A stretch of 55,898 nt of DNA from Cytophagales bacterium. Lineage in GTDB: Bacteria > Bacteroidota > Bacteroidia > Cytophagales > Microscillaceae. The notes below the pieces were generated by a model, which saw only the letters and a program-made list of their open reading frames with translations, was not told where the DNA came from and searched no databases. The stretch is taken from positions 274,492 to 330,389 of the forward strand of contig JANPJR010000030.1 in NCBI GenBank assembly GCA_031425615.1, read 5' to 3'. The position numbers and the translations under genes were made by a program. Below, one piece after another: positions 1-55,898 of this stretch. The first letter of the stretch is position 1. The number at the start of each line of letters is the position of its first letter.

Positions 1-1151
1 CTAATACATGTGTTCCACTTACAATTATTTCACCAATATTGCCATTATTTACTACAATATTGTTAAATTCTTGTGTGTTATTTACTTCTATTATATTATT
101 GGTTATATTTATTATGCATAATTGTACATTTTTATCTATTTTTCCCACATACAAGCCTTGTTTTTGGTGCATTTTCATTTGATTATGTACCATTACAATA
201 TCTTTTGCCTGCACTGCACTTATTGGCTCTGCTTCCGTAGCACCATATACTACCTCTATATGTGCGTGTGGAAACGCTTGCATATATATATGTGCCTCTT
301 GTGAAAATACAGGTGCGCCCCCCGTAAATATTTTGCTAATTTGTGGTAATTGTATGTTGTTTTTTAACATATATTCGCTTATTTTTTTTACAAAAAAAGG
401 AGATGCAATCAATGTATTTACATGATATTGTGTTAATTGGTGCATAATCTTTTTTGGTTGCATAGTATTTAACTTACTAAACTTACAATTTGCTATAATG
501 GTTGTGGTTGCTGATGCCAAATTAACCAATAACATGATTGGGAGCATAGTCATATTTATTTCTGTTGGCGTAGCATTTATTTTGGGTGCAAGTGCATTAT
601 ATTGTGCCAGCAATTGTGCATGTGTGCGTATCGCTCCTTTTGGTGTGCCTGTGCTTCCTGTTGTAAAAGTTATCAATGCAATATCTTGTGGCTGTGTTTC
701 AGTTTGTTTTTCAAAAATATTTATTTGTTTTGTGTTAATTTTATCTTGTAATTTTTGTTTTTTAAAATATAATGTTAGCTTTATTGGTATTTTACGCAGT
801 TCTTTTGAAAAAATAGACAGTATTTTTATTTTAAAAAACCCAACAAATGCCTGACAATTTGCTATTTTGCAACATTCTTCCATGCGTTTTTTATTTACCC
901 AAGCGTCCAAAAATACCGCAGTAGCCCCAATATTAAAAATAGCTAACACAATTCTATACAAATCAATGCCAACGCTTGCAAATACCATTACTTTATCCCC
1001 TTTTTTGATGCCTTTTTTCAAAAAATAAAGGCTTGTTTCTTGTATTTCTTGGGCTAATTGTTCAAAAGTTATCTCTTTTTTTAGAGAAATAATGGCTAAT
1101 TTTTGTGGATTTTGCTTTGCTTGTTCAAAAAATAAATCTATAATATTCAAT
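1..1151 (-). CDS. AMP-dependent synthetase/ligase (acyl-CoA synthetase-like); C-terminus lies outside the window; likely TTG start at complement(1149..1151)
   Basis: Minus-strand frame is open from pos 1 to a TAA just upstream of the TTG. Translation begins (L/M)NIIDLFFEQAKQNPQKLAIIS and contains TTGSTGTPKGAIRTH, matching AMP-binding motif I T[SG]GSTGxPKG. There is no in-frame ATG, which is why the ATG-only ORF track missed it. Confidence 0.7.
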
Positions 1152-1382
1152 GGCGTAAATAATAAATGGTATAGTATAAAAAATAAATTTTAGCTTAAAT
1201 ATAATAATTAAAAAAGCTTTTTAATTGTTTTGTTGGCGTAATATATTTTTAAAAATTAAAAGGTAAAAAAATATGTATTGTACAATTTTAATTCTTTGGA
1301 AAGTAAATTTTTATTAAAATTATTAAAATATTATTAAAAATTAAAAAAAAATAAATATTAACGCTACTGTTTTACCTATTTT

Positions 1383-2357
1383 TTATAAATTTCTGCCTAA
1401 TAGTACATAATTTTTATATATTTTTCCAGAATAATTTTTTGATATTTGCGTAGAAAAACCATTTTCACGCATAAAAGCGTGTATTATTTGCGTAAAACCA
1501 TTTTGAAACGCATTTTTATACAATATATTTCCTATTACATGCCCCAATCCTTGCCATTTTTTATCTGGGTGTCGTGAGATAGATTTTATAATAAGGCTTT
1601 TTTCAGTCAAATTCCATACATCAGGTATTGCAAAAAATACCCCAATGATATTTTTTTGGCTATCTTCTGCTATTAGCACAAATTCTTTTTTTATGATGGG
1701 CAAAATTTTAAGATATTTTTCCAAAAAAAAATCTATTGAAATAGGTGTATAAAATGTATTTTGGGCAAATGCAATGCTATTAAATGCAAAAATATTACGC
1801 AATTCTTGTTCAAAATTCATAAGGTCTATCTCTCTAATCGTTACACCTACATTTTCAAATGTTTTTGCTTGGGCTAATACTTCTAATTTGTCAAAAACAA
1901 TATCATTATCTATGCTTGAAAAGTATTTTTCCACAATTTCAAAACCTACTTGCTCAAAATGCGTTACGTAATATGCGTGTTGATAAGGTTCTAAAAAGAA
2001 ATTTGGATAATTATTGTGCGTATTCAAACGGTAATTGTCCCATGTTGAGCCTTGCATTTGTCCTAAAACATATTTTCCCCCAAGATTTTTTATTTTTTCA
2101 AGGGCAATATGTAATAAATTTACGCCAAAATCCCCATGTTCTACCGCTTCATAATTGCCAATGCAAAAAATTTTTTGGTTTTTGTATTGTAATTTTTCAT
2201 TATAATAAATTGCCAAATGTGCTTTTGGGCTATTATCATGTATTTGATACAATCTTTCTACTAAATATGCGTCTGTAATATATTCACACATTTTTTTTTG
2301 TTGTAAAATGTATGCTGAGTACAAATTTTGTAGCAATTCATCAAATAAATCATTCAT
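1383..2357 (-). CDS. hypothetical protein, possibly an acyltransferase-fold (GNAT/DUF2156-like) enzyme
   Basis: 324-aa ORF with no TM segments, 55-bp gap to the upstream gene on the same strand, no recognisable catalytic motif; function inferred only from context. Confidence 0.35.
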   Translation of the reverse strand: MNDLFDELLQNLYSAYILQQKKMCEYITDAYLVERLYQIHDNSPKAHLAIYYNEKLQYKNQKIFCIGNYEAVEHGDFGVNLLHIALEKIKNLGGKYVLGQMQGSTWDNYRLNTHNNYPNFFLEPYQHAYYVTHFEQVGFEIVEKYFSSIDNDIVFDKLEVLAQAKTFENVGVTIREIDLMNFEQELRNIFAFNSIAFAQNTFYTPISIDFFLEKYLKILPIIKKEFVLIAEDSQKNIIGVFFAIPDVWNLTEKSLIIKSISRHPDKKWQGLGHVIGNILYKNAFQNGFTQIIHAFMRENGFSTQISKNYSGKIYKNYVLLGRNL

Positions 2358-2411
2358 ATTATTGTATTATTTTAAATAAAATAGTTGTTTTTTAATACAA
2401 AACATTCGTTT

Positions 2412-3083
2412 TTAAATCCCAAATATTTTCAACCCTATAATTACCGCTATTGGAATTGTAATATTATCTATTCCTTTGCCACTTACACCTTCTACAAAAG
2501 CAGTAAATAATGCAATACTTGCCATTGCTATTAAAAAATAAAAAGAAAAAGAAAGTTGTGCAATCAATACATTAAAGTACCCTATATGTAGCAAAAAACA
2601 GCTTACAAAAAATGCTATACTGCCCCCAAAACTCTTTTGGCTACTGCCTATTTTGTATGTTTTATAAGGAAAATTCTTTCCAAAAATTTCAGCTATTGGG
2701 TCGCACAAAGCAAGTGAAAGCATTGGTAGGTAAAAGAAATATAGTTTTTGCCCCTCAAAATCATACACAAGATAACAAAAATAAACTGCACAAGGGTATA
2801 ATAAACTACCTACTGAAAATCTCTTAATTGCATTAATGGATTTTAAAAAATTAAACCACAAACTGATTGATAATAGCACAAAAAACCCAGCACAAAGCAC
2901 CAATACAAGCCAATGATTTGCCAAAAATATTGGAAAAAGCAGGGTTATAATGCCTGTACCTATATGTACGATTTTGCGTGTTAGCTCTGCTTTCATGCGG
3001 AGAGCATGATACAAAAATTCTGCTACAATAAACAATAATAAAAACACTCCTCCCAATAAAAACATGTTGGCTATTTGTTGCAT
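2412..3083 (-). CDS. CTP-dependent polyprenol/diacylglycerol kinase family membrane protein (dolichol/phytol-kinase-like)
   Basis: 223 aa, about 6 TM helices, motifs KIVHIGTGI and CDPIAEIFGKNFPY...GGSIAFF typical of the DolK/PhyK / CDS-like cytidylyltransferase family. Confidence 0.55.
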   Translation of the reverse strand: MQQIANMFLLGGVFLLLFIVAEFLYHALRMKAELTRKIVHIGTGIITLLFPIFLANHWLVLVLCAGFFVLLSISLWFNFLKSINAIKRFSVGSLLYPCAVYFCYLVYDFEGQKLYFFYLPMLSLALCDPIAEIFGKNFPYKTYKIGSSQKSFGGSIAFFVSCFLLHIGYFNVLIAQLSFSFYFLIAMASIALFTAFVEGVSGKGIDNITIPIAVIIGLKIFGI

Positions 3084-3140
3084 ATCATTACATTTTTGAT
3101 GATTTTGGTTGAATTTTTAGGTTAAATTTTGGAGAAATAT

Positions 3141-4205
3141 TTACAAATAATCCACTACAAATTGATTATAGAAAAAACCTTTGTCTTGTGGAGCTAATTC
3201 TTGACAAATATCTTGCTGAAACGATAATTTTTGTGGCAATATGGAGGACATTATGCGGGAAACCATCAAATTCCAATATGCAAACTTTGCATTATTCTCT
3301 GCTCCTATCACAAGTTGCTGGGTTGTGTGTGCAAATACATCTTTGGGCATATATTCAAAGATATTTGACAAATTAAAAGCATCAAATTTGCCAAATAATG
3401 GAATAGCATCTTCTACTTTTCCCTGCTGTAACGTTATTTTATTGATATTTTTTTGAATAATATCAAAGTTTTGCGGTTGTAAATAGTGCGGTAATAGTTC
3501 CCCAAAATGCCCCAAGAGTGCAAAGTGCAACATTTCGTTTGATTGGGCGTAAATACTTTGCAAATGTTTAGCACTTTTTTGATAAATATACTGCGATACT
3601 GGTATTTTTACATGGTCAAAAAAACTTTTATCTCTGCCATATTTCTCCATAATGAACTTACTAAAAAATATTTTGAACATTAACCGCCATGCCCAAGTGT
3701 TCCACTTTTGATTATAGAAAATTTGTTGTTGCAATTCTTCTTTTTTTGCCAAAAGTCTTTGAATTTTTGTTTTATTATGCACAAAAGGCAATATTTTATG
3801 GCTAAAAAGATGAAAATAACGCTCAAATTTGCCTTGATATATTACACCTTTTTGTATCAAATCAAGGTTTTTTGTCCAATATTCATACGCATTTGGATAA
3901 GAGAAAGCATTTTTTAGTTTTTCAAGCACCAAAATTCTATTTTTTGAAGGCAAAAACCCTAAAAATTCTAAAATTTCTTGATACGAAAGCACCCTAAAAC
4001 ACGCTTGTTTGAGGGCTACTAAGTATAATTGTATGTGATTAATATCCATACATACTACTTTTTGTGGATTTGTTGTCAATAACGAAAAACTATTGTCCCC
4101 TGCTGAAGCTACAGATAAGATTTTTGCATTATCTGTTAGCGAAAGCCCTTTTAAAAGGACATTTGCATCTTCCCAACAGTTGGCATAGCGAAGAATATCG
4201 TGCAT
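3141..4205 (-). CDS. DUF3419 / BtaA-like protein (S-adenosylmethionine:diacylglycerol 3-amino-3-carboxypropyl transferase family)
   Basis: N-terminus MHDILRYANCWEDANVLLKGLSL and overall length match the COG5379/BtaA-like family. Confidence 0.6.
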   Translation of the reverse strand: MHDILRYANCWEDANVLLKGLSLTDNAKILSVASAGDNSFSLLTTNPQKVVCMDINHIQLYLVALKQACFRVLSYQEILEFLGFLPSKNRILVLEKLKNAFSYPNAYEYWTKNLDLIQKGVIYQGKFERYFHLFSHKILPFVHNKTKIQRLLAKKEELQQQIFYNQKWNTWAWRLMFKIFFSKFIMEKYGRDKSFFDHVKIPVSQYIYQKSAKHLQSIYAQSNEMLHFALLGHFGELLPHYLQPQNFDIIQKNINKITLQQGKVEDAIPLFGKFDAFNLSNIFEYMPKDVFAHTTQQLVIGAENNAKFAYWNLMVSRIMSSILPQKLSFQQDICQELAPQDKGFFYNQFVVDYL

Positions 4206-4268
4206 AAATGGTTTATTTTGATGCTAATTAAATTGTAATTTGTAGTAATTAGATTATAATTTGTGAGA

Positions 4269-6920
4269 TTAGGATTTTTTTATGATGTCTATTTTCCCTG
4301 TACTACCATTCATTTCTACGGTCATGCCTGTTTCCAATGTTTTCATTAGCCCTGTAATACCTACGATGCAAGGTTTCCCCATTTCCCTTGCCACTATCGC
4401 AGAATGACTAAGCAAACTGCCACGCTCCACCAAAATTCCGCTTGCTTGGGGAAACAATACCACCCACGAGGGGTCGGTGCTGTGTGTTACGAGTATGTTA
4501 TTGTTGAGTGCATTGCTATCATTTGGATTTTGTAGTACCTGTACTTGTTGTTTTACTACGCCTACACAACAACCTACGCCCTGTAAATCGCCTGTATGCT
4601 GAATATTTTTTTCTTGGCTGTGAAAATCATTTTGTTTTTGGTCATACACTATACCATACGTAGCAAATCGCTCTGAGGGTTGCCTGTCATCTGCATAAAA
4701 TTGAAATTCTTTTTTTCGTACATTTACCAATTCGTAAAGATTTTGAGTAACAGACGTACCGTTGATGTAAGCAAATATTTCTTCTTTGGTCAAATAAAAA
4801 ATATCTTTTTGGTCTGTAAGTAAATTTTGCTCAAAAAACTTTTTGCCAATATGCACAAATATCTCTCTTACTACGCCATACGCTCTTGTACGTTCGTATC
4901 TCAAATTTTCTCTTTGGCTTATCAAATCTCTTGCCTTGTCTAAAGTTTTGAAGAACTGTCTTTTTTTCCAAAAATTTACAAAAAAGTTTCTTCCAAGCAC
5001 ATTTTTTACTGTTTGTTCTGCGGTTTCTCTTATATTATTTTCAGTATTTTGGTTATAATGTTGGGTTGAAATGCCTTGTATCACATAATTTTTAAGAATC
5101 TTAATAAACAATGTAGGGTTTTGGTTGTATGACACACTTTCAAGTTTGAGTTCACCCACACATCTCTCCCCAAACATATATAAATAGTCGTCTATTTTTT
5201 GTTTTAGCTGAAAAAAATTATTTTTTTGGGAAAAATCATCTTGTTTATGGTTGGTTTCTTCTTGTAAAGTTGTCCAAATTGTATGTTCATTATTATCCAA
5301 AAACATTTTTTTGAGGGTTTCATGTTGTTGGATAAATGCTGACAAATGAATGGTTTGATGTATAGGTTGCGTAGAGATAATATTTTGACTTCCACAGAGC
5401 AAATCGTTGTGAATATTAGGATTTTTGTCGTGTAATTGTAGTTTTTCACACATTTTTTGCAACCTTCCAAAATAAATCATGGCAAAAAAATCATTCAATA
5501 GGGGGGCTTTCCATTCTTGTAGCAGGGTTTTTTCAAAATTAAGGTACAAATCTATTAGTTGGACGATATTTTTTTGTGTGTAGTCTATGTTTTTGTATTC
5601 TGCAATGGTATCATCCACAAGTTTTGTAAAGGTTTTTCTAATTTTGGGGAGGTTTTTTAATTTAAAAATCATGCCTACACCCATTTTTATAACCCTCCAC
5701 CAAGCGTATATTTTGGACATTTTGTAATCATCAGGCACATCAAAACGTTCTTTTACGCCCATCATTTTTTCCATGTAGCGTGCATTTATATTATAGCTGG
5801 GCAACATTGCAAGCATTTGATACCACGATTTCAAATTGTAGTAAATTCTTCCATTGAGCAACCCCAATGTATTGGCAAATACATGTTCATTTTGTGCAAT
5901 TACCTTTTTTTCCACACCAAGAAAACCTGCAAACAGTGAATAAGCACGCTGGTATGCTTTGCTCACAAACGAGAAAGTAAGAGGTGTAGTTACATTTGGA
6001 TAAGACTCAATAATATTGCTGTTGTCCCAAAGAATATAATTATTATCCTGTATTTTGGGTTTGATGGTGGTAATATTGCGTGTTTGGAGGAGGTATAATG
6101 TATCATTTTTGATGCAAAATTCTATGTCTTGGGGCTTTTTAAAATGTTTTTCCAAACGTTTCAAAACTTCCACAATCTCCAAGATGTGTTTTTCCGAGAT
6201 AGAAGGTTTATTTTGCAAATCTGCTTCTACTTCAGTCTTGGCTGTGTGATGTTTTTGGTGCGTATCTAATGAAATTTTGTGCGTTTTGGTTGCTATTTTG
6301 CTAATAATGTCTTTTGAAGTTGGTTTTTTCAAAGCATTTTTTACAATAAATGTATCAACATCTACACTTCCATTTACCACACCTTCCCCTACGCCCCAAG
6401 TACTATTGATAATGATTTCATTACGCATATCATTTGGATTATCATGTAGGATATTTACGCCAAAAGCCACGCCTGACACATCTGCATCTATCATTTCCTG
6501 AATAATGATGGCAGGTGTTTGAATATCATGCAGGATTCCGTGTTGTTTTTTGTAGGCTTTTACGCGGTCATTTTGGGGAGAAGCAAATACTTTTTGAATT
6601 TTTTCATGTATATTATCCAAATCCACATACAAAAAGCTATCAAACATACCCGCAAAGGAATATTTTTCGCCATCTTCCTCAACAGACGAAGAACGGACTG
6701 CGAAATAGGTTACATTTGGGAGTTCTTCTTTGACAAAAGTAGCAATTTTGGACGAGAGTTTTTCATTTTTTTGCTGAAAAATCACAATAAATGAAGGTAT
6801 AAGTAGCTTTAATTTGTGCATGGCGATAAGATTTTCAGCTTTATTGCCAACTTTAACAGGATTTTCTTGGATTTTTTTAGTGAACTTCAAAATTTTAATT
6901 GGTTTGGTTTTGAGAAACAA
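4269..6920 (-). CDS. PEP-utilising enzyme family protein (PpsA N-terminal ATP-grasp/PEP-pyruvate binding domain plus C-terminal mobile His domain; rifampin-phosphotransferase-like architecture)
   Basis: 883 aa. N-term KVGNKAENLIAM..., central VAFGVNILHDNP, C-term GCCVGVVKQQVQVL...VERGSLLSHSAIVAREMGKPCIVG, which is the PEP-utilising mobile-domain signature. Confidence 0.7.
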   Translation of the reverse strand: MFLKTKPIKILKFTKKIQENPVKVGNKAENLIAMHKLKLLIPSFIVIFQQKNEKLSSKIATFVKEELPNVTYFAVRSSSVEEDGEKYSFAGMFDSFLYVDLDNIHEKIQKVFASPQNDRVKAYKKQHGILHDIQTPAIIIQEMIDADVSGVAFGVNILHDNPNDMRNEIIINSTWGVGEGVVNGSVDVDTFIVKNALKKPTSKDIISKIATKTHKISLDTHQKHHTAKTEVEADLQNKPSISEKHILEIVEVLKRLEKHFKKPQDIEFCIKNDTLYLLQTRNITTIKPKIQDNNYILWDNSNIIESYPNVTTPLTFSFVSKAYQRAYSLFAGFLGVEKKVIAQNEHVFANTLGLLNGRIYYNLKSWYQMLAMLPSYNINARYMEKMMGVKERFDVPDDYKMSKIYAWWRVIKMGVGMIFKLKNLPKIRKTFTKLVDDTIAEYKNIDYTQKNIVQLIDLYLNFEKTLLQEWKAPLLNDFFAMIYFGRLQKMCEKLQLHDKNPNIHNDLLCGSQNIISTQPIHQTIHLSAFIQQHETLKKMFLDNNEHTIWTTLQEETNHKQDDFSQKNNFFQLKQKIDDYLYMFGERCVGELKLESVSYNQNPTLFIKILKNYVIQGISTQHYNQNTENNIRETAEQTVKNVLGRNFFVNFWKKRQFFKTLDKARDLISQRENLRYERTRAYGVVREIFVHIGKKFFEQNLLTDQKDIFYLTKEEIFAYINGTSVTQNLYELVNVRKKEFQFYADDRQPSERFATYGIVYDQKQNDFHSQEKNIQHTGDLQGVGCCVGVVKQQVQVLQNPNDSNALNNNILVTHSTDPSWVVLFPQASGILVERGSLLSHSAIVAREMGKPCIVGITGLMKTLETGMTVEMNGSTGKIDIIKKS

Positions 6921-7096
6921 GAAATTTACAGAAATTTTTTCTTAAAAATAAAAAAAAAACATATTTTTGTATAAAAAATTTGGTACGCTGACAATCTTAG
7001 TGAATACATATTTTTTGAATAACTTTCATTTGATAAGCATACAAACTCCACTAAAATTGCCAAACAACTATAAATTTTACAAAAATAAATAAAATA

Positions 7097-7600
7097 ATGA
7101 CAAAAAATAATACTTGGTATATAGAAATCGCAGGCATAACTTGTGCCACAATAGGATTTTTTTTGAGAATCGGACAAATTGGTGGATTTAGCGTATTTTT
7201 GATGTCGTTTGGATTTGGTATGTTGCTGGTAAACTATCTCAGCAGAGCAAGTGCAGTGTATTTACCAAAATATGATTTCTTGGCACAAGATATCGCTAAA
7301 CCTTTGGTATCTATCACATACAGTATTGTGAGTTTGGGAATTTTAGGACTTATTTTAAAGTTTAATTTTTTAAAATTAGGACAAGATGTATTAGAAATAA
7401 GCACATATTTACACCTCATCTTAGTAATTTTGTTGCTGTTTGCTATGCGTATTGCGGATTCTGCGCTACAATTTGAAAGCACAAAATCGCTTTTGATACG
7501 GTCTTTGGTGATGCTGGCGGTGGTTTATATGTTTTATCTTACTTCGCAAGAACGCTTGCAAAAGGCATTTACAGGAAAGAAAATGGAAAGTAGAAAATAG
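7097..7600 (+). CDS. hypothetical small integral membrane protein
   Basis: 167 aa, 4-5 hydrophobic helices, no recognisable motifs. Confidence 0.35.
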   Translation: MTKNNTWYIEIAGITCATIGFFLRIGQIGGFSVFLMSFGFGMLLVNYLSRASAVYLPKYDFLAQDIAKPLVSITYSIVSLGILGLILKFNFLKLGQDVLEISTYLHLILVILLLFAMRIADSALQFESTKSLLIRSLVMLAVVYMFYLTSQERLQKAFTGKKMESRK

Positions 7601-7755
7601 AAAATGATTATGGATTATAGATTATAGATTATGGATTTTATAAAAATCTTTTATTTATGGATTGCAAGGGGTTTTAATCCATTTTATGAAAAAAATTCTA
7701 TTGGGCTATAAATAGCTAAACAGATGCATTATTTTACCTTTATTTCCTAAAAAAA

Positions 7756-8445
7756 ATGCCTTTTTTAACACAAATCCAAATACAAGAAAATATTTTTTTA
7801 GGCATTTGGAAAATAGATAACGCAAAAGAAAATTTGGATTTTTTTTTGAATTCTTTTATTTTAAATCAAAAAGATGAATTTTATTTGGAAAAAATAAAAA
7901 ACACAAATGCCAAAATTCGGTGTTTAGCAAGTAGGCTTACCCTCAAAATTATTTTAGAAAATCAACAAATTACCTACAATGGCATATCCCACACACCAGA
8001 AAAAAAACCCTTTTTAGCTGAAAATCCTCTTTGGCACATTTCTATTTCACATACCGAAGATTATTGTGGAGCTGTAATTTCTTATAAAAAGTTCGTAGGA
8101 TTAGATTTAGAAAAAGCACAATATAAATTGCAAAAAATTTCACATAAATTTTTGCATGAAACCGAAAAAAATGCTTTTTTTCCTGAAAATTTACCCCAAA
8201 CTATTACCCTCCAAAATCTTACGCAAATATGGGCAAGCAAAGAAGCCATGTATAAACTATATGGAAAGAAAAATATGATTTTTAAAGATGATTTGGCAAT
8301 ACTAACACTACAACCCGAAAATCCAAATCCACACGAAAATTTGGGACGTTTTTTTGATAAAAACCAACAAACTTGGCTACAATGTGCCTTGTATAATCAT
8401 TGTTGGGAAGATGTATGGAGCGTAGTGAGTATTCTTTTACAATAA
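7756..8445 (+). CDS. 4'-phosphopantetheinyl transferase superfamily protein (Sfp/EntD-like)
   Basis: ISISHTEDYCGAV...GLDLE...IWASKEAMYKLYGKK matches the PPTase motifs (G-x-D, W/F-x-x-KEA-x-x-K). Confidence 0.65.
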   Translation: MPFLTQIQIQENIFLGIWKIDNAKENLDFFLNSFILNQKDEFYLEKIKNTNAKIRCLASRLTLKIILENQQITYNGISHTPEKKPFLAENPLWHISISHTEDYCGAVISYKKFVGLDLEKAQYKLQKISHKFLHETEKNAFFPENLPQTITLQNLTQIWASKEAMYKLYGKKNMIFKDDLAILTLQPENPNPHENLGRFFDKNQQTWLQCALYNHCWEDVWSVVSILLQ

Positions 8446-8530
8446 TATTATTTTTTATAATGATTTATTATAGTGTAATCAAAGAAAATGTATATTTTGT
8501 AAAATGTATTTTTATAAGAAAATCGTAGCG

Positions 8531-8567
8531 AAACCTTTGCAAGTGTTTTTAACACTTGCAAAGGTTT
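8531..8567. terminator. bidirectional hairpin terminator between convergent genes
   Basis: Perfect inverted repeat aaacctttgcaagtgtt/ttt/aacacttgcaaaggttt, about 17-bp stem, between the PPTase (+) and ABC ATPase (-) 3' ends. Confidence 0.55.
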
Positions 8568-8786
8568 AAGGTTTAACATCAATTTATACACTTTTTTCAA
8601 TTACAATGTATTTATTGTTTCTCAAATATCCATAATAATCTATAACCATTCAAAAGTTTTTTGTTTGTTGGGCTGGAGCTGGACTTTATACGAATTTCTA
8701 AAAAATTTCCTAATTTTTGACAAAAAAACATTTCTCCAAAAAATGGCTTTTTTAAATTTAAAAACCGACAACTGAAAAAAACTAAA

Positions 8787-9446
8787 TTACTTATCTTCCA
8801 CAATTTTCCCTTTTTCCAACACAATTTTTCTGTCTGACATATCAGCGAGAGCAGTATTATGTGTAACAATCACAAACGTTTGCCCAAATTCTTTTCTAAG
8901 TGTAAAAAAAAGTTGATGCAATTCTTGTGCATTGTGTGTGTCAAGGTTGCCACTTGGTTCATCAGCAAAAATCACTTCTGGCGTGTTGATTAATGCCCTT
9001 GCGACTGCGGTGCGTTGTTGTTCGCCACCTGAAAGTTGAGCAGGAAGGTGCGTAAGTCGGTCTTTCAAACCCAAAAAATCCAGCAATTCACTTGCTTTTT
9101 TTTGGGATTCGCTTGTATTTTTTTTTGCCAAATATGCAGGCAGACACACATTTTCCAATACCGTAAATTCAGGCAAAAGGTTGTGAAACTGAAACACAAA
9201 ACCAATTTTTTGGTTGCGAAATTCCGCTAATTTTGTACCTTTTAGGTTTTGAATATCTGTATCACCAATACGCACCCTGCCTGTGTCAGCTTTGTCAAGT
9301 GTGCCAAGTATGTGCAAAAGCGTACTTTTGCCTGCGCCTGACGCACCTACAATGCTCACAATCTCACTTTTTTTTATCAACAATTCTACCCCTTGCAATA
9401 CGGTAACTTGTCCGTAAGATTTTTGTATATTTTCTGCGAAAACCAA
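8787..9446 (-). CDS. ABC transporter ATP-binding protein (LolD/FtsE-like)
   Basis: Walker [13 protein letters not shown] signature [15 protein letters not shown], Walker [12 protein letters not shown]; 219 aa. Confidence 0.85.
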
Positions 9447-9475
9447 AATAATAAAAAAGCCAAAAAAATGAAAAT

Positions 9476-9500
9476 GCCCCTAACCCCCAAAGGGGTAACA
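9476..9500 (-). terminator. CCCC-AAA-GGGG hairpin element downstream of the Mur ligase gene
   Basis: gcccctaacccccaaaggggtaac followed by A/T-rich tract. The same element recurs at 45961-45980. Confidence 0.4.
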
Positions 9501-9575
9501 AAAAGACTAAAAAATGATATAAAAATGCCACCTAATCCAAAGAGGAATAAACAGTATTTATGAAAAAACTGATAA

Positions 9576-10925
9576 CTAAAAAATATCCACAATTTTCTCA
9601 TCAAGGCTTCCCGAACTCATCAAAAGAAGATTTTTGTTGTGCCAATTTATATTTTTTAAAAAATCTTTTAATTTGCCTAAATCTGTAAAAACATGCAAAT
9701 TATCGTGGTCAAAAGCATTTTTTACAAAATCTTCATCTAAATTAGGCATATTTTTCAAAGCTAATGTATGTGCATCATAATACACAATTGCTATATCAGC
9801 AGGCGCCAGCGTATTGTGGTATTGTGCCAAAAAATTTGCATTTAGACTGCTGTATGTATGCAACTCCAAACAAGCAACCAATTTGCGTTCTACAAATTGA
9901 TTTTTGACCGCTTTTGTTGTAGCAATTACCTTAGAGGGTGCATGTGCAAAATCTTTAAAATAAATAAAGTTATCCGTTTCTTTTACTTTTTCAAGGCGTT
10001 TTGATGCACCTTTGAATGTACTAATTGCTTGATAAAATCCTTCTTCTGTGATACCAATTTTACTACAAACCACTTTTGCACAAGACACATTTTTGAGGTT
10101 ATGTTCTCCAAAAACTTCTAATTTTATGCGGTTATTTTCAACAGTCAAATACGTAATACCGTCCAAAATCTTATGTGGGTGTGCCAAATAAGGCATTTGT
10201 TGAATATCATTACGTTCTTTCGCCCCAATTACCGAAGCAATAGAATCCTCTTGGCTATAAATCAACGTGCCAGATTTTGGGATAGCATCTGCAAAATTTT
10301 CAAAAGGCTCTAAATAACTGTCCCATGTAGGATATACGTTGATATGGTCCCACGCTACACCTGTAATCACGCCAATATGTGCATGGTAGTGCATAAATTT
10401 TGGTGTGAGGTCAAATGGTGCAGAAGGATACTCATCACCCTCCAAAATAATCACAGGAGCATCTTCACTTAATTTTACCGAAGTTTCAAAACCTTCTAAA
10501 ATAGCACCAACTGCATAATCAAATTTTCGTTTGTGATAATTCAATACATGCATAATCATAGCGGTAACGGTAGTTTTGCCATGACTTCCCGCAATCACAA
10601 TTCTATGTTTTTGTTGTGCTTGTTGAAATATATATTCTGGAAAAGAATAAATTTTTAGTCCAAGTTCTTTTGCTTTTATGAGTTCAGGATTATCTGCTTT
10701 GGTGTGCATACCTACAATTACTGTATCAAGCTGTGCAGTAATTTTATCAGGAAACCACCCCAAATTTTCGGGTAAGATATTCGCTTTTTGTAGGCGAGAT
10801 TTTGCAGGTTCAAATATTTCATCGTCGCTACCTGTAACCACAATGCCTTTTTTTTGGGCATCAAGGGCTAACTGGTGCATAATGCTTCCGCCTATTGCTA
10901 TAAAATGAAAGTGTAAAGATGTCAT
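9576..10925 (-). CDS. Mur ligase family protein (Mpl/MurC-like UDP-N-acetylmuramate ligase)
   Basis: 449 aa. N-terminal HFIAIGGSIM...VTGSD Rossmann motif, AGSHGKTTVTAMI P-loop, EGDEYPSAPFD and HYHAHIGVITGVAWDH motifs of the MurC/Mpl family. Confidence 0.7.
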   Translation of the reverse strand: MTSLHFHFIAIGGSIMHQLALDAQKKGIVVTGSDDEIFEPAKSRLQKANILPENLGWFPDKITAQLDTVIVGMHTKADNPELIKAKELGLKIYSFPEYIFQQAQQKHRIVIAGSHGKTTVTAMIMHVLNYHKRKFDYAVGAILEGFETSVKLSEDAPVIILEGDEYPSAPFDLTPKFMHYHAHIGVITGVAWDHINVYPTWDSYLEPFENFADAIPKSGTLIYSQEDSIASVIGAKERNDIQQMPYLAHPHKILDGITYLTVENNRIKLEVFGEHNLKNVSCAKVVCSKIGITEEGFYQAISTFKGASKRLEKVKETDNFIYFKDFAHAPSKVIATTKAVKNQFVERKLVACLELHTYSSLNANFLAQYHNTLAPADIAIVYYDAHTLALKNMPNLDEDFVKNAFDHDNLHVFTDLGKLKDFLKNINWHNKNLLLMSSGSLDEKIVDIF

Positions 10926-11132
10926 TTATTTAATGTCAAATAATTTATCAAAGTATTATAAAATTTGTTTTAATCTACCCAATTTGCTTCGTTAATTTTT
11001 TTTTTAGATGTTTTTTTCTTAGATTTAAGCACACGGATAACGAAGATTTTACGGATTGAAACGTATTTTTAGACAACAAAACGAATTTAGAATTATTTTA
11101 TTAAAACGTAAAAAAATTAATTCTTAATTCTT

Positions 11133-11537
11133 TTAAGATATTTCCTCGCAAGGTATCATTTCAAATTTGAGGGTAGAAAAAGAATGAAAATCCTCACCCA
11201 AGTCTTTCATATCCTCGTCTTCTGTTTCATAAAACCATTGCACAATGATTTCTTGCTCAGGTGTTGCAGTATTTTCAATAAGTTTAATGATTTTGCCAAT
11301 CATACCTGATGTACTGGTATTGACATAAATCAATTTGAGTGCAAGGACTACTTTTTCGGGGTGTTGTTCCTTTAAAAACTGTTCAATATGTTCCAACAAA
11401 GGATTATAAAAATCTTCTGTATCTTCAGGGATTGACACGCCTTTTATTTCAAAAATGCCATTTTCAACCTTAAAAGTTACCTCTGGTGTGGTAGGTGTTT
11501 CTTTTATAAATAAATCTTCCATAAATAAAGGGTTCAA
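11133..11537 (-). CDS. DUF1987 (SiaC-like) protein, copy 1
   Basis: About 130 aa. ...TPEVTFKVENGIFEIKGVSIPEDTEDFYNPLLEHIEQF...LIYVNTSTSGMIGKIIKLIE...IVQWFYETEDEDM is the SiaC/DUF1987 pattern. The start may be the second Met, MEDLF. Confidence 0.75.
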   Translation of the reverse strand: MNPLFMEDLFIKETPTTPEVTFKVENGIFEIKGVSIPEDTEDFYNPLLEHIEQFLKEQHPEKVVLALKLIYVNTSTSGMIGKIIKLIENTATPEQEIIVQWFYETEDEDMKDLGEDFHSFSTLKFEMIPCEEIS

Positions 11538-11627
11538 AAGTTCAAAGGTTTAATAGTTCAAGGGGTTCAAAGAGATTCAAAAGTTTAAAGAATAATACTT
11601 TTCATTGAACCTTAAACCCTTTAATCT
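11529..11627. repeat. GTTCAAAGG-type degenerate tandem array with an internal inverted half
   Basis: ggttcaaaagttcaaaggtttaatagttcaaggggttcaaagagattcaaaagtttaaag ... ttcattgaaccttaaaccctttaatctttcatt, lying between the PP2C stop and the DUF1987 start. Confidence 0.7.
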
Positions 11628-11631
11628 TTCA

Positions 11632-13662
11632 TTATGTTAGTTTAAATCCAGCAACCAAAATATCGTCCATTTGTCTATTTGTTCCCATCCAATCTATAAG
11701 TGTTTTATTTAGGATTTTTCGTTGTTCAGTCATAGGTTCTTGATGATGCTCAAAAAGCAATTCTTCAAGTCTATTTTTTGAAAATTTACGCCCTCTTTGC
11801 CCACCAAATTGGTCTTGGAAACCGTCAGAATATACATAGATAGAAAGTGGATTTTCAGGGTTATAATTGAATACATGTGAAGTAAAAACCCTTTCCCTAT
11901 CTTTCTGAAAACCTCCCACAGGCAATTTACTTGATTCTATCACTTGCATTTGTCCATCTTGTATCAATAAAAGTGGTCTGCCTGCCCCTGCAAACTCCAA
12001 TCGTTTTTTGCGTGGGTCAATAATACACAATGCAACGTCCATGCCATCTTGATTTTGGGTTTCTTGTTGGTTAAGCGCAATGCCTATGCTATTGTGCAAT
12101 TCTTCCAAAATCCAGCTTGGGTCTGTAATACCTTGTAAGTTGATAATTTGGTTTAGATAAGAATCTCCCAACATGGACATAATAGCACCAGGCACACCAT
12201 GTCCTGTACAGTCTAACGCAGCAAAAATAACTTTGCCATTTTTTTCTGAAAACCAATAAAAATCACCTGAAACAATATCTCTTGGGCGAAATAATATAAA
12301 ATTTTCGGGGAAACCCGCAGAAATTTCCAAAGCTGTAGGGAGCATTGACTCCTGAATACGTTTGGCATACGTAATACTCGCGGTAATGTCTTTATTTTTG
12401 CGTTCTATTTCTTTAAAAGTAGCTTCCAGCGTTTCATTTTTCCGATTGATTGCTTCATTTTGGATTTCAATTTTACCTTTTTGGTCTTCCAATTCTTTAT
12501 TTTTTGCTTCAATTTCTATTTTTCTTGTTTCCAAAATTTCCTTTTGTGTAGTAAGTTCTTTAGAAGTTTTTTCTATTTCTTCTTTTTGACTTTGCAAAAT
12601 TTTATTTGTTCTTTTGCTTTGTATATTGCTTCTATACAAGAAAAATACTACCACAAGCACCAACAATACAACAGCAAAAAGGAGGTAAATCCACAGTGTT
12701 TGCCTGTGTGATTCCGCTTCAGCTAATTCTCTTTTTTTGCGTTCCAATTCTGCAAGTGCATTACTTTCTTCCAATCTACCTTGTGTAGCATCTTGCAAAT
12801 CTTTATAATACGTTTCTCTAATGCCCGCATATTGTGTATAAAATTCGTAGGCTTGTTTGTAGTTGGATTGTGTAACTGCTACTTGTGCAAGTCCTTGATA
12901 AGCACGTTGCAAATCTGCATTATCGCCACTGCGTTGTGCCATATACAGTAATTGGCGAAATGAACGAGAAGATTCAGGAATATTATCTTGTTGAAAAAAA
13001 GTTTCGCCTAATCTATGTAAATTATTCGCAATAAGTTTTCTATCCAACAATGAATCTGCCATTACAAGTGCTTTTTGATGATATTGAATGGCTTTATCAA
13101 ATTCTAATTTTTTGGAAAAAACAGTCCCAAGATTTGTCAAAGTAGTTGCAATGCCCTGTTTATCTTTCACATTTTGGTAAATTGAAAGCGCTTTTTCCAA
13201 ATAATTGAGGGCTTTGTCGTTCTCGTTCAATAAGGCATAACAACTGCCTAATCGGTTGTAACTCTCTGCTATTTTTGTATTATTTTTAGTATTTTCTTTG
13301 AGTGCTAAGGCTTTGAGGTAAAATTCTACTGCTTTCGTATAATCCCCTTGTATTTGATAAATATTACCTATTTTGTCTGCACTTGCAATAATACCTTGTA
13401 CATATTTTATTTTTTCGGAAATATGTAAGGCTTCTTCTGCGTATTTTCGGATTTTAGCTGGGCTTTCTTTTGTATTTTGGTATTCATCATACAAATTATT
13501 CAAAATTCGCACCCTTGTAGTGTCATTACGCGTCATTTTGAGCGTACTTTCAAGTTTTTCTATACGTGGATTAGGTTGTGCATAGCTTTTTGGGATAATA
13601 TTAAAGCATATTACCGCCATCAAAAAACCCAAAAAGCATCTTTTTTTATTCATAAGGGACAC
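11632..13662 (-). CDS. PP2C/SpoIIE-family Ser/Thr phosphatase with periplasmic TPR sensor, single TM helix and coiled-coil (SiaA-like)
   Basis: Signal peptide, about 280 aa of TPR repeats, TM LWIYLLFAVVLLVLVVVFFLY, heptad coiled-coil, then SpoIIE/PP2C core ...FRPRDIVSGDFYWFSEK...ALDCTGHGVPGAIMSML...YVYSDGFQDQFGG. Confidence 0.85.
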   Translation of the reverse strand: MSLMNKKRCFLGFLMAVICFNIIPKSYAQPNPRIEKLESTLKMTRNDTTRVRILNNLYDEYQNTKESPAKIRKYAEEALHISEKIKYVQGIIASADKIGNIYQIQGDYTKAVEFYLKALALKENTKNNTKIAESYNRLGSCYALLNENDKALNYLEKALSIYQNVKDKQGIATTLTNLGTVFSKKLEFDKAIQYHQKALVMADSLLDRKLIANNLHRLGETFFQQDNIPESSRSFRQLLYMAQRSGDNADLQRAYQGLAQVAVTQSNYKQAYEFYTQYAGIRETYYKDLQDATQGRLEESNALAELERKKRELAEAESHRQTLWIYLLFAVVLLVLVVVFFLYRSNIQSKRTNKILQSQKEEIEKTSKELTTQKEILETRKIEIEAKNKELEDQKGKIEIQNEAINRKNETLEATFKEIERKNKDITASITYAKRIQESMLPTALEISAGFPENFILFRPRDIVSGDFYWFSEKNGKVIFAALDCTGHGVPGAIMSMLGDSYLNQIINLQGITDPSWILEELHNSIGIALNQQETQNQDGMDVALCIIDPRKKRLEFAGAGRPLLLIQDGQMQVIESSKLPVGGFQKDRERVFTSHVFNYNPENPLSIYVYSDGFQDQFGGQRGRKFSKNRLEELLFEHHQEPMTEQRKILNKTLIDWMGTNRQMDDILVAGFKLT

Positions 13663-13785
13663 AGAAAAGCTTATTAGTCTATAAACATTAGCCTATAAAA
13701 TTATTTGTTGTTTTTAGTTGTTAATTATTTATTTAAAAAAAATAAAAACCTGACAACTAAAAAACTAACAATTGATACCTAAAAT

Positions 13786-14181
13786 TTAGTTTTCAGGTTC
13801 AAAAGAAAACATATTGATTTTCAAGCCTGTATCTTTCATATAATCTTCTGCTTCTTCTGCGATGCTGTCATCATCTTCAGGGTAATACCAATTTACAATA
13901 ACTTGTCCGCTTTCGTCTTCGTATTTTTTCAATACACGCAAAATATTGAGGATACTACGTGAAGAACTTGTATTAAAATATGTGAGCCTAAAATTGAATG
14001 TAAGCCCTTTTTTAATTTCACTGATGTATTTTTCCAACCAACCAATGATTTGGTTATAAAATTCGTCTGTATCTTCCAAGTATGATTCGCCTGATATTTC
14101 ACACACACCATTACCTGCATTAAGCATAACTTCGGGAATGAAATACACATCACTTTTCCCTGAAATTTCTAAATTTTCCAT
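13786..14181 (-). CDS. DUF1987 (SiaC-like) protein, copy 2
   Basis: MENLEISGKSDVYFIPEVMLNAGNGVCEISGESYLEDTDEFYNQIIGWLEKY...LTFNFRLTYFNTSSSRSILNIL...VIVNWYYPEDDD. Confidence 0.8.
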   Translation of the reverse strand: MENLEISGKSDVYFIPEVMLNAGNGVCEISGESYLEDTDEFYNQIIGWLEKYISEIKKGLTFNFRLTYFNTSSSRSILNILRVLKKYEDESGQVIVNWYYPEDDDSIAEEAEDYMKDTGLKINMFSFEPEN

Positions 14182-14322
14182 AGTATTTACAATTTTATAA
14201 TAAAAGGTTTTATAAAAATTTTATAATTGTGCGCAATTTTTGTGAAAAACTGTATTTGAAAATGTAGTTTTGTGATACATTTTTTACGTTGTTTTTTTTA
14301 TTAATTTTTAAAAATTATTTTT

Positions 14323-14892
14323 TTAAGTTGTTTCTTCTTCTTCTGGAAATTTGGCTACTGTTACAAATATGGCATAAAAAGCCATATCTCCCACAAGTTC
14401 TTTTATTTTGATTTCAAGTTTGTTGTCTGCAGTAAGTGCTACCTGCACAAGACCAATACCCGCTCCTTTACTTTCTTCGTTTTGTGGGTCATTGCGTAAC
14501 TTACGTTTGTATTCACGCAGGGCTTCACGGTCTAAAGTGCTGATAGTTTCATATTTTTCCAATAATTTTTGAACAGCAGTTTTATACACAAGATTTCCTG
14601 TGATGAGTTTGTATTCTGTTTCATTTTGAATGATTACAAGCGTGCCTACTTTGTCCCTATTACCAAAATGATTAATTTCTTTGGAATAATACAATACGTT
14701 TTGGGCTAACTCCATAAAAATGGCAAACACTTTTTTGCCTACTTTTGAGTTTTCTTCTTGTAATTTTTGGCGAATATCCCTACTAAACTCCGCCAAAAGA
14801 ACATCTGTAAGCGGACCTTTATAAGACAAAATAATATTCTCTTGGCTTATTTGGCTGTGATATTCAAAAAAATTAAAACCCTTTAAATTCAT
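14323..14892 (-). CDS. SiaB-like GHKL/anti-sigma-factor-type Ser/Thr kinase-like protein
   Basis: 189 aa. N-box-like FMELAQNVLYYSKE and G2-box-like SKGAGIGLVQVAL. It is the first gene of the DUF1987/PP2C operon and is homologous to the N-terminal half of the 24770-25774 fusion. Confidence 0.6.
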   Translation of the reverse strand: MNLKGFNFFEYHSQISQENIILSYKGPLTDVLLAEFSRDIRQKLQEENSKVGKKVFAIFMELAQNVLYYSKEINHFGNRDKVGTLVIIQNETEYKLITGNLVYKTAVQKLLEKYETISTLDREALREYKRKLRNDPQNEESKGAGIGLVQVALTADNKLEIKIKELVGDMAFYAIFVTVAKFPEEEETT

Positions 14893-15462
14893 ATAATTTT
14901 GCTAAAAAGTTGCTTCAAAGATAAGTAAAAACAATGAAATACAAATACGTTAATTGATATTTTTAATTTTACACGCTTAATTTTATACTTATTTCGTGTT
15001 TATTTTATTTGTAAAGCGTGTTTTATGGATTATGTTTTATAATTTTTGGTATTTTAAAACCTTAAAAATGGTAATAAGTGCAATAAAGTAAATTTTTGGC
15101 TAAAAATAAATATTTTTTTTTATTTTAAAAAACATCAAAACAAAAAAAATGTAAAAAAGAATGTAAAAGATGCTATTTTTTGTGAAAATATTTGTTTTTT
15201 TTGTTAGTTTTCAAGCTATTACACTGCTAAATCTAATAAACCACAAAAAAAAACGCCTGACAAAATCAAGCGTCTTTTTAACCTATTTATTTATTTTTTG
15301 CATGTTCTTTTTTTCTATCTATCTTTTTTTCTACTCGTCTTTTTTTTATCTATCTATGTTTATCTTTTCTGTCTTGCATGTTTAGTGTGTTGTTTAGGAC
15401 AACAAGCCATCAAATAACATTTTTTTACCTTTTACCCAATCAAAATAAATTGATTTTAGATT

Positions 15463-15834
15463 TTACCATTTATATTTCTGCAAAAGCAAAGTAAAACGGT
15501 CTTGCACACGGTATTTTTCATACGCTGGCTCATCTATTTGTTCCCAAACAGGAAAACCATATTGCATAGCAAGTTCAAGGTTTTTGTAAAAATCTTCGTC
15601 TTCGTCCTGCATAGCATACGCTTCCGCCAATACAAGATAAGCACGTGAATTATTTTGGTTGAGTTTCAACGCTCTTTCACCATATTGTATTGCGAGATTT
15701 TTGAATGAACCACTCATAAAGCAAATATTTTTAGTTGGTGTAAAAAATGTATGTAACTGTGTTTTGGTGTTTGATGATGCAAAGATATGTATAATGTAAA
15801 AATTTTCAAATTTTTTGTTACTGTCTTTATGCAA
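15463..15834 (-). CDS. hypothetical small TPR-like protein (true start probably the internal Met at complement 15717)
   Basis: ALKLNQNNSRAYLVLAEAYAMQDEDEDFYKNLELAMQYG looks like a single TPR-like helix pair; no other motif. Confidence 0.3.
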   Translation of the reverse strand: MHKDSNKKFENFYIIHIFASSNTKTQLHTFFTPTKNICFMSGSFKNLAIQYGERALKLNQNNSRAYLVLAEAYAMQDEDEDFYKNLELAMQYGFPVWEQIDEPAYEKYRVQDRFTLLLQKYKW

Positions 15835-16256
15835 TATTTAATGTATTTTTTGTAGTATTTTGTAGTATTTTTATGAAAAATTATTTTTTTACTATTTTAT
15901 AAATAATAAAAAATATCCTTAAATCAAATGTAAAACCATTTTTAAAAATTAAATCTACAAAAACATAAGATAATAACTTATTGTACTTTTTTATTTATTT
16001 TTCAACTAATTTATAAAATAATACGCTTTTTTTTGATGACGACTGTTTTGGTAAAACATGAAAACGTGTAAATAATTGCATTTTTTTTGTGAAAAATATA
16101 AAAAAAGCAATTATTTAGCCTCCTAAAAACCAAAAGGGGAATAAATACTTTTTTTTTGTATTTATACCCCCTTTGACGTAAAAAAACACTATTTAGTTGC
16201 GTAAAATCTGTAAAATACGCCATTTTAACATTTTTTTACATTTTTCAAAAAAACGC

Positions 16257-17798
16257 TTAGTCTTTCCATTTAAGCGTAAATAAATCTGTTCTTCTGTCTT
16301 TCAGATTTCTTACGCTTCCTTGCGTGTGAAGTTCTTTGAGCAAATCCAAATCCACATCAGCCACCAAAATCATTTCTGAATTTGGGGTTGCTTCTGCCAC
16401 AACTGCATTGGTTGGGAAAGCAAAATCAGAAGGCGAAAATACCGCAGATTGGGCATATTGAATGTCCATATTAACCACTTTGGGCAAATTGCCCACACTG
16501 CCTGCGATTGCTACATAACACTCGTTTTCCACAGCTCTTGCCTCAGCACATTTGCGTATGCGTTGGTAGCCATTATTAGAATCAGTAGAAAATGGCACAA
16601 ATAAAATTTGCATACCTTCATCAGCCAACAGGCGTGAAAGTTCAGGAAATTCAACATCATAACACACCAAAACCCCAATTTTACATACATCAGTATCAAA
16701 AATTTTTACTTTGCTTCCTCCCACAATGCCCCAATCATCTACTTCGCTTGGTGTAATGTGTATTTTGTATTGTACTTCATACGTACCGTTACGCCTGCAC
16801 AGATACGACACGTTGTAAAGTTGGTTATTTTCGTATAAAGGAACGCTTCCTGCAATGATATTAATGTTGTAACTCACTGCAAATTCTATAAATTTCTCCA
16901 AAATATCTTCGGTATATTGTGCCAATTTACGAATTGCAACAGGCGCACCATCTTGGTTAAATTTTGCCATGAGAGGCACATTAAACAACTCTGGAAATAA
17001 AATAAAATCCGCATTATAATTGGCAATCGCATTGACATAAAACTCTACATTTTCAAAAAAAGCCTCAATAGAAGGTGCAGTACGCATTTGCCACTGCACA
17101 AGCCCAATCCTTGCAAAAGTTTTGGAACTGCCTATTTTACGTTCTTTTGGGTTGTAATAAATATTGTTCCATTCCAAAAGTGTTGCAAATTTTTTGGATT
17201 CTTTATCACCTTCCAAATAATCTGTAAGTATTTTGATTACACGCAAATCATTACTCAGTTGAAAAGTCAAAACAGGGTCATATATTTCTCTAAGTCTTAC
17301 TTTTTCAATATATTCTTTTGGTTTGAGGGTGCGACTATGTTTTGAATAATTAGGCATACGACCTCCTGCCACGATAGACCTAAGATTGAGATGTTCGCAA
17401 AGTTCTTTGCGAGCATCATACAAACGCCTTCCTATGCGCATACCTCTGTATTCGGGGTCTACACAAATATCTACGCCATATAATACATCACCTTTTGGTG
17501 TGTGTGTGGTAAATTCTTCGTTGCCAGTGGCTTGTGCGTAAGTATGCACATCACCAAGTTTTGGATAATCCACAATAATAGATAATACAAAACCTGCTAT
17601 TTTGCCTCTATCCGATATGCAGATTTGTCCATCAGGAAATATTTGCAACAATTTTTCAAATTGTGCCTGTGTCCAAGCACCGCCTATACCATCACCATAT
17701 ACGTTTTCCATGATGCGCGCAAGTTCCGTATAATCGGAGCTTTGCATAGTGCGTATTTCTAATTCGTGTTCAGTTTCTTGTGCCATAGAAAGGGTCAA
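16257..17798 (-). CDS. bifunctional GNAT N-acetyltransferase / carbon-nitrogen hydrolase (nitrilase superfamily) protein
   Basis: N-terminal GNAT (...GFVLSIIVDY...RGMRIGRRLYDARKE) and C-terminal CN-hydrolase (IGLVQWQM...ILFPELFN...KIGVLVCYDVEFPE...YVAIAGSVG). Confidence 0.85.
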   Translation of the reverse strand: MTLSMAQETEHELEIRTMQSSDYTELARIMENVYGDGIGGAWTQAQFEKLLQIFPDGQICISDRGKIAGFVLSIIVDYPKLGDVHTYAQATGNEEFTTHTPKGDVLYGVDICVDPEYRGMRIGRRLYDARKELCEHLNLRSIVAGGRMPNYSKHSRTLKPKEYIEKVRLREIYDPVLTFQLSNDLRVIKILTDYLEGDKESKKFATLLEWNNIYYNPKERKIGSSKTFARIGLVQWQMRTAPSIEAFFENVEFYVNAIANYNADFILFPELFNVPLMAKFNQDGAPVAIRKLAQYTEDILEKFIEFAVSYNINIIAGSVPLYENNQLYNVSYLCRRNGTYEVQYKIHITPSEVDDWGIVGGSKVKIFDTDVCKIGVLVCYDVEFPELSRLLADEGMQILFVPFSTDSNNGYQRIRKCAEARAVENECYVAIAGSVGNLPKVVNMDIQYAQSAVFSPSDFAFPTNAVVAEATPNSEMILVADVDLDLLKELHTQGSVRNLKDRRTDLFTLKWKD

Positions 17799-17856
17799 AG
17801 TTCAAAAGGGCTTAAAGTTTAAAAGGTTCAAAGTTCAAAAGGTTCAAAGTTTATAA
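17791..17856. repeat. GTTCAAAGG-type tandem array
   Basis: agggtcaaagttcaaaagggcttaaagtttaaaaggttcaaagttcaaaaggttcaaagttt, immediately followed by the aaaaactgacaactgaaaaagc motif. Confidence 0.7.
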
Positions 17857-17893
17857 AAACTGACAACTGAAAAAGCTAATGACTTGTACTAAA

Positions 17894-18544
17894 TTACTGT
17901 ATTTTTGATGCCTTTTCTACTTGTTCGTCTGTGAGTTCAAAAAAACCAACTACCAAGAATATAAACCCAACTAAGACAGGAATAAGCCCCAAACCGAAAA
18001 TAGGAAACGTAAAACCACCAATTAATATCCAAAACGAGCCTGAATTAAATTTAGCAACGCCTGTAACATTTGTAAGGGCTACATACATAAAACGTTGGAA
18101 GAATATGCCCACGAGCGAAACCGCTAATACTGAGATTGCAACGGGAATAAGGGTAGTTTCATACAAGCCAAACATCAGTAATTCCATCATTTTATCTTTG
18201 TCACCTGCGTGGTCTGTTTTAAATTGTTCAAAAAAAACAGCAAATTCTGTTGTGCTGCCATCACCAAATTTTGTAATAATAGCATTGGTAATTTGAAACA
18301 TACCAAAAAGCCCAATAATAGTGTTTATACATTGTGTAATAAAAGATGCAACTGCCCATTTTGATATATCAGGTTGTTGATAAAGCTTGGCAATTCGTAT
18401 TATTGCCATTAAAAACAAAACAGGTGCGACAAAACCAAATATAGTTTGCCCTATTATGCCAAAAAGTGAAAGTAAAAGCGAGCCAAAAATCCCTAAACCA
18501 AAAGGTAAAAGCAAAGCAACACGTGCCATGAGAACAGGTTTCAT
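17894..18544 (-). CDS. hypothetical polytopic membrane protein
   Basis: 216 aa, 5-6 predicted TM helices, no motifs recognised. Confidence 0.4.
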   Translation of the reverse strand: MKPVLMARVALLLPFGLGIFGSLLLSLFGIIGQTIFGFVAPVLFLMAIIRIAKLYQQPDISKWAVASFITQCINTIIGLFGMFQITNAIITKFGDGSTTEFAVFFEQFKTDHAGDKDKMMELLMFGLYETTLIPVAISVLAVSLVGIFFQRFMYVALTNVTGVAKFNSGSFWILIGGFTFPIFGLGLIPVLVGFIFLVVGFFELTDEQVEKASKIQ

Positions 18545-18734
18545 AAAAATTGAGTGTTAAATTAAGAAAAATAATTGATGTTTTTATCAATTGGAAAAAT
18601 TGCTTTTAGATTTTCTAAAACATATCTTTTCTTTTATTTGTTTACATAAAATAAAAACAATCTAAAAAACAGCACAAAAATAAACATAAAAATACAGATA
18701 TTTTAATATTCATCATTTTAATTTCATTTCATTC

Positions 18735-20369
18735 TTGCAACAATTTATAGAATTTGGACATTTTTTTGACCGCCAAACAAGGCAATATTTGGTGGATTAC
18801 CTCGTCCAAAAAACAAACCCTACGCATACATTGTCTCAAATGCCTTTTAGTTTTCAAAAAAGGTTAATGCACTTATTGGAGGCATTAGATAAAATTTTTG
18901 AGGAAAAAAATGTGAAAGAAATTACACAAAATAACCCACAACTCGCCCAAGAAATCATAGAAGATACGCTCAAATGGCTTAGAAAAACGTATGAAAAAAC
19001 TGACCAAGAAAATCCACACGCAGAAGAACGCAAGGAATTGGACAGGTGGCAACACAAACCAAATTTTGCATGGGCAGAATCTTGGGATATTTTGGTTAAT
19101 TTTCTCAAAAATATCTATCAAATTGATGAAATTGATACAAGATTTTATGAACAAAAATTTAATGATTTAACCAAAGAACTTACCCAAAAAATTGATTTTA
19201 AGCATCTAAAAGAAAGCCCATTAGAAAATATCAAGCCTTATGTACATCTTTTTGAGCCTTTGGATATGCTCATAGAAGATTTATTAGGTATTTGGGAAAA
19301 TCTGCTTACTGCTAAAAGTTTGGCGTATGAACTCGCTAAAATAGACAAAAGTAGGGAAGAATTTTGTGCATTGTTGTACGCAAAAGTAGATGAATTTGTA
19401 AAACTTTTGTCCATTATTACGCCTTTCCAGAGCGAAGTAGGTAGGTTTTGGGACATGAGTAGAGGACTTTGGCAAGCAAAAAGTTTTGATATTTTGGAAA
19501 AATATGCACAACTTTTGCAAAAAAAAGACGAAATTCAACGCCTTGCGGACATGCTTGGGCAAATGCGAAAAGCAGAGATAGAAACTAAAGAAGAAATTTT
19601 TGAAAATATTATTTCGCACAAAAGATGGGTTACTGAGCCTTATCCACCTGCAGAAATGTCAGGTGTGCAACATAGTGACAGGCTTGCTGATATATTGCCC
19701 ATAGAAATTGCATTATTGAACAATGAAATCACGGAAAGTGTTTTTTTGAAAAAATATGCAGAAAAACAATTACAAACTTGGGATTATCAAAATAAAATCC
19801 TTATAAATGACAAAAAAACCGAATATTTCACACAACAACGCCAAAAACGCAAAGAAAAAGGGGCATTTATTTTGTGTGTAGATACAAGCGGTTCTATGGA
19901 AGGCTTGCCTGAAGAAGTTGCCAAAGTATTGGCATTTGCGATAATAAAAATGGCTTCACAAGATAATAGAAAGTGTTTTTTGATTTCTTTTTCGATAGGC
20001 ATTCATACCATTAATTTATTGGATTTGGCACATTCATTAGAAGAAGTTGTCAAGTTTTTGCTCATGTCTTTTCATGGCGGCACTGACCTTATGCCTGCTA
20101 TGATTGCGAGTATTAATATGCTCCATACAAACGATTATAAAGATGCTGATGTGTTGGTGGTTTCGGATTTTGTAATGTTTGAACTTAGAGAAGAAATCCA
20201 AAAAAAAATGCGTCAAGAACAACGTAAAGGCACAATGTTCCACAGTTTGACGATTTCTACGCAAGCAAACCCAAGCATTTTACAAGCATTTGATTATCAA
20301 TGGTATTATAATCCACACGACCAAAACCTTATTCAAACGCTTGCAAAGGATTTGAGAGAGATTTTTTAG
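18735..20369 (+). CDS. von Willebrand factor type A (VWA) domain protein with about 350-aa uncharacterised N-terminal domain
   Basis: C-terminal AFILCVDTSGSMEGLPEEVAKVLAFAII...GGTDLMPAM...DADVLVVSDF is a MIDAS-type VWA domain (DxSxS ... T ... D). Confidence 0.7.
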   Translation: MQQFIEFGHFFDRQTRQYLVDYLVQKTNPTHTLSQMPFSFQKRLMHLLEALDKIFEEKNVKEITQNNPQLAQEIIEDTLKWLRKTYEKTDQENPHAEERKELDRWQHKPNFAWAESWDILVNFLKNIYQIDEIDTRFYEQKFNDLTKELTQKIDFKHLKESPLENIKPYVHLFEPLDMLIEDLLGIWENLLTAKSLAYELAKIDKSREEFCALLYAKVDEFVKLLSIITPFQSEVGRFWDMSRGLWQAKSFDILEKYAQLLQKKDEIQRLADMLGQMRKAEIETKEEIFENIISHKRWVTEPYPPAEMSGVQHSDRLADILPIEIALLNNEITESVFLKKYAEKQLQTWDYQNKILINDKKTEYFTQQRQKRKEKGAFILCVDTSGSMEGLPEEVAKVLAFAIIKMASQDNRKCFLISFSIGIHTINLLDLAHSLEEVVKFLLMSFHGGTDLMPAMIASINMLHTNDYKDADVLVVSDFVMFELREEIQKKMRQEQRKGTMFHSLTISTQANPSILQAFDYQWYYNPHDQNLIQTLAKDLREIF

Positions 20370-20593
20370 TTTTTAAGTAAATTGTGCCACAAATCCACAG
20401 ATGATAAAGTTCTGTTATTTTTCTCACGTTTTTAAACATCAATATTTTTAATTTTGTTAATGGGTTTTATTTTTGTTAATGAAAAAAATAATAATAAAAT
20501 AAACACAAATACAAACATTTTTCGTTTTTTTTGGGAAAAACATTTTTTTCTGTACCTTTGATAAACTTTTTTATACAAAAAAATTAAAAATAC

Positions 20594-22696
20594 ATGAAAA
20601 AACACACACTTTTATTAATACTTTTATGCTGCTTTTTTGCCCCAAAAGCAAAAGCTGATGAAGGTATGTGGCTCTTGCAACTGTTGTCGCAAATGAACTA
20701 TGGTGACATGAAAAACAAAGGGCTTAAACTTTCCGCAGAGCAAATTTACAGCATCAATAAAGCCTCTTTGAAAGATGCAGTTGTGTCTTTTGGCGGTTTT
20801 TGCACAGGCGAAATCATCTCCAAAGAAGGTTTGGTACTTACCAATCACCATTGCGGTTTTGGACAGATTCAATCGCACAGTACTGTAGAAAAAAACTACC
20901 TTGTAAATGGTTTTTGGGCAATGAAAAAAGAAGAGGAACTCCCAAATGAAGGACTTTTTGTTACATTTATTGTACGTGTGGAAGATGTAACTGCTCAAAT
21001 CATGAAAGATATGCCCAACAACGCCACCGAAAAAGAACGCCAAGCACATATCAGAGAAAAAATAAAAGAAGTAGGCAAAAACGCAACCGAAGGTACACAT
21101 TATGAAACCGTTATTCGCCCATTTTTTTATGGTAATGAGTATTATATGTTTGTAACCGAAACCCACAAAGATGTGCGTCTTGTAGGCACGCCTCCAAATG
21201 CAATTGGTAAATTTGGTGGTGATACCGACAACTGGATGTGGCCTCGCCATACAGGCGATTTTTCGTTGTTTAGGGTTTATACTGCTCCAGATGGCAAGCC
21301 TGCAACTTATAGCAAAAACAATGTACCTTTGAAACCAAAATATTCTTTACCTATTTCTATGAAAGGCATAAAAGAAAATGATTTTACAATGGTGATGGGT
21401 TTTCCAGGTCGCACACAACAATACATTTCTTCGTACCAAGTACAAAGAATTATTGACATTACCAACCCAAAGAAAATTCGTTTGCGTACTAAAAGATTAG
21501 AAATTTTTGATAAATACATGAAATCTTCTGCCAAAATTCATATACAATACGCAGCCAAACAAGCAAGTGTAGCCAATGCGTGGAAAAAATGGATTGGTGA
21601 AAGCAAAGGTTTGAAAAGATTGCAAGCCATCAAAGTAAAAGAAGAACATGAGCAAAAATTTATGACTTGGGCAGGTGCAACGTCTGACCGCAAAATGCAA
21701 TATGGCGAAGTAATGAATAATTTTAAAAATTTATTCAACAGCACCAAAGATATTTTCTTGGCACAAGATTATGTAAATGAAGCAGTTTTTGCCATAGAAT
21801 TATTTGAGTTTGCAATGGATATTGCAAATGCCAAAGAAGATGAAAAAGAAGGACTTGCAAAAGCACATTTTAAGGATTATTACAGCCCATTGGACGAGGA
21901 AGTAATGGCATTTTGCTTAGAAACGTATGCGCAAGATTTGCCAAAAAATCTACACCCTGCATTTTTTGCCAAAATAAAAAACGATTTTCAAGGTGATTAT
22001 CTCAAATTTGCAAGAAATGTAATTCAAAATTCGGTATTGGCTGACGAAAAAAAATACAATGAATTTGTAAAAACAAAAAAACCGCTTTCTGACGATATTG
22101 CAGTGCAATATGCAAGCGAATTGGTGGATATTTACCGCAAAAACGTAAAACCTCAAATGGATAAATTTAACCAAGAACTTGACATCAACCAACGTGCCTA
22201 CGTAAAAGGTATGCGTGAAATGAATGTAAAGCAAAAATTTTATCCTGATGCCAATTCTACCCTTCGCCTTGCATTTGGTGTGGTAAAAGGATATGAACCT
22301 TATGATGGTGGAAGTTATGATTATCAAACATATTTGGAGGGCATTATGGAAAAAGAAGCCACAAAAGATGTGTATGAAGACTATGCAATTCCTGCTAAAT
22401 TACGTGCATTGTTTTTGGCAAAAGATTATGGACAATATGCAGAAAAAGGCAAATTACCTATTTGTTTTACTGCTTCCAATCACACGACAGGCGGAAATTC
22501 TGGTAGCCCTGTACTCAATGCAAAAGGTGAATTGATAGGCATAAATTTTGACCGCACTTGGGAAAGTACCATGAGCGACATCATGTATGATGCCAACAAA
22601 TGCAGAAATGTAGCGGTTGATATTCGTTATGTGTTATTTGTGATTGATAAATATGCTGGGGCAGGACATTTGGTAAAAGAAATGGAATTGAAATAA
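20594..22696 (+). CDS. S46 family dipeptidyl-peptidase (DPP7/DPP11-like)
   Basis: Signal peptide then the canonical S46 N-terminus ADEGMWLLQ, His region LVLTNHHCG, C-terminal GGNSGSPVLNAKGELIGINFD catalytic Ser motif; 700 aa. Confidence 0.9.
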   Translation: MKKHTLLLILLCCFFAPKAKADEGMWLLQLLSQMNYGDMKNKGLKLSAEQIYSINKASLKDAVVSFGGFCTGEIISKEGLVLTNHHCGFGQIQSHSTVEKNYLVNGFWAMKKEEELPNEGLFVTFIVRVEDVTAQIMKDMPNNATEKERQAHIREKIKEVGKNATEGTHYETVIRPFFYGNEYYMFVTETHKDVRLVGTPPNAIGKFGGDTDNWMWPRHTGDFSLFRVYTAPDGKPATYSKNNVPLKPKYSLPISMKGIKENDFTMVMGFPGRTQQYISSYQVQRIIDITNPKKIRLRTKRLEIFDKYMKSSAKIHIQYAAKQASVANAWKKWIGESKGLKRLQAIKVKEEHEQKFMTWAGATSDRKMQYGEVMNNFKNLFNSTKDIFLAQDYVNEAVFAIELFEFAMDIANAKEDEKEGLAKAHFKDYYSPLDEEVMAFCLETYAQDLPKNLHPAFFAKIKNDFQGDYLKFARNVIQNSVLADEKKYNEFVKTKKPLSDDIAVQYASELVDIYRKNVKPQMDKFNQELDINQRAYVKGMREMNVKQKFYPDANSTLRLAFGVVKGYEPYDGGSYDYQTYLEGIMEKEATKDVYEDYAIPAKLRALFLAKDYGQYAEKGKLPICFTASNHTTGGNSGSPVLNAKGELIGINFDRTWESTMSDIMYDANKCRNVAVDIRYVLFVIDKYAGAGHLVKEMELK

Positions 22697-22885
22697 TCCA
22701 AGTTGTATGTTTTCAGTTTTTAAGTTGTTGGTTTTATAGATTTGCTCAAATTTATATTTTTGGACATAAAAAATTGTAAAATATTTTTTTGATTTTTAGG
22801 TGTTGATTTTTAGATAAGCAAAAAAAATGTTTCATTTTTTTGAGAAATGAAACGTTTTTTTTACTTTTAAGGGCTTAGAAAGTTT

Positions 22886-24538
22886 TTACAATTCTTCCGA
22901 AGGTTTTTCCAATTTACCTTCACCTTCTTTCAAAAATTTCTCAAAATCTTCTTCTGAGTTACCACTTTCTTTTTCCATTTCTTTACGTTTTTTACGTTTT
23001 TCTTCTGCTTCTTTTTCTGCTTTTTTGTTTGCCTCTTGTGTTTTTAGGTAGAGGTCATATAGGGCTGGAATAGCGTTGGTTTTGGCATCTTGGAAAGCAA
23101 GCGAAACTTGTGCTTTTATCAAATCTTTGTCTTTTTGTACACCATTTACCGTAAGGGCAAGACCTTTTAGGCTTTTTTCTATAGGCTCAAATGCCCCAGA
23201 TATTTCTTTTGTATTTTTGAGGAGTTGCACAAGGTCAAAATACAATACCATATTTTGGTTTTGGGTTATGCTTGTGATGAGGTTATTTTTGCCAAGTTCT
23301 CCTTTTTCTGCTTTTATTTTTTCCAAAAGTTGTTTGCCATTGATGACATGCAACATATCTTTTTCTATATAGACATAGCTTTCTTCGCTTCCTGTACCTC
23401 TGCCTTGATAGGTATTATCTGCTATTTTTTTGAAAGTTTCGCTTGTACGTTCATTACGCATCATATCATCAAATATTTTACGGTCTTTGATTTTGATGGT
23501 TGTACTAAAAGTTGGTATTTTTCCAGAGAAAATTTTTGAAAAATCTATATTTTCCAACGCAAAAGCTAAATCGCCTGTTACATTTTGTAATACACTAAAA
23601 AGTTCTGTACCTGTATCTTTTTTGAAATTGCGTGCTTCTTTTTCAAAATCTTTGTCTTTTTTGAGTTCTGCAATAATGCCTTCCATATTAAGTGCAGTGC
23701 TTAAAAACACTTTTGGATTTGCAACAGGGTTGTCGTTCAATACACTTTTATCAAGGTTTGTGCGGATGAGGCGGGCATATTTTTCTGATTTCCCTTTCAT
23801 AAAATAGGTAAAAATTTCCATGTTGATAGCACCACTTTCAAAATTGAGGGCAAAATTTGCCCCTATGATGTCGTCTTTTGCTTGATTTTTTACATTATTA
23901 GGCAAAAAATACATAGAAAGTGCGTCAGTTGCATTTTGTGTATTTATCCAAAATTGTATATCGTGTGTATTTTTTTGTGTTTCGGTAAATATAGGATTTT
24001 TTGCCCCAAAACTTTCGCTGACAGAGATTGCACTCCAAGCATTTACATTTTTGAGCAATTCATTTTCACTTTTATCGCCTATTGCTCCCCAAAGGATATT
24101 ATTTTTCCAAGCAAGCAAAAGCGGTTTTTTGTAAATATAGCTTAGGTTTTCTGCTTTTTTTGGTGCAATTTTAAATGCTTTTTGGGCACTTTCCGCCCAT
24201 TTTTTTTCGTCTTTGAGCAAAATGTGCATACCTAAAAAGGCATTTTCAGGCTTTTTGGCATCTGCATTTGTGTAGAAATACATGCGTTGTGTGTCGTCAA
24301 AACTACCATCAAGCAACAAAGGCAGTACTTCTGCAAAACTTTCTGATTCAGGAAAATTTTCTAAGAATTTTTTGTCCTTCAAAATTTTTATCATATCAGT
24401 TGATTTTCCCAAGATTTTTTTCAAATCAACTGTGATAACTGCATTGGCTGTGTTTGGGATTTGGGGCATTTTTCTGCCACCGCAAGACACTAATAAACCC
24501 AAGAAGAGGGCAAAAAGTGAGACTTTGGATAAATTCAT
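22886..24538 (-). CDS. hypothetical lipoprotein (DUF4836-like), C-terminal K/E-rich tail
   Basis: Likely start at the Met of MNLSKVSLFALFLGLLVSCGG (lipobox). The ORF-track start at 24586 runs into the tandem repeat array. About 550 aa, no enzymatic motifs. Confidence 0.55.
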   Translation of the reverse strand: MNLSKVSLFALFLGLLVSCGGRKMPQIPNTANAVITVDLKKILGKSTDMIKILKDKKFLENFPESESFAEVLPLLLDGSFDDTQRMYFYTNADAKKPENAFLGMHILLKDEKKWAESAQKAFKIAPKKAENLSYIYKKPLLLAWKNNILWGAIGDKSENELLKNVNAWSAISVSESFGAKNPIFTETQKNTHDIQFWINTQNATDALSMYFLPNNVKNQAKDDIIGANFALNFESGAINMEIFTYFMKGKSEKYARLIRTNLDKSVLNDNPVANPKVFLSTALNMEGIIAELKKDKDFEKEARNFKKDTGTELFSVLQNVTGDLAFALENIDFSKIFSGKIPTFSTTIKIKDRKIFDDMMRNERTSETFKKIADNTYQGRGTGSEESYVYIEKDMLHVINGKQLLEKIKAEKGELGKNNLITSITQNQNMVLYFDLVQLLKNTKEISGAFEPIEKSLKGLALTVNGVQKDKDLIKAQVSLAFQDAKTNAIPALYDLYLKTQEANKKAEKEAEEKRKKRKEMEKESGNSEEDFEKFLKEGEGKLEKPSEEL

Positions 24539-24680
24539 GTTCAAAAGTTTAAGGGTTTTAAAAGGTTTAATGTTCAAAAGATTCAAGGTTCAAAGGGTTC
24601 AAGGTTCAAAAGGTTTAAGGTTCAAAGGTTTTAAGGTTTAAGGGTTCAAGGTTCAAAAGGTTTAAGGGACAAAGTTTTTA
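24538..24680. repeat. largest GTTCAAAGG / GGTTTAAGG tandem array (about 14 units, roughly 9-10 bp period)
   Basis: ...ggttcaaagggttcaaggttcaaaaggtttaaggttcaaaggttttaaggtttaagggttcaaggttcaaaaggtttaagg..., seen directly in the sequence. Confidence 0.8.
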
Positions 24681-24769
24681 AAAAATTAAAAAAGGTTTAG
24701 ACGCATATTTTTTCTTTATTGTTTTAGACCTAATTTATTGAATCTTAAACTTTGAATTTCAAACTTTTT

Positions 24770-25774
24770 TTAATCTTCATCATCAACTTCATAGCCTATA
24801 AAATTCATATCAATTTTTGCACTTTCGCTAAGGTCTTGTGCTTCTTTGACAATATCAGTATCATCTTCGGGATAAAACCAATTTACTTCTACTTTTCCAC
24901 CACGTATTTCATACGCTTTTAGGCTACGAAGTGTGTCTAAAATGGCTTTGTAAGAGCTTGTATTAAAATAGGTAAGGCGAAAATTGAATGTAATTTTATT
25001 GTTGGATTCTTTGGTATATTTGTCAATCCAGCTAATAATTTTGGAGTAAAACTCGTTGGTGTATTCCAAATAGGATTCACCAGCCAGCTCACATACCCCT
25101 GTATCACCATTGAGCATTACATAAGGGGTATAAAATTCGCCTTTGTTACTTTTGATGTGTAATGTTTCCATTTGTTGCGTAGATTTTTTTTGGGTGGAAT
25201 TTTTTGAAACAGTAATTAAAAGGGTATAATATGTATATAAGTCATTTATAGGTTGCAAATCTACATGAATAGGATTTTCGGACACAAGGGTAGCTTTGAT
25301 AAGTCCTACGCCTGCTCCTTTGCTATCAGGGTTGTTTGGATTGTCATTTTCTACAATTTCCATGCGGTATTTTCTAAGCCCGTCAGTATCAAGCGTTTGG
25401 ATTTTTTTTGCTTGTTTATCAATAAATTCAGCTTGTTTGTGGGTGATGAGATTACCAGTAAAAAGGTGATAACTTGTTTCCCCTTCCGAAAGCACAATCG
25501 TACCAACAGGTGTAGCTTCGCCAAATTGGTTAATTTCTGCGGAATAATAAAAAATATTTTGGGCTAATTCCAAAAAAATATTGTGTAATTTTCTGCCTGC
25601 ACTTCTATTATTTACTTTATGAACGATTTCGTTGTCCATTTCTGCAATAATTTTGGTGGTGATAGAACCTCTGTAAGACAATATGACGTTTTCGTTGGGT
25701 AAATCCGCATAATATGCCAATGTACCAAGCTGTTCGAGCATATCTAATTTCATAATTGAGACAGTTTTTTCCAT
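24770..25774 (-). CDS. fusion protein: SiaB-like kinase-like domain (N) plus DUF1987/SiaC-like domain (C)
   Basis: Residues 1-190 (...NIFLELAQNIFYYSAE...SKGAGVGLIKATL) align with the 14323-14892 product. After the linker KNSTQKKSTQQMETL, residues about 205-334 (EFYTPYVMLNGDTGVCELAGESYLEYTNEFYSKIISWIDKY...ITFNFRLTYFNTSSYKAILDTL...VEVNWFYPEDDTD) align with the two DUF1987 proteins. Single continuous ORF. Confidence 0.75.
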   Translation of the reverse strand: MEKTVSIMKLDMLEQLGTLAYYADLPNENVILSYRGSITTKIIAEMDNEIVHKVNNRSAGRKLHNIFLELAQNIFYYSAEINQFGEATPVGTIVLSEGETSYHLFTGNLITHKQAEFIDKQAKKIQTLDTDGLRKYRMEIVENDNPNNPDSKGAGVGLIKATLVSENPIHVDLQPINDLYTYYTLLITVSKNSTQKKSTQQMETLHIKSNKGEFYTPYVMLNGDTGVCELAGESYLEYTNEFYSKIISWIDKYTKESNNKITFNFRLTYFNTSSYKAILDTLRSLKAYEIRGGKVEVNWFYPEDDTDIVKEAQDLSESAKIDMNFIGYEVDDED

Positions 25775-25838
25775 ATTTTATAAGTGTTTTTTAGGAAAAG
25801 TTTTTTTTCTTAAAGAAATTTTTAACTTTTAAAATTCA

Positions 25839-26093
25839 TTAAAAATTCAATTTCTCTACATTTCTTTTTTTTATCCATTCCAAATACACTTGTAATTCTT
25901 CTGCATTTTTGAGTGTTTGGAGGTCAGTATATTGTTTTGCGAGTGTTTTGTTGTCTATGTGGTGGTGTATGCTGCTATGACAAGGCTGGCACAGGGCTAC
26001 AGTTTTGGTGTGTTTTCCGCCTTTTGATTTTGGCAAAAGGTGGTGTTTAGAGGTGCGTTTTACCTCTCTTTCGCATAATTCGCAGATAGGCAT
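25839..26093 (-). CDS. small HNH endonuclease-motif protein
   Basis: 84 aa. CELC...HHLLPKSKGG...ALCQPCHSSIHH is an HNH/zinc-ribbon pattern. Confidence 0.65.
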   Translation of the reverse strand: MPICELCEREVKRTSKHHLLPKSKGGKHTKTVALCQPCHSSIHHHIDNKTLAKQYTDLQTLKNAEELQVYLEWIKKRNVEKLNF

Positions 26094-26308
26094 AAAGAAT
26101 TAGAAATTAAGAATTATTGTTGAGCTTAATTTAAAAATACATTTTAGATAATGATTTATGTGTTTTAAATATTTAATGTAAGTTTTTTCAAGCATTATTT
26201 TCAAGTATCATTCTAAAATTTGAAAAAATTTAAGATTATAAACCTTTTTTTTAAAATTATTCACAATTCCTATCCTAATTCCTAATTCCCAATTAAATTT
26301 GTTCCTAA

Positions 26309-26338
26309 TTAAAATCCCCCTTTGGAATTTAGGGGCTT
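26309..26338 (-). terminator. hairpin terminator element
   Basis: aaatcccccctttggaatttaggggctttt immediately 3' of the membrane-protein stop. Confidence 0.35.
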
Positions 26339-27766
26339 TTATTCATGGCTATCAAACACCACATTACCCAAACTTCTGCCATCATCACGTTTTTGGCGAA
26401 GAAGTATTGCTTCACGTTTTTCTTCTTGCAAATTAATAAAGTTGTAAATTAGCTTTCCTTTTTCAGTGGTTTCTATTTCTCCGTCCAAATCCTTAATAAG
26501 TTCTTGCATCATGTAATCAATCGTTTCTCTTGGTATGTTTGATTCACCACTTTCACGTGGATTGACAAGTTTTTCCAATTCTTCTGCGGTTACTTTGCCT
26601 TCTTCTTGCGAAAATATGGCTTTCATCAACCTTTTTCGGATATTTTCTAAATCTCTTTTGCGTGAAAATGCCCCAATTTGAAAATATCGCATGATAGGCA
26701 CAAGGAAAAATATCACTGAAAACACAAAAGGCACCCAACCCAACCCAACCGTAATGCCTGCTCCCATGTCTTGTTGCAAGCCCATAGATACAAAAGCAAG
26801 TGCAAAAGAAAGGTTAAACAAACCCATGAACACAATCCAAAAGTTACGCCAAAAAGTATTGCCTGTTAAGTTGTATTTTGGCACATATTCGTCCCAATAC
26901 CAAATTACTTTTTCTTTACCCTCTACACCTTTTGTACGTGTAAAATCTCTAAAATCGCCATACAATACTTTATTTTCGCTGATTTGGGCATCACCTTGAT
27001 ATTTGGCAATACTTTCCGAAAAAAAATTTTCTGCTTCTGCACTTCTCCAACCTGCCAAACCTATGATTTCACTTCGTGTAACAATGCCTTTATTATCTCT
27101 CAAATATTGTGCAAGTTCTCGGTGTTGGTCTTGTCGTGTGGTTTCAACTCTTTCAGGCCCAAAAACAAAATCATATACAGAGGCTACAAAGTCTTTCCCT
27201 CCTTTTTTATCCAATGCAGAAGTACGTGAATCATATTCTCGGTAACGATAACCGTCATTATCATACACATAGTGCGTATTGCTTGTGTGTGTATTCCAAA
27301 TAAAAATTCCCCTGAACAATTCACCTAAAATATTGAAAAAACCACCATCACTATCCGAAGAACTACTTGAATCGCTATCGCTGTTCCCTGAAAGAGAAGC
27401 AATAATTATCGCAATCAAAATTATTAGAAATATCACAAAATATACGACCAATGTAACCGAAATCCATATTTTAAAAAAAACCATAAAGGCTTTCCACAAT
27501 ACTTGTTTTGCCCCAAACCACCATTCTTCCCACGTTCTTTCACCTCTTTTGTGGAGAACTTCGCCAAAATCATAGATTAAATCACCATTTTCGGTAATTT
27601 TGAGGCGACAATCATACAACGACAGAAGCCTTGTCAATATATCTTTTGCGTCATTGACTGAAGTACCTGCTATGGATGCTGCGTCACCAATCGTAAGCAC
27701 TCTATCACGCCCTTGTATGCGTGTTTCTATTTTTTTTAGCCCTTCTAAAACTGCTACATTGCTCAT
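26339..27766 (-). CDS. hypothetical membrane protein with an internally duplicated soluble domain
   Basis: 475 aa. N-terminal ...LYDCRLKITENGDLIYDFG and C-terminal ...DLDGEIETTEKGKLIYNFI are clearly related repeats. Two hydrophobic blocks are separated by a Ser/Asp-rich linker. Confidence 0.45.
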   Translation of the reverse strand: MSNVAVLEGLKKIETRIQGRDRVLTIGDAASIAGTSVNDAKDILTRLLSLYDCRLKITENGDLIYDFGEVLHKRGERTWEEWWFGAKQVLWKAFMVFFKIWISVTLVVYFVIFLIILIAIIIASLSGNSDSDSSSSSDSDGGFFNILGELFRGIFIWNTHTSNTHYVYDNDGYRYREYDSRTSALDKKGGKDFVASVYDFVFGPERVETTRQDQHRELAQYLRDNKGIVTRSEIIGLAGWRSAEAENFFSESIAKYQGDAQISENKVLYGDFRDFTRTKGVEGKEKVIWYWDEYVPKYNLTGNTFWRNFWIVFMGLFNLSFALAFVSMGLQQDMGAGITVGLGWVPFVFSVIFFLVPIMRYFQIGAFSRKRDLENIRKRLMKAIFSQEEGKVTAEELEKLVNPRESGESNIPRETIDYMMQELIKDLDGEIETTEKGKLIYNFINLQEEKREAILLRQKRDDGRSLGNVVFDSHE

Positions 27767-27934
27767 GGTTTTGTATTTTTTTTAATATTTTTGAAATGTA
27801 ATTTTTGTGAAAGAAGTTTTAATATTTTGTGGATTTTTATTTTTGGTAAATGTATGATATTTTTTTTATTTTTTTATAAAAAATTTTTCTTTGGAAAATA
27901 AATAAAATAAGAAACAACAAGTGAAAAATTATTC

Positions 27935-29170
27935 CTAATTCTTAATTACTTTTACCACTTTCCCTTTCAATGCTTTCCCAAAAAAAGGTGAATTTTCCGA
28001 TTGCGATTGTCTTTGGTTATGTTCATATATCCAAGTTTCATCAGGTATAAAACACGTAATATTTGCTTTTTCGCCAACTGCGATTTTGGGTATTGGTAGG
28101 CGTAATAATTGGCGTGGGTTATAGGCAATTTTTTCCAAAAGCTGTGTAATAGATAAACCTGAATACATATTTGCCACTGAAAACGAAGTTTCCAAACCAA
28201 TAATTCCAAAAGGTGCAAGGTCATACTCCACTTGTTTTTGTTCCAAACTATGTGGTTGATGATCAGATACGATTACATCTATTGTACCATCAGCGAGTCC
28301 ATTTTGAAGTGCCAAAATATCAGATTTTTCTCTAAAAGGTGGATTTACTTTGTGGTATGTATCAAAATCTGCCAATATTTCATCTGTGAAAGCCAATTGA
28401 TGGCTACATATATCACACGACACGTGCAACCCTTGTTTTTTGGCTTCACGAATCAACAAAACAGATTTTTCGCAAGAAATCAATGAAAAATGCAATCTTC
28501 CGCCTGCATATTTTAATATTTCTAAATCCCTTTGTACCATGATTTCCTCTGCAATACGAGGCATACCTTTGAAACCCAATTTTGTAGCCATGATACCCTC
28601 GTGCATTTGTCCAAAAGCATTCAAAAAACTATCTTCTGGACGTTGTATCACCAATCCATCAAAATATTGGGTATATTGCAATGATTTGAGCAAAATATCT
28701 GTGTGCCAAATCGCATGTTCGCCATCACTAAACGCTACTGCTCCTGCATGGTGTAGGTCTATCATGTCGCTAAGTTCTTTGCCTTTGTTGTCAAGTGTAA
28801 GACTTGCAATTGCATGAAGTTGTGTTTGCTGGCTTTGTTGAGTGATTGCCTTAACCAAATGTCGGTGTTGCGTAGGCGGTGTAAGCGTGGGTAATAAACA
28901 AACTTCGGTAAAACCGCCCGCTTGTGCAGAAAGTTGTCCTGTATAAAAATCTTCTGCCAAATCTCTGAAATTTGACCGCATGTCTATCCAACCAATAGAT
29001 ACACAAAGGTTTTCATAAGCCACAACCTCACAATCTGCATTTATGTCAATGTGTTGTGAAGCAGGCACAAGTTGTGCAACAATGCCATTTTTGATGTGTA
29101 GATTTACACGTTGAAGATACAAAGGACTTGACTTGTCCAATAATTGTATGTTTTTAAACAAATATTCCAT
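27935..29170 (-). CDS. pyrC: dihydroorotase-like cyclic amidohydrolase
   Basis: 411 aa. Metal-binding region ...VIVSDHQPHSLEQK..., ...ILKYAGGRLHFSLIS..., overall dihydroorotase/allantoinase-family layout. Confidence 0.65.
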   Translation of the reverse strand: MEYLFKNIQLLDKSSPLYLQRVNLHIKNGIVAQLVPASQHIDINADCEVVAYENLCVSIGWIDMRSNFRDLAEDFYTGQLSAQAGGFTEVCLLPTLTPPTQHRHLVKAITQQSQQTQLHAIASLTLDNKGKELSDMIDLHHAGAVAFSDGEHAIWHTDILLKSLQYTQYFDGLVIQRPEDSFLNAFGQMHEGIMATKLGFKGMPRIAEEIMVQRDLEILKYAGGRLHFSLISCEKSVLLIREAKKQGLHVSCDICSHQLAFTDEILADFDTYHKVNPPFREKSDILALQNGLADGTIDVIVSDHQPHSLEQKQVEYDLAPFGIIGLETSFSVANMYSGLSITQLLEKIAYNPRQLLRLPIPKIAVGEKANITCFIPDETWIYEHNQRQSQSENSPFFGKALKGKVVKVIKN

Positions 29171-29472
29171 TTAAAAGCCAAAAATGCAGTTTTTTTTTCT
29201 AAAATAAAAGCAAAGAAAGAGATTATTTTTTTAAATTTTTTTTTTAAATTTTTGTTATCTTTGCGAGATAGTTGTTTTTTGGCTAAAAAGCCCATTAACC
29301 CCAAAAGGAAACAAACTATAAATCCCCTAAATGTTGGCTTCCAAACCCACATTTCTGTACGATACAAGAACTTGCCCCAAACACATAAGTACGGGCTTGA
29401 AACTCGCACCATGACCTAAAACAAACTAAAAAACCACCAACTTAAAACTGACAACTTAAAAACCTTACAACA

Positions 29473-30081
29473 TTGAGCATATTAGTATTAGACAATTACG
29501 ATTCTTTTGTATATAATTTGGTTGAGTATTTGCGAGATTTGGGCGAATCGCCCCAAGTATTTCGCAATGATAAAATTGATTTGGCACAAGTTGCCCAATT
29601 TGATAAAATATTGCTTTCGCCAGGCCCAAGTTTGCCCCAAGAAGCAGGTATTATGCCCCAATTATTGAAAAATTATTACAAAGAAAAAAATATTTTGGGC
29701 GTGTGTTTAGGGCATCAAGCCATAGGCGAATGTTTTGGGGGAAAATTACACAATTTGCCTGATGTATTGCATGGCATACAATCAGAAATTACTTTTTTGG
29801 AAGAAAGTTTTATAGAAAACCTTAGTAATTTTTTGAATATTAATGATGTTAACCTTTTTAAAAATATTCCAAAAAAAATTAAAGTTGCACATTATCATTC
29901 GTGGGTTATTGATGAAAAAGATTTCCCTAAAAATGAGCTAAAAATCCTTGCAAAAGATAGCAACAACCACATCATGGCAATACAACACCACACATACAAA
30001 GTATTTGGCGTACAATTTCACCCTGAATCTGTACTAACAGAATATGGAAAAGAAATGCTGAAAAATTGGGTGGAAATGTAG
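29473..30081 (+). CDS. pabA: class-I glutamine amidotransferase, anthranilate/aminodeoxychorismate synthase component II
   Basis: MSILVLDNYDSFVYNLVEYL...ILGVCLGHQAIGE (catalytic Cys)...HYHSW...QFHPES (His/Glu). Confidence 0.85.
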   Translation: MSILVLDNYDSFVYNLVEYLRDLGESPQVFRNDKIDLAQVAQFDKILLSPGPSLPQEAGIMPQLLKNYYKEKNILGVCLGHQAIGECFGGKLHNLPDVLHGIQSEITFLEESFIENLSNFLNINDVNLFKNIPKKIKVAHYHSWVIDEKDFPKNELKILAKDSNNHIMAIQHHTYKVFGVQFHPESVLTEYGKEMLKNWVEM

Positions 30082-30154
30082 TTTTTTTAGTTTGTCAGTA
30101 ATATGTTTTTCCATTAACAAGTTTTACTTTTTTTATAAATTGAAAAAAGCCACC

Positions 30155-30200
30155 CAACATACCCCCAAAACCCAAAGGGGGAGCAGTCCCAAGTGGGAAT
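30155..30200 (+). terminator. CCCC-AAA-GGGG hairpin terminator
   Basis: acccccaaaacccaaagggggagcagtcccaagtgggaat, 3' of pabA. Confidence 0.4.
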
Positions 30201-30228
30201 AAAAAACCTTTGACTACAAAATTAACAA

Positions 30229-30340
30229 AAAAAAACTCAATTAACTGAAAAAACTGACAACTAAAAAAACTGAATTGACTGAAAAAACTGACAACTGAAA
30301 AGACTAAATTAACTGAAAAAACTAAATTAACTTAAAAAAT
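30229..30340 (+). repeat. tandem array of the AACTGACAACTGAAAAA / AACTAAATTAACTGAAAAA dispersed motif
   Basis: Five or more units directly 5' of the 30342 start codon. An inverted partner array lies at 32950-33016. Confidence 0.8.
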
Positions 30341-30341
30341 C

Positions 30342-32954
30342 ATGTCCAATCAAACCGCTACAAAAACCTTTAAAATACGTCCTATTCATACCAAAATTAT
30401 ATTTTGGGTGTTTTTTACTGCACTTTTGGCAATGATTGGGATTGCGATAAGCATATACAAATGGATATACAATCCTTTGGAACTCACTTTTTTGGGTTGG
30501 GTACTGATAAGTGGGGGTATTGTTTTTCTGCAATTTGGTTTATGGTTTTCGTTTTTACGTGTGGTTGTAGCACCTTTACAAAATCTTGCACAAACTGCAA
30601 AATCAATATCAGAAGGCGACATTTCTATAAATGTAGAAATTAATGCTTTTGATGAAATAGGAAGTATTGCCCATTCCACAAATTCTATTGCACAAAGCAT
30701 CAAACAAGCGAGAGAATTTACAAATAGCATAGGCGAAGGGAATTTTGAGGTTTCAATTTTACAAACTAACCAAAAAAATACAGAAAAAGATGGGCTGTTT
30801 ATTTCATTAATGAAAATGCGAAACCAGCTTAAAAAAGTAGCAGATGAAGATGGAAAACGTAATTGGATTGCCAAAGGTATGGCAGAATTTACCAAAATAT
30901 TACAGTCCAACGATATTAGTATTCAAGAATTGGGTAAAGCTGTAATTGTTGAACTTATCAATTATTTGAAAGCCTCACAAGGGGCAATATTCATGTTGAA
31001 TAATTTTCAAGAAGACAATCCATATTTAGAACTTGTGGCAACTTATGCATACAATAAATTGTCATTTGAAGAAAAAAAAATTATCCTAAAAGAAAATTTT
31101 GCTGATGGTCTTGTGGGACAGGCTTTTTTGGAAAATAATATCATCAACCTTTCTAATATTCCGCCCAATTACCCTTACATTTCTTCAGGTTTGGGTGAAA
31201 CACAACCAAAAAATATCCTTATTGTACCACTTCAACTCAATGGTAAAACGGAGGGCGTAGTAGAAATTGCATCTTTTAGTACGTTCCAACCACACGAAAT
31301 AGAATTTATTGAGCGTATTTCGCAAAATATTGCCTCTGCAATACTTACCATTAAAACAAATGACAACACCAAAAAATTATTATATGAATCTCAAACGCTT
31401 GCCACAAAACTACAAGCACAAGAAAATGAACTAAAAGAAAGTTTATTAGAATTGCAAAGTAGTCAAATGGAAATAGAAAAGAAAAACCAAGAAATAGAAG
31501 CCCAAAAACGCAAAACCGAAGAAGCACTTGAAGAACAAACCGAAAAAAGCGAAATGCTTGAAGCACAAGAAGAAGAAATGCGTCAAAATATGGACGAATT
31601 GCTTACCATACAAGAACAAATGCGTATTACGCAGCTTGAACTTGATGGTCAGCTCAATGCAATCAATTCAAGTGCCATTTGCAAAGTAGAATATTCATTG
31701 GAAGGCAAAATCATAAAAGCAAATGAAAGTTATTGCAAACTTGTAAAATGTGATGAAGATGAAGTAAAAAATCTCCCACATAGCACATTTGTTGATAATA
31801 GATTTGCAAAAACAGACGCATATAAAATGTTTTGGGAAAATCTTAAAAATGGTATTCCACAAACAGGTGATTATCAATATGTGGATTGGGAAGGTGAAGA
31901 GTTTTGGATAAATGCGGTGTATTCGCCTATGTTGGATAACAAAGGCAAACCTCAAAAAATTATTCAACTCGCTTTTGACATTACAGAAGCAAAAAATCTC
32001 CTCCAAGAAATTCAAATGCAAACTTCTGTACTCAAAATGCAAGAAACGGAACTAAAAGACCGTATGAAACAACTCACAAACGCACAAGCAGAAATCAATG
32101 CCAAAAATCAAGCAATTATTGAACTCAAGGAAGAAGAAACCCGCAATGCACAACAACGTACCAGAGAAACTGAAAGCAAAAACCAACTTATCACATCAAG
32201 CATCAATTACGCCCAAAGTATTCAAAAAGCCATATTACCCAATGAAGACAAAATAAAGCAATATGTACAAGATTTTTTCGTGATTTTTATGCCAAAAGAT
32301 ATTGTTTCAGGTGATTTTTATTGGTTTTTGCATGTAGAACAACTCAATATTTCGTTTTTTGCTACTGTTGATTGCACAGGACATGGTGTGCCAGGTGCTT
32401 TTATGTCTATTATTGGTAATACTATTCTTAATGAAATCGTCAATGGACAAAAAATATATGAACCACACAAAATCCTTGAACTCTTACATATTGGCATAAG
32501 AACACGCCTAAGACAAGGCGAAACCACCAACCAAGATGGTATGGATATCGTACTCTGTAAAATAGCCCCAACAGCAACAGAAGAGGTAATCGTAACTTTT
32601 GCAGGAGCAAAAAGACCAATTTTTGTGTACGAAAATACATTACACGAAATACAAGAACATAAAGGCGACCGCAAATCTATTGGTGGATTTCAAGGAGAAG
32701 ATTATAGAGCTTTTTCGCAACAAGAATTTACCCTCAAAAAAGGAAATATCTTGTACCTCACAAGTGATGGCATAATGGATAATCCTAACCAACAACGTAA
32801 AAAATTTGGTGTACAAAAATTTAAAGATATTGCCCTCCAAAATATCAATAAAACCCTAAAACAACAATGTATTCTGCTTATCAACGAAATCATTTCACAC
32901 CAAGACGGAGCAGACCAACGTGATGATATTACAGTTATGGGGATAAGGTTGTAA
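30342..32954 (+). CDS. membrane sensor PP2C/SpoIIE phosphatase: 2 TM, HAMP, GAF, PAS, coiled-coils, PP2C (second SiaA-like protein)
   Basis: 870 aa. The TM pair flanks a short loop. HAMP-like ...VVVAPLQNLAQTAKSISEGDISINVEI.... GAF ...SQGAIFMLNNFQ...GVVEIASFS. PAS ...AICKVEYSLEGKII...WINAVYSPMLDNKG. C-terminal PP2C KDIVSGDFYWFLHV...VDCTGHGVPGAFMSIIG...YLTSDGIMD. Confidence 0.85.
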   Translation: MSNQTATKTFKIRPIHTKIIFWVFFTALLAMIGIAISIYKWIYNPLELTFLGWVLISGGIVFLQFGLWFSFLRVVVAPLQNLAQTAKSISEGDISINVEINAFDEIGSIAHSTNSIAQSIKQAREFTNSIGEGNFEVSILQTNQKNTEKDGLFISLMKMRNQLKKVADEDGKRNWIAKGMAEFTKILQSNDISIQELGKAVIVELINYLKASQGAIFMLNNFQEDNPYLELVATYAYNKLSFEEKKIILKENFADGLVGQAFLENNIINLSNIPPNYPYISSGLGETQPKNILIVPLQLNGKTEGVVEIASFSTFQPHEIEFIERISQNIASAILTIKTNDNTKKLLYESQTLATKLQAQENELKESLLELQSSQMEIEKKNQEIEAQKRKTEEALEEQTEKSEMLEAQEEEMRQNMDELLTIQEQMRITQLELDGQLNAINSSAICKVEYSLEGKIIKANESYCKLVKCDEDEVKNLPHSTFVDNRFAKTDAYKMFWENLKNGIPQTGDYQYVDWEGEEFWINAVYSPMLDNKGKPQKIIQLAFDITEAKNLLQEIQMQTSVLKMQETELKDRMKQLTNAQAEINAKNQAIIELKEEETRNAQQRTRETESKNQLITSSINYAQSIQKAILPNEDKIKQYVQDFFVIFMPKDIVSGDFYWFLHVEQLNISFFATVDCTGHGVPGAFMSIIGNTILNEIVNGQKIYEPHKILELLHIGIRTRLRQGETTNQDGMDIVLCKIAPTATEEVIVTFAGAKRPIFVYENTLHEIQEHKGDRKSIGGFQGEDYRAFSQQEFTLKKGNILYLTSDGIMDNPNQQRKKFGVQKFKDIALQNINKTLKQQCILLINEIISHQDGADQRDDITVMGIRL

Positions 32955-33016
32955 TTTTTTTCAGTTGTCAGTTTTTTCAGTTAATTTAGTTTTTTCAGTT
33001 GTTATTTTTTTAGTTA
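32950..33016 (-). repeat. inverted copy of the AACTGACAACTGAAAAA array
   Basis: ttttttcagttgtcagttttttcagttaatttagttttttcagttgtt is the reverse complement of the 30229-30340 units. Confidence 0.8.
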
Positions 33017-33070
33017 AAGGTATTTTATTTCCTTGGGGCTTGCTCTCCCTTTGAGGGTTGGGAGTTTCCT

Positions 33071-33367
33071 TTAAAAAACCTCCATATACTCCTCCACCGA
33101 AAAAGCCACAGGTTTATCTGCAAAAAGGGTTTTGGTAAATGCCCAAACCCCTTTGAATAATTCAGAATTGCGGTATTTATCCAAATATTCTGTTGAAATC
33201 CAATGGCTGTGCGTACAAAAAATATTTGGATTGTGTGCATCACGCCACAACACTAATCGTAGGCAACCTTCAAAATGCCTAATTTTTTGCTTATTTTCCT
33301 CAAAATTTTGTAAAAAAGCCTCTACTTTATCTTCTTGAAAAGTAAGACGTACAATGCGAATAATCAT
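33071..33367 (-). CDS. antibiotic-biosynthesis-monooxygenase (ABM) domain protein
   Basis: MIIRIVRLTFQEDKVEAFLQNF...FEGCLRLVLWRDAHNPNIFCTHSHWIS is an ABM fold pattern. The ORF track extends to 33403 but that extension overlaps the dispersed repeat, so the internal Met is preferred. Confidence 0.6.
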   Translation of the reverse strand: MIIRIVRLTFQEDKVEAFLQNFEENKQKIRHFEGCLRLVLWRDAHNPNIFCTHSHWISTEYLDKYRNSELFKGVWAFTKTLFADKPVAFSVEEYMEVF

Positions 33368-33695
33368 AAAAATAATATCAGTTATCAGTTTTTGAGTTGT
33401 CAATTTAAAAATATTTTTTCAAAAATAAATGATTTTCTACACTTTATTCCTAAAATTATCGCTAAAAATTCAATTTCAATTTTAATAAAATTATTTTTTT
33501 GGATTTGTTCCCTTTGAAGGTTAGAGACTTAATCACTACAAAAAAAATTATTTTTCATTTCCTTTTAACCAAAAAAAACGTTTATATTTGTAGTTATTTT
33601 TTTATCTTGAAAATGAAAAATAATTGTTTTTATTTTTAACAAAATTTTAAAAAATAAACAAATTAAATTTTTAGACTTTTAAAACGCATCAAAAA

Positions 33696-36263
33696 ATGGC
33701 AGGCAAAAATCAAAATTCAGGTATTTCTAATGTAATAGGCAAACTCCAACCACAGGCATTGGATTTGGAGGAATCTGTATTGGGAGCGTTAATGATTGAA
33801 AAAGACGCACTCAATTTGGTGATTGATACCCTGCGTCCTGAAAGTTTTTATAAGCCTGCACACCAAGAAATTTATAGGGCAATTTTTGACCTTTTTGCAA
33901 GCTCTCAGCCTATTGACTTCAAAATGGTAGTGCAACAACTCCGCAAAAATGGCAAAATAGACCTCGTAGGCGGTGCCAATTATGTAATGCAACTCACAAG
34001 TGGCGTGCAATCGTCTGCCAATATAGAAGCGCATGCAAGGATTATCACAGAACAGGCAATCAAGAGAGAACTTATACAAATATCTTCCGAAATACACAAA
34101 GATTCGCTTGATGAAGGAAAAGATATTTTTGACCTTTTAGACCAAACAGAGCAAAAACTTTTTCAGGTTTCAGAGAGCAATATTCGAAAGCAATATTCCA
34201 CTATGGGCAACCTTGTATCTCAAGCCCTCAAAGAACTCGAAGACCGTCGCCAACTCAAAGACGGTCTTACAGGCGTTCCTACAGGTTTTAGTGATTTGGA
34301 TAGGATTACAGGCGGGTTTCAAAAATCGGATTTAATCATACTCGCAGCGAGGCCAGCCATGGGCAAGTGCCACGCACTTGGCACGATTATTGTTATGTGG
34401 GACGGAACGCTCAAAAAAGTAGAGGATATTGTGGTGGGAGATGTGCTAATGGGTGATGATTCTACCCCAAGAAAAGTACTTTCATTGGCTCGTGGGCGTG
34501 AAATGATGTACTGGGTTAGGCAAAATAAAGGGGTGGATTATCGGGTAAATGAAAGCCATATTTTATCCTTAAAAAGAAGCAGAACAGAATACAAACATAA
34601 AAATGGCGATATTTTAGACATTGAATTAAAAGAATTTTTACAAAAAAGTAAAAAATTTAAAAGCAATTATAAAGGATATAGGGTTGCAGTTGAGTTTGAG
34701 GAAAAAACCACCACCATAGAACCTTATTTTTTAGGGCTTTGGTTGGGTGCTGGAAACTCCAATTCTGCCCAAATTACAAACACTGATGAGGAGGTTAAAA
34801 ACTATCTTTATGAATATGGAGACAGACTAAAAATCCCTGTTTCTGTCAGTATTTTAAATAATAATCCTAAACACACAAGATATAAACTGCACAAAGATTA
34901 TGATAATGATTGGTCGTTTTTAGAATTTGAAATCAATAGGTTAAATTTAAGAAACAACAAACACATTCCTCACCATTATTTGGTGAACAATACCCAAAAA
35001 AGGTTAGAGTTATTGGCGGGTTTAGTAGATAGTGATGGGCATTATTTGAAAGGTAGCAATGGGTACGAGATTACCTTTAAAAACAAACATCTTGCCCAAC
35101 AGCTTAAATTTTTGGTAGATTCGCTTGGTTTTCGTGCCTCTTTAATTCCTAAAAAAGCAACCATCAAAAGCATAAATTACGAAACAGAGGTATATCGTGT
35201 GCGTTTTTTTGGTGATGTGGATAAAATCCCAGCAAGAATCCCTCGCAAAAAAGCCCTTCCTTGGCGTGATACACATCGTACTTGGCTACAAACGGGTTTT
35301 AAGATAGAAAAAGACATAATAGATGATTATTATGGTTTTGTGATAGATGGCAATCACAGATTTTTGTTGGAGGATATGACTGTGGTGCATAATACTGCGT
35401 TTTCGCTTTCATTGTTGCGAAATGCTGCAGTAGATTTTGGCAAACCTTGTGCCTTTTTTTCATTGGAAATGTCAGAAATACAGCTTGTAAATCGTCTTTT
35501 GTCAGGTGAGGCAGAGGTAGAAAGTGACAAAATAAGACGTGGCAGAATGGAAGAGTGGGAATGGCTAAAAATCCACGAAAAAACCCAAAAACTTAGAGAA
35601 TCACCCATTTTTATTGACGATACGCCTGCTATTTCTTTACTTGAATTGCGCGCAAAATGTAGGCGTTTGAAAGCACAACACGATATACAGCTGATAGTGG
35701 TAGATTATCTCCAACTTATGACCGCTTCCACAGGCAAAAATACAATGGGTAATCGCGAGCAAGAGATTTCTACGATTTCACGTGGATTAAAAATGATCGC
35801 AAAAGAACTTAATGTACCTGTAATTGCCTTAGCACAGCTCAGTAGGGCGGTTGAAACAAGGGGAGGCGAAAAAAAACCGCAACTTTCTGACCTTAGGGAA
35901 TCTGGCTCATTGGAACAAGATGCTGATATTGTGATTTTCCTATATCGTCCAGAATATTACGGTTTCGCAACTGATGCAGAAGGAAACGCAACCAAAGATG
36001 TAGGCGAAGTAATCATTGCAAAACACCGTAACGGTTCGCTGGACACGGTTAAATTAAAATTTATTGGACGATACACTAAATTTGAAAACTTAGAAGGGGC
36101 TAATTTTATGCCTCGTACCAACAATACACAAGCTACTACACAACCAATTTTTAATAGTAAAATCAATAATACTACACCAACCACACAACAAAACCCAAAT
36201 ACCCAAGACATGAATGGATTCCAAAATAATACACCAAGATTAGATGATGAACCACCTTTTTAA
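33696..36263 (+). CDS. dnaB: replicative DNA helicase DnaB, interrupted by an in-frame intein
   Basis: N-terminal DnaB domain (LDLEESVLGALMIE...). Walker A LAARPAMGK|C is interrupted. The extein resumes ...HN|TAFSLSLLRNAAV. Downstream are Walker B LIVVDYLQLM and RecA-like motifs (LAQLSRAVE, SGSLEQDADIV). Low-complexity C-terminal tail. Confidence 0.9.
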   Translation: MAGKNQNSGISNVIGKLQPQALDLEESVLGALMIEKDALNLVIDTLRPESFYKPAHQEIYRAIFDLFASSQPIDFKMVVQQLRKNGKIDLVGGANYVMQLTSGVQSSANIEAHARIITEQAIKRELIQISSEIHKDSLDEGKDIFDLLDQTEQKLFQVSESNIRKQYSTMGNLVSQALKELEDRRQLKDGLTGVPTGFSDLDRITGGFQKSDLIILAARPAMGKCHALGTIIVMWDGTLKKVEDIVVGDVLMGDDSTPRKVLSLARGREMMYWVRQNKGVDYRVNESHILSLKRSRTEYKHKNGDILDIELKEFLQKSKKFKSNYKGYRVAVEFEEKTTTIEPYFLGLWLGAGNSNSAQITNTDEEVKNYLYEYGDRLKIPVSVSILNNNPKHTRYKLHKDYDNDWSFLEFEINRLNLRNNKHIPHHYLVNNTQKRLELLAGLVDSDGHYLKGSNGYEITFKNKHLAQQLKFLVDSLGFRASLIPKKATIKSINYETEVYRVRFFGDVDKIPARIPRKKALPWRDTHRTWLQTGFKIEKDIIDDYYGFVIDGNHRFLLEDMTVVHNTAFSLSLLRNAAVDFGKPCAFFSLEMSEIQLVNRLLSGEAEVESDKIRRGRMEEWEWLKIHEKTQKLRESPIFIDDTPAISLLELRAKCRRLKAQHDIQLIVVDYLQLMTASTGKNTMGNREQEISTISRGLKMIAKELNVPVIALAQLSRAVETRGGEKKPQLSDLRESGSLEQDADIVIFLYRPEYYGFATDAEGNATKDVGEVIIAKHRNGSLDTVKLKFIGRYTKFENLEGANFMPRTNNTQATTQPIFNSKINNTTPTTQQNPNTQDMNGFQNNTPRLDDEPPF
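34368..35393 (+). mobile_element. DnaB intein (342 aa) carrying a LAGLIDADG-type homing-endonuclease domain
   Basis: Begins Cys (CHALGTIIVMWDG, block A) and ends VVHN followed by extein Thr. Internal YFLGLWLGAGNS (degenerate) and LLAGLVDSDGHY (canonical LAGLIDADG). Length divisible by 3; excision restores GKT of the P-loop. Confidence 0.8.
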
Positions 36264-36351
36264 AATTTAGCTAAAAAATGCAATAACCAATCATGGATTT
36301 ATCACAAAAATATATGTACTTTTGCTTTTAAACTAAACTTTCATTTTATCC

Positions 36352-37167
36352 ATGTCAATATTCAAAAATAAAACGCTCTTTATCACAGGAGCAAGCAGAG
36401 GCATAGGCAAAGAAATTGCGGTAAGATTTGCAAAAGAAGGTGCAAATATCATTATCGTTGCCAAAACTGCAGAAGCACACGCCAAACTCGCAGGTACAAT
36501 TTACGAAACCGCAGAAGCAGTGGAAAAAGCAGGCGGAAAAGCCCTTCCCCTCATGGTAGATGTACGCGAAGAAGCACAAGTATATGACGCAGTAGCCAAA
36601 GGCGTTGAGAAATTTGGTGGCATTGATATTCTTGTGAATAATGCAAGTGCTATCCAACTTACCAACACATTGGATACAGACATGAAACGTTATGACCTTA
36701 TGAACCAAATCAATACAAGAGGCACTTTTTTGTGTTCAAAAGCCTGTATTCCGCATTTGTTGAAAGCAGAAAACCCACATGTACTTAATCTTTCGCCACC
36801 ACTCAACATGGAAACACGTTGGTTTGCCCCACATGTCGCCTATACAATGGCAAAATTTGGTATGAGTATGTGCGTACTCGGTATGTCAGGCGAATACAAA
36901 GGAAAAATAGCTTTTAATGCTTTGTGGCCTCGCACCACTATCGCAACCGCAGCAGTCAATATGCTTGGAGGTGATTACCTCATGAACCAATCACGCACAC
37001 CAGAAATCATGTCTGATTCCGCTTTTGCAATTTTTTCAAAAGATGCAAAAACTTTTTCAGGTAATTTCTTAGTAGATGAAGATTTTTTGAGAAGCGAAGG
37101 CGTTACAGATTTCGAAAAATATTCGGTAGTGCCTGGTGGCAAACTTGCACCTGATTTCTTTGTGTAA
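36352..37167 (+). CDS. SDR-family oxidoreductase, HSDL2-like
   Basis: TGASRGIGKEIA...VNNASAI...LNLSPPLN...YTMAKFGMSM...WPRTTIATAA closely mirrors the hydroxysteroid-dehydrogenase-like-2 SDR domain. Confidence 0.8.
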   Translation: MSIFKNKTLFITGASRGIGKEIAVRFAKEGANIIIVAKTAEAHAKLAGTIYETAEAVEKAGGKALPLMVDVREEAQVYDAVAKGVEKFGGIDILVNNASAIQLTNTLDTDMKRYDLMNQINTRGTFLCSKACIPHLLKAENPHVLNLSPPLNMETRWFAPHVAYTMAKFGMSMCVLGMSGEYKGKIAFNALWPRTTIATAAVNMLGGDYLMNQSRTPEIMSDSAFAIFSKDAKTFSGNFLVDEDFLRSEGVTDFEKYSVVPGGKLAPDFFV

Positions 37168-37190
37168 ATTCCCTCAAATACACATAATGC

Positions 37191-37240
37191 AACACAGACT
37201 TTTAGTCTGTGAAATGAAACAACAGACTAAAAGTCTGTTC
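37191..37240 (+). promoter_or_regulatory. pair of mutually inverted hairpins (cacagacttttagtctgtg / aacagactaaaagtctgtt)
   Basis: Seen directly in the sequence between the SDR stop and the hslV start. Could act as a terminator or an operator. Confidence 0.35.
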
Positions 37241-37268
37241 TACAAAAAATTTATAACACACAAAAAAA

Positions 37269-37814
37269 ATGAAAAACGTTAAAATACGTTCTACAACCGT
37301 TTTAGCAGTAATGCACAATGGCGAAATAGCCATAGGCGCAGATGGACAAGCTACTATGGGTAATACGGTTGCAAAAAGCAATGTAAAAAAAATTAGAAAA
37401 TTGGCAAATGGCAAAATAATCGTTGGTTTTGCAGGTTCTACTGCTGATGCCTTTACATTATTAGAAAGATTAGAAGAAAAAATCAATGCTTTTGGACAAA
37501 ATCTAAAACGTGGTGCCATAGAACTTGCCAAAGAATGGCGTATGGACAAATATCTCCAAAAATTGGAGGCAATGATTATCGCAGTAAGCAAAGACGAAAT
37601 GCTCATTATTGCAGGTTCTGGTGATGTATTGGAGCCCGACCATAATATTGCGTCTATTGGGTCAGGCAGTATGTACGCCCAGTCAGCAGCGTTGGCACTC
37701 ACAAAACACGCTCCACACCTCACAGCAGAGGAAATAGTGCGTGAAGCGTTGCATATTGCTGCGGATATTTGTATTTACACCAATCATAATCTAATTGTAG
37801 AAAAGGTAGCGTAA
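37269..37814 (+). CDS. hslV: ATP-dependent protease subunit HslV (ClpQ)
   Basis: ...TTVLAVMHNGEIAIGADGQATMGNTVAKSNVKKIRKL...GFAGSTADAFTL... is a classic HslV sequence with the catalytic N-terminal Thr after a short leader. Confidence 0.85.
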   Translation: MKNVKIRSTTVLAVMHNGEIAIGADGQATMGNTVAKSNVKKIRKLANGKIIVGFAGSTADAFTLLERLEEKINAFGQNLKRGAIELAKEWRMDKYLQKLEAMIIAVSKDEMLIIAGSGDVLEPDHNIASIGSGSMYAQSAALALTKHAPHLTAEEIVREALHIAADICIYTNHNLIVEKVA

Positions 37815-37835
37815 ATATATTTTTTTTACAACATA

Positions 37836-37880
37836 AAAAACGGTCTTATGTTAAATAATGACCGTTTTTTTTTATTTTTT
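37836..37880 (+). terminator. rho-independent terminator after hslV
   Basis: aaaaacggtc-ttatgttaaataat-gaccgttttttttt hairpin plus U-tract. Confidence 0.6.
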
Positions 37881-38069
37881 GGCTATAAATTTCTTATAAA
37901 ACTTACCACTTTTTACCATTCGTCAAATCAAAAGACTGATTCATCAAATTAACATGCTTGTTCATCAATAATTATATTTTTAAATAAAAAAGCCTATATC
38001 TTTGTGTCAATATTTGTGTCAATAAATATTACAAAGGACTTTTCAATATACAATTTTCCATTATACAAC

Positions 38070-38618
38070 ATGAAAAACATACTATTTTTTGCCTTTCTCT
38101 TTGTTGTTACTTCTTGCATTACCTCCAAATATCCCGCAGGTGAGCCAAAAGACCAAATAGAAGATGACAAACTTATTGGTAATTGGACTTATCAACCAGC
38201 CCCTAAATACAAAGATGACCCTATGGGAAAATTCATCAAAACGCTTGCGATTACAAAAAATGAAGGTCAAAAATCATATACAATAACCATGTCAGGGCAA
38301 GAAGGAAAAGAAGAATCACTTAGTTTTAAAGTTATTATACATAAGATAAAAGGCGAAAATTTTTTGAGTTTATTTGCTGAAAAAGAAAACCCAGATAGCG
38401 AATATATATATGTGAAATACAAATTGGAAAGTAAAAAACTTATGTTGTACCCAATTGTGGAAGAAAAAGCAATAAAAGACAAAAATGCTTTTAAAAAAGA
38501 TATGGATAAAAAAACACAATTTGACAATGAAAAAGCATTGCGTACTTTGCTTGCCAAAAACACAAAAGGTGGTAACCAAAATATTAATGCCAAAGAGCCT
38601 TTAATTTATACCAAATAA
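38070..38618 (+). CDS. hypothetical lipoprotein
   Basis: MKNILFFAFLFVVTSC lipobox signal peptide; no other motifs. Confidence 0.5.
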   Translation: MKNILFFAFLFVVTSCITSKYPAGEPKDQIEDDKLIGNWTYQPAPKYKDDPMGKFIKTLAITKNEGQKSYTITMSGQEGKEESLSFKVIIHKIKGENFLSLFAEKENPDSEYIYVKYKLESKKLMLYPIVEEKAIKDKNAFKKDMDKKTQFDNEKALRTLLAKNTKGGNQNINAKEPLIYTK

Positions 38619-38923
38619 GCCAACTATAACTCAAAATCCCCCTCTTTCTAAAAAACACCCCAAGAATATTATGTACTTAGGGTGTTTTTTTATTTTTTTT
38701 GGAAATTTTGGCAAAAAAATTGAACATCTATAAATTAACTTTTTTTTGTAAATTTTTTTTTAGAGTTTTGTACTCTTTTTCAAAAAATAAATTTTAAACC
38801 CCCCAAAACAAAGAAATACAAAGCAATAGTGATTTTAAAGTATTCTTTTTTACTTTGCATCTATTTTTTAGCTTATTTTTTTCTTATTTCTTTTTTTCAA
38901 CTTATTATACGCTCATTTTATAC

Positions 38924-39565
38924 ATGCTTGCAAAAATATATTTATTGCGTTTAGCCATATTTGGTGGTATTTTTTTTGGCAATGGGATTTTTTTAAACTA
39001 TTTTTCAAATCAAGAAAAAGAAGTTAAAAAAAATATCAAAGAAATTACGCATATCCACAATCCAACCTCGCAAGAAAAAGGCACAATGCAACCCGCATGG
39101 TATCCTTATTTTAATCCCAAAAAAGCACACACGATTGTTTCCAATAGCCAAACATTGTCTTTTGAATCTATAGAAAATTTAGAAAAAGATAATTTCTTAC
39201 ATTATGAATTAACCAACGTATCTGCAAAAGACATTGTATTGCCTACGCAAGATGGCAGTTTGATGATGATAAGAGAAGGTAAAAACCCAGATGGAAAATG
39301 GCAGGCAATAGAATATTGGCGATATGATTGGGGTTTTTCGCCCAATTTTGGACAAATTATACTTAAAAGCAAACAAGCTATTTTTTTTACTGCACCTATT
39401 TACACAGGCAATTTTAAAACTGAAATGCGTTTTAAACTTAAATTAGATAGCGAAAAATCTATTTTTATTACTTCTCCAACTTTCAAAGGCAATGTGGAAA
39501 TTTCGCAATTTAATCTCCCTCCAAAATGCTTAGGTAAAAAATGGGATGGATTTGCTACGAAATAA
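38924..39565 (+). CDS. hypothetical protein with N-terminal signal anchor
   Basis: ORF 38855-39565. Likely start is at the Met of MLAKIYLLRLAIFGGIFFG. No motifs. Confidence 0.35.
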   Translation: MLAKIYLLRLAIFGGIFFGNGIFLNYFSNQEKEVKKNIKEITHIHNPTSQEKGTMQPAWYPYFNPKKAHTIVSNSQTLSFESIENLEKDNFLHYELTNVSAKDIVLPTQDGSLMMIREGKNPDGKWQAIEYWRYDWGFSPNFGQIILKSKQAIFFTAPIYTGNFKTEMRFKLKLDSEKSIFITSPTFKGNVEISQFNLPPKCLGKKWDGFATK

Positions 39566-39638
39566 AAGCCACCTACCCCCCAAAGTGGAGCAAACAGCCT
39601 TTATCTTAATTTGATATATAAATTTAATGCGTATTAAT

Positions 39639-40463
39639 TCACCCTTTAGAGTTTAAAGGACTTTCCAAAGGCAATGAAAAACCAGAAGCGTTGCGGTGTC
39701 CTCCTCCTTTGAAATGTTTGCAAATCACAGACACATCAAAATCACCCACAGAACGCAAACTAAAACTTCTTTTGTCTTGTGTATCAAAATACACAACTGC
39801 AAAAGCACGCTCAGGGTACATATTACAAAGTTGGTTGCCTATTTCACTTTGTAAGGTTGGACTATTGACGATAGGCACTTCATAATCTAATAATTTCTCA
39901 AAACGCACATTTTCACAAATTTTATTTACTAATTTTTGTTGATAACGCAATAATATTTCGCCTTCTTGTATTACATTTTGCACGTTAATTTTTTGCCAAA
40001 CATCAAAATCAAAGTCATACACACGCAAACCTGCAGAAAATTCTTTTGATTTTGGCAATTCAAATTTCCAAATATCTTTATCTTCAATATACAACAACAA
40101 TTCAGGCACCGCTTTTTCAGGAAATAAATATTGCCATGTAAGCACCGCTCCGCTATGTGTCATGTCAAAGTGTGCTTCTACATATGGATAAGTTTCTTTG
40201 GGAAATTGCTGAAAACTATTGTAAGCGGTTTGGTGATGGTCTATAATGGTAATTTTGTTGGCACGCAATGCAAGTGCTATCAAAGTAGGATTGTCATAAC
40301 AAAAATCCACCATCAATACTTCCGCATTCATTGGAATATCAGGGTAAGGTGTTCCGTGCATCACAGGGAAATAAGTGGCATTATCGCCCCATTTTTGCCA
40401 AATAGCAAACGCAGCACCAAATCCATCTGGGCATTGTGCGTGATAAAATACGTATTTTTTCAT
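39639..40463 (-). CDS. DHH-family phosphoesterase (short NrnA-like)
   Basis: YHAQCPDGFGAA (motif I/II), IIDHHQ (DHH motif), C-terminal KHFKGGGHRNASG (DHHA1 GGGH). Confidence 0.7.
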   Translation of the reverse strand: MKKYVFYHAQCPDGFGAAFAIWQKWGDNATYFPVMHGTPYPDIPMNAEVLMVDFCYDNPTLIALALRANKITIIDHHQTAYNSFQQFPKETYPYVEAHFDMTHSGAVLTWQYLFPEKAVPELLLYIEDKDIWKFELPKSKEFSAGLRVYDFDFDVWQKINVQNVIQEGEILLRYQQKLVNKICENVRFEKLLDYEVPIVNSPTLQSEIGNQLCNMYPERAFAVVYFDTQDKRSFSLRSVGDFDVSVICKHFKGGGHRNASGFSLPLESPLNSKG

Positions 40464-40524
40464 GTTTAAAACATAAATTTAAGCAAATTTACAAAACTGA
40501 TAACTCAAAAACTGATAACTTGAA

Positions 40525-40920
40525 TTATTTAACAATTCTTTTCATAATATATTGAAAAAATCCTTGCACAAGTTTTTTCAAAGTTTGGGGGCTTCTTTTG
40601 ATAACAAATAACAAAATACCCAGCACAAATAAATGTCCAAATGCTACTAATGCAAAACCAATATATAAATTATTAAAATAAGTATTGAGGTAAAAAGCAA
40701 GTGCAAGATTTACAAATAGTAAAAAAATACCCAAAAACACGACTGTAAGCCCCAATTCCAAAAAAATTATGCTCAAACGCGCAATTTTTTCTTCTGTATC
40801 AAGTTTTAATAATTCCAACTGAACATCTATATAATCGTACAGATTTTCTACGATTTTCGGTTTTTTAAAAAGTCCCAAAGCAAGAAATATTTTTTTAGGT
40901 TTTATAATAATTTCAATCAT
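40525..40920 (-). CDS. hypothetical small membrane protein
   Basis: 131 aa, three hydrophobic helices. Confidence 0.35.
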   Translation of the reverse strand: MIEIIIKPKKIFLALGLFKKPKIVENLYDYIDVQLELLKLDTEEKIARLSIIFLELGLTVVFLGIFLLFVNLALAFYLNTYFNNLYIGFALVAFGHLFVLGILLFVIKRSPQTLKKLVQGFFQYIMKRIVK

Positions 40921-41016
40921 TAAAAGATTGATTTTATTGCAAAGATAAATAATTTTAATTTGTACGACTACAATTTATAACTGTAATTTTTAATTTTGCT
41001 CAATTTTAAAAAATCC

Positions 41017-42138
41017 TTAATTCGGTTTTTGGACAGGCATTAAGATTTGCTGTTGTTGTTTGTAATATGCTTTTTGGATAGAGTCATTGATGCGATACAT
41101 TTTTTCTTGGTAAATTTCGTTTTTGATACGCCAAAACCATTCTGAGGCAACCATATTATTAGGCTCCAATTTTAGGCATTTTTCCAATTCTTTTACCGCA
41201 TCTGCTTTTTTGCCCAAACTGTAATATGTAAGTCCTAAATAATATTTGGTAGGGGCATGTGATTTTTGGATATTATTAACCGTTTCCAAATATTTTTGGG
41301 CGTCTTTCAAACGCCATTTGTCATAAGCATATTTTCCGAGTTGAAATGCAGAAAACCATGATTGGTTATTGTATTGAAATGCTTTTTGGTAATAAAAATT
41401 GGCACTGTCTTCTGCAAACCTCTTCAAGCGAAACGACTCTGCTTTGCTAAAATATAAAGCACTTGACACAGGATTTAGTTTTATGCCTTTGTTAGCATAG
41501 AGAATAGCGGTGTTATACATTTCAAATTTATTAAAAAGTTCTGCATAACTGTTAAATACTTCTGGATAATTAGGTTTGTATTTTAAGGCGTACGCTAAAT
41601 TTTTGAGGGCATTCCCGCTATCCAAGCGTGCAATTTCCACATTTGCTTTCCAAAAATACGCTTTTGCATTTTTTCCAGTTATTTTTAAGGCACGATTAAG
41701 TGCTTTGATTGCTTGGTCATATTGTTTTAATTTGTAATGCAATTCTCCTGCAAGCAACAATACTTCCACATAATTTTCATCAATATTTCTTAATTTATTC
41801 AGGGCTTTCAGGGCTTCGGTATTTTGGTTGATATTGCGGTATATTTCTGCAAGTGTAATAAAATACATATTTTGTGTGCTGTCATATTTCAATGCTTTTT
41901 GCATACTTTCCAATGCCAATGTATCTTTTTTGTTGCGAAGATGATACAAAGCCATTTGATAATGTGTATTTGAATTTTCGGGATATGCTGATGTAGCCTC
42001 TTCCAATGCTTTATAAATGACTACATTACTAAGATTTTGGGGCGTTGGAATGGCTTGTATTTGGTCGTTGCTTGGATTGTATCTATCACATGCCCACAAA
42101 AACATTGTACCTATTAAAATAAAAAAAAATGATTTCAT
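41017..42138 (-). CDS. TPR-repeat lipoprotein
   Basis: Signal plus Cys (LWACDRY), multiple TPR-like A-x-x-Y/F repeats. Confidence 0.65.
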   Translation of the reverse strand: MKSFFFILIGTMFLWACDRYNPSNDQIQAIPTPQNLSNVVIYKALEEATSAYPENSNTHYQMALYHLRNKKDTLALESMQKALKYDSTQNMYFITLAEIYRNINQNTEALKALNKLRNIDENYVEVLLLAGELHYKLKQYDQAIKALNRALKITGKNAKAYFWKANVEIARLDSGNALKNLAYALKYKPNYPEVFNSYAELFNKFEMYNTAILYANKGIKLNPVSSALYFSKAESFRLKRFAEDSANFYYQKAFQYNNQSWFSAFQLGKYAYDKWRLKDAQKYLETVNNIQKSHAPTKYYLGLTYYSLGKKADAVKELEKCLKLEPNNMVASEWFWRIKNEIYQEKMYRINDSIQKAYYKQQQQILMPVQKPN

Positions 42139-42301
42139 GCGTTTTGTTAAAGTTTTTGGATTTTCTTAAAAGAAAAAAGGGATAATATTCTGCTATTTAC
42201 TAAGTTTTTTCCAAAAAAATGCTGTTTTTTCCAAAAAAAAATCTACCTTCGTAAAAAAATTATGCAAAAAAATCCTTTACAAAAATAAATTATTTTTAAC
42301 A

Positions 42302-43030
42302 ATGGCAATATTATTTAATGTAGATGGCAGTATTGCCAGCATAGATGACGATACGCCTGACAAGGCTATTATTGGCAAACAAGAAGTACCTTTTATTTCG
42401 GGAGCCCAACTTCGCAGTTATGCTGCAACTGTGTATTCTGAATCTTCGCACAATGGTATTTTACAGTTTGTAGCACCAAACGACCCTGCAAGAGAAATGC
42501 AAAGGGAAACTTTTGCCATTGCTTATAGCATGTATAGTTACGCATTAGCCAAAAGTGCAGCATTCAAAAAAGCAAAAAGAAGCTACGGACTTGCAGATTT
42601 GCTTGTAGACAGCAATTACACAAAAGGTATCAACAGCCCACAACACCAAGAATATTTTGGCACAGGAGGCGATGAAACACGCAGAAGACAAGCAACACTC
42701 GCAGTCATCAAATTATTTACTAAACAAACAACTGACGTAAGTGATATTATCCAAACACTGCAAGGAGGCGGATATTGGGACGGTAGCGATATTTTTCGCA
42801 AATTCCCTGACCATTATCGTTGTAGGCAAGGTTTTGAACTAAGCAACGCAATACATGGCGATTTGTATAAAAATGTTCCAAAAGTGAATAAAACCATACA
42901 ATCTTGCCCAGCAACTGATGCAAAAGTATCTGCACAACGTCAATTTACATTTTTATCTACCATGACCGCAGGCGGAACAATATTTTTCAAACTTCACCCA
43001 AACGCACTTGCACAAGGCGTAACGTGGTAA
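42302..43030 (+). CDS. hypothetical protein (no signal peptide, no motifs)
   Basis: 242-aa ORF whose DNA looks more G+C-rich than its surroundings. Confidence 0.4.
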   Translation: MAILFNVDGSIASIDDDTPDKAIIGKQEVPFISGAQLRSYAATVYSESSHNGILQFVAPNDPAREMQRETFAIAYSMYSYALAKSAAFKKAKRSYGLADLLVDSNYTKGINSPQHQEYFGTGGDETRRRQATLAVIKLFTKQTTDVSDIIQTLQGGGYWDGSDIFRKFPDHYRCRQGFELSNAIHGDLYKNVPKVNKTIQSCPATDAKVSAQRQFTFLSTMTAGGTIFFKLHPNALAQGVTW

Positions 43031-43036
43031 AAAGCT

Positions 43037-43090
43037 TAACCTTTGAACTTTGAACTTTAACCCTTGAACTTTGAACTTTTTAAACCTATA
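43037..43090. repeat. GTTCAAAGG-family tandem array (TTGAACTTT orientation)
   Basis: cctttgaactttgaactttaacccttgaactttgaacttttt. Confidence 0.7.
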
Positions 43091-43095
43091 AAAAC

Positions 43096-43446
43096 ATGGG
43101 AACAATAACCTTAGAAGGTTTGGAATTTTTTGCATATCATGGTTTTTTTAAAGAAGAACGCAAAATTGGCAATAAATTTAGTGTGGATTTGACGATTGAA
43201 GTTGATTTTTCGGAAGCTGCACAACACGACAAACTCTCTGCTACGATTGATTATGGAAAATTGTACGAAATCGTGGAAAAAATCATGCAAAAACCCGCCA
43301 AACTTTTGGAACATTTGGCACAAAATATTGTCCTGACGGTTAAAACACAATATCCACAAATAAAAAGCGTGGAAGTAAGCGTAGCAAAACATAATCCGCC
43401 TGTTGGTGGTGTGTGCAAATGGGCAAAAATTAGATTGAAAGGATAG
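43096..43446 (+). CDS. folB: dihydroneopterin aldolase
   Basis: MGTITLEGLEFFAYHGFFKEERKIGNKFSVDL...IDYGKLYEIV... is the FolB signature; 116 aa. Confidence 0.85.
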   Translation: MGTITLEGLEFFAYHGFFKEERKIGNKFSVDLTIEVDFSEAAQHDKLSATIDYGKLYEIVEKIMQKPAKLLEHLAQNIVLTVKTQYPQIKSVEVSVAKHNPPVGGVCKWAKIRLKG

Positions 43447-43556
43447 AAATTTTTGTTTTCTAATACTTTTTTTTAATGTTTTTTAAAAAATTGCTAAAAA
43501 AATTATAATTAAAACATAATTAAAGTGTAATTTTGCAAAAATTTTAAAGAAAAACC

Positions 43557-45959
43557 ATGCTCTATCCCGAAAACTTAGAAGTAAAATTAGGCTTTGACAA
43601 AATAAGAGAAATGCTCAAACAAGAATGTGTAAGCATTTTGGGGCAAAATTTTGTGGATAAAATCCAATTTTCAAACCAATACGACATCATTGATAAATTT
43701 GCAAAACAAACTGAGGAATTTTGCCAAATTATTACCCAAAATGAGGGCTTTCCCCAACAAAATTATATCAATGTGCATGATGCACTCACAAAGGCAGTGC
43801 CTGAAAATGCGTTTCTTGCAGAACAAGATTTTTTTGATTTAAAACTTTCGCTTTCTACCATTAATGATTGTATCAAGTTTTTTAAAAAAAGACCTGAGCA
43901 ATACCTTGTTTTAAGAAATTTGATAAAAGACCTCGTTTTTGAAGCGGATTTAATTGATAAAATTGAACTCGTAATTGACGAAAGAGGCAAAATACGTGAT
44001 AATGCGTCCTTTGAACTAAGGCGTATTCGTACAGCTTTGTATGGTGCGCAAGGACAACTTCGCAAACGCTTAGAAACGATACTAAAATCTGCCAAATCAC
44101 AAGGTTTTATCCAAGAAGATGCAAATCTTACGCTTAGAGATGGACGACTTGTAATCCCTGTGCAAGCAGAACACAAACGTAAAATCAAGGGTTTTGTGCA
44201 TGATGAATCTGCGTCTGGGCAGACCGTTTTTTTGGAGCCCGCAGAGATCATTGACATGAACAATGAAATAAGGGAATTGGAATACGCAGAACGTAGAGAA
44301 ATCATCAAAATATTGACAGAACTTACAAATACATTGCGTCCTCATATTCCTGCATTGCGAAAAGCATATCATTTCTTAGGTACAATAGATTTTATACGTG
44401 CTAAGGCAAAATTTGCCCTTAAAACCAAATCTATCAACCCACTTTTTGAAAAAAAATCTTTCCTAAAATGGTTTAAGGCATTTCACCCTTTGCTTTGGCT
44501 ACGCCTCAAAGAGCAAAATAAAGAAATTGAGCCTTTAAATATTACATTAGAAAATGATAAACGTATTTTGCTTATTTCAGGCCCTAATGCAGGTGGAAAA
44601 TCCATAGCATTAAAAACGGTTGGTTTGTTACAATATATGTACCAATGCGGTTTGCTAATTCCAGTGGCAGAAGGCTCACAAATGGGTATTTTTCAAGATA
44701 TTTTTATTGATTTGGGTGATGAACAATCCTTAGAAAATGACCTAAGTACATACAGTTCGCACCTTAAAAATATGTTGCATTTTACCAAATTTGCAGATGC
44801 AAAAAGTCTTTTGTTGATAGATGAATTTGGCACAGGTACAGAGCCACAAGTAGGTGGAGCGATTGCACAAGCCATTTTAGAGAAATTAAATCAATCTAAA
44901 AGTTTTGGCGTTATTACCACGCATTATGCAAATTTAAAGTTTTTTGCAGAACAAACCGTAGGAATTATCAATGGTGCAATGCAATTTGACAATGAACACC
45001 TGGAACCACTCTATCGCTTAGAAATGGGAAAACCTGGTAGTTCTTATGCCTTTGAAATTGCCCAAAAAATAGGACTGCCACAACAACTTATCCAAAATGG
45101 TAAAAAATATGCAGGTGTAGAACAGGTTTCTGTGGATAAACTTTTGAGGGAATTGGAGTTAGAAAAAAATCATTTCCAAAACCAAAACCAACGCCTTGAA
45201 GAAAAAGAAAAACAACTTAATAACCTCACTTCTGAATATGAAAAACTAAAAACGTATTTGGATACAGAGAAAAAACGCATCTTAAACCAAGCAAAAGCAG
45301 AAGCACAAGTCCTCGTAAAATCTGCTAAAACACGCATTGAAAATACCATTAAGGAAATAAAAGATAGCCAAGCAGAACAAGAAAAAGTTAAAACTTCACG
45401 CAAAAATTTGGACGATTTTGCTAAAACTGTAAAACCTGAAGAAGGTTTTTCTGCTATACAATCTGTGGAAGATGAAGATGTAGAAATATTGGCAGGCGAC
45501 ATCAAAATTGGTAATATGGTGCGTATTATTGGTCAAACCGCTATCGGAGAAGTAATTGGCATTAGGAATAAAACCGTTGAAATTAGTTTTAATGGTTTGA
45601 GAAGTGATGTAAAAATGGATAAATTAGAAAAGGTAAACCGCAAAATGGTAAGAGAACAGAAAAAAGAAATCCAGAAAAATTTTGGTGGATTTGATTTTTT
45701 GGAAAAATCAATGAATTTTAACCCAAGATTAGACATCAGAGGCAAAAGAGCAGAAGAAGTCCTATTTATTTTGGGTGATTTTATAGATGATGCCCTACTT
45801 ACAAGCACCAAAGAACTCACTATTATTCATGGCAGAGGCGATGGTATTCTTCGCCAAATTGTACGCGATACCCTCAAAAAATACAATAAAGTACGCTCCA
45901 TGAAAGATGAACACGCTGACAGAGGTGGCGATGGCGTTACAATTGTATTATTGGATTAA
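43557..45959 (+). CDS. mutS2: endonuclease MutS2 (MutS ATPase domain plus C-terminal Smr domain)
   Basis: Walker A ISGPNAGGKS, ...LLLIDEFGTGTEP..., Smr ...LDIRGKRAEEVLFILGDFIDDA...IIHGRGDGILR; 800 aa. Confidence 0.9.
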   Translation: MLYPENLEVKLGFDKIREMLKQECVSILGQNFVDKIQFSNQYDIIDKFAKQTEEFCQIITQNEGFPQQNYINVHDALTKAVPENAFLAEQDFFDLKLSLSTINDCIKFFKKRPEQYLVLRNLIKDLVFEADLIDKIELVIDERGKIRDNASFELRRIRTALYGAQGQLRKRLETILKSAKSQGFIQEDANLTLRDGRLVIPVQAEHKRKIKGFVHDESASGQTVFLEPAEIIDMNNEIRELEYAERREIIKILTELTNTLRPHIPALRKAYHFLGTIDFIRAKAKFALKTKSINPLFEKKSFLKWFKAFHPLLWLRLKEQNKEIEPLNITLENDKRILLISGPNAGGKSIALKTVGLLQYMYQCGLLIPVAEGSQMGIFQDIFIDLGDEQSLENDLSTYSSHLKNMLHFTKFADAKSLLLIDEFGTGTEPQVGGAIAQAILEKLNQSKSFGVITTHYANLKFFAEQTVGIINGAMQFDNEHLEPLYRLEMGKPGSSYAFEIAQKIGLPQQLIQNGKKYAGVEQVSVDKLLRELELEKNHFQNQNQRLEEKEKQLNNLTSEYEKLKTYLDTEKKRILNQAKAEAQVLVKSAKTRIENTIKEIKDSQAEQEKVKTSRKNLDDFAKTVKPEEGFSAIQSVEDEDVEILAGDIKIGNMVRIIGQTAIGEVIGIRNKTVEISFNGLRSDVKMDKLEKVNRKMVREQKKEIQKNFGGFDFLEKSMNFNPRLDIRGKRAEEVLFILGDFIDDALLTSTKELTIIHGRGDGILRQIVRDTLKKYNKVRSMKDEHADRGGDGVTIVLLD

Positions 45960-45960
45960 A

Positions 45961-46050
45961 GCCCCCTAACCCCCAAAGGGTGAATTAAAATTAAATTTAC
46001 ACATAAAATTATACATCAAAGGCTATTTACTCCCCTTTGGGCTGGGGGCT
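45961..46050 (+). terminator. long stem-loop terminator element (gccccctaacccccaaaggg ... cccctttgggctgggggc)
   Basis: Two GC-rich arms that are reverse complements of each other flank about 50 bp of AT-rich DNA, 3' of mutS2. The left arm equals the 9476-9500 element. Confidence 0.45.
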
Positions 46051-46059
46051 ATTTTTACC

Positions 46060-46836
46060 ATGTCTTATTTCATAGATACACACACACATTTATTTTCTGA
46101 ACAATTTGCATACGATATTGATGCAGTTGTGCAAAATGCTCTTTCACAAGGCGTTCAAAAAATGGTTTTGCCTAATATTGACAGTGAAACCATAAACGCA
46201 ATGTTGGCTTTGAGCGAAAAATATCCAAAAAATTGCTTCCCAACGATTGGGCTTCACCCTTGTCATGTCAAAGAAAATTTTGAAGAAGAATTACAAATTG
46301 TAGCGGATTATTTACAAAAATATCCAAATTTTTGTGCCATTGGCGAAATGGGGACAGATTTGCATTGGGACAAAACTTTTTGGGAACAGCAAAAAATTGC
46401 TTTCAAATACCAAGTTGAACTCGCCAAAAAATACGATTTACCTATTATTATTCATTGTAGAGAATCTGTAAATGAAACCTTAGAAATGCTCTCAACATTG
46501 CAAGATGGCACTTTGCGTGGTGTTTTCCATTGTTTTACAGGTAGTACGCAAACTGCTGAGAAAATTATACAACTTGGTGGATTTATGATGGGTATTGGTG
46601 GTGTGGCTACCTACAAAAAAAGCGGTTTGGACGAAGTATTACCACATATCCCACTTGAATATTTGGTTTTGGAAACAGATAGCCCATATTTATCGCCTAC
46701 ACCATACAGAGGCAAACGCAATGAAAGTGCTTATATTCCATTTATTGCCCAAAAATTAGCAGATTTCAAAGGCATTTCTATTCAAAAATTGCAAGAAATT
46801 ACTACGCGAAATGCAGAAAGGTTGTTTAGGATTTAG
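46060..46836 (+). CDS. tatD: TatD-family metal-dependent hydrolase/DNase
   Basis: MSYFIDTHTHL..., ...IGEMGTDLHW..., ...IIIHCRE..., ...VLETDSPYL. Confidence 0.9.
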   Translation: MSYFIDTHTHLFSEQFAYDIDAVVQNALSQGVQKMVLPNIDSETINAMLALSEKYPKNCFPTIGLHPCHVKENFEEELQIVADYLQKYPNFCAIGEMGTDLHWDKTFWEQQKIAFKYQVELAKKYDLPIIIHCRESVNETLEMLSTLQDGTLRGVFHCFTGSTQTAEKIIQLGGFMMGIGGVATYKKSGLDEVLPHIPLEYLVLETDSPYLSPTPYRGKRNESAYIPFIAQKLADFKGISIQKLQEITTRNAERLFRI

Positions 46837-47056
46837 GTTTTTCAGTATCCAGTTTTTTCAGTTTAAAATAAAGGATTTTATGTAGTATTTTTCGCTTTTT
46901 TTGTCATTGCATAGGAATCTGGCTCTCTTTTATTTTATCCTTTTTATTTTCAAAAATAAAATTACAGTTTATTGTAAATGCTTGTTATTTTTCGTTTTAA
47001 TTGAATACAAATGTAAGGAAACACGCTAAAAACTTCTTGCAAAAAATAGTATAATT

Positions 47057-48175
47057 ATGGCTAAGAAACGTCAAAAATCAGAATATTGCTTAAATTGTAA
47101 AACCGAACTTCCCGAAAATTATAATTTTTGTCCTGCTTGTGGGCAAGAAAACGACCAAAAAATAAAACCAATTACTTCCTATGTTGACGACTCTTTCCAT
47201 GATTGGTTTGCATTTGACAATCGTTTGTGGCGTAGTATTGTGCCTTTTTTGTTTCGCCCTGCATACCTAACCAAAGCCTATTCAGAAGGCAGAAGGCAAG
47301 ATTATATCACGCCTGTAAGGCTGTATTTGACCATGAGCGTATTATGTTTTTTTGCGTTATCGCTGGTTATTACAAGTAGTGTAGCAAATAGTGAAGCTAA
47401 TTTTAATACAAAACTTACAGATTTTGGCAAAGATGATACGCTCAAAATAAATAAAAAAGAAGTCAAAACAAAAGAACAACTAAAAGAAGATAGCCTAAAA
47501 AAAATAAAAAAAGCTAAAAAAGCCAAAAATAAACCACCCAGAGACAGCACCAAAAAGGAAAATAGTTTAAGTATTACAAGCGATAATGATGGTGGATTTT
47601 CTATTTTTGGCGAAAATATCAAAATAAAAGACCCAAAAAAAGCAAAAAAAATCCTTGATAGCAAAACACTCACACAAAAACAAAAAATGGATAGTCTCAA
47701 AATCAAAAATACATTTTGGAATTATCTTTTAGCAAAACAAATAACAAAAGTAGCTGAAAGCACCCCAAATGAACTATTCAACTATGTTATGAACAAGTTG
47801 CCTATTGTAATGTTTGTGTTGTTGCCTTTTTTTGCGTGGTTGTTGCACTTGTTTTATTTATTTTCTCGTAGAAAATACTATTATATTGAGAGTCTTGTTT
47901 TTACACTCCACACACACAGTTTTGTATTTTTTACATTTTTTATAGGCATACTTTTATCATTTTTTAACTTTGCAAATGATGATGTTGTGGGAATAATGTG
48001 GGGTTTAATTCTGCTTATCAATATGATTTATATTTTTGTTGCCCAAAAACGTTTTTATCAACAAGGATATATTCTTACCTTTATCAAATATAGTATTTAC
48101 AGTTTCTTGTATACAATCGTGCTTTTTTTAGGTTTATTTTTTGGTATTGCATTCACAATGTTGTTTTTTTATTAA
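47057..48175 (+). CDS. DUF3667-like zinc-ribbon membrane protein
   Basis: N-terminal CLNC...CPAC zinc ribbon, ...FRPAYLTKAYSEGRRQDYITPVRLYL... then a Lys-rich linker and C-terminal TM helices. Confidence 0.6.
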   Translation: MAKKRQKSEYCLNCKTELPENYNFCPACGQENDQKIKPITSYVDDSFHDWFAFDNRLWRSIVPFLFRPAYLTKAYSEGRRQDYITPVRLYLTMSVLCFFALSLVITSSVANSEANFNTKLTDFGKDDTLKINKKEVKTKEQLKEDSLKKIKKAKKAKNKPPRDSTKKENSLSITSDNDGGFSIFGENIKIKDPKKAKKILDSKTLTQKQKMDSLKIKNTFWNYLLAKQITKVAESTPNELFNYVMNKLPIVMFVLLPFFAWLLHLFYLFSRRKYYYIESLVFTLHTHSFVFFTFFIGILLSFFNFANDDVVGIMWGLILLINMIYIFVAQKRFYQQGYILTFIKYSIYSFLYTIVLFLGLFFGIAFTMLFFY

Positions 48176-48224
48176 AATTTGGCTTACATTCGCCTTTATT
48201 TTTCTTTAAAAAATCAAATACAAA

Positions 48225-49523
48225 ATGATTACCCAAGCCAATAAATCCTCAAACAAAAATACTGGCAGAGATACAGATATTACATTCAATGAAAAACTGA
48301 TTATTGGTGTGCTTGCAACACTTAATTTTACGCACATCATTGATTTTATGATAATGATGCCACTTGCTCCGCAACTCATGCGTATTTTTAATATTACGCC
48401 TCAAGAGTTTAGCATAGCGGTAGGAGCTTATACCATAAGTGCAGGCATTGTTGGTTTTTTATCTGCGTTTTTTGTAGATAGGTTAGACCGCAAAACAGTG
48501 CTTTTGGTGGGTTTTATAGGGTTTATTTTTGGGACTGCGGGTTGTGCTTTGGCATGGAATTATTGGGCTTTGGTAGCTTTTAGGGTATTTGCAGGAGGTT
48601 TTGGTGGGTTAATTAATACACAAACCAATAGTATTGTAGCAGATATTATCCCTTATGAAAAACGTGGCAAAGCTATGGGAATTTTGAGTATGGGCTTTTC
48701 TTTTGCGTCAGTTGTTGGCGTGCCTTTGGGCTTGTATATGGCTACTACATGGAATTGGCAGGTGCCTTTTTGGTTTATTGTAGTGCTTGGGTTGATATTT
48801 TTGCCTATTGCTATTTGGATAGTACCACAAGTAAGAGGGCATTTGAAACCAAAAGGCAATACATTAAAAACAAATGAAGGAGATAATAAAAATACAGGCA
48901 AAAAATCACCATTTATCATTGTTTCCCAAATAATCCAAAGTCCTATTCAATACACAGGCATTATGTTTATGGTGATGGTGGTGTTGGGACATTTTATTAC
49001 GATACCATTTTTTTCGCCTTACATGGTTGCTAATGTTGGTTTTACCGAAAAAGAACTTATTTACATTTATATGGTAGGCGGTGTTTTGACTTTGTTTACT
49101 TCACCTTTTGTGGGCAAATGGGCAGATAAATATGGTAAATTCAAAGTGTTAAATATTGCTTTGTTGTGTTCTTCTATTACCATTTTATTGATTACCAATT
49201 TTCCCAAAATGCCTTTTTATTATGCGTTACCATTCACAGGGCTATTTTTTATATTTGCAGGCGCAAGGCACATACCAGCCAACGCCATTAGTTCTAACCT
49301 TGTATCTTCTGCCCAAAGAGGGAGTTATTTGAGTATTGGAACATCTGTGCAACAATTAGCTATGGGTGTAGCGTCATTATTGGCGGGTTTTCTTGTACAC
49401 AAAAACGAAGACACAGGCATATTGATAGGCTACAATTATGTAGGAATTTTGTCTATATTATTTACCATCATTGCAGTTTATTTGGGTAATAAATTACAGA
49501 AAATCAGCCCCACAACAAAATAG
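48225..49523 (+). CDS. MFS transporter
   Basis: 432 aa, 12 predicted TM helices, ...FFVDRLDRKTVLL... motif-A-like loop. Confidence 0.8.
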   Translation: MITQANKSSNKNTGRDTDITFNEKLIIGVLATLNFTHIIDFMIMMPLAPQLMRIFNITPQEFSIAVGAYTISAGIVGFLSAFFVDRLDRKTVLLVGFIGFIFGTAGCALAWNYWALVAFRVFAGGFGGLINTQTNSIVADIIPYEKRGKAMGILSMGFSFASVVGVPLGLYMATTWNWQVPFWFIVVLGLIFLPIAIWIVPQVRGHLKPKGNTLKTNEGDNKNTGKKSPFIIVSQIIQSPIQYTGIMFMVMVVLGHFITIPFFSPYMVANVGFTEKELIYIYMVGGVLTLFTSPFVGKWADKYGKFKVLNIALLCSSITILLITNFPKMPFYYALPFTGLFFIFAGARHIPANAISSNLVSSAQRGSYLSIGTSVQQLAMGVASLLAGFLVHKNEDTGILIGYNYVGILSILFTIIAVYLGNKLQKISPTTK

Positions 49524-49721
49524 TTTCTAACTTTTTATTTTCTCCAAATTTAATAATTAACCCAAGTTACCAGTTTTTAAGTTATCAGTTAAAACACTTT
49601 TTCACACATTACTTTTTGTAAAAATGGGAAATAAAGTTAAAATACATAAAATTAGAAATTTCTGTAAATAAAGAAACAAACAAATAAAACAGCACATTAT
49701 TTATTAAAATACAGACTAAAA

Positions 49722-51161
49722 ATGCAGTTTTTTCGTATTCTAATTACCAAATTTACCAAAACCATTTTTACAAAAAAATTAAATTATATGAATCCCACCA
49801 ATTTATTGGCACAACTTGCCCAAATGAATTTGCCTGATGATGTCAAACAAAAATTTATAGATGAAATAAAAAATTCACCTGAAAAACATTTTTTACCAAA
49901 AGATTTTTCAGAGATTGATAAGGATTTTAACCAAAAAAATGATATTTACACCTACAATGACCAAATCTTTTTGGGCGGTTGGCAACCAACACCCAACTAT
50001 TTGATGTCATTGCAAAGCCTTGAAGAACTTATTGCACAAGACCGACAAAGAGAAAAAGATGGATTTCCACGCAGAATTAGGCTTGGAAAATTGGTAAAAC
50101 CCGCAGAAACCAAAGGCAAAAAAAACGAAATTATTATTGTACCAACCACCAACGAAGCCAAACTCTACCATGACGACAACCCAAACCAACCCCAAGAAAT
50201 GGGCGGTGTAGGCGAAGGCGAAACAGGCAAAGTAATAGGCGAAAAACCTGCTAATCCACAACAAAACCAACAACAAGGTGAAGGCGAAGGTGCTGGCGAA
50301 GGAAAAGGCGGTAAACATGATGTAGTGGCTGAAGCATTTGATTTAGGCAGAATCCTTACAGAACAATTTTCATTACCAAACCTTCAACAAAAAGGTAAAA
50401 AACCTTCTCTTACAAAAATATTATATGACCTTACTGATAAAAATGAAGGTTTTGGACAATTATTGGATAATAAAGCAACCTTAAAAAAAATTCTTCAAAG
50501 CAATATTTTATTAAACCCACAAACCGAAAACCTTAACCCAGAGGATTTTGTGGTAAATCCAAAAGACAAAGTTTATCGCATTGTTTCGCCTGAAAAAGAT
50601 GTAGATTCGCAAGCTATGGTGTTTTTTCTAAGGGATTATTCGGGTTCTATGCAGGGCAAACCTACCGAAGTAATTACAACGCAACACCTTTTTATATATA
50701 GTTGGCTCATGTACCAATATAATAATCAAGTAGAAAGTAGGTTTATTTTACATGATACAGAGGCAAAAGAAGTAGCTGATTTTTATACCTATTATAAATC
50801 AACTGTGGCAGGTGGTACCAATGTTTATCCAGCATTTGAGTTGGTGGATACTATTGTAACCAAAGAAAATTTGGCAAAAGATTATAATATTTATGTTTTT
50901 CATGGTACTGATGGAGACGATTGGGAGCAAAATGGTGAAAAAACATTGGCAATTATCCAAAAAATGCTCACTTATACCAACCGTTTGGGCATTACCATCG
51001 CAAAAAATGCGTGGTCAGGCACGCAAACTACCGTAGAAAAATATATCCAAAACTCTGGAATTTTGACCAAAATGCCTGCTTTTGTGCGTATGGATAGTTT
51101 TCAAGCTGATATTTCCAACGAGAGTAGAATGATTGAAGGAATTAAGAAATTAGTAAGTTAA
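49722..51161 (+). CDS. DUF444 (YeaH/YhbH-like) VWA-fold protein; the start may be the Met at 49788
   Basis: ...VFFLRDYSGSMQGKP...FILHDTEAKEV...YNIYVFHGTDGDDWEQ resembles the YeaH/YhbH family D-x-S-G-S-M ... DGDxW pattern. Gly/Glu-rich low-complexity insert in the middle. Confidence 0.5.
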   Translation: MQFFRILITKFTKTIFTKKLNYMNPTNLLAQLAQMNLPDDVKQKFIDEIKNSPEKHFLPKDFSEIDKDFNQKNDIYTYNDQIFLGGWQPTPNYLMSLQSLEELIAQDRQREKDGFPRRIRLGKLVKPAETKGKKNEIIIVPTTNEAKLYHDDNPNQPQEMGGVGEGETGKVIGEKPANPQQNQQQGEGEGAGEGKGGKHDVVAEAFDLGRILTEQFSLPNLQQKGKKPSLTKILYDLTDKNEGFGQLLDNKATLKKILQSNILLNPQTENLNPEDFVVNPKDKVYRIVSPEKDVDSQAMVFFLRDYSGSMQGKPTEVITTQHLFIYSWLMYQYNNQVESRFILHDTEAKEVADFYTYYKSTVAGGTNVYPAFELVDTIVTKENLAKDYNIYVFHGTDGDDWEQNGEKTLAIIQKMLTYTNRLGITIAKNAWSGTQTTVEKYIQNSGILTKMPAFVRMDSFQADISNESRMIEGIKKLVS

Positions 51162-51230
51162 GGATTTCACCATATTTCTTCATTAAATAAAAAAAAAGTG
51201 GCCAGAATTTAAAAATTCTGACCACTTTTT

Positions 51231-52976
51231 TTATTCATACAATTTTCGTTCTGTGATTTTTTTATCTAAAAATTGTGTATTAGCCCCTACTTTTTTAGCT
51301 TTTAGCCATTGTTCTACTGCGGAATCTTTTTCGCCAAGTTGATACAATACATCGCCATAATGTTCTAAATATGTACCGTTTGCATTATTTTTTTGGACAA
51401 CTTGTTCAAATACTTTTTTAGCTTTTTTGTATTCTTTTGCGTTGTAAAGCACCCAACCATGTGTATCAAGAAAAGTAGCATTATCAGGGTGTTTTTCTAT
51501 AAGTTGTCCACTAAGTTTGAGCGCATAATCCAATTTTTCTTTTCGCAAAGCCAAAAAATAAGCATAATTATTCAAAATAAGCGGATTATTAGGCGTAATT
51601 TTGAGGGCTTCTGTGAAGTTGTCATCTGATTGCCTATAATTTTTGATTGCATGATAACTTGTGCCAAGTTGCGTATAAAATTCGCCCAAAAGTTCTTGGT
51701 TATTAAAAGCCAACGCTTTGCCTTCTTCGAATGCTTGTATTGCACTTGTATAATTTTTCTTTTGCAAATACGCATTTCCATTATACAACCAAAAAACTGC
51801 TTGATTTGGAAAATATTCCAATGCTTTTTGGGCGTGTTTCCCCAAACTATCCAACAAATTCAAATCACTATCCAAACCTAACGCAGTATTCCAAACTTTC
51901 AGTTGGTTGCCATCTTGTTTGAGCGATTTCATATAATTTGTAAGGGCATCTTTTTTATTGTTTTGCAACAAAAACAAATCGCCTACAAGTGTATGAATTT
52001 GCATATTAAAAGGGTGTACTTGGGCAATTATTTGAGCGAGTTCTAAGGATTGGGCATTGTGTTGTGGATTACTTTGGGCAAAACTTGTCAAAAATTTAAC
52101 TTTATCTTCTGCATTAAAATCAGGATTTTGAAATGCTTTTTTAAATAATTGAATAGATTTTGCATCTTCTTTTCCCTCCATATACACCTGTGCCAAAAGC
52201 AAATACGCTCTTACATCAACCGCAGGATTTTGGGTTATTCTTTCCAAAATTGTTTGAGCTTCAGGTATTTTTTTATAAAAAAGCAACAATTCTATGTATG
52301 AAATTGCATGTTTATCTTGCGAAGGGTCATTTTCCATTAGTTTTTTTCCTTCTGCAAGCAATTTATCAGTTTGCCCTGTAGCGTTGTAAATGCGTTGTTT
52401 TCGTTGTGTAAGTTGTTCATTTATGCCATATTTTTCTTCTAATTTATTATACGCGTCTATAGCATCATCATTTTTATTTTGTTTTACAAGCAACTCAGCA
52501 AGTTCATAATAATATCTATCGTCCAATTTTACAAGATTTTGATAAGCAATGATTGCTTTGTCATATTTGATATTTTGCGTATAAATATTCGCCAAAAGTA
52601 TGTAAAAATATTTATTATTTTTTTCTTTTTCTATTGCCTCCTCTATGTGTGTTTCAGCTTCTTGTGAACGATTGAGTTTTACCAATGTTTCCGCTATTTT
52701 GTATTGAATAGTGGGGCTTTTGGTCATGAGTTCTGCTTTTTGAAACTGTTGGAGGGCTTTTTCATAATCTTCAATAATAAAAAACTTCATACCTTCTGCC
52801 AGAAAAAACTCTGTTTCGCTTTCTTTGTCACTATCCAAAACGCCTTTTTTATCTTTTGTTTGGGCTTCTTGTTCTTGTTTATCTTTTTTCTTTTTGCCTT
52901 TTTGTGCCAATGCTTCTTGTGAAACAACCTGAACGCAACCAATAGCAAGGAGAGAAATAAAAAATGTTTTTTTCAT
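51231..52976 (-). CDS. secreted TPR-repeat protein
   Basis: Signal peptide MKKTFFISLLAIGCVQVVSQEALA, then more than 10 TPR-like repeats. Confidence 0.7.
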   Translation of the reverse strand: MKKTFFISLLAIGCVQVVSQEALAQKGKKKKDKQEQEAQTKDKKGVLDSDKESETEFFLAEGMKFFIIEDYEKALQQFQKAELMTKSPTIQYKIAETLVKLNRSQEAETHIEEAIEKEKNNKYFYILLANIYTQNIKYDKAIIAYQNLVKLDDRYYYELAELLVKQNKNDDAIDAYNKLEEKYGINEQLTQRKQRIYNATGQTDKLLAEGKKLMENDPSQDKHAISYIELLLFYKKIPEAQTILERITQNPAVDVRAYLLLAQVYMEGKEDAKSIQLFKKAFQNPDFNAEDKVKFLTSFAQSNPQHNAQSLELAQIIAQVHPFNMQIHTLVGDLFLLQNNKKDALTNYMKSLKQDGNQLKVWNTALGLDSDLNLLDSLGKHAQKALEYFPNQAVFWLYNGNAYLQKKNYTSAIQAFEEGKALAFNNQELLGEFYTQLGTSYHAIKNYRQSDDNFTEALKITPNNPLILNNYAYFLALRKEKLDYALKLSGQLIEKHPDNATFLDTHGWVLYNAKEYKKAKKVFEQVVQKNNANGTYLEHYGDVLYQLGEKDSAVEQWLKAKKVGANTQFLDKKITERKLYE

Positions 52977-53087
52977 AAAAAAATGGTGGGAATAAGGCTA
53001 ATCATTATGCTTTCGTAAATGTACGTTTTTTTTTGAATAAAGTTAATAAAAAGATTATGAATTATAGGTTACTTATTTTCCCTTAAT

Positions 53088-53152
53088 TTTTAAAATCCTT
53101 AAACTTTTTCAATCTTTAAACCTTTTGCACCCCTTTGAACTTTTAAACTTTT
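53088..53152. repeat. GTTCAAAGG-family tandem array (reverse orientation)
   Basis: ccttaaactttttcaatctttaaaccttttgcacccctttgaacttttaaactttt. Confidence 0.6.
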
Positions 53153-53153
53153 C

Positions 53154-53603
53154 TCAATAACTCAAATTCACCTTACAATAATGTGTATTTTTGGTAATTT
53201 CAAAGGCACTTTTAGCAAAACTTGGGGCACTCATCGTGCCACGTGCATCATTAGAAAAACCATAACCTTCAGTAGGAATACCTAAGAAATTTTTGTCTAA
53301 TTTTGTGTTATTATTTTCGTCGTGAAACAATGCGAAGGCATATTTACCCAAAGGTAAATTTTCAAAAGAAACTTCTGTTTTGCCTTTTTGGACAGCAAAA
53401 ATTTTCTTTTTTATGGCAAGATTTTCCTTCAAAAAACCTTTTTCTTTGTCATACAAAGCCACAAATAATTTTCCTTTATTTGATTTACAATTTTCTACGC
53501 TGATAGTCAATGTTGCAAAAGTCTGCGTTTTATGTGTAGAATTTTCAGCATTTTGTTTTGGAAATAAACCAAAAAAGAACGAAAAAAATAGAAAATAGGA
53601 CAT
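53154..53603 (-). CDS. DUF2141-like secreted protein
   Basis: ...LFHDENNNTKLDKNFLGIPTEGYGFSND... resembles the DUF2141 signature; N-terminal signal. Confidence 0.6.
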   Translation of the reverse strand: MSYFLFFSFFFGLFPKQNAENSTHKTQTFATLTISVENCKSNKGKLFVALYDKEKGFLKENLAIKKKIFAVQKGKTEVSFENLPLGKYAFALFHDENNNTKLDKNFLGIPTEGYGFSNDARGTMSAPSFAKSAFEITKNTHYCKVNLSY

Positions 53604-53627
53604 GAAAAAAATTAGGAATTTGAAATT

Positions 53628-53668
53628 AGGTTTTTAATCTTTGAACTTTTGAACTTTAAACCCTTTTT
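53628..53668. repeat. GTTCAAAGG-family short array
   Basis: aatctttgaacttttgaactttaaaccc. Confidence 0.55.
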
Positions 53669-53936
53669 AAGCGCTAATTTTGTCTTTTATGCACTTTAAT
53701 AATTCATTAGGGCATTTTTTAGAAATTTTTTCTTTGAGTTTTTCTCTAAGCGTTTTATCCACTTCATAGCAATCCCAGCAATGCGTACAGGTTTCCAAGT
53801 GTAGTTTTACATAAGCTTTATCTTCTTCTGATGCTTCTTTATCAAGCACAAGTTCCAATGTTTCCAAACAATGTTGGCACTCTTTACAAAGTTCTTTTTG
53901 GGAAGAATTTTCTGTATTTGTTTTGTATGTTTCCAT
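53667..53936 (-). CDS. zf-HC2 (ZAS-type) putative anti-sigma factor
   Basis: 89 aa with C-x2-C-x2-C ... HLETCTHC (the H-x3-C-x2-C ZAS motif). Confidence 0.45.
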   Translation of the reverse strand: METYKTNTENSSQKELCKECQHCLETLELVLDKEASEEDKAYVKLHLETCTHCWDCYEVDKTLREKLKEKISKKCPNELLKCIKDKISA

Positions 53937-54346
53937 AAATTATTGCGTGAAGGATTTTTGTATATTTTTATATTTGTGTATTTTTATAAAAATACCTTGC
54001 GTTTTTTGGGTAAAATTGCTTAGTTTGCAAAGAAATAAGTAAAATTTTTGTATAAATATTTTTTGGTTTAATTTTAAAGTATTTTTTGATAAACACTATT
54101 TTAAGATTAAAAAGCAAACATTTTTTTTTATAAAAAAATTTCAAAAAATTACGCTAATTTCAACTTTGTTGCAAAAACAAAATTCCACTTCTTTTTTTTA
54201 TGGTTAATTCAGGTTATGTATTACATTTTTTTTCAAAAAAAATAAATACTTATTTTATCATTTTCTGTGTTAAAAATATAAATTGATTGACGTAAATTTA
54301 TAAAATTGACAACTTAAAAACTGATAACTGACAACTTAGATTATGG

Positions 54347-55384
54347 TTATTTATGGGTTTTCATGGGTTGAAATCTTGCCAAATCCTTTATACCGAGCCA
54401 TTCCATCGCACTTCCACCAAGCAACAATTCTTTGGTTTGTGGTGTAAGGTCAGACATACTTTCAATGAGTTCGCCTGCGTGCAATTCACCCAAAGGAAAA
54501 GGATAATCTGTGCCAAGTGCGACACGATTTGCCCCAAAAAGTTGGATAATATACCGCAAAACTTCTGCTTCATGCACCAAAGAATCCACATAAAATTTAC
54601 CCAAATAATCTCTTGGATTTACATTATTATCAATGGCACACAAATCTGGACGCACCTGAAAAGCGTGTTCAATACGCCCAATACTTGAAGGAAACGCACC
54701 TCCGCCATGCGCAAAAGCCACACGTAATTTTGGGAATTTCTCAAAAACACCGCCAAAAATCATAGAACAAATCGCCAGTGAGGTTTCTGCAGGCATACCA
54801 ACCAGCCAAGGAAGCCAGTATTTAGGCATTTTTTCCTGTGCCATCATGTCCCAAGGGTGGATAAAAATACACGCACCAATCGCTTCAGCACATTCATAAA
54901 TCGGAAACAACGCTTTATCCGACAGATTCCAATCATTGACATGCGAGCCAATCTGCACACCTGCAAGCCCAAGTTGTGTAACACACCTTTCCAATTCCTT
55001 TACTGCCAAATCTGGGGCTTGCATAGGCAATGTCCCTAATCCTACAAAACGAGATGGATATTTATCACAAATCCCTGCAATATGGTCATTGAGAAATTGG
55101 GCAATTTCCAAACAGTCTTTGGGTTTAGCCCAATAATTAAACATAATTGGAATCGTAGAAAGCACTTGTACATCTACTTGCATACCTGCACATTCACGCA
55201 TACGCACTTCTGCGTCCCAACAATTATCTTGTATTTCACGAAAAAATTTATCATCTTTCATCATTCTTGCCATACAAGGGCGGTGATGGTCAAGGGTTAT
55301 AAATCCACCATACCCAAATCTTTCACGAAAATTAGGGATATGTTCAGGGATAATATGTGTGTGAATATCTACTTTGAGGCACAT
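54347..55384 (-). CDS. amidohydrolase-2 family decarboxylase (ACMSD-like, 2-amino-3-carboxymuconate-6-semialdehyde decarboxylase family)
   Basis: DIHTHIIPEH..., ...IFIHPWDMMA..., ...AFAHGGGAFP..., ...ALGTDYPFPLGE are the metal-binding His/Asp positions of the ACMSD family. Confidence 0.75.
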   Translation of the reverse strand: MCLKVDIHTHIIPEHIPNFRERFGYGGFITLDHHRPCMARMMKDDKFFREIQDNCWDAEVRMRECAGMQVDVQVLSTIPIMFNYWAKPKDCLEIAQFLNDHIAGICDKYPSRFVGLGTLPMQAPDLAVKELERCVTQLGLAGVQIGSHVNDWNLSDKALFPIYECAEAIGACIFIHPWDMMAQEKMPKYWLPWLVGMPAETSLAICSMIFGGVFEKFPKLRVAFAHGGGAFPSSIGRIEHAFQVRPDLCAIDNNVNPRDYLGKFYVDSLVHEAEVLRYIIQLFGANRVALGTDYPFPLGELHAGELIESMSDLTPQTKELLLGGSAMEWLGIKDLARFQPMKTHK

Positions 55385-55744
55385 AAGATATAGATTAGTT
55401 TTAACCCAAGTTGTTAGTTTTTAAGTTATCAGTTTTTATAAATTTATATTTTTGACACAGAAAATGATAAAATAAGCGGTTATTTTTCTTAAAAAAACAT
55501 CAAAATTCAAAGTTTTTTGAAGAAAAATATAACATACAACTTGGATTAGTTTTATATTTTTTAGGTAAAAAAAATAATGAAAGAACTGTATTTTAAAATA
55601 CATTTACAAACAAAGGTAATGCTTTTTTTTAGTTGTCAGTTTATCACTTGTTATTTTTTATAAAAAAAATCCCACAACACACTATCCAAAAATAATGCGT
55701 TATGGGAATTTTAGCTTTCAAAGGGGGAATTAATAAAAAATTTA

Positions 55745-55775
55745 AGGCAGTTTGCTCCCCTTTGGGGTTTGGGAG
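55745..55775 (-). terminator. hairpin terminator ctcccctttggggtttgggag
   Basis: Lies directly 3' of the partial minus-strand CDS stop. Confidence 0.45.
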
Positions 55776-55898
55776 TTTTACCTCACCAACGTAACCATAC
55801 CTTGTGTTTTTACTTTTTCATCTTTTTTCAAAATATTTTCGTATTGGGCTTTCCAAACATAAACCCCTTCTGGACATGGTTTGCCATTGAAAGTTCCG
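55776..55898 (-). CDS. C-terminus of a T9SS type-B sorting-domain (CHU_C-like) protein; N-terminus lies outside the window
   Basis: Reverse translation gives ...GTFNGKPCPEGVYVWKAQYENILKKDEKVKTQGMVTLVR*, the type-B gliding/T9SS C-terminal domain pattern (NGxPxPxGxYxW). Confidence 0.5.

Follow-up and report, generated by a model that had tools for sequence, protein, structure and literature searches.

What do the five closely packed genes at one end of this DNA do together, and do they form a unit in the first place? The window, the whole 55,898-nucleotide stretch of a Cytophagales bacterium that was analyzed, begins with five intact minus-strand genes at positions 1–6920, the ligase gene being cut by the window edge. 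A first-pass annotation had described them as a tight cluster with gaps of 55–232 bp and proposed a lipid or head-group modification pathway. The cluster itself was confirmed, with gaps of 232, 54, 57 and 63 bp (54–232 bp) according to the ORF listing, and the interpretation as a whole is partly supported. A sequence scan found no terminator-like site within the cluster on the minus strand. The divergent, AT-rich intergenic region ahead of the cluster (6921..7096, identified by reading the sequence) presumably holds its promoter; a sigma-70 scan of this region scored no better than shuffled sequences.

These genes form the rear part of a cassette of seven genes whose order is kept across three bacterial phyla: class-I HMG-CoA reductase, divergent UbiA-like membrane enzyme, Rph-type kinase, DUF3419 protein, CdsA/prenol-kinase-like membrane enzyme, tandem GNAT and ANL ligase. 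The tandem GNAT, the signature protein of the cassette, is encoded in 223 species genomes. Counting same-strand partners around its gene in testable genome loci, we found the ligase gene colinear downstream in 62/64 loci, the membrane enzyme gene in 69/74, the DUF3419 gene in 67/71 and the kinase gene in 57/62, as well as the UbiA-like gene (55/60) and the reductase gene (48/57), which head the cassette in nearly all related loci. In many loci the stop and start codons of cassette genes overlap. The seven-gene order recurs on a Roseinatronobacter plasmid (Alphaproteobacteria), in Brevibacillus laterosporus and in about 35–50 metagenome contigs, where the partner proportions in loci long enough to test range from 32/35 to 50/56. 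DUF3419 genes of the cassette clade are also named in Devosia, Hyphomonadaceae and Roseinatronobacter/Rhodobaca genomes.

Since the neighborhood is conserved in nearly all related loci, the five genes are not a chance group, and their co-occurrence in other genomes, along with a natural GNAT-ligase fusion protein (P0467), upholds the earlier view of a functional unit. The five genes do belong together; however, the unit comprises seven genes elsewhere, with the reductase and UbiA genes absent here, and the cassette is not confined to Bacteroidota, to which the conservation check had been directed. Its flanking genes are not conserved, suggesting that it is self-contained. Optional neighbors include an MMPL exporter gene in Marivirga, a Polyketide_cyc2/SRPBCC (lipid-binding) protein in about a quarter of the loci and, in about eight loci, a CdsA gene paired with one for a CDP-alcohol phosphatidyltransferase. 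A full-text literature search found no description of the cassette and, as the first-pass annotation had stated, no known pathway accounts for its genes.

The gene at 4269..6920 (minus strand, TTG start) encodes an 883-aa protein that had been read as a PEP-utilising enzyme. A Pfam search placed PPDK_N at residues 59–290 and a mobile His domain (PEP-utilizers) at 807–875 and reported no PEP/pyruvate-binding domain; Rph_4th is on record for an identical protein. Judged by its domains, the protein is laid out like Rph and not like PpsA: an ATP-grasp domain lies at the N-terminus and a swivelling His domain at the C-terminus. Because the PEP/pyruvate domain is absent, ATP-driven phosphorylation through a phospho-histidine, by analogy with Rph, is expected, and the earlier proposal of PEP-dependent phosphotransfer was wrong. 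With both the ATP-grasp domain and the histidine motif (LLSHSAIVARE) present, the kinase looks competent. The best PDB matches are Listeria rifampin phosphotransferase (5fbs/5hv1, 7.7e-56), and the protein shares the ATP-grasp, the middle substrate domain (Rph_4th) and the swivelling domain with its catalytic His motif with Rph, the condensing enzymes PigC and RedH, and the PRK06241 “PEP synthase-like” kinases. In contrast to these, its substrate domain is not assignable and its gene context is entirely different. In NCBIfam it reaches 681.8 bits against PRK06241.2-2 (cut-off 883) and lies far below the equivalog cut-offs for PigC (267/1300), Rph (259/999) and PpsA (213–234 bits against 598–740). 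The database name “phosphoenolpyruvate synthase” is the sole support for viewing the cluster as unrelated neighbors, i.e., a gluconeogenic PEP synthase beside housekeeping lipid genes; this reading is contradicted by the domain content, the PpsA scores and the synteny kept across three phyla, and has next to no chance of being correct.

The DUF3419 protein (3141..4205, minus strand, 354 aa) is a full-length member of PF11899, the Pfam family of BtaA (1.6e-56, covering model positions 10–382 of 385). RYAxCWEDA and SAGDN are invariant across phyla, and the protein shares two N-terminal motifs, CWED and SAG(D/C)N, with a BtaA whose gene stands in a btaA plus methyltransferase context. The protein probably binds SAM and is possibly a 3-amino-3-carboxypropyl transferase. 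A structure search found no solved relative. Could the locus then be an ordinary betaine-lipid (DGTS) locus, in which the protein acts as BtaA on diacylglycerol under phosphate limitation, as in the BtaA/BtaB pathway of Rhodobacter, rhizobia and algae? The common Pfam family and the JGI annotation of orthologues as SAM:diacylglycerol 3-amino-3-carboxypropyl transferase speak for it. However, the likeness to BtaA holds at the Pfam level only: identity to a Chondrinema “BtaA family protein” encoded beside a class-I SAM methyltransferase (BtaB-type) is 24%, so that to assume aminocarboxypropyl transfer instead of methyl transfer or some other SAM reaction is guesswork. Moreover, a BtaB-type query matched nothing in the window and gave one weak match (E 2.6e-4) across all cassette loci, and the DUF3419 gene is always locked among the unrelated kinase, CdsA-like, GNAT and ligase genes. 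A DGTS locus is therefore very improbable. In the two closest relatives examined, the kinase gene does not precede the DUF3419 gene, so in this lineage the module may function in another way or be decaying.

The polytopic membrane enzyme (2412..3083, minus strand, 223 aa) has no Pfam match itself, but 10 of 32 orthologues match CTP_transf_1 (PF01148; best 2e-6). Its AlphaFold2 model (pLDDT 92.8) has TmCdsA (4q2e; probability 0.99, TM 0.40) as the only high-probability PDB fold match, which together with the orthologue matches places it in the CTP-dependent CdsA/dolichol-kinase/phytol-kinase superfamily. The family is invariant in a kinase-type motif, CDPxAAxxGK...KTxxGS, and in D206-N207, and source databases name the protein phytol kinase or dolichol kinase. 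Such a name would suit a module that salvages or activates prenols, in which a free polyprenol or phytol-like alcohol is phosphorylated first by this enzyme and then by the Rph-type kinase, before use by the UbiA-like enzyme and tailoring by the other gene products. There is a precedent in tocopherol synthesis, where the route through VTE5, VTE6 and homogentisate phytyltransferase (UbiA-family) is established and likewise ties a CTP-dependent membrane enzyme to a UbiA-family enzyme and a second kinase; the link to the UbiA-like gene in 55/60 loci fits as well. In contrast to that route, the cassette has an Rph-type enzyme in place of a VTE6 homologue, its UbiA-like protein is highly divergent, and homogentisate or quinone-ring genes are lacking. 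The prenol reading also leaves the reductase, DUF3419 protein, GNAT and ligase without explanation and finds no UbiA partner near the window copy, making it rather improbable.

The 324-aa protein encoded at 1383..2357 (minus strand) had been called GNAT/DUF2156-like and singled out for HMM assignment. It has no Pfam or NCBIfam match, whereas some of its orthologues match PF00583. Its AlphaFold2 model (pLDDT 90.6) is a tandem GNAT that matched glucosamine N-acetyltransferase, MshD and MAB_4324 in Foldseek searches of the PDB (probability 1.0, TM ∼0.6), but FemX and MprF/DUF2156 at a TM of only ∼0.4; the GNAT part of the earlier call thus stood, DUF2156 being the poorer structural fit. Like MshD (mycothiol synthase) and the Clostridium glucosamine N-acetyltransferase, it combines a two-domain fold with a conserved CoA-pyrophosphate loop (K-W-x-G-L-G) in the C-terminal half, although identity to these enzymes is 8–14%. 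The family comprises 980 clusters at 50% identity (E≤1e-30).

The ligase gene (1..1150, minus strand) starts with TTG at 1150 and continues beyond the window start, leaving its N-terminal 383 codons in the window; in an overlapping contig (L001) the protein has 532 aa. The natural fusion to the GNAT indicates that the two are functionally coupled. AMP-binding PF00501 (7.6e-43), the synteny and a readable TGSTGTPKG motif mark it as an ANL-superfamily (AMP-forming) ligase. Its best NCBIfam matches all lie below cut-off: PRK09274 (“fatty acid CoA ligase family”) gives 337.5 bits at full length against a cut-off of 478, and the beta-lactone synthetases of the OleC type follow with 197 bits against 900. 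Among solved structures the nearest are distant (4-coumarate-CoA ligase, 2e-16) and belong to aromatic-acid, not fatty-acid ligases, a point against a lipid product.

These ligases are among the arguments for a secondary metabolite of the prenylated aromatic or meroterpenoid type. The ligase would then activate an aromatic acid, the UbiA-like enzyme prenylate the ring as UbiA, MenA and AuaA do, the Rph-type kinase phosphorylate a phenol or enol like flavonoid kinase or PigC, and the GNAT and DUF3419 proteins decorate the product. Ring prenylation is the commonest UbiA chemistry (PMC9235831). The kinase scores as high against PigC and RedH as against Rph, in Brevibacillus the cassette end overlaps with a cytochrome P450 gene, and the patchy, partly plasmid-borne distribution resembles that of secondary-metabolite clusters. 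On the other hand, no aromatic-precursor gene lies in or beside the cassette, the UbiA-like protein lacks the canonical second Asp motif, and the prenol-kinase-like enzyme and the optional CdsA/CDP-alcohol transferase pair better fit lipid head-group chemistry. On balance we consider an aromatic product unlikely, yet deserving of more weight than the prenol module.

No class-I HMG-CoA reductase or UbiA gene was found in the 55.9-kb window, which, like the divergence of the UbiA-like protein, counts against the lipid proposal. Where present, the reductase looks genuine, as in an alignment to human HMGR it keeps the equivalents of E559, R590, D690-K691-K692, H752, N755, D767 and H866. The UbiA-like protein scores 36.8 bits, just enough to pass Pfam, and has NGxVxExGRK where the second Asp-rich motif would be expected; it is therefore possibly no ordinary prenyltransferase. 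A divergent UbiA-like enzyme, EboC, is also found in the ebo cluster (eboA–F), a widespread orphan operon of Bacteroidota and other phyla whose product is unknown (PMC9235831). The cassette is a widespread orphan operon as well, but its partner genes are entirely different and the EboC model matches its UbiA-like protein only at E 1.2e-4 (21.5 bits, cut-off 250).

The reductase could instead provide mevalonate as a building block, which the ligase would convert to mevalonyl-CoA and the GNAT would transfer to an amine, giving a mevalonyl-amide, possibly a siderophore-like compound or signal. Alphaproteobacteria and Brevibacillus lineages usually use the MEP pathway, yet the reductase leads the cassette in both, and no other mevalonate-pathway gene recurs nearby. 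The ligase-GNAT fusion and the second-best ligase match, OleC, which acts on beta-hydroxy acids, agree with this scheme. In fungi, the mevalonyl-CoA ligase SidI and the GNAT transacylase SidF serve fusarinine-type siderophores, an analogous case in which a mevalonate source, an ANL ligase and a GNAT-fold N-acyltransferase come together. Brevibacillus has genes for FecCD-type iron-siderophore permeases upstream of the cassette, but this is a single locus. In contrast to the fungal route, the cassette has no SidH-type enoyl-CoA hydratase and no hydroxylase or hydroxyornithine genes, and it adds two membrane enzymes and a kinase for which the scheme has no role. We thus rate a mevalonyl-amide as improbable, on a par with the prenol module.

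We tentatively favor, without strong confidence, the view that the five genes make up the distal portion of a horizontally mobile, self-contained cassette of seven genes, which makes a membrane-bound lipid based on a unit of isoprenoid or mevalonate origin. The two polytopic membrane enzymes and the optional MMPL, SRPBCC and CdsA/CDP-alcohol transferase neighbors point to a lipid, which keeps the lipid-facing product of the first-pass annotation plausible, and the class-I reductase and divergent UbiA heading the cassette elsewhere point to mevalonate/isoprenoid chemistry. Gene families, cassette, gene order and spread are established; every substrate and the order of the following steps we infer. 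The reductase would supply mevalonate, and the UbiA-like enzyme would join an acceptor to a lipid activated as its diphosphate. Lipid hydroxyl or phosphate groups would be phosphorylated by the CTP-dependent membrane enzyme together with the ATP-dependent Rph-type kinase; this would either activate a leaving group or yield the diphosphate donor, in the manner of VTE5 and VTE6 acting on phytol. The DUF3419 enzyme would then transfer the 3-amino-3-carboxypropyl group of SAM to a hydroxyl group of a lipid, much as BtaA modifies diacylglycerol; both enzymes would then likely share one type of chemistry, the SAM-dependent alkylation of a hydroxyl on a membrane lipid. Finally, the ligase would activate a carboxylic acid, a fatty acid or mevalonate itself, for transfer to the new amino group by the tandem GNAT. 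Our best guess, reasoned mostly from the enzyme families, is thus that the cassette may endow its diverse hosts with a membrane lipid linked to isoprenoid or mevalonate, on which an aminocarboxypropyl group taken from SAM is N-acylated by the ligase-GNAT pair.

Conservation analysis showed that the genes of the minus-strand cluster at the start of the window belong together, as the first-pass annotation had supposed, and that they are part of a larger cassette with the order class-I HMG-CoA reductase, UbiA-like membrane protein, Rph-type kinase, DUF3419 protein, CdsA-like membrane enzyme, tandem GNAT and ANL ligase. The GNAT family is almost confined to this context and serves as the signature protein of the cassette; it comprises 980 representatives at 50% identity (E≤1e-30) and was found in at least 223 species when each species was represented by a single genome. 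The 80 retrieved genomes are, by their titles, nearly all Bacteroidota, and hosts include Dyadobacter, Parapedobacter, Fluviicola, Botryobacter, Chitinophagaceae, Saprospiraceae and Crocinitomicaceae. With the count limited to colinear same-strand genes and to loci whose flanks are long enough, the GNAT gene is accompanied by the ligase at 62 of 64 testable genome loci, the membrane enzyme at 69 of 74, the DUF3419 protein at 67 of 71 and the Rph-type kinase at 57 of 62. Further upstream follow the UbiA-like protein (55/60) and the reductase (48/57). The unit of five genes proposed before is thus real as cassette genes three to seven, and the two lead genes and the spread across phyla lay beyond what the earlier reading could see.

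All seven genes are found in the same order on a 137-kb plasmid of the alphaproteobacterium Roseinatronobacter sp. S2 (NZ_CP121116.1) and in the Firmicute Brevibacillus laterosporus B9 (NZ_CP011076.1), with proteins sharing 27–49% identity with those of Bacteroidota, so that gene order is kept in three phyla. A metagenome scan seeded with the alphaproteobacterial DUF3419 protein returned at least 547 relatives, and among 80 fetched loci the share of testable cases with the canonical neighbor ran from 32/35 for the reductase to 50/56 for the membrane enzyme. Exact-sequence look-up assigned DUF3419 proteins to Devosia species, Hyphomonadaceae and Roseinatronobacter/Rhodobaca bogoriensis. In many loci consecutive cassette genes overlap by a few bases, as expected if the cassette is transcribed as one unit.

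Optional members are a membrane-anchored Polyketide_cyc2/SRPBCC protein, whose gene separates those of the GNAT and the ligase at about one quarter of the loci, a pair of CdsA and CDP-alcohol phosphatidyltransferase at about eight loci, and an MMPL exporter in Marivirga tractuosa. Around the cassette no further conserved accessory gene recurs beyond single lineages and the flanks vary by lineage, so the cassette looks self-contained and mobile. Immediately upstream of the cassette on the Roseinatronobacter plasmid, a same-strand run of genes with overlapping junctions encodes a HAD phosphatase, two family-2 glycosyltransferases and a WavE LPS-synthesis protein, and none of these genes is shared with the other loci. 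At the Brevibacillus locus (L088), an ABC transporter gene and two FecCD-type permease genes are located upstream (15–3798) and a cytochrome P450 gene (15010–16236) overlaps the end of the ligase gene. In Fluviicola riflensis (L002), a HipA/HipB-type toxin-antitoxin pair and one further gene (5966–8151) are inserted between the kinase and DUF3419 genes, an insertion common to two other Fluviicola loci.

The window carries cassette genes three to seven in canonical order on the minus strand, encoding the 883-aa Rph-type kinase (4269–6920), the 354-aa DUF3419 protein (3141–4205), the 223-aa CdsA-like membrane enzyme (2412–3083), the 324-aa tandem GNAT (1383–2357) and the ANL ligase, which starts with a TTG codon at 1150 and continues past the window start. 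The intergenic gaps are 232, 54, 57 and 63 bp, the longest being the one before the ligase gene. In a public contig overlapping the window, the ligase gene is whole (532 aa) and is followed by an unrelated 125-aa ORF. No homologs of the HMG-CoA reductase or the UbiA-like protein were detected across the 55.9-kb window at E<1e-8, and the seven genes are not all adjacent in this copy. In the two nearest readable relatives (67% and 58% identity), the DUF3419 gene lacks kinase or UbiA genes in front of it, indicating that the cassette has been rearranged in the low-GC lineage of the window. A valyl-tRNA synthetase gene on the opposite strand precedes the DUF3419 gene in one of them and a 337-aa ORF without family match follows it (L170, 4965–7215); in the other it is preceded by a methyltransferase gene with an NPPF motif (L172, 8786–10645).

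Divergent from the cluster, the plus strand encodes a 167-aa ORF without family match (7097–7600) and a 4′-phosphopantetheinyl transferase (7756–8445), near which no carrier protein was seen. Both were rejected as parts of the cluster because neither lies beside it in any other genome examined. An Rfam search of the window returned no RNA family, and a promoter/terminator scan, which does not model Bacteroidota promoters, gave matches no better than those in shuffled sequence. Elsewhere in the window, the replicative helicase gene dnaB (33696–36263, plus strand) is split by an intein with Hint and homing-endonuclease (LAGLIDADG) domains between the DnaB N-terminal and DnaB_C domains. Partner-switching type genes recur at 11133–14892 (minus), 24770–25774 (minus) and 30342–32954 (plus), encoding a SiaC protein, a TPR plus SpoIIE/PP2C phosphatase, a DUF6272 protein, a DUF6272-SiaC fusion and a HAMP-GAF-PAS-SpoIIE phosphatase. 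At 16257–17798 (minus), a 513-aa protein joins GNAT acetyltransferase and carbon-nitrogen hydrolase domains.

The 883-aa protein had been read as a PEP-utilizing enzyme, and PEP-dependent phosphotransfer had been proposed as an activation step. It consists of an ATP-grasp domain (PPDK_N, 59–290), a middle Rph_4th domain and a PEP-utilizers His domain (807–875) as the last domain, which contains the catalytic histidine in the motif LLSHSAIVARE. The PEP/pyruvate-binding domain (PF02896) was not reported for this protein. Among solved structures, the Listeria rifampin phosphotransferase matches best, and with the Rph, PigC/RedH and PpsA models the scores are all about 210–270 bits, far under their cut-offs. 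Based on its domain layout, the Listeria relative and these sub-cut-off scores, we assign the protein as an Rph-type enzyme. A rifamycin-inactivating Rph equivalog was rejected (258.8 bits versus 999 for NF041857; 165.7 versus 1700 for NF000283), as was pyruvate, water dikinase (TIGR01418, 213.3 versus 739.75; PRK06464, 233.7 versus 598), whose C-terminal domain was not found. By analogy to Rph, ATP rather than PEP should be the phosphate donor, and the earlier proposal of PEP dependence was wrong. Judged by its domain content the enzyme is not a PEP synthase, and “phosphoenolpyruvate synthase” is a misleading annotation for the cassette kinase genes. That the genes are a chance grouping around a PEP synthase is effectively excluded.

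The DUF3419 protein matches PF11899 over model positions 10–382 of 385 (1.6e-56; 192.6 bits versus a cut-off of 28.2), and a profile search against the PDB gave no match. As a reference for BtaA we used a plasmid of Chondrinema litorale (Bacteroidota), in which a gene for a “BtaA family protein” has a class-I SAM methyltransferase gene directly behind it, corresponding to the classical btaA-btaB arrangement. The window protein shares 24% identity with this BtaA over 275 residues (E 6e-16), with the most obvious likeness in the N-terminal motifs CWED and SAG(D/C)N, and no NCBIfam model matches either protein. A BtaB-type query had no homolog in the window and a single weak match (E 2.6e-4) over all cassette loci, and no gene for a BtaB-type N-methyltransferase adjoins the DUF3419 gene in the window. 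The methyltransferase upstream of the DUF3419 gene in L172 was rejected as a BtaB, as it carries the NPPF motif and matches BtaB weakly; this motif is typical of N6-adenine methyltransferases. A third context is found on a Rhizobium plasmid (CP041205.1, 1–6146), with the order KAS III, NAD(P) oxidoreductase, MBL hydrolase, CoF (F390-type) synthetase and DUF3419, where the family is again paired with an adenylating enzyme. These several contexts indicate that DUF3419 is a family with several branches. The window protein probably belongs to a branch other than BtaA, with aminocarboxypropyl transfer as its putative activity. The earlier label “BtaA-like” holds at the level of the Pfam family and is too specific beyond it, given the 24% identity and the missing BtaB partner. 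Ordinary DGTS synthesis is effectively excluded as the function of the cassette, and “SAM:diacylglycerol aminocarboxypropyl transferase” is a misleading annotation for its DUF3419 genes.

The 223-aa protein is a polytopic membrane protein without a Pfam match at E≤1 in the window copy; CTP_transf_1 (PF01148) is matched by 10 of 32 orthologs (best 2e-6). In JGI and NCBI records it appears as phytol kinase, dolichol kinase or diacylglycerol/polyprenol kinase. A profile search of the family against the PDB gave no matches. With a structural model (pLDDT 92.8), the CDP-diacylglycerol synthase TmCdsA is the only high-probability PDB fold match (0.99), but at a TM-score of 0.40. The motif CDPxAAxxGK...KTxxGS, which resembles the motif by which dolichol and phytol kinases bind CTP, is invariant in the family. 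The protein is thus a candidate member of the CdsA/dolichol/phytol kinase superfamily and may be either a kinase or a cytidylyltransferase. Copies outside Bacteroidota are about 439 aa long (L087, the Roseinatronobacter plasmid, 4932–6251; L088, 11059–12378), and their extra C-terminal half comprises about five poorly conserved transmembrane helices without a Bacteroidota counterpart.

The ligase fragment in the window matches PF00501 (7.6e-43, 147.2 bits) and contains the motif TGSTGTPKG, placing it in the ANL superfamily. Its top model is PRK09274 (“fatty acid CoA ligase family”), followed by OleC beta-lactone synthetases, and every curated cut-off is missed. Since even the full-length protein scores under the curated cut-offs (337.5 versus 478 for PRK09274; 196.9 versus 900 for OleC), it was rejected as an equivalog of either. 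Solved ligases are only distantly related, the best being 4-coumarate-CoA ligase (2e-16). The 324-aa protein itself has no match in Pfam or NCBIfam, and some of its orthologs match PF00583. Its AlphaFold2 model (pLDDT 90.6) is a tandem GNAT, and Foldseek gave probability 1.0 to several tandem GNATs. TM-scores are about 0.6 to glucosamine N-acetyltransferase, MshD and MAB_4324, versus about 0.38–0.44 to L-PGS, A-PGS, MprF and FemX. Together with the missing Pfam match, this difference of about 0.4 versus about 0.6 to acyl-CoA tandem GNATs speaks against the “DUF2156-like” label. The C-terminal half keeps a K-W-x-G-L-G loop like those that bind the pyrophosphate of CoA. A natural fusion of tandem GNAT (14–331) and ANL ligase (344–841) exists in an 845-aa database protein (P0467), whose ligase part is 42% identical to that of the window lineage; this fusion supports a predicted direct hand-over between both enzymes.

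The cassette reductase is of the archaeal/eukaryotic class I (best solved relative 6hr7, 3e-81). An alignment with human HMGR, for which we assume the residue numbering of the literature, shows that the equivalents of E559, R590, D690-K691-K692, H752, N755, D767 and H866 are kept. The enzyme therefore probably converts HMG-CoA to mevalonate rather than reducing another thioester, and a role on some other acyl-CoA delivered by the ligase was downgraded because HMG-binding and catalytic residues are conserved. Alphaproteobacteria and Brevibacillus normally use the MEP pathway for isoprenoid synthesis. Use of mevalonate itself as the acyl group, in analogy to fungal SidI and SidF, would account for the presence of the reductase in the cassettes of such lineages; we nonetheless regard this as rather improbable.

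The UbiA-like protein is the best conserved cassette protein after the reductase, with 72% mean column identity within Bacteroidota. It barely passed the Pfam threshold (36.8 bits), and its family profile matched no solved UbiA in the PDB. The first motif is DExKDxxxD, and at the site of the second Asp-rich motif the sequence reads NGxVxExGRK. Both are kept across the three phyla (4774–5739 in L004, another cassette locus; 523–1428 in L087; 6301–7227 in L088), and the enzyme may catalyze something other than ordinary prenyl transfer. A prenylated aromatic secondary metabolite as the product of the cassette is unlikely in our view.

Taken together, we propose a membrane lipid pathway, a general picture in which our confidence falls somewhat short of even and in whose single steps it is much lower; all substrates in this scheme are inferred. 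The reductase would supply mevalonate, and the UbiA-like enzyme would link an acceptor with a lipid activated as its diphosphate. Two phosphorylations, catalyzed by the CTP-dependent membrane enzyme and the Rph-type kinase, would either form the diphosphate donor, comparable to VTE5 and VTE6, which feed a UbiA-family transferase in tocopherol synthesis, or activate a hydroxyl as leaving group, comparable to PigC. The cassette as a module for prenol salvage and activation, a reading that also centers on such phosphorylations, has a small chance at best. In the membrane lipid pathway, the DUF3419 enzyme would then use SAM to alkylate a lipid hydroxyl with an aminocarboxypropyl group, and the ligase and tandem GNAT would acylate the amine so formed. 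The optional exporter, lipid-binding protein and CdsA/CDP-alcohol transferase pair fit a lipid with a phosphate ester stage. More specifically, and only tentatively, the product could be an undescribed class of membrane lipid, derived from an isoprenoid or mevalonate and bearing a homoserine-type head group that stems from SAM and is N-acylated. Its pathway of seven enzymes would be portable and have spread among Bacteroidota, Alphaproteobacteria and Firmicutes. If so, the class-I reductase would provide mevalonate in MEP-pathway hosts for a use other than bulk isoprenoids.

A full-text literature search, with many subscription papers outside its coverage, found the gene set nowhere described. 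A paper on Ubi-297 deals with the ebo cluster (PMC9235831) and not with the cassette, the lipocone paper describes UbiA and HMGR neighborhoods other than this one, and an aminolipid review covers only PF13444 acyltransferases. The earlier interpretation is supported in part: its reading as an unassigned pathway stands, and a lipid direction is probable. All seven proteins fall in known superfamilies, and the cassette is an orphan lipid or secondary-metabolite operon: its functions are orphan despite a large signature GNAT family and an order kept across three phyla. Cultured hosts include Dyadobacter, Marivirga tractuosa, Parapedobacter, Devosia, Roseinatronobacter/Rhodobaca and Brevibacillus laterosporus, so that the product could be found by knockout lipidomics. 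Work on the product would give a first function to a non-BtaA branch of DUF3419, to an Rph-type kinase outside antibiotic resistance and to a UbiA branch whose metal-binding motif is altered, and might reveal that bacteria employ HMG-CoA reductase in a stand-alone role.

Follow-up and report, generated by a model that had tools for sequence, protein, structure and literature searches.

A putative SiaABC-type Ser/Thr partner-switching cassette, probably acting in trans through its SiaC proteins, in a Microscillaceae bacterium

Four co-directional genes in a 55,898-nucleotide stretch of DNA from a Microscillaceae bacterium of the Cytophagales, Bacteroidota (the whole stretch analysed, hereafter the window) raised the question of whether a phosphorylation switch related to SiaA/SiaB/SiaC of Pseudomonas is encoded there and, if so, through what it would act. 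The first-pass annotation had read the genes as the PP2C phosphatase, kinase and DUF1987 triad of that switch, with the target gene doubled, and had seen neither a GGDEF protein (SiaD) nor another obvious output gene in the window.

Family assignment of the four genes

All four ORFs were found on the minus strand at the positions given beforehand. The siaB-like gene (14323-14892) codes for a 189-aa SiaB-family GHKL Ser/Thr protein kinase, as assigned from NCBIfam, Pfam, PDB and AF2. It is followed by siaC-a (13786-14181), coding for a 131-aa SiaC-family (DUF1987) phosphoprotein, TPR-PP2C-2 (11632-13662), coding for a 676-aa sensor phosphatase with Pfam TPR and SpoIIE domains, and siaC-b (11133-11522), coding for a second SiaC-family phosphoprotein of 129 aa. 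The AT-rich gaps between the genes measure 141, 123 and 94 bp; counted to the siaC-b ATG at 11522, the third is 109 bp.

The 189-aa kinase scored 160.8 bits against the NCBIfam model SiaB_fam_kinase NF038262 (cutoff 85) and matched Pfam DUF6272 (2e-33) and, in the PDB sequence comparison, P. aeruginosa SiaB 6KKO_A (3.3e-20). Its score against the SiaB equivalog model NF038264 was 95.7, under the cutoff of 225, and it is therefore a SiaB family member and not an ortholog of SiaB proper. The catalytic Glu61 is conserved, as are Asn65 and the G-box (GAGIGL at 143); among 28 SiaB homologs, E61, N65 and A144-G147 are invariant and G143 is kept in at least 90%. The structure prediction proposed at first pass (AF2, pLDDT 85.6) gave a GHKL/anti-sigma-type kinase fold, with 6KKO_A (SiaB) as the top Foldseek match (TM 0.74/0.81) ahead of SpoIIAB, an anti-sigma F kinase, and UsfX. 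The HMM searches proposed there succeeded for PF09345 and the SpoIIE PP2C and failed for HATPase_c_2: neither STAS nor HATPase_c_2 matched at E<=0.1, Pfam gave only PF19788 and PF09345 for the kinase and SiaC proteins, and the kinase is DUF6272.

The target gene is indeed doubled, as PF09345 matched both siaC-a (4.9e-39) and siaC-b (ORF 11133-11537, 2.7e-36); the equivalog model NF038265 gave 85 and 83 for the two proteins (cutoff 150). P. aeruginosa SiaC 6KKO_C matched SiaC-a at 4.1e-15, and its N67/T68/S69 line up with the NTS patch. The predicted acceptors are Thr71 of SiaC-a, in LTYFNTSSS, and Thr69 of SiaC-b, in LIYVNTSTS (Thr74 in the 134-aa ORF), both aligned to T68 and invariant in 16 SiaC-a and 15 SiaC-b orthologs. 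The mechanically called siaC-b ORF reaches a TTG at 11537; the ATG at 11522 is the start in all orthologs, 15 of which share both the ATG-GAA-GA start and the Thr. SiaC-a orthologs across Microscillaceae are 69-97% identical, and SiaC-b forms a distinct ortholog group, in relatives always 3' of TPR-PP2C. The Y-[FV]-N-T-S-[ST] motif noted at first pass in all three DUF1987 copies of the window was present as YFNTSS (Thr71), YVNTST (Thr74/Thr69) and YFNTSS (Thr272, in a fused protein), and its match to the established Y65/N67/T68/S69 patch supports its reading as a candidate phospho-acceptor. The roles of the SiaC acceptor and catalytic residues were taken from PMC8457831 and PMC7647112. In the ortholog alignment, SiaC-a had substitutions at several SiaD-contacting positions (D79R, R103S, L107E), and the partner surface therefore differs from that in Pseudomonas.

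TPR-PP2C-2 was matched by TPR_12 (1.2e-37) and SpoIIE (7.8e-18) in Pfam, by the NCBIfam SiaA model NF038263 over aa 380-675 (192.5 bits, cutoff 700) and by SiaA-PP2C 6K4E (2.5e-41). The metal-site motifs GDFY, DCxGHG, DGFxDQ and DD are conserved, with counterparts of SiaA D457, D474/G477, D600/G601/D604 and D653. Hydropathy showed a single N-terminal hydrophobic signal (aa ~9-27) and a single TM segment (aa ~319-349). The TPR repeats are extracytoplasmic (aa ~40-290), and a charged helical stalk (coiled-coil) of ~90 aa (aa ~350-440) lies N-terminal to the SiaA-like PP2C domain (aa ~475-670). An alternative start, ATG at 13653, lies three codons in.

The triad reading was thus borne out by HMM membership, PDB similarity and the kinase fold, and the four genes were confirmed, on sequence and model grounds, as genuinely related to the SiaA/SiaB/SiaC phosphorylation switch of Pseudomonas. 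Identity to the P. aeruginosa counterparts is only ~26-33%, and all three protein types stayed under the cutoffs of the NCBIfam equivalog models for SiaA, SiaB and SiaC proper. The proteins of relatives are entered in databases as 'SiaB family protein kinase' and 'DUF1987 domain-containing protein'; the cassette parts are not new, because NCBI family models (SiaB family protein kinase; Pfam 'SiaC family regulatory phosphoprotein') already cover them.

Cassette conservation, the unlinked phosphatase and fused proteins

Comparison of 18 genomes showed a five-gene cassette in Microscillaceae, made up of sensor PP2C-1, SiaB, SiaC-a, TPR-PP2C-2 and SiaC-b. The order and orientation of SiaB, SiaC-a and TPR-PP2C were kept in 18 different genome assemblies (57-94% SiaB identity), Eisenibacter elegans included, with varying flanks of housekeeping genes (hisA/hisH/DUF7832, cinA/mutS, mpl/lolD). 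The siaC-b gene was 3' of TPR-PP2C in 17 of the 18, L042 being without it in the ORF calls, and a sensor PP2C was directly 5' of siaB in 13. Internal gaps among relatives were often just 14-130 bp. In further families of the Cytophagales (Flexithrix L061, Bernardetiaceae L079), SiaB-SiaC-a pairs stand by themselves.

The PP2C-1 gene of the present genome was found on the plus strand at 30342-32954, coding for an 870-aa 2TM-HAMP-GAF-PAS-SiaA-like PP2C (Pfam HAMP, GAF, PAS_9, SpoIIE) that scored 182.9 bits against NF038263 (cutoff 700). It clustered with the PP2C upstream of siaB in loci L006, L013, L014, L016, L022, L023 and L033 and was 52% identical to the L006 copy over 858 aa, and no remnant of it was found upstream of siaB in this genome. 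Judged by these relationships, PP2C-1, which adjoins siaB upstream in most related cassettes, has moved ~15 kb off, onto the opposite strand. Since it lies directly upstream of siaB in relatives, the ancestral A-B-C order matches that of Pseudomonas. The first-pass view that sensing is by TPR rather than HAMP holds for TPR-PP2C-2 and overlooked the HAMP phosphatase PP2C-1; similarly, the gene order differs here, where PP2C-1 is unlinked, while relatives keep A-B-C as in Pseudomonas.

A fused SiaB-SiaC protein of 334 aa is encoded on the minus strand at 24770-25774 (NF038262 122.6 bits; PF09345 3.3e-36), with a kinase domain at aa ~20-190 (E69, N73, G-box 153) and a SiaC domain at aa ~205-330 (Thr272); it joins the window's third DUF1987 copy to a second SiaB-like kinase domain. 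AF2 gave pLDDT 86.5 for both domains and a pTM of 0.55, at which the domain arrangement is not confident. This protein probably belongs to the signalling network of the four-gene locus. Other fusions among relatives were TPR-PP2C-SiaB (L043) and SiaC-SiaC, the components being fused only to one another, and no single chain with all three modules was seen. As Rosetta-stone fusions, SiaB-SiaC, TPR-PP2C-SiaB and SiaC-SiaC tie the three components together. The SiaB family has expanded strongly: the best-sampled genomes have at least 5-7 paralogs each, the paralogs being mutually 60-74% identical, and ~50 of ~85 SiaB homologs from Cytophagales loci have no adjacent SiaC and are thus orphans.

The -7 consensus of Bacteroidota promoters (Bacteroides/Flavobacterium) is TAnnTTTG. 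The sole intergenic coding-strand match in the region is a promoter-like box, TAtcTTTG, at 14916-14923 (minus strand), with its last base 23 nt ahead of the siaB ATG; none was found in the three internal gaps. A terminator-like hairpin with a 15-pair stem and a T-run (15247-15279, minus strand) lies upstream of siaB and likely ends the preceding transcription unit, and nothing comparable was found in the spacers that separate the four genes. At 94-141 bp, however, these spacers are wide for genes of one operon.

Comparison with known partner switches

The locus has three protein families in common with SiaABCD of P. aeruginosa (PA0172-PA0169; PDB 6K4E, 6K4F, 6KKO, 7E6G), namely the SiaA-specific PP2C domain with its preceding helix, the SiaB-type GHKL kinase with catalytic Glu61 and the DUF1987 protein with the Y65/N67/T68/S69 patch. 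The A-B-C order of the ancestral cassette and the TM and HAMP of PP2C-1 are also as in Pseudomonas. In contrast, the SiaD diguanylate cyclase was not found in cis here or in related loci, a TPR-sensor phosphatase and a second SiaC paralog stand at siaD's place, PP2C-1 has gained GAF and PAS and is unlinked in this genome, and SiaC retains only part of its SiaD-contact residues.

RsbU/RsbV/RsbW and SpoIIE/SpoIIAA/SpoIIAB likewise combine a sensor PP2C with a GHKL kinase and a small antagonist that can be phosphorylated, but the cassette antagonist is DUF1987 and not Pfam STAS, and the cassette kinase is of the DUF6272/SiaB family and not HATPase_c_2, the likeness being structural only. No cognate sigma factor of the RsbU/V/W type was found among the window ORFs (Pfam) or the recurrent cassette neighbours. 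Rv1364c of Mycobacterium tuberculosis carries PAS-PP2C-kinase-STAS in one chain. It is the closest structure to SiaA-PP2C (PMC7647112); its joined modules resemble those of TPR-PP2C-SiaB and SiaB-SiaC, whereas its kinase and antagonist come from other domain families than those of the cassette. HptB-HsbR-HsbA-HsbD of P. aeruginosa and BgrSTUWV-BgrR of Sinorhizobium meliloti, as cited in PMC8457831, are likewise partner switches, in which the antagonist activates an enzyme directly instead of setting a sigma factor free. Each has a STAS antagonist and a diguanylate cyclase output, neither of which was found in the cassette.

Output of the switch

The reported lack of a GGDEF (SiaD) or other obvious output gene in the window was upheld, as GG[DE]EF occurred in none of its frames and, among the remaining window ORFs, Pfam matched neither GGDEF nor any sigma factor or transcription factor. 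Six-frame translations of 1.36 Mb, covering the window and ~10 kb around each of 84 related loci (~80 of them SiaB-family), contained no GG[DE]EF, DxDxFK-ND or HD-GYP. No sigma factor or other regulator gene was found beside any of 80 SiaB loci or in the window, and neither a conserved output gene nor an effector gene adjoined the cassette in the relatives. With no cis-encoded cyclase and no neighbouring effector gene to act on, the output would work in trans, by protein-protein interaction. The locus is probably a SiaABC-type Ser/Thr partner-switching cassette that acts in trans via its SiaC proteins.

Every mechanistic step was carried over from P. aeruginosa proteins of ~26-33% identity. 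By this analogy, SiaB would phosphorylate Thr71 of SiaC-a and Thr69 of SiaC-b, and the two sensor phosphatases would strip the phosphate, TPR-PP2C-2 reading a periplasmic/envelope cue by its TPR repeats and PP2C-1 a cytoplasmic cue by GAF/PAS. Once unphosphorylated, the SiaC proteins, perhaps paired as an a/b dimer, would release the kinase and bind at least one effector protein. The conserved residues and the kinase-substrate and phosphatase-kinase fusions lend this phosphorylation cycle indirect support.

The output could instead be borne by the kinase, as in RsbW/SpoIIAB, with SiaB sequestering a regulator (e.g. a sigma factor), unphosphorylated SiaC-a/b freeing it and the PP2Cs setting SiaC phosphorylation. 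SpoIIAB and UsfX are the best structural matches after SiaB, the orphans and paralogs hint at roles besides the phosphorylation of a neighbouring SiaC, and PMC7647112 calls SiaB an anti-sigma-factor-like member of the switch. This arrangement is nevertheless unlikely, given that no regulator gene adjoins the 80 SiaB loci or lies in the window, that the sole studied system routes its output via SiaC and not SiaB, and that the paralog identity suits a shared substrate better than varied sequestered targets. Activation by unphosphorylated SiaC of a SiaD-like diguanylate cyclase from another part of the genome would agree with the sole SiaC function established by experiment (PMC8457831) and with full conservation of the Y-x-N-T-S patch, which inserts between the SiaD stalk helices; the searched share of this genome is only 56 kb. 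A c-di-GMP output is given a low probability, however, as GG[DE]EF was absent from the 1.36 Mb, D79, R103 and L107 are not kept in SiaC-a, and a phosphatase and second SiaC fill the post-siaC position in 17 of 18 genomes.

A two-tier cascade, in which SiaC-a, as the ancestral SiaB partner, would bind the TPR-PP2C coiled-coil stalk and tune its activity on phosphorylated SiaC-b as the output adaptor, appears very improbable. The stand-alone SiaB-SiaC-a pairs would fit it, as would the finding of SiaC-b only directly downstream of TPR-PP2C, the charged stalk of a phosphatase in SiaD's operon position, like that of SiaD, and the binding of Pseudomonas SiaC to a parallel coiled-coil stalk; yet position and architecture are its whole basis, and SiaC-b, having the same acceptor motif, is equally likely a direct SiaB substrate. 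That the genes are four adjacent paralogs of an expanded signalling family, transcribed independently, is hardly credible: the AT-rich gaps of this length and the dispersal of the family into many orphan genes would agree with it, but order and orientation are constant in 18 assemblies despite varying flanks, internal terminators and -7 boxes are absent, and the components are fused to one another in other genomes. A trans-acting output via the SiaC proteins remains the probable reading for this cassette; with most SiaB paralogs being orphans, the output could sit with SiaB instead of SiaC.

Gene content and domain assignment of the cassette

The four co-directional genes of the first-pass annotation lie head to tail on the minus strand with gaps of 141, 123 and 94 bp. 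ORF calling gave a SiaB-family kinase of 189 aa (14892..14323), the phosphoprotein SiaC-a of 131 aa (14181..13786), a TPR-PP2C phosphatase of 676 aa (13662..11632), and a second phosphoprotein, SiaC-b, with an ORF of 134 aa (11537..11133). The start of siaC-b is almost certainly the ATG at 11522, because 15 of 15 orthologs begin with ATG-GAA-GA (M-E-D/N/E/S) and have ~129-132 aa from there; the protein would then have 129 aa and the gap before it 109 bp. The G+C content of the window is ~33%, and the nearest database relatives of its proteins were found in Microscillaceae/Cytophagales metagenome-assembled genomes, which upholds the assignment to Bacteroidota.

The 189-aa protein matched Pfam DUF6272 (2e-33) and the NCBIfam model NF038262, "SiaB family protein kinase" (160.8 bits, above the curated cutoff of 85), while the SiaB equivalog model gave 95.7, under its cutoff of 225. 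It aligned over its full length with P. aeruginosa SiaB (6KKO_A, from the SiaB-SiaC crystal structure) at 3.3e-20. An AlphaFold2 model with 28 homologs as input had a mean pLDDT of 85.6, and its top structural match was P. aeruginosa SiaB (TM 0.74/0.81), followed by the anti-sigma kinase SpoIIAB, histidine-kinase CA domains and PDK-type kinases, all of the GHKL fold; the GHKL/anti-sigma-type fold proposed earlier for this product was therefore recovered in the predicted model. Glu61, the predicted catalytic residue of SiaB (PMC7647112), was invariant in the homolog alignment together with Asn65 and A144-G147 of the GAGIGL G-box, and G143 was kept in at least 90% of the homologs.

SiaC-a and SiaC-b matched PF09345, "SiaC family regulatory phosphoprotein", at 4.9e-39 and 2.7e-36, respectively, and SiaC-a also matched P. 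aeruginosa SiaC (6KKO_C/6K4F) at about 4e-15. In P. aeruginosa, SiaB adds phosphate to T68 of SiaC and SiaA removes it, and the N67/T68/S69 patch inserts between the stalk helices of SiaD (PMC8457831, PMC7647112). The Y-F-N-T-S of SiaC-a aligned with Y65-L-N67-T68-S69, so that the motif put forward as a plausible phospho-acceptor in the three DUF1987 copies of the window corresponds to this established patch; the predicted acceptors are Thr71 in SiaC-a, Thr69 in SiaC-b and Thr272 in a SiaB-SiaC fusion protein. Residues D79, R103 and L107, which bond to SiaD in Pseudomonas (PMC8457831), are replaced by R, S and E in SiaC-a, a change that fits another partner.

The TPR-PP2C protein has an N-terminal hydrophobic signal, TPRs at aa ~40-290, one strong transmembrane segment at aa ~319-349, a highly charged helical stalk of ~90 residues and a SpoIIE-type PP2C domain. 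The NCBIfam SiaA model covered aa 380-675 (192.5 bits), and the match to the SiaA-PP2C crystal sequence 6K4E reached 2.5e-41, whereas other PP2C structures gave ~1e-5 at best; the catalytic half is specifically SiaA-like. The metal-binding residues of SiaA are D457, D474/G477, D600/G601/D604 and D653 (PMC7647112), and the motifs that hold them (GDFY, DCTGHG, DGFQDQ and DD) were all kept. Pfam, NCBIfam and PDB matches, with hydropathy for the TM segment, confirmed the DUF1987 and TPR/TM/PP2C assignments. The statement that the phosphatase senses through TPR rather than HAMP stood for the cassette enzyme and not for the genome, which also carries an intact gene for a HAMP-bearing SiaA-like phosphatase, PP2C#1 (30342..32954, plus strand), with 2 TM, HAMP, GAF, PAS and PP2C domains. 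Downstream on the same strand, a DnaB replicative helicase gene (855 aa, 33696-36263) is interrupted by an intein that bears both Hint and LAGLIDADG homing endonuclease domains (Pfam Hom_end_hint 1.5e-21, Hom_end 1.1e-10).

A strong terminator-like hairpin was found upstream of siaB (15279..15247), while the three internal gaps contained no intrinsic-terminator-like sites; two further minus-strand matches were weak 6-pair stems within siaB and the PP2C gene. The Bacteroidota -7 promoter consensus TAnnTTTG had a single intergenic match on the coding strand (14923..14916), which lies 23 nt before the siaB ATG. Internal gaps in relatives are often 14-130 bp, and the arrangement is compatible with a single transcript for the four genes. 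The segment between the PP2C gene and siaC-b (11523-11631) contains four direct and one inverted TTGAAC within 109 bp, against a mean window density of ~0.9 per kb with both strands counted. This cluster was rejected as a regulatory site, being partly shared with the closest relative only and not kept in other cassettes.

Conservation of the cassette and expansion of its families

When one genome of each GTDB species was pattern-scanned with a SiaB alignment, 80 loci were obtained, essentially all from Cytophagales; ORFs were called in these loci, and SiaB, SiaC and PP2C were labelled by profiles from the window proteins. The string of SiaB, SiaC (131 aa) and TPR-PP2C (about 650-690 aa) was present in 17 assemblies, with a SiaC of ~129 aa next in all of them except one (locus L042), and an exact-protein look-up showed the complete string in Eisenibacter elegans too. 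Directly 5' of siaB, on the same strand, 13 of the 18 genomes carried another sensor PP2C, mostly of ~866 aa and at times a Y_Y_Y/PAS form of 1225-1667 aa. PP2C#1 of the window is the ortholog of this ~866-aa protein, with 52% identity over 858 aa to the gene upstream of siaB in the related locus L006. Since relatives have this PP2C upstream of siaB and the window has its ortholog, the ancestral order, PP2C-SiaB-SiaC, appears to be that of Pseudomonas siaA-siaB-siaC, with TPR-PP2C and a second siaC at the position of siaD. The claim that the gene order differs accordingly held for the window, where siaB has no adjacent upstream PP2C, and not for the ancestral cassette.

The closest relative, L005, is syntenic with the window over 8776-14945 at 79-84% nucleotide identity, and the synteny breaks 53 nt before the siaB start codon; the upstream side of siaB was therefore rearranged in the window lineage. 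The break suggests that the rearrangement was recent, and it was probably the same event that parted PP2C#1 from the cassette. A search for a PP2C#1 remnant upstream of the window siaB found none. Beyond the break, L005 has a divergent 229-aa SiaB-like gene (1128-1817); the window at the same place (14893-16256) has 24.5% G+C and a single ORF, for a 123-aa TPR-like protein (15463..15834).

Alignment split the cassette SiaC copies cleanly into two ortholog groups. SiaC-a is marked by LTYFNTSSSRSIL and GESYLEDT, and its copies share 69-97% identity over the family, while SiaC-b is marked by L(I/V)Y(V/I)NT(S/G/A)TS and GVSIPEDT. The Thr68 equivalent was kept in all 16 SiaC-a and all 15 SiaC-b sequences. 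Pairs of SiaB and SiaC-a alone occurred in further families of Cytophagales (L061 of Flexithrix dorotheae and L079 of a Bernardetiaceae MAG), and SiaC-b was found among the compared loci only immediately after TPR-PP2C. From this distribution we infer an ancestral A-B-C core joined by an accessory phosphatase/SiaC-b pair.

The best-sampled Microscillaceae genomes each contained at least 5-7 SiaB loci, with paralogs unusually alike (60-74% identical to the window protein). About 50 of the ~85 SiaB homologs in the Cytophagales loci were orphans among housekeeping genes, and the others lay in SiaB-SiaB tandems, beside a PP2C gene or fused to a PP2C, as in the 1056-aa TPR-PP2C-SiaB protein of L043. 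A SiaB-SiaC fusion of 334 aa is encoded in the window (25774..24770, minus strand; kinase E69, N73 and G-box 153, SiaC Thr272). AlphaFold2 modelled its kinase and SiaC domains each with confidence, their mutual orientation being uncertain (pTM 0.55). Just upstream of the fusion gene, also on the minus strand, are an 84-aa HNH_5 endonuclease ORF (25839-26093) and a 475-aa membrane protein without significant family match (26339-27766). A word-indexed search with the fusion returned only three close relatives, while HMMER against 1.84 billion representatives (50% identity) returned 4,479 matches to either domain at E<=1e-3. The best 150 of these 4,479 included ~20 SiaB-SiaC, six SiaB-SiaB-SiaC, ~10 SiaC-SiaC, four SiaB-SiaB and three PP2C-SiaB proteins, judged by length and matched region; ten representatives were scanned with Pfam, and each architecture was confirmed. 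None of these best 150 was seen to join SiaB or SiaC with an effector domain. The fusions also suggest a dimer as the working form of SiaC, like that on SiaD (PMC8457831).

Search for an output gene

Clustering of all ORFs of the 84 loci showed no conserved output gene beside the cassette. Recurrent neighbours were hisA, hisH and a DUF7832 protein, or cinA/mutS, or, in the window, genes for a lolD-like ABC ATPase and for a Mur-ligase (mpl/murC-like); all of this is housekeeping synteny. The larger window ORFs, essentially all of which were scanned with Pfam, gave no match to GGDEF, to EAL, to a sigma factor or to a DNA-binding regulator, and GG[DE]EF, DxDxFK-ND and HD-GYP motifs were absent from all six frames of the window and the 84 loci (1.36 Mb), a scan that a degenerate GGDEF would escape. 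Both scans agree with the first-pass annotation that the window holds no GGDEF or other obvious output gene. The neighbours of orphan SiaB genes (arginase, Cu-oxidase_4, DUF4199, a succinate-dehydrogenase-like Fe-S protein, an amino-acid permease fusion and DUF2306) gave no regulatory clue, and a PADLOC scan gave no link to anti-phage defence. REC and histidine-kinase genes occur near tandem-SiaB loci of relatives and are absent from such a position in the window.

A 566-aa predicted lipoprotein without Pfam or NCBIfam match adjoins SiaB-family genes in three arrangements, namely beside the fusion in the window (22886-24586, minus strand) and beside tandem SiaB genes in L010 (11930-13570) and L024 (15195-16805). 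It was rejected as a direct cytoplasmic partner on account of its lipoprotein signal peptide, and direct interaction of this exported protein with SiaB-family proteins seems unlikely.

Proposed switch and its significance

The triad of SiaA, SiaB and SiaC type recognised earlier was upheld at the family level (SiaB, SiaC and SiaA-PP2C families) and not at the equivalog level, and SiaD, the defining fourth component, was not found in the window or the 84 loci; the cassette is therefore not classed as a SiaABCD system. It is classed as a SiaABC-type partner switch of different and duplicated architecture. In Pseudomonas siaD follows siaC, whereas the cassette has TPR-PP2C and a second siaC there, and both sensor phosphatase and phosphoprotein are duplicated. 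The parts are known and already covered by NCBI family models (records of relatives read "SiaB family protein kinase" and "DUF1987 domain-containing protein"), so this is not a new kind of system.

By analogy with P. aeruginosa, SiaB would phosphorylate Thr71 of SiaC-a and Thr69 of SiaC-b, and the phosphate would be removed by TPR-PP2C, sensing outside the cytoplasmic membrane, and likewise by the HAMP-GAF-PAS PP2C, sensing inside. Once freed of phosphate, SiaC would exchange the kinase for an effector. No such gene is linked to the cassette, and the output is therefore taken to be a protein encoded in trans, to which SiaC-a and/or SiaC-b would bind.

All catalytic and acceptor features of the SiaABC switch are present and conserved, with the gene order kept over 18 genomes, and the Rosetta-stone fusions support a kinase-substrate-phosphatase relation in this lineage. 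One rival would be mere adjacency of the four genes. The output could instead pass through SiaB in the manner of RsbW, a view favoured by the large number of orphan kinases and by the likeness of the fold to SpoIIAB, or through a trans-encoded cyclase, or SiaC-a could act on the TPR-PP2C stalk in an internal cascade. A joint reading combines a self-contained two-tier phospho-switch, working without a nucleotide second messenger, with a hub of many kinases and few substrates. PP2C#1 would free SiaC-a from SiaB, and SiaC-a would bind the coiled-coil stalk of TPR-PP2C, whose gene would have taken the place of siaD; this binding would gate dephosphorylation of SiaC-b, which, alone or as an a/b heterodimer, would regulate a putative Bacteroidota-specific effector. 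In parallel, the many orphan SiaB paralogs would share these two SiaC proteins, both highly conserved, as their substrates. Taken as a whole, this joint reading is improbable, and a trans-encoded partner of the SiaC proteins is the reading retained here.

The authors of PMC8457831 had remarked that DUF1987 occurs widely and is likely to modulate proteins next to it. Literature searches on DUF1987, DUF6272, slr1658/slr1659 and Bacteroidetes c-di-GMP were useful only for P. aeruginosa; in the literature searched, DUF1987 is named by a single paper, and there is no account of SiaABC-type systems outside Pseudomonas. SiaABC is understood only as the switch that turns on a single diguanylate cyclase of Pseudomonas, yet the families of DUF1987/SiaC and of SiaB have many members. 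Two named species with sequenced genomes, Eisenibacter elegans and Microscilla marina, carry the same cassette and are available in culture, so other targets of SiaC-type proteins can be sought by experiment. The whole switch, kept with no cis cyclase in 18 genomes, offers a clean case for other SiaC-type targets, and its moderate interest lies mainly in a tractable entry, through Eisenibacter and Microscilla, to putative non-cyclase outputs of SiaC-type proteins.

Follow-up and report, generated by a model that had tools for sequence, protein, structure and literature searches.

Six intergenic gaps in a 55,898-nt stretch of bacterial DNA (hereafter, the window) are filled by arrays of a degenerate GTTYAARG-type unit of 7-9 bases, and every array arm in the window is oriented according to the nearest gene boundary. 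Our favored reading of these elements, to which we assign a probability of roughly 0.55, is that they are slippage-prone spacer arrays, filtered by orientation, within the known LSSR/heptamer class of intergenic repeats with 5-11-bp units. Such arrays gain and lose whole units, through replication slippage or unequal recombination, and the strand read into an adjacent gene is the G-poor form of the unit, with the complementary form read out of it. To our knowledge, intergenic heptamer-type repeats (STRR, LSSR, TAACTGA) have been known for more than 30 years without an accepted function.

Identification of the arrays

Arrays were identified with TRF and by direct reading of the sequence. The unit consists of GTTYAA followed by one to three purines (7-9 bp). 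We refer to GGTTYAA (GTTYAARG-type) as the G-form and to TTRAACC, on the other strand, as the C-form; written for the two strands the unit is GGTTCAAAG / CTTTGAACC, or CUUUGAACC / GGUUCAAAG as RNA. The nearest named relatives of the proteins encoded in the window belong to Cytophagales (Bernardetiaceae, Microscillaceae, Cyclobacteriaceae). The arrays and their arms are listed below.

11529..11589, + strand: array 1, main arm; about 7 units, GTTYAARG on the + strand, C-form (CTTTGAAC) on the sense strand of the SiaC-family gene 11133..11522 (-)
11605..11627, - strand: array 1, inverted arm; short, 2-3 units
17789..17856, + strand: array 2; about 8 units
24539..24681, + strand: array 3, the largest; about 16 units, 16-bp super-period
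24738..24767, - strand: array 3, inverted arm; short, 3-4 units
43036..43090, - strand: array 4; about 6 units, period 7, super-period 21
53088..53152, - strand: array 5; about 6 degenerate units
53628..53666, - strand: array 6; about 4 units

TRF called arrays at 11531-11589, 17789-17853, 24539-24681, 43036-43079, 53094-53152 and 53640-57, and described the largest both by a 16-bp consensus, GTTCAAAAGGTTTAAG, repeated 8.1 times (score 149) and by a 47-bp period (score 181). Defining a cluster as at least three GTTYAA/TTRAAC hexamers within 14 bp, the window contains six; 200 shuffles that preserve dinucleotides gave 0.02 on average and never more than 1. The six sites and their strictly intergenic placement, both put forward in a preliminary description of this DNA, are thus confirmed: non-coding DNA makes up 17% of the window and holds all six arrays, an outcome with a chance probability, by simple arithmetic, of about 0.17^6 = 2e-5. 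The same description gave units of 8-10 bp in 4-14 copies; the tandem repetition stands, but the units measure 7-9 bp and the largest array has about 16 of them. Rfam and tRNA scans returned no matches, and blastn comparison of the flanks of the six loci (200 bp each, arrays removed) yielded only chance matches of 10-26 nt (E >= 0.012). The arrays therefore lack the common body or termini of a larger element, and are not part of a MITE or a REP-like mobile element.

The spacing between units is 7, 8 or 9 bp (9, 7 and 7 cases, respectively; mean 7.9). Autocorrelation of the arrays is best at lags 8 and 16 and lowest at 10-11, and AA steps have their Fourier maximum at 8 bp (power 4.0), with values near 0.01-0.1 at 10-11 bp. 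Intrinsically curved DNA is characterized by A-tracts phased at 10-11 bp; with periods of 7.9 and 16 bp and no power at that phasing, in-phase A-tract curvature is not predicted, and the earlier proposal of a period close to one helical turn does not hold.

Genomic context

All six arrays sit between co-directional genes. Arrays 1-4 lie within about 16 nt of an ATG and read as the C-form in the sense direction; arrays 5 and 6 adjoin stop codons and read as the G-form. The reported abutment on start codons thus applies to four of the six. The main arm of array 1 stops about 8 nt ahead of the ATG of the SiaC-family gene; its inverted arm, with the G-form on the sense (-) strand, begins no more than about 10 nt from the stop of a TPR-SpoIIE phosphatase gene at 11632..13662 (-). 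Array 2 ends about 3-5 nt before the ATG (17786) of a GNAT/CN-hydrolase gene (16257..17786, -), and the rest of its spacer (17857-17885) is an array of AACTGA-type units (family B) that follows the stop of a DUF996 gene. Array 3 directly adjoins the ATG (24538) of a lipoprotein gene (22886..24538, -), with a G-form inverted arm on the sense strand beginning about 5 nt past the stop of a DUF6272-SiaC gene (24770..25774, -). Array 4, with its C-form on the + strand, fills the 65-bp spacer between the stop of an ORF at 42302..43030 (+) and the ATG of folB (43096..43446, +). Array 5 carries the G-form on the sense (-) strand from no more than about 6 nt past the stop of a DUF2141 gene (53154..53603, -), some 110 nt upstream of the start of a TPR gene at 52976. 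Array 6 likewise carries the G-form on the sense (-) strand. It lies about 25-37 nt ahead of the DUF2141 start (53603) and immediately follows a gene at 53667..53936 (-) whose stop is at 53667-53669; this gene encodes 90 aa and passes the Pfam zf-HC2 cutoff of 22.2 with a score of 22.4 bits. No common functional theme links the flanking genes (SiaC, GNAT/CN-hydrolase, lipoprotein, folB, DUF2141, TPR).

The largest array had been thought to overrun the start of the lipoprotein gene. This overlap is an artefact of ORF extension, arising only if the ORF is begun at the first possible codon (TTG 24586). Starting at ATG 24538, which adjoins the array, the product begins with MNLSKVSLFALFLGLLVSC, read as a lipoprotein signal peptide with a lipobox, and the 16 codons upstream of that ATG are the repeat translated in frame.

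Orientation relative to gene boundaries

In the window, 8 of 8 array arms fit a simple rule by nearest gene boundary: G-form after stops, C-form before starts. The same rule was seen in other contigs, where genes were called with an ORF heuristic. Among arrays within 40 bp of the nearest gene boundary, the ratio of G-form to C-form was 30:14 with the boundary on the left and 9:39 with the boundary on the right (Fisher p = 2e-6). The rule holds in contigs below 46% GC (left 14:3, right 2:16, p = 3e-5; equivalently, 18:2 for the G-form after stops and 12:3 for the C-form before starts) and is not significant in contigs with at least 56% GC (p = 0.46). All 10 of the ORFs adjoining after-stop arrays that were tested are real Pfam genes. 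Inverted pairs less than 200 bp apart in other genomes run G->C in 19 cases and C->G in 3. This rule (G-form after stops, C-form before starts, pairs running G->C) is apparently new.

Orientation tracks G/C skew and not the core of the motif. We also considered whether the strand read into a gene is the one carrying stop codons; this is true for families A and B and fails for other units (18:40), leaving G/C skew as the consistent variable. Because the rule follows skew and not one motif, it argues against a single sequence-specific binder, and it favors constraints on the strand that is transcribed, for example the G-poverty of initiation regions in organisms that rarely rely on Shine-Dalgarno pairing. 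In about 10 of 23 after-stop cases, judged by eye, the first unit of the array includes the stop codon.

Length variation and distribution

Two contigs (L084 and L085) from a relative at 93% identity differ in the unit number of one array (11 against 7), a 45-bp indel inside it being their sole difference; the flanks are identical in 226 of 226 aligned columns. Both contigs come from short-read metagenome assemblies of samples 3300080909 and 3300080910, which can mis-assemble repeats, and the comparison addresses the locus of this relative and not the loci of the window itself. The expected variation of copy number between close relatives is thereby borne out. Random placement, genes included, together with invariant copy number had been named in the preliminary description as the opposing expectation; the arrays are instead intergenic and their copy number varies. 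Turnover extends to position, as the CN-hydrolase gene differs between the window and the 93% relative in its upstream neighbors and in the positions and orientations of its arrays.

Relatives at 85% and 80% protein identity have no arrays in the 10-17 kb inspected, and a metagenome scan using the pattern of the GTTYAA-type unit alone found such arrays in at least 120 stretches, with GC contents of 26-69%. Array distribution is hence sporadic and not clade-limited, and the notion of a lineage-specific element had to be abandoned. Arrays in other contigs fall outside called ORFs in 164 of 179 cases, and the 15 exceptions all come from contigs of 49% GC or more, a range in which ORF calling is unreliable. 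Their spacers are co-directional, convergent or divergent in a ratio of 88:15:12, which by our estimate is approximately that expected for bacterial genomes in general.

On viral contigs the specific pattern gave only 4 matches; a looser DNA pattern was discarded there, since its matches were mostly coding repeats with a 27-nt period, read as collagen-like GSK. Among the matches listed from a conserved-peptide scan of genome contigs, relatives were at most 65% identical and no orthologous synteny was found. One contig (L326) carries a 90% orthologue of the SiaC-fusion gene and stops 68 nt past its stop codon, and so does not bear on array 3.

Leaders and transcription

The 40 nt preceding start codons in the window contain 6.7% G and 15.6% C, even without arrays, and sequence after stop codons in general has no G/C skew. 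Initiation regions (60 nt) fold weakly throughout the window (median -2.1 kcal/mol), and those of the four array-preceded genes (-0.7 to -3.5 kcal/mol) are typical. Compared with the leaders of other genes, those formed by arrays show no reduction in structure, and thus no sign of a special benefit.

None of the six array spacers contains a sigma-70-like or terminator-like match or a Bacteroidota -33/-7 promoter. The -7 box TAnnTTTG is absent from them and is found 17-34 nt upstream of seven other genes of the window; canonical terminators also occur elsewhere in the window (e.g., 51191-51232), and the arrays do not form the G+C-rich hairpin followed by a U-tract of an intrinsic terminator. 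Given co-directional genes and spacers with no recognizable promoter or terminator, the arrays are most likely transcribed as intercistronic RNA. An effect on the expression of flanking genes, as suggested in the preliminary description, is plausible.

Comparison with known repeat classes

As described in later literature, LSSR5-11 are tandem repeats of 5-11-bp units that exceed chance, are mostly intergenic, occur sporadically in non-pathogens and are most commonly heptamers, with slippage invoked as their source (Mrazek et al. 2007, via PMC4679880 and PMC11868660). The window arrays share these properties, with TRF periods of 7-9 and 16 bp, 4-16 head-to-tail units, six clusters in excess of a random model of the same composition, and a whole-unit length polymorphism between L084 and L085. 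LSSR, as presented in those accounts, are a statistical class with no assigned mechanism, and their description there includes neither the GTTYAARG unit nor the orientation rule.

Direct repeats of the TAACTGA heptamer have been reported in Beggiatoaceae, cyanobacteria and five Bacteroidetes, including Flexibacter (Bernardetia) litoralis DSM 6794, mostly with a single orientation a few nucleotides upstream of starts and now and then inverted shortly past a stop, and S1, Csp or CsrA-like proteins have been proposed as their binders (MacGregor 2015, PMC4679880). They have much in common with the window arrays: both are short tandem intergenic units near starts, predicted to be unstructured and sporadic across phyla, with whole-unit indels between strains and flanking genes of no common function (PMC4679880). 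Arrays 1-4 also share their placement, being intergenic, in one orientation and a few nucleotides before starts. The six arrays differ in their unit, a degenerate GTTYAARG of 7-9 bp with a 16-bp super-period, and neither the rule linking the G-form to stops and the C-form to starts nor the G->C bias is reported for TAACTGA repeats (PMC4679880). Family B, separate from the six arrays, is represented in the window by TAACTGA-like units, for instance at 30230-30339; its unit (CTGACAACTGAAAAAACTAATTAACTG) contains the TAACTGA heptamer and has the same geometry.

Cyanobacterial STRR are strict heptanucleotide units (the STRR1-3 sequences) of heterocystous cyanobacteria, whereas the window units are of 7-9 bp, have a different sequence and stem from a Cytophagales-like genome. 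REP/BIME and CRISPR elements resemble the window arrays in being dispersed, repeated and intergenic, and REPs also follow stop codons and form hairpins. Unlike REP/BIME, the window family has no fixed-length palindromic unit or conserved flanks and is mostly unstructured and in a single orientation; unlike CRISPR, with repeats of about 21-48 bp and unique spacers, its units are contiguous, of 7-9 bp and free of spacers, in agreement with the preliminary description.

In pathogens, slippage changes the number of units in a tract that is promoter-proximal or lies in the 5' untranslated region and thereby tunes expression, as with the 7-bp repeats between promoter and start codon at Haemophilus hmw. 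Moraxella uspA1 and uspA2 carry poly-G and AGAT tracts, respectively, between promoter and start (cited in PMC4679880). These are single contingency loci at surface-protein genes, whereas the window unit is dispersed at housekeeping genes and also found after stops. Set against the features of phase-variable loci, unit number varies in the 93% relative, promoter elements do not flank the arrays, and the adjoining genes are housekeeping or regulatory.

Proposed model and alternatives

Under the spacer-array model that we favor, the four start-abutting arrays would supply a G-poor, weakly structured leader of the kind seen at the initiation regions of all genes in this Shine-Dalgarno-poor Bacteroidota genome, and G-form arms after stops would represent the orientation tolerated there. 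Arrays 1 and 3, having both arms, could pair across the spacer. Gaining or losing units would make the leader longer or shorter and shift the pairing, which could in turn adjust how strongly the downstream gene is expressed. The data do not call for regulation specific to individual loci. Both the transcription of the arrays and any influence on translation are deduced from the sequence, and the function proposed here is putative. Two observations sit uneasily with the model: a constraint on leaders leaves the G-form preference after stops unaccounted for, as there is no background skew there, and only four of the six window arrays abut starts. Moreover, the presence of one unit at six loci in 56 kb would be unexpected from independent slippage, implying spread between loci or selection for the unit, for instance by a binding protein.

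That recurrence also speaks for the strongest competing explanation, which we nonetheless deem unlikely: that the arrays are reiterated sites for a sequence-specific DNA- or ssRNA-binder (S1-, Csp- or KH-type) and form a dispersed regulon in which occupancy would depend on unit number. The use of one unit and not of other possible ones suggests a favored motif, the GTTYAA-type unit recurs in very different genomes, and MacGregor reasoned likewise for TAACTGA versus its single-base variants (PMC4679880). In Nostoc PCC 7120, TTCAAAA/TTTTGAA heptamers occur upstream of recF and about 20 other genes, as 3-4 repeats within 100 nt of starts or -10 boxes; deletion of the GAC(C/T)AAT heptamers upstream of recO shifted reporter output 1.3-2.9-fold, and the authors postulate a binder too (bioRxiv 10.1101/2022.06.06.494920). 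The TTCAAAA core is almost the same as that of the window unit, and in both systems C exceeds G on the strand read into the gene. However, the Nostoc units are strict 7-mers of a cyanobacterium and present TTCAAAA on the sense strand before starts, opposite in core orientation to the window (sense CTTTTGAAC, i.e., TTTTGAA(C)), as expected if orientation reflects G/C skew and not the core. The lack of a functional theme among flanking genes, the 8-bp spacing, which places successive sites on different faces of the duplex, and the failure of array positions to be conserved at 93% identity also weigh against a binder. Nor is the hexamer avoided outside arrays: GTTCAA ranks 80 among 102 composition-matched hexamer classes. 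An apparent depletion of GTTYAA outside arrays (92 observed versus 160 in dinucleotide shuffles) was rejected on the strength of this ranking as an artefact of the null model.

A second explanation, which we consider rather improbable, treats each array as one arm of a long G->C palindrome operating as an RNA hairpin (in translational coupling, RNase III processing or REP-like stabilization) or as a DNA cruciform, with lone arrays being half-decayed palindromes. The 19:3 excess of G->C pairs in other genomes speaks for it, and the hairpins into which those pairs fold have energies of -18 to -47 kcal/mol (z = -4 to -8). Both orientations had been noted in the window at 11529-11627, correctly, and they recur in the spacer of array 3 through the inverted copy at 24738-24767; these two-armed arrays begin just past the stop of the upstream gene and end shortly before the start of the downstream one. 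The RNA of the array 1 spacer folds at -23.1 kcal/mol (z = -1.9, a marginal value), its 3' arm spanning roughly -22 to -4 of the SiaC start. Yet the second arms in the window are short (2-4 units) and pair poorly (76-81% complementary). At array 1, where a cruciform had been envisaged, the arms are just 16-25 nt long, AT-rich, 76-81% complementary and 23-43 nt apart, making that structure doubtful. The array 3 spacer is no more structured than shuffled sequence (z = -0.6), arrays 2, 4, 5 and 6 have no partner, array 4 has a z-score of -0.55, and array 2 is significantly unstructured (with less structure than 199 of 200 shuffles, z = +2.3). With no U-tract after them, the G->C hairpins are not canonical intrinsic terminators, a role that we rejected for this reason. 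A panhandle between mRNA 5' and 3' ends was likewise rejected, as no gene in the window has both an upstream C-form and a downstream G-form array.

We are similarly doubtful of a broader reading of the orientation rule, in which the arrays would be polarity-coded gene-boundary elements, or directional insulators, of bacteria from different phyla. The strand transcribed into a gene would in every case be the one that is G-poor (C>G) and free of structure, and the strand transcribed out of it the G-containing one. At 5' ends, initiation independent of Shine-Dalgarno pairing might use the arrays as loading pads for ribosomes or S1; at 3' ends, an antisense C>G tract of the Rho-loading type might block antisense or read-through transcription from entering the gene, and slippage would tune both functions. 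Under this reading, after-stop arrays might originate in a tandem duplication around the stop codon, given how often the first unit includes it.

There is only a small chance, in our view, that the arrays are neutral by-products of slippage with no effect on the cell. Their rapid turnover, sporadic occurrence among relatives, ordinary mix of spacer types, functionally unrelated neighbors and unremarkable leaders are all compatible with neutrality, but the strong orientation rule, which extends to stops where background skew is absent, shows the arrays to be subject to selection or to some directional mechanism, and the recurrence of one unit within the genome needs explanation. Neutrality otherwise overlaps largely with the spacer-array model, the two differing only on whether unit number affects expression.

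Least probable are intrinsically curved DNA, UP-element-like promoter architecture or phase variation through promoter spacing. In their favor, the units hold short A-tracts (2-4 bases), arrays are found upstream of genes, their copy number varies, and heptamer or tetramer repeats between promoter and start tune pathogen genes such as Moraxella uspA2. Against them, the 7.9/16-bp period lacks a 10-11-bp signal, array spacers have no sigma-70-like or -33/-7 promoter, similar arrays occur in convergent spacers and directly after stops, and the genes concerned have housekeeping functions and belong to neither the surface nor the contingency type.

Implications

The arrays constitute a new unit family, in a Cytophagales-like genome, within a known class of repeats. 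The tie between array orientation and the nearest gene end is a simple, testable regularity that may narrow the options for function. In practical terms, such arrays mislead the prediction of ORF starts, as in the lipoprotein gene, are likely break points in short-read assemblies, and could be used as strain-typing markers.

Repeat arrays and their genomic setting

The preliminary description placed tandem arrays of a short degenerate unit at six intergenic sites, and these are real: the unit is read head to tail at all six, and all six appear in the output of Tandem Repeats Finder (TRF). We confirm the observation and find partial support for the interpretation first attached to it. On one strand the unit of this family (family A) is GTTYAA with 1-3 added purines, and on the other it is pyrimidines followed by TTRAAC; we call the GGTTYAA strand the G-form and its reverse complement, TTRAACC, the C-form. 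Clusters of at least three hexamers within 14 bp number six, where 200 dinucleotide-preserving shuffles of the window (33% GC) average 0.02. The non-coding DNA of the window, 17% of the total, holds all six arrays. Every array lies between co-directional genes (6/6), among which no common functional theme was seen.

Family A arrays and their flanking genes
11529-11627: array 1; TPR-SpoIIE phosphatase upstream, SiaC-family protein downstream
17789-17856: array 2; DUF996 upstream, GNAT/CN-hydrolase downstream
24539-24681: array 3; DUF6272-SiaC upstream, lipoprotein downstream
43036-43090: array 4; ORF 42302-43030 upstream, FolB downstream
53088-53152: array 5; DUF2141 upstream, TPR protein downstream
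53628-53668: array 6; zf-HC2 small protein upstream, DUF2141 downstream

Array 3 is the largest, with a 16-bp TRF consensus, GTTCAAAAGGTTTAAG, in 8.1 copies (about 16 basic units). It was reported to overlap the lipoprotein gene, but does so only when the ORF is extended to its earliest possible start, TTG 24586; the 16 codons so added are an in-frame reading of the repeat, and translation from ATG 24538 yields MNLSKVSLFALFLGLLVSC, apparently a typical lipoprotein signal with lipobox. Short inverted mini-arrays occupy 11605-11627 and 24738-24767, in the spacers of arrays 1 and 3. Rfam and tRNA scans of the window returned no match. The flanks of the six loci, when compared, have no common sequence, and a mobile-element reading was rejected on this ground. 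The named homologues nearest to the window proteins are from Cytophagales (Bernardetiaceae, Microscillaceae, Cyclobacteriaceae, Fulvivirga).

The zf-HC2 protein (anti-sigma-type zinc finger; 53667-53936, minus strand, 90 aa) is absent from the 90-aa ORF list; its score is 22.4 bits (cutoff 22.2), and array 6 adjoins its stop codon. The window also holds four genes of partner-switching type (11133-13662, 24770-25774, 30342-32954), three of which have flanking arrays of family A or of a second family, B. Two of the four encode SiaC-family proteins, in one case as a fusion with DUF6272; the other two encode SpoIIE/PP2C phosphatases that bear TPR or HAMP-GAF-PAS sensor domains.

Other repeats in the window

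Family B is likewise dispersed, with units such as CTGACAACTG, AAAAAACTG and TTAACTGA that are related to published TAACTGA heptamers.

Family B arrays
8777-8786, 9560-9575, 13736-13785, 17857-17885, 22697-22740, 29424-29472
30230-30341, 32948-33015, 46837-46862, 49570-49600, 54305-54346

The spacer 17787-17893 consists of family B followed by family A and nothing else. Inverted family B arrays at 30230-30339 and 32948-33015 bracket the HAMP-GAF-PAS-SpoIIE phosphatase gene (30342-32954), which could reflect plain placement before starts and after stops or mark a segment capable of inversion or recombination. A third dispersed intergenic element, with approximate consensus GCCNCCTAACCCCCAAAGGGG and a small C-run/G-run hairpin, has eight matches against 0.29 expected; several copies immediately follow stop codons (e.g. 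39566, 45960), and it may be REP-like or terminator-like.

Copies of the GCCNCCTAACCCCCAAAGGGG element
9480-9495, 26317-26332, 30165-30180, 33046-33061
33509-33524, 39573-39588, 45966-45981, 55757-55772

TRF further reports small AAGAATT and AATTCCT arrays (26095-26116 and 26265-26294), an inverted pair about 150 bp apart, and small arrays of AGAAAAT with GATTATR, TTTTGTAGTA and TCTTTTTTTCTATCTA at 7578-7637, 15843-15872 and 15294-15355.

Curvature, folding and transcription

A period close to one helical turn, and hence curved DNA, had been proposed. Successive units are spaced at 7 bp (9 cases), 8 bp (7) or 9 bp (7), 7.9 bp on average. The autocorrelation has its maxima at lags 8 and 16 (7 and 21 in array 4) and its minimum at 10-11, and AA steps show a Fourier power of 4.0 at 8 bp and of no more than 0.1 at 10-11 bp; because the period is about 8 bp, with no 10-11-bp signal, in-phase A-tract bending is not predicted. 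The cruciform suggested for array 1 fares no better, its inverted arms being only 16-25 nt in length, with 76-81% complementarity and a gap of 23-43 nt between them. Spacer RNA folding gives z = -1.9, -0.6 and -0.55 against shuffles for arrays 1, 3 and 4, and z = +2.3 for array 2, where 199 of 200 shuffles are more structured.

No sigma-70-like or terminator-like sites were found in the six array spacers, from which we infer that the arrays probably sit within polycistronic transcripts. Seven other window genes have a Bacteroidota -7 box (TAnnTTTG) 17-34 nt upstream; the array spacers have none. GTTCAA is not depleted outside the arrays, ranking 80th among 102 composition-matched hexamers.

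Change in copy number among relatives

The closest CN-hydrolase homologue (93% identity, from two JGI metagenomes) also has a GGTTTAAAAGTTTAAG array upstream, which there follows a different neighbour, coaE, lies about 80 nt from the CN-hydrolase start and is reversed relative to the window. Copy number, for which a comparison between strains had been proposed, does differ: the two contigs of this relative (short-read assemblies) have 11 and 7 units, owing to a 45-bp indel within the array that is their sole difference, the flanks being identical over 226 aligned columns. Whole units are therefore gained and lost, on evidence that is direct, though from short-read assemblies; the position of the coaE stop shifts with the indel. 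At 85% and 80% identity, relatives lack family A-type arrays over 10-17 kb, and these absences, with the displacement at 93%, show that turnover is fast and the distribution sporadic.

In locus L013, 7-8-bp arrays lie directly downstream of the CN-hydrolase gene. Unrelated Bacteroidota carry runs in which several 7-8-bp arrays of different units adjoin one another, or one heptamer as an inverted pair (TAGTGCT with CTAAGCA; GAATTAC with GTAATTC); such loci are L013:3729-3962, L056:973-1208, L039:7086-7241 and L075:19520-19621.

Known systems and spread of the unit

The broader class is that of the LSSR5-11 of Mrazek and of cyanobacterial STRR. The closest description is that of the TAACTGA heptamers, which are intergenic, unstructured, mostly just before start codons and in one orientation; they occur sporadically in Beggiatoaceae, cyanobacteria and five Bacteroidetes, including Flexibacter litoralis (now Bernardetia litoralis, Cytophagales), with whole-unit indels between strains (MacGregor 2015, PMC4679880). 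TAACTGA itself is present in family B arrays, e.g. at 30230-30339. In Nostoc, deletion of GAC(C/T)AAT heptamers upstream of recO altered reporter output modestly (bioRxiv 10.1101/2022.06.06.494920), and the TTCAAAA repeats of that genus have a core almost identical to that of family A. In full-text literature, GGTTCAA, TTGAACC, TTCAAAA or TTTTGAA repeats were found only in this preprint. We are confident in assigning family A to intergenic short-unit repeats of the LSSR5-11/heptamer kind; since it matches these descriptions with a unit of its own, it is a new unit family of a known kind.

Contrary to what had been suggested, the unit is not lineage-specific: at least 120 metagenome stretches, on contigs of 26-69% GC, match a single pattern, built on this unit alone, with spacing set to exclude 9+9-nt coding repeats. 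Arrays of other heptamers adjoin in many matched contigs, one of which (L289) has an AATTCCT-type array beside GGTTYAA. Viral contigs gave only four matches to the pattern with this spacing. A looser GTTYAA pattern with 9-nt spacing was discarded, as it retrieved from viral loci (L086-L165) mostly 27-nt-periodic repeats on giant-virus contigs, probably collagen-like GGT-TCA-AAA coding repeats. These, and the few eukaryotic telomere-like (TTTAGGG)n repeats among the scan matches (L238, L281, L301), would enter any census of the unit as false positives.

Orientation with respect to gene boundaries

In the window, arrays 1-4 present the C-form (CTTTGAACC) on the sense strand and end at most about 16 nt from the downstream ATG; arrays 5 and 6 and both mini-arrays present the G-form and begin at most about 10 nt past the upstream stop. 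By nearest gene boundary, 8/8 family A arms fit this rule, as do 11/11 family B arrays (TCAGTT directly past stops, AACTGA directly before starts).

Our own ORF caller, applied to the matched metagenome contigs, yielded 179 non-redundant arrays among the matches listed. Of these, 164 fall outside every called ORF, and contigs of 49% GC or more account for all of the other 15. Spacers are co-directional, convergent or divergent in 88, 15 and 12 cases, near our own expectation for genome background, which argues against a promoter- or terminator-specific function. For boundaries within 40 bp, G-form:C-form counts are 30:14 on the left and 9:39 on the right (Fisher p = 2e-6), and 14:3 and 2:16 below 46% GC (p = 3e-5); in sense terms, these low-GC contigs have the G-form after stops (18:2) and the C-form before starts (12:3). 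Ten ORFs beside after-stop arrays were tested, and every one is a genuine gene on the strand called; SufB, RibBA, GAPDH and aldehyde dehydrogenase are among them.

GGTTCAA arrays in other genomes are usually inverted pairs with the G-form first. Within 200 bp, this order outnumbers the reverse 19 to 3 among the matches listed (e.g. L234:164-217, L243:9556-9643, L254:398-478, L312:1333-1396). Inverted pairs fold as 25-40-bp hairpins (-18 to -47 kcal/mol, z = -4 to -8) with no U-tract, and G-first hairpins often begin at the stop codon of a housekeeping gene. The orientation rule and this bias appear to be undescribed in the searchable literature.

Polarity extends to other units. Among all TRF arrays of period 7, 8, 10 and 11 in the scan stretches (L206-L325) and the window, C exceeds G on the strand that runs into the nearest gene in 48:17 cases, and the after-stop count is 29:7; many units lack G or C entirely. 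It was not evident in a small unbiased subset (L001-L085). Stop-codon density fails as a general variable for these arrays. In Nostoc the sense strand before starts is TTCAAAA, a core opposite to that of the window, yet C still exceeds G; together with the other units, this points to G/C skew on the transcribed strand, rather than motif, as the decisive variable.

Proposed working

The arrays are tandem, intergenic, length-variable and orientation-constrained. With arrays set aside, the 40 nt before window start codons contain 6.7% G and 15.6% C (skew -0.40), and no skew follows stops. Initiation regions (-40 to +20, 60 nt) all fold weakly (median -2.1 kcal/mol), array-preceded genes being typical. 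Such G-depleted, weakly folding leaders are consistent with initiation with little Shine-Dalgarno pairing.

The G-form after stops, and the recurrence of one unit at many loci of a genome, could possibly stem from a binding protein, from spread between loci by recombination or from seeding by stop-codon context. The upstream stop lies inside the first repeat unit in about 10 of 23 cases inspected by eye (L084:636-640, L240, L242, L296, L302; window 24770 and 53667), for example as GGTT-TAA-GG or AGT-TAA-AG followed by AGTTCAAG; either arrays were seeded by duplication of the stop context or ORFs now end at the TAA of a unit.

Slippage would create and resize arrays. Beside a start codon, arrays would be tolerated only in the orientation that leaves the leader poor in G and unstructured; after a stop, the complementary G-form would be tolerated or favoured. 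Two arms in one spacer could pair, in array 1 bridging the phosphatase stop and the SiaC start, and with such pairing across an orientation-filtered leader, unit number could tune intercistronic expression. Counting the parts shown directly, we give a probability of roughly 0.55 to the view that family A arrays are transcribed spacers or leaders, filtered by orientation, whose length may tune expression.

Follow-up and report, generated by a model that had tools for sequence, protein, structure and literature searches.

A SiaB-family kinase domain and a SiaC-family phospho-acceptor domain joined in one polypeptide in a Cytophagales bacterium

We analyzed a stretch of 55,898 nucleotides of Cytophagales DNA (contig JANPJR010000030.1), referred to here as the window. 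A single gene on its minus strand encodes two domains of the SiaB/SiaC signalling family, and it is flanked by an HNH protein gene and by a gene for a 566-aa protein without a family match in Pfam. The features of this gene, and of the related genes elsewhere in the window, are the following.

24770..25774, minus strand: complete fusion ORF, 334 aa, stop codon included (ORF list; two Pfam domains)
25199..25717, minus strand: SiaB-family GHKL kinase domain, residues about 20-192 (NF038262; sequence and Foldseek match to 6KKO_A)
25229-25612, minus strand: core of Pfam DUF6272 (PF19788), residues 55-182 (E=4e-27)
25556..25570, minus strand: ATP-site N-box, E69-L-A-Q-N73 (counterpart in P. aeruginosa SiaB: IEMTQN)
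25301..25321, minus strand: G-box/ATP-lid motif K152-G-A-G-V-G-L158 with invariant G157 (counterpart in P. aeruginosa SiaB: SGAGLGL)
25172..25204, minus strand: interdomain linker, residues 191-201 (sequence; low pLDDT)
25184-25191, minus strand: run of eight adenines (A8) inside the linker (sequence)
25169..25171, minus strand: internal codon for Met202, which occupies the column of Met1 of stand-alone SiaC (alignments)
24791..25171, minus strand: SiaC-family (DUF1987) phospho-acceptor domain, residues 202-328 (PF09345; 6K4F/6KKO_C; Foldseek)
24953..24964, minus strand: phospho-acceptor motif N271-T272-S273-S274; T272 aligns with T68 of P. aeruginosa SiaC (LLYLNT68SSIK)
14323..14892, minus strand: stand-alone 189-aa paralogue of the SiaB-family kinase half, at the head of the canonical module
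13786..14181, minus strand: stand-alone 131-aa SiaC protein, paralogous to the fused C-terminal half (52% identity)
11632..13662, minus strand: the canonical module's SiaA-like phosphatase, TPR-TM-SpoIIE (PP2C)
11133..11537, minus strand: second stand-alone SiaC paralogue, 134 aa
30342..32954, plus strand: orphan phosphatase of the HAMP-GAF-PAS-SpoIIE (PP2C) type, with 4.6 kb between it and the fusion

The original prediction described an uninterrupted reading frame that joins a kinase-like and a DUF1987 component through a Ser/Thr/Lys/Gln-rich linker, and each part of this description held: the frame runs without a break through both domains, and the linker reads KNSTQKKSTQQ. The same 334-aa protein is recorded in both NCBI and Logan. 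Its N-terminal half was also correctly named a paralogue of the 14323-14892 protein (36% identity, E=3e-44) and its C-terminal half a paralogue of the DUF1987 proteins, with E=4e-46 against the 13786-14181 protein and 27% identity to the 11133-11537 protein. These E-values, like those of the Pfam matches, are far past chance. A Pfam scan of the fusion returned DUF6272 and SiaC only, with no RsbW-type HATPase_c and no STAS domain.

GHKL similarity of the N-terminal half, on which the prediction had been made to depend, was found with the SiaB family model, with the SiaB crystal structure and with Foldseek. The kinase half scored 122.6 bits against NCBIfam NF038262 ('SiaB family protein kinase', curated cutoff 85) and 94.8 bits against PF19788 (cutoff 26.6), and the P. 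aeruginosa SiaB structure 6KKO_A matched it by sequence with E=5e-9. Foldseek, run on an AF2 model with a pLDDT of about 85-90 in the kinase domain, placed 6KKO_A first (TM 0.79, E=1.4e-9), ahead of the GHKL kinases SpoIIAB and RsbW. Against NF038264, the equivalog model for P. aeruginosa SiaB orthologues, the score was 57.6 bits, below the cutoff of 225. The GHKL ATP motifs are present, namely the E-x-x-x-N N-box, G-N and the G-x-G-x-G-L lid, and the catalytic residues were assigned from conservation of these motifs rather than from published mutagenesis. Residues E69 and N73 are kept in 25 of 25 SiaB-SiaC fusions, in all 12 kinase domains of SiaB-SiaB-SiaC proteins and in 147 of 148 stand-alone SiaB domains, and the full set of ATP-binding residues (E69, N73, N108 and G157) is present in every fusion and was scored as invariant over the 185 fused and free domains compared.

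The C-terminal half matched PF09345 over residues 214-326 (E=3e-36; 124 bits, gathering cutoff 24.5) and matched 6K4F/6KKO_C by sequence (E~3e-12), and its predicted structure superposed on 6KKO_D, 6KKP and 7E6G with TM 0.91-0.93 and an rmsd of 1.6-1.9 Å. Here also the score against the equivalog model for P. aeruginosa orthologues (NF038265, 75.2 bits) was below the cutoff, which is 150. In P. aeruginosa, SiaC is phosphorylated at T68 by SiaB, and the phosphate is removed by SiaA (PMC7647112, PMC7278518). The corresponding position in the fusion lies at the start of helix alpha-2, where F-N-T272-S-S aligns to L-N-T68-S-S. Threonine or serine occupies the T272 column in 31 of 31 fused and 183 of 184 stand-alone SiaC domains.

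The same fusion was sought in other genomes, as the original prediction had proposed, and it was found there: among the top 150 representatives, a list biased towards two-domain matches, at least 20 clusters (50% identity) are SiaB-SiaC and at least 6 are SiaB-SiaB-SiaC. These counts come from an exhaustive search, which we used for the prevalence figure because a word-indexed profile search gave just four fusions. Related loci were searched for with an alignment of 5 sequences. Loci L002, L039 and L059 carry fused ORFs, and so does L063, which belongs to the isolate Thermonema rossianum DSM 10300; the fused homologues P0002 and P0003 are 90% and 45% identical to the fusion protein, respectively. 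Comparison with the L002 orthologue, which is 88% identical and comes from another assembly, gave, at a dS of about 1, a dN/dS of 0.065; the kinase half alone gives 0.069 and the SiaC half alone 0.055, which indicates purifying selection on both domains. These data confirm one SiaB-SiaC fusion gene, real and selectively maintained, in a Cytophagales-type genome.

Among the fusions compared, the order is always SiaB followed by SiaC, never the reverse. The various fused clades have as their closest relatives siaB and siaC genes that adjoin each other but are not joined. At locus L043, the orthologue of the fusion in the window is syntenic and split: the HNH gene again lies upstream, and siaB and siaC are 499 nt apart. 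The two halves of the fusion are 57-61% identical to the P0007/L043 proteins. Because the nearest relatives of several fused clades, L043 included, are unfused neighbours, we concluded that the fusion arose several times, and a single origin of all fusions was ruled out. Adjacent siaB-siaC pairs, of which we counted 90, have a median gap of 32 nt, and the gap is 12 nt or less in 19 of them. The fusion in the window probably formed when such a pair lost the stop codon together with a short intergenic gap; many fusions have linkers of 2-5 residues.

The two PP2C proteins that the original prediction named as phosphatases are indeed encoded in the window, as Pfam showed, though neither of their genes adjoins the fusion, the two lying 4.6 kb and 11 kb away. 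Among four PP2C domains, the catalytic domain of the 30342-32954 protein is the reciprocal best match (42% identity, 181 bits) of a PAS-SpoIIE protein of L059, whose gene directly precedes the fused gene of that locus. This match tentatively suggests 30342-32954 as a candidate cognate phosphatase of the fusion, on identities of 42% versus 39%. In 5 of 11 other fused-gene contexts (L059, L082, L084, L085 and L088), a PP2C gene lies within about 3 kb, and in 3 of these 5 it belongs to the same gene run. The L082 operon has the order PP2C, free SiaC, fusion, without a stand-alone kinase, and the L084 operon has the order PP2C, SiaB, SiaC, fusion. Many other fused genes are orphans with no free SiaC nearby, and the contexts compared share no neighbour gene common to the fused clades. 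A Pfam scan of 37 window ORFs found no GGDEF domain, nor did the scanned ORFs include a sigma factor or another candidate for the output. The lack of a diguanylate cyclase near the SiaB/SiaC copies of the window points to outputs that are not yet known.

Taken together, the conservation of both domains and the PP2C linkage in other genomes make it probable that the fusion is a functional single-chain SiaB-SiaC module, that is, a tethered kinase-substrate unit of a PP2C partner switch. It would consist of a SiaB GHKL Ser/Thr kinase domain, a short flexible linker and an intact SiaC phospho-acceptor in one chain. By homology to the SiaABC partner switch of P. aeruginosa, the kinase domain would phosphorylate T272 in the SiaC domain of its own chain or, in a SiaB-type homodimer, in that of the partner chain. 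If it does so, the default state of the module would be phosphorylated and off. A signal-activated SpoIIE/PP2C phosphatase, for which 30342-32954 (HAMP-GAF-PAS-SpoIIE) and 11632-13662 (TPR-SpoIIE) are the candidates, would then strip the phosphate, and the SiaC domain, once unphosphorylated, could bind either an output protein or the kinase of its own chain. Tethering would fix a 1:1 ratio, give a high local substrate concentration and insulate the module from the paralogous SiaB/SiaC set 10 kb away. The AF2 model of the fusion, built from a 19-sequence alignment, had a pTM of 0.52 and a pLDDT below 50 for residues 194-200, with no confident docking of the two domains; phosphorylation in cis, as the original prediction had it, is for this reason no more than an inference.

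We also considered that the tethered, unphosphorylated SiaC might be a pseudo-substrate, an auto-inhibitory plug in the kinase site, and that the targets of the kinase might be the free SiaC paralogues. On this view, PP2C would control the fusion as a kinase, and the fusion itself would not be the switch that binds an output. Complexes between SpoIIAB, ADP and SpoIIAA are long-lived, and the proposed plug may be likened to them. Free SiaC genes often adjoin fused genes, as in L082 and L084, and two free SiaC paralogues are encoded in the window, consistent with such targets. However, many fused genes are the orphans described above, and the SiaC half is conserved family-wide with a low dN/dS of its own, as expected of a fully functional SiaC. 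We regard this reading as unlikely.

The linkers of 2-5 residues seen in many fusions span about 15 Å, against at most about 35-45 Å for one of 9-14 residues, and might not allow the two domains of a single chain to dock. The repeated, independent fusions, many of them with such linkers, could represent a distinct device, either an obligate dimer in which each kinase acts on the SiaC domain of the other chain or a single-turnover kinase gated by its pseudo-substrate, a proposal that we consider speculative and decidedly unlikely. If it were true, the device could serve as a self-resetting timer or memory element, and it would insulate from one another the paralogous SiaB/SiaC circuits of Bacteroidota, whose output would be unrelated to c-di-GMP.

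Two products of one gene would be expected if translation also began at Met202, yielding a free SiaC of about 15 kDa beside or instead of the full-length fusion of about 38 kDa. Met202 aligns exactly with the first residue of stand-alone SiaC and is kept in P0002, P0003 and P0006, all of them close fused homologues. A-rich unstructured stretches are typical of start regions in Bacteroidota, and such a stretch precedes Met202, the upstream sequence being AAAAATTCCACCCAAAAAAAATCTACGCAACAA. However, methionine occupies this column in just about 10 of the 19 fused homologues, and L, I, K or C in the rest, so that a conserved second start was rejected; furthermore, the frame is kept through linker indels, which would be needless if separate products alone mattered. 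An internal start is therefore a minor rival, and quite improbable, to the single-chain module.

The A8 run in the linker bears on the remaining alternatives. With seven or nine adenines instead of eight, the gene would be split into two overlapping ORFs encoding a SiaB of 209-218 aa and a SiaC of 133 aa, so a single indel separates the fused from the split form. Slippage at this run might toggle a population between the two, and the run is conserved in the 88% identical orthologue. But runs of eight or more A or T are common in the window (78 in 56 kb, at 32.9% GC), all three of three independent sequences are A8 and fused, and the run is absent from other fused clades; phase variation is thus very improbable. 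Equally improbable is an inactive relic, a chance fusion that is tolerated although its kinase, its acceptor or both have lost their function. The fused gene does stand alone in the window, next to neither a phosphatase nor an output gene, but its catalytic and acceptor residues are all kept, the dN/dS is 0.065 at the divergence given above, and the architecture recurs across many lineages.

That a one-base sequencing or assembly error in the A8 homopolymer falsely joined two overlapping genes, the outcome named beforehand as fatal to the prediction, is scarcely credible and was ruled out, because NCBI and Logan both record the same protein, the independent assemblies L002 and P0002 keep A8 and the frame (L002 despite linker indels of +12 and -3 nt), the coding sequence is under purifying selection, and distant fusions without the run exist, one of them in an isolate genome.

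Among known systems, P. aeruginosa SiaB-SiaC is homologous to both halves of the fusion in sequence and fold (PDB 6KKO, 6K4F, 7E6G; PMC7647112, PMC7278518, PMC8457831). The fusion conserves the GHKL residues of the ATP site and, with T272 at the position of T68, the N-T-S-S acceptor motif of SiaABCD, and SpoIIE PP2C phosphatases occur both in its window and beside fused genes elsewhere. In P. aeruginosa, however, SiaB and SiaC are separate proteins, whereas kinase and substrate are one polypeptide here; the fusion gene also has no adjoining SiaA and no SiaD-type diguanylate cyclase nearby, and its host belongs to Bacteroidota (Cytophagales) rather than Pseudomonadota. The unfused module of the window (14892-11133; siaB, siaC, TPR-SpoIIE, siaC2) has paralogous domains in the same SiaB-then-SiaC order, but its siaB and siaC are two genes that lie 141 nt apart.

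Mycobacterium tuberculosis Rv1364c likewise joins a partner-switch GHKL kinase domain covalently to the antagonist domain that it phosphorylates, and autophosphorylation of this antagonist domain at Ser-600, as well as autodephosphorylation, has been reported (PMC9138534, PMC7693655). Rv1364c is PAS-PP2C-GHKL kinase-STAS in one chain, whereas the fusion has kinase and substrate only and, without a sensor and a phosphatase domain of its own, would have to depend on a separate PP2C. The families also differ, RsbW-type HATPase with STAS in one and SiaB/DUF6272 with SiaC/DUF1987 in the other. Thus, Rv1364c is a characterized analogue of the fusion, and the fusion is not a member of the Rv1364c type. 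SpoIIAB-SpoIIAA and RsbW-RsbV share the fold class of the kinase half (Foldseek 1TID, 1TIL, 6M37; TM about 0.58-0.68) and the phosphorylation-controlled partner-switch logic, but sequence identity is just about 10%, and in both pairs kinase and antagonist are individual proteins with a sigma factor under their control.

The view that this architecture had not been characterized agrees with our literature search, which found no mention of DUF6272 and a sole mention of DUF1987, without a fusion. The fusion was further proposed as a Rosetta-stone link between the two families; it is real, but its value as such a link is small because the SiaB-SiaC interaction has already been established by experiment, crystallography included (PMC7278518, PMC7647112, PDB 6KKO). 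Given this known interaction and the Rv1364c precedent for a kinase-substrate fusion, the gene is less novel than had been claimed: it is a rare, repeatedly evolved arrangement of a known bacterial signalling switch, a modest variation and no new type of system. As a minimal system, it would make phosphorylation in cis or in trans, substrate release and phosphatase access measurable on one protein. The SiaB/SiaC family, studied so far in Pseudomonas only, is here large and modular in Bacteroidota, where it comprises SiaB-SiaC, SiaB-SiaB-SiaC, SiaC-SiaC and SiaB-SiaB proteins.

The SiaB-SiaC fusion is a real, selectively maintained domain architecture, recurrent yet uncommon, and uncharacterised. 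A single unbroken ORF on the minus strand (window 24770-25774) was found in the ORF list to code for all 334 aa, and every feature of the original prediction was present there. The protein is laid out as follows (fusion residues):

55-182, minus strand: DUF6272 (PF19788; Pfam, E=4e-27)
191-201: interdomain junction KNSTQKKSTQQ, then Met202, the counterpart of Met1 of free SiaC proteins in the alignment
214-326, minus strand: SiaC/DUF1987 (PF09345; Pfam, E=3e-36)

The fusion gene is an orphan in the window, which also holds an unfused canonical module and an orphan phosphatase:

11133-11537, minus strand: siaC2
11632-13662, minus strand: TPR-TM-SpoIIE phosphatase
13786-14181, minus strand: siaC
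14323-14892, minus strand: siaB
30342-32954: HAMP-GAF-PAS-SpoIIE phosphatase, orphan

The predicted paralogy was borne out, the N-half resembling the stand-alone 14323-14892 protein (36% identity, E=3e-44) and the C-half the DUF1987 proteins encoded at 13786-14181 (52% identity, E=4e-46) and 11133-11537 (27% identity). The N-half scored 122.6 bits against the NCBIfam model NF038262, 'SiaB family protein kinase' (curated cutoff 85), and matched the P. aeruginosa SiaB structure 6KKO_A in sequence (E=5e-9); the C-half matched the solved SiaC structures 6K4F and 6KKO_C (E about 3e-12). An AlphaFold2 model based on an alignment of 19 fused homologues was confident within domains. The modelled C-half superposed on SiaC structures with TM 0.91-0.93 and rmsd 1.6-1.9 A, and the modelled N-half on SiaB with TM 0.79, followed by the GHKL anti-sigma kinases SpoIIAB and RsbW, then PDK and CheA-P4. 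Thus, the GHKL similarity of the N-half, proposed beforehand as a test of the kinase assignment, was detected by both sequence and fold. Neither half reached the NCBIfam equivalog cutoffs for Pseudomonas SiaB/SiaC, and on sequence the halves are best described as members of these families, not orthologues of the Pseudomonas proteins.

E69 and N73 of the N-box, together with N108 and with G157 of the G-box, were present without exception in the 25 SiaB-SiaC fusions compared and in all 12 kinase domains from SiaB-SiaB-SiaC proteins; 147-148 of 148 free SiaB domains have them too. T272 of the fusion, in F-N-T-S-S, aligned with T68 of P. aeruginosa SiaC (LLYLNT68SSIK), whose phosphate is added by SiaB and removed by SiaA (PMC7647112, PMC7278518); Thr or Ser occupied this column in all 31 SiaC domains of fusions and in 183 of 184 free ones. 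The ATP site and the acceptor are conserved alike in fused and free proteins, so the fused proteins are under constraints equal to those on separate SiaB and SiaC.

The best-supported reading, by homology, is that the fusion serves a PP2C partner switch as a module in which kinase and substrate are tethered. Its kinase domain would hold the tethered SiaC domain phosphorylated at T272, a SpoIIE phosphatase activated by a signal would strip this phosphate, and the unphosphorylated SiaC domain would then bind either another partner or the kinase domain of the fusion itself. The tether would give a 1:1 ratio and a higher local substrate concentration, and would insulate the module from the nearby paralogous SiaB/SiaC set. 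Because the mutual placement of the two domains was not confident in the AlphaFold2 model (pTM 0.52, linker pLDDT below 50), phosphorylation in cis and in trans within a dimer are both possible. Linkers between domain envelopes range from 2 to 19 residues across fusions (9 in the window fusion), and the very short ones in many homologues sharpen this question.

Fused genes in other genomes are often linked to PP2C genes, as at the following loci (L numbers denote related loci in other assemblies, P numbers homologous protein records):

L059: PAS-SpoIIE gene ending 30 nt upstream of the fusion; second SpoIIE gene convergent downstream
L082, 1408-5945: operon of Y_Y_Y-SpoIIE PP2C, free SiaC and SiaB-SiaC fusion, without a stand-alone kinase
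L084: SpoIIE, SiaB, SiaC, fusion, in this order
L085: fusion, then same-strand TPR and SpoIIE genes downstream
L088: SiaB-SiaB-SiaC gene; the PAS-SpoIIE gene is at a distance of 3 kb

In six more contexts (L001, L002, L039, L063, L086, L087) the fused gene is an orphan. The window's orphan PP2C and the L059 PAS-SpoIIE were reciprocal best matches among four PP2C catalytic domains compared, by a small margin (42% vs 39% identity). The L082 operon is followed directly downstream by a phage-type integrase and a Prim-Pol/D5 primase.

A rival to the tethered module is a pseudo-substrate-gated kinase that has free SiaC paralogues as targets, which the L082 and L084 operons support; since L082 has a free SiaC and no stand-alone kinase, its fused kinase may also serve the free SiaC. 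Another rival, an extra internal translation start at Met202, is weakened in that only about 10 of the 19 fusions have Met at this position. Phase variation at an A8 run in the linker (25184-25191) is poorly supported; A8+/T8+ runs are commonplace in the window (78 in 56 kb, GC 32.9%).

One base more or less in this run would yield a 209-218-aa SiaB ORF overlapping a 133-aa SiaC ORF, so an artefact had to be ruled out. NCBI and Logan both carry a record identical to the fusion protein, and the same fusion occurs in P0002, a JGI metagenome protein (90% identity), and in L002, from a Cytophagales MAG (88% identity), where a 12-nt insertion and a 3-nt deletion in the linker each preserve the frame and the A8 run is unaltered. 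Between the window and L002, dN/dS was 0.065 at dS about 1 (kinase half 0.069, SiaC half 0.055). An exhaustive HMMER search covered 1.84 billion representatives, and its best 150 matches included 20 SiaB-SiaC and 6 SiaB-SiaB-SiaC clusters (50% identity). Two loci of a Thermonemataceae MAG, L039 and L059, also contain fused ORFs, and so does L063, from the cultured isolate Thermonema rossianum DSM 10300. These five lines agree on an uninterrupted ORF and rule out a frameshift artefact, and an inactive relic is likewise poorly supported.

As to origin, the commonest layout in species-representative genomes is separate, adjacent siaB and siaC; in 90 siaB-to-siaC pairs the gap had a median of 32 nt and was no longer than 12 nt in 19. 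The fused order is always SiaB before SiaC, never the reverse. In a nearest-neighbour comparison the fused proteins did not form one clade. After its 88-90% orthologues, the window fusion is closest to the unfused P0007 (kinase only, 57%) and the L043 SiaC gene (61%); Thermonemataceae fusions are nearest to Raineya loci with siaB and siaC 4-7 nt apart, and further fused clusters likewise have unfused nearest neighbours. L043 (Microscillaceae MAG, 5628-7408) is a syntenic split orthologue, with HNH, siaB, a 499-nt non-coding spacer and siaC in order; its 84-aa HNH gene just upstream of siaB shares 64% identity with that of the window. Taken together, the unfused neighbours and this split orthologue show that fusion, or fission, took place several times. 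GC-rich repeats that resemble hairpins (ccctctccttcggagagggcagggtgagg; ccccctgcccccggaggggg) occur in the L043 spacer, which may be a MITE/REP-like insertion that parted the two genes.

P. aeruginosa is the only organism in which members of the SiaB and SiaC families have been characterised; there, in contrast to the single polypeptide of the window, SiaB and SiaC are two distinct proteins, which govern the diguanylate cyclase SiaD (PMC7278518, PMC7647112, PMC8457831). None of the papers searched names DUF6272, and the single one that names DUF1987 reports no fusion, in keeping with the original view of the architecture as uncharacterised. In source records, unfused relatives are named 'SiaB family protein kinase' and fused ones are unnamed or 'hypothetical'. 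For the concept of a kinase-substrate fusion, M. tuberculosis Rv1364c is a characterised analogue, in that its GHKL kinase domain phosphorylates a STAS domain of its own polypeptide (PMC9138534, PMC7693655), but the family pair is different. The Rosetta-stone argument made from the fusion is correct and adds nothing, because the SiaB-SiaC complex has already been crystallised (6KKO).

Other arrangements of these domains were also seen:

SiaB-SiaB-SiaC, about 500 aa: P0015, P0020, P0046, P0048, P0049, P0151; L088 5001-6518
SiaC-SiaC, about 260 aa: P0040, P0071, P0089, P0094, P0099, P0114, P0122, P0135, P0138, P0148
SiaB-SiaB, about 380 aa: P0005, P0098, P0102, P0103, P0150
siaB-siaC-siaB-siaC-siaC, arrays in which all five genes are separate, from Bacteroidales MAGs of gut and rumen: L017, L025, L027, L029, L031, L032, L034, L035, L038, L047

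In SiaB-SiaB-SiaC proteins the SiaC-proximal kinase retains E69, N73, N108 and G157 and has T, R or I, not Gly, at the G153 equivalent, so that its ATP lid may be altered. P0018, P0021 and P0023 are larger proteins with a C-terminal SiaB domain.

Among the window ORFs scanned there was neither a GGDEF protein nor a sigma factor, nor any other obvious candidate for the output. The fusion is flanked by:

22886-24586, minus strand: 566-aa ORF downstream, with a lipoprotein-like signal sequence
25839-26093, minus strand: gene for an 84-aa HNH_5 protein, 64 nt upstream, an arrangement kept in L043
26339-27766, minus strand: 475-aa ORF, the other large flanking ORF, with hydrophobic segments and a poly-Ser/Asp tract

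Neither the 566-aa nor the 475-aa ORF had an NCBIfam match or a Pfam match above the gathering cutoff; the former shares 66% identity with the L002 gene downstream of its fusion. About 17 tandem AAGGTT[C/T] units (24539-24681; TRF periods 7, 16, 23 and 47) sit between the fusion stop codon and the point where the 566-aa ORF probably starts; the TTG listed as the start of this ORF falls within the array. Elsewhere in the window, 33696-36263 on the plus strand encodes a DnaB replicative helicase with an intein (Hint and LAGLIDADG homing-endonuclease domains).
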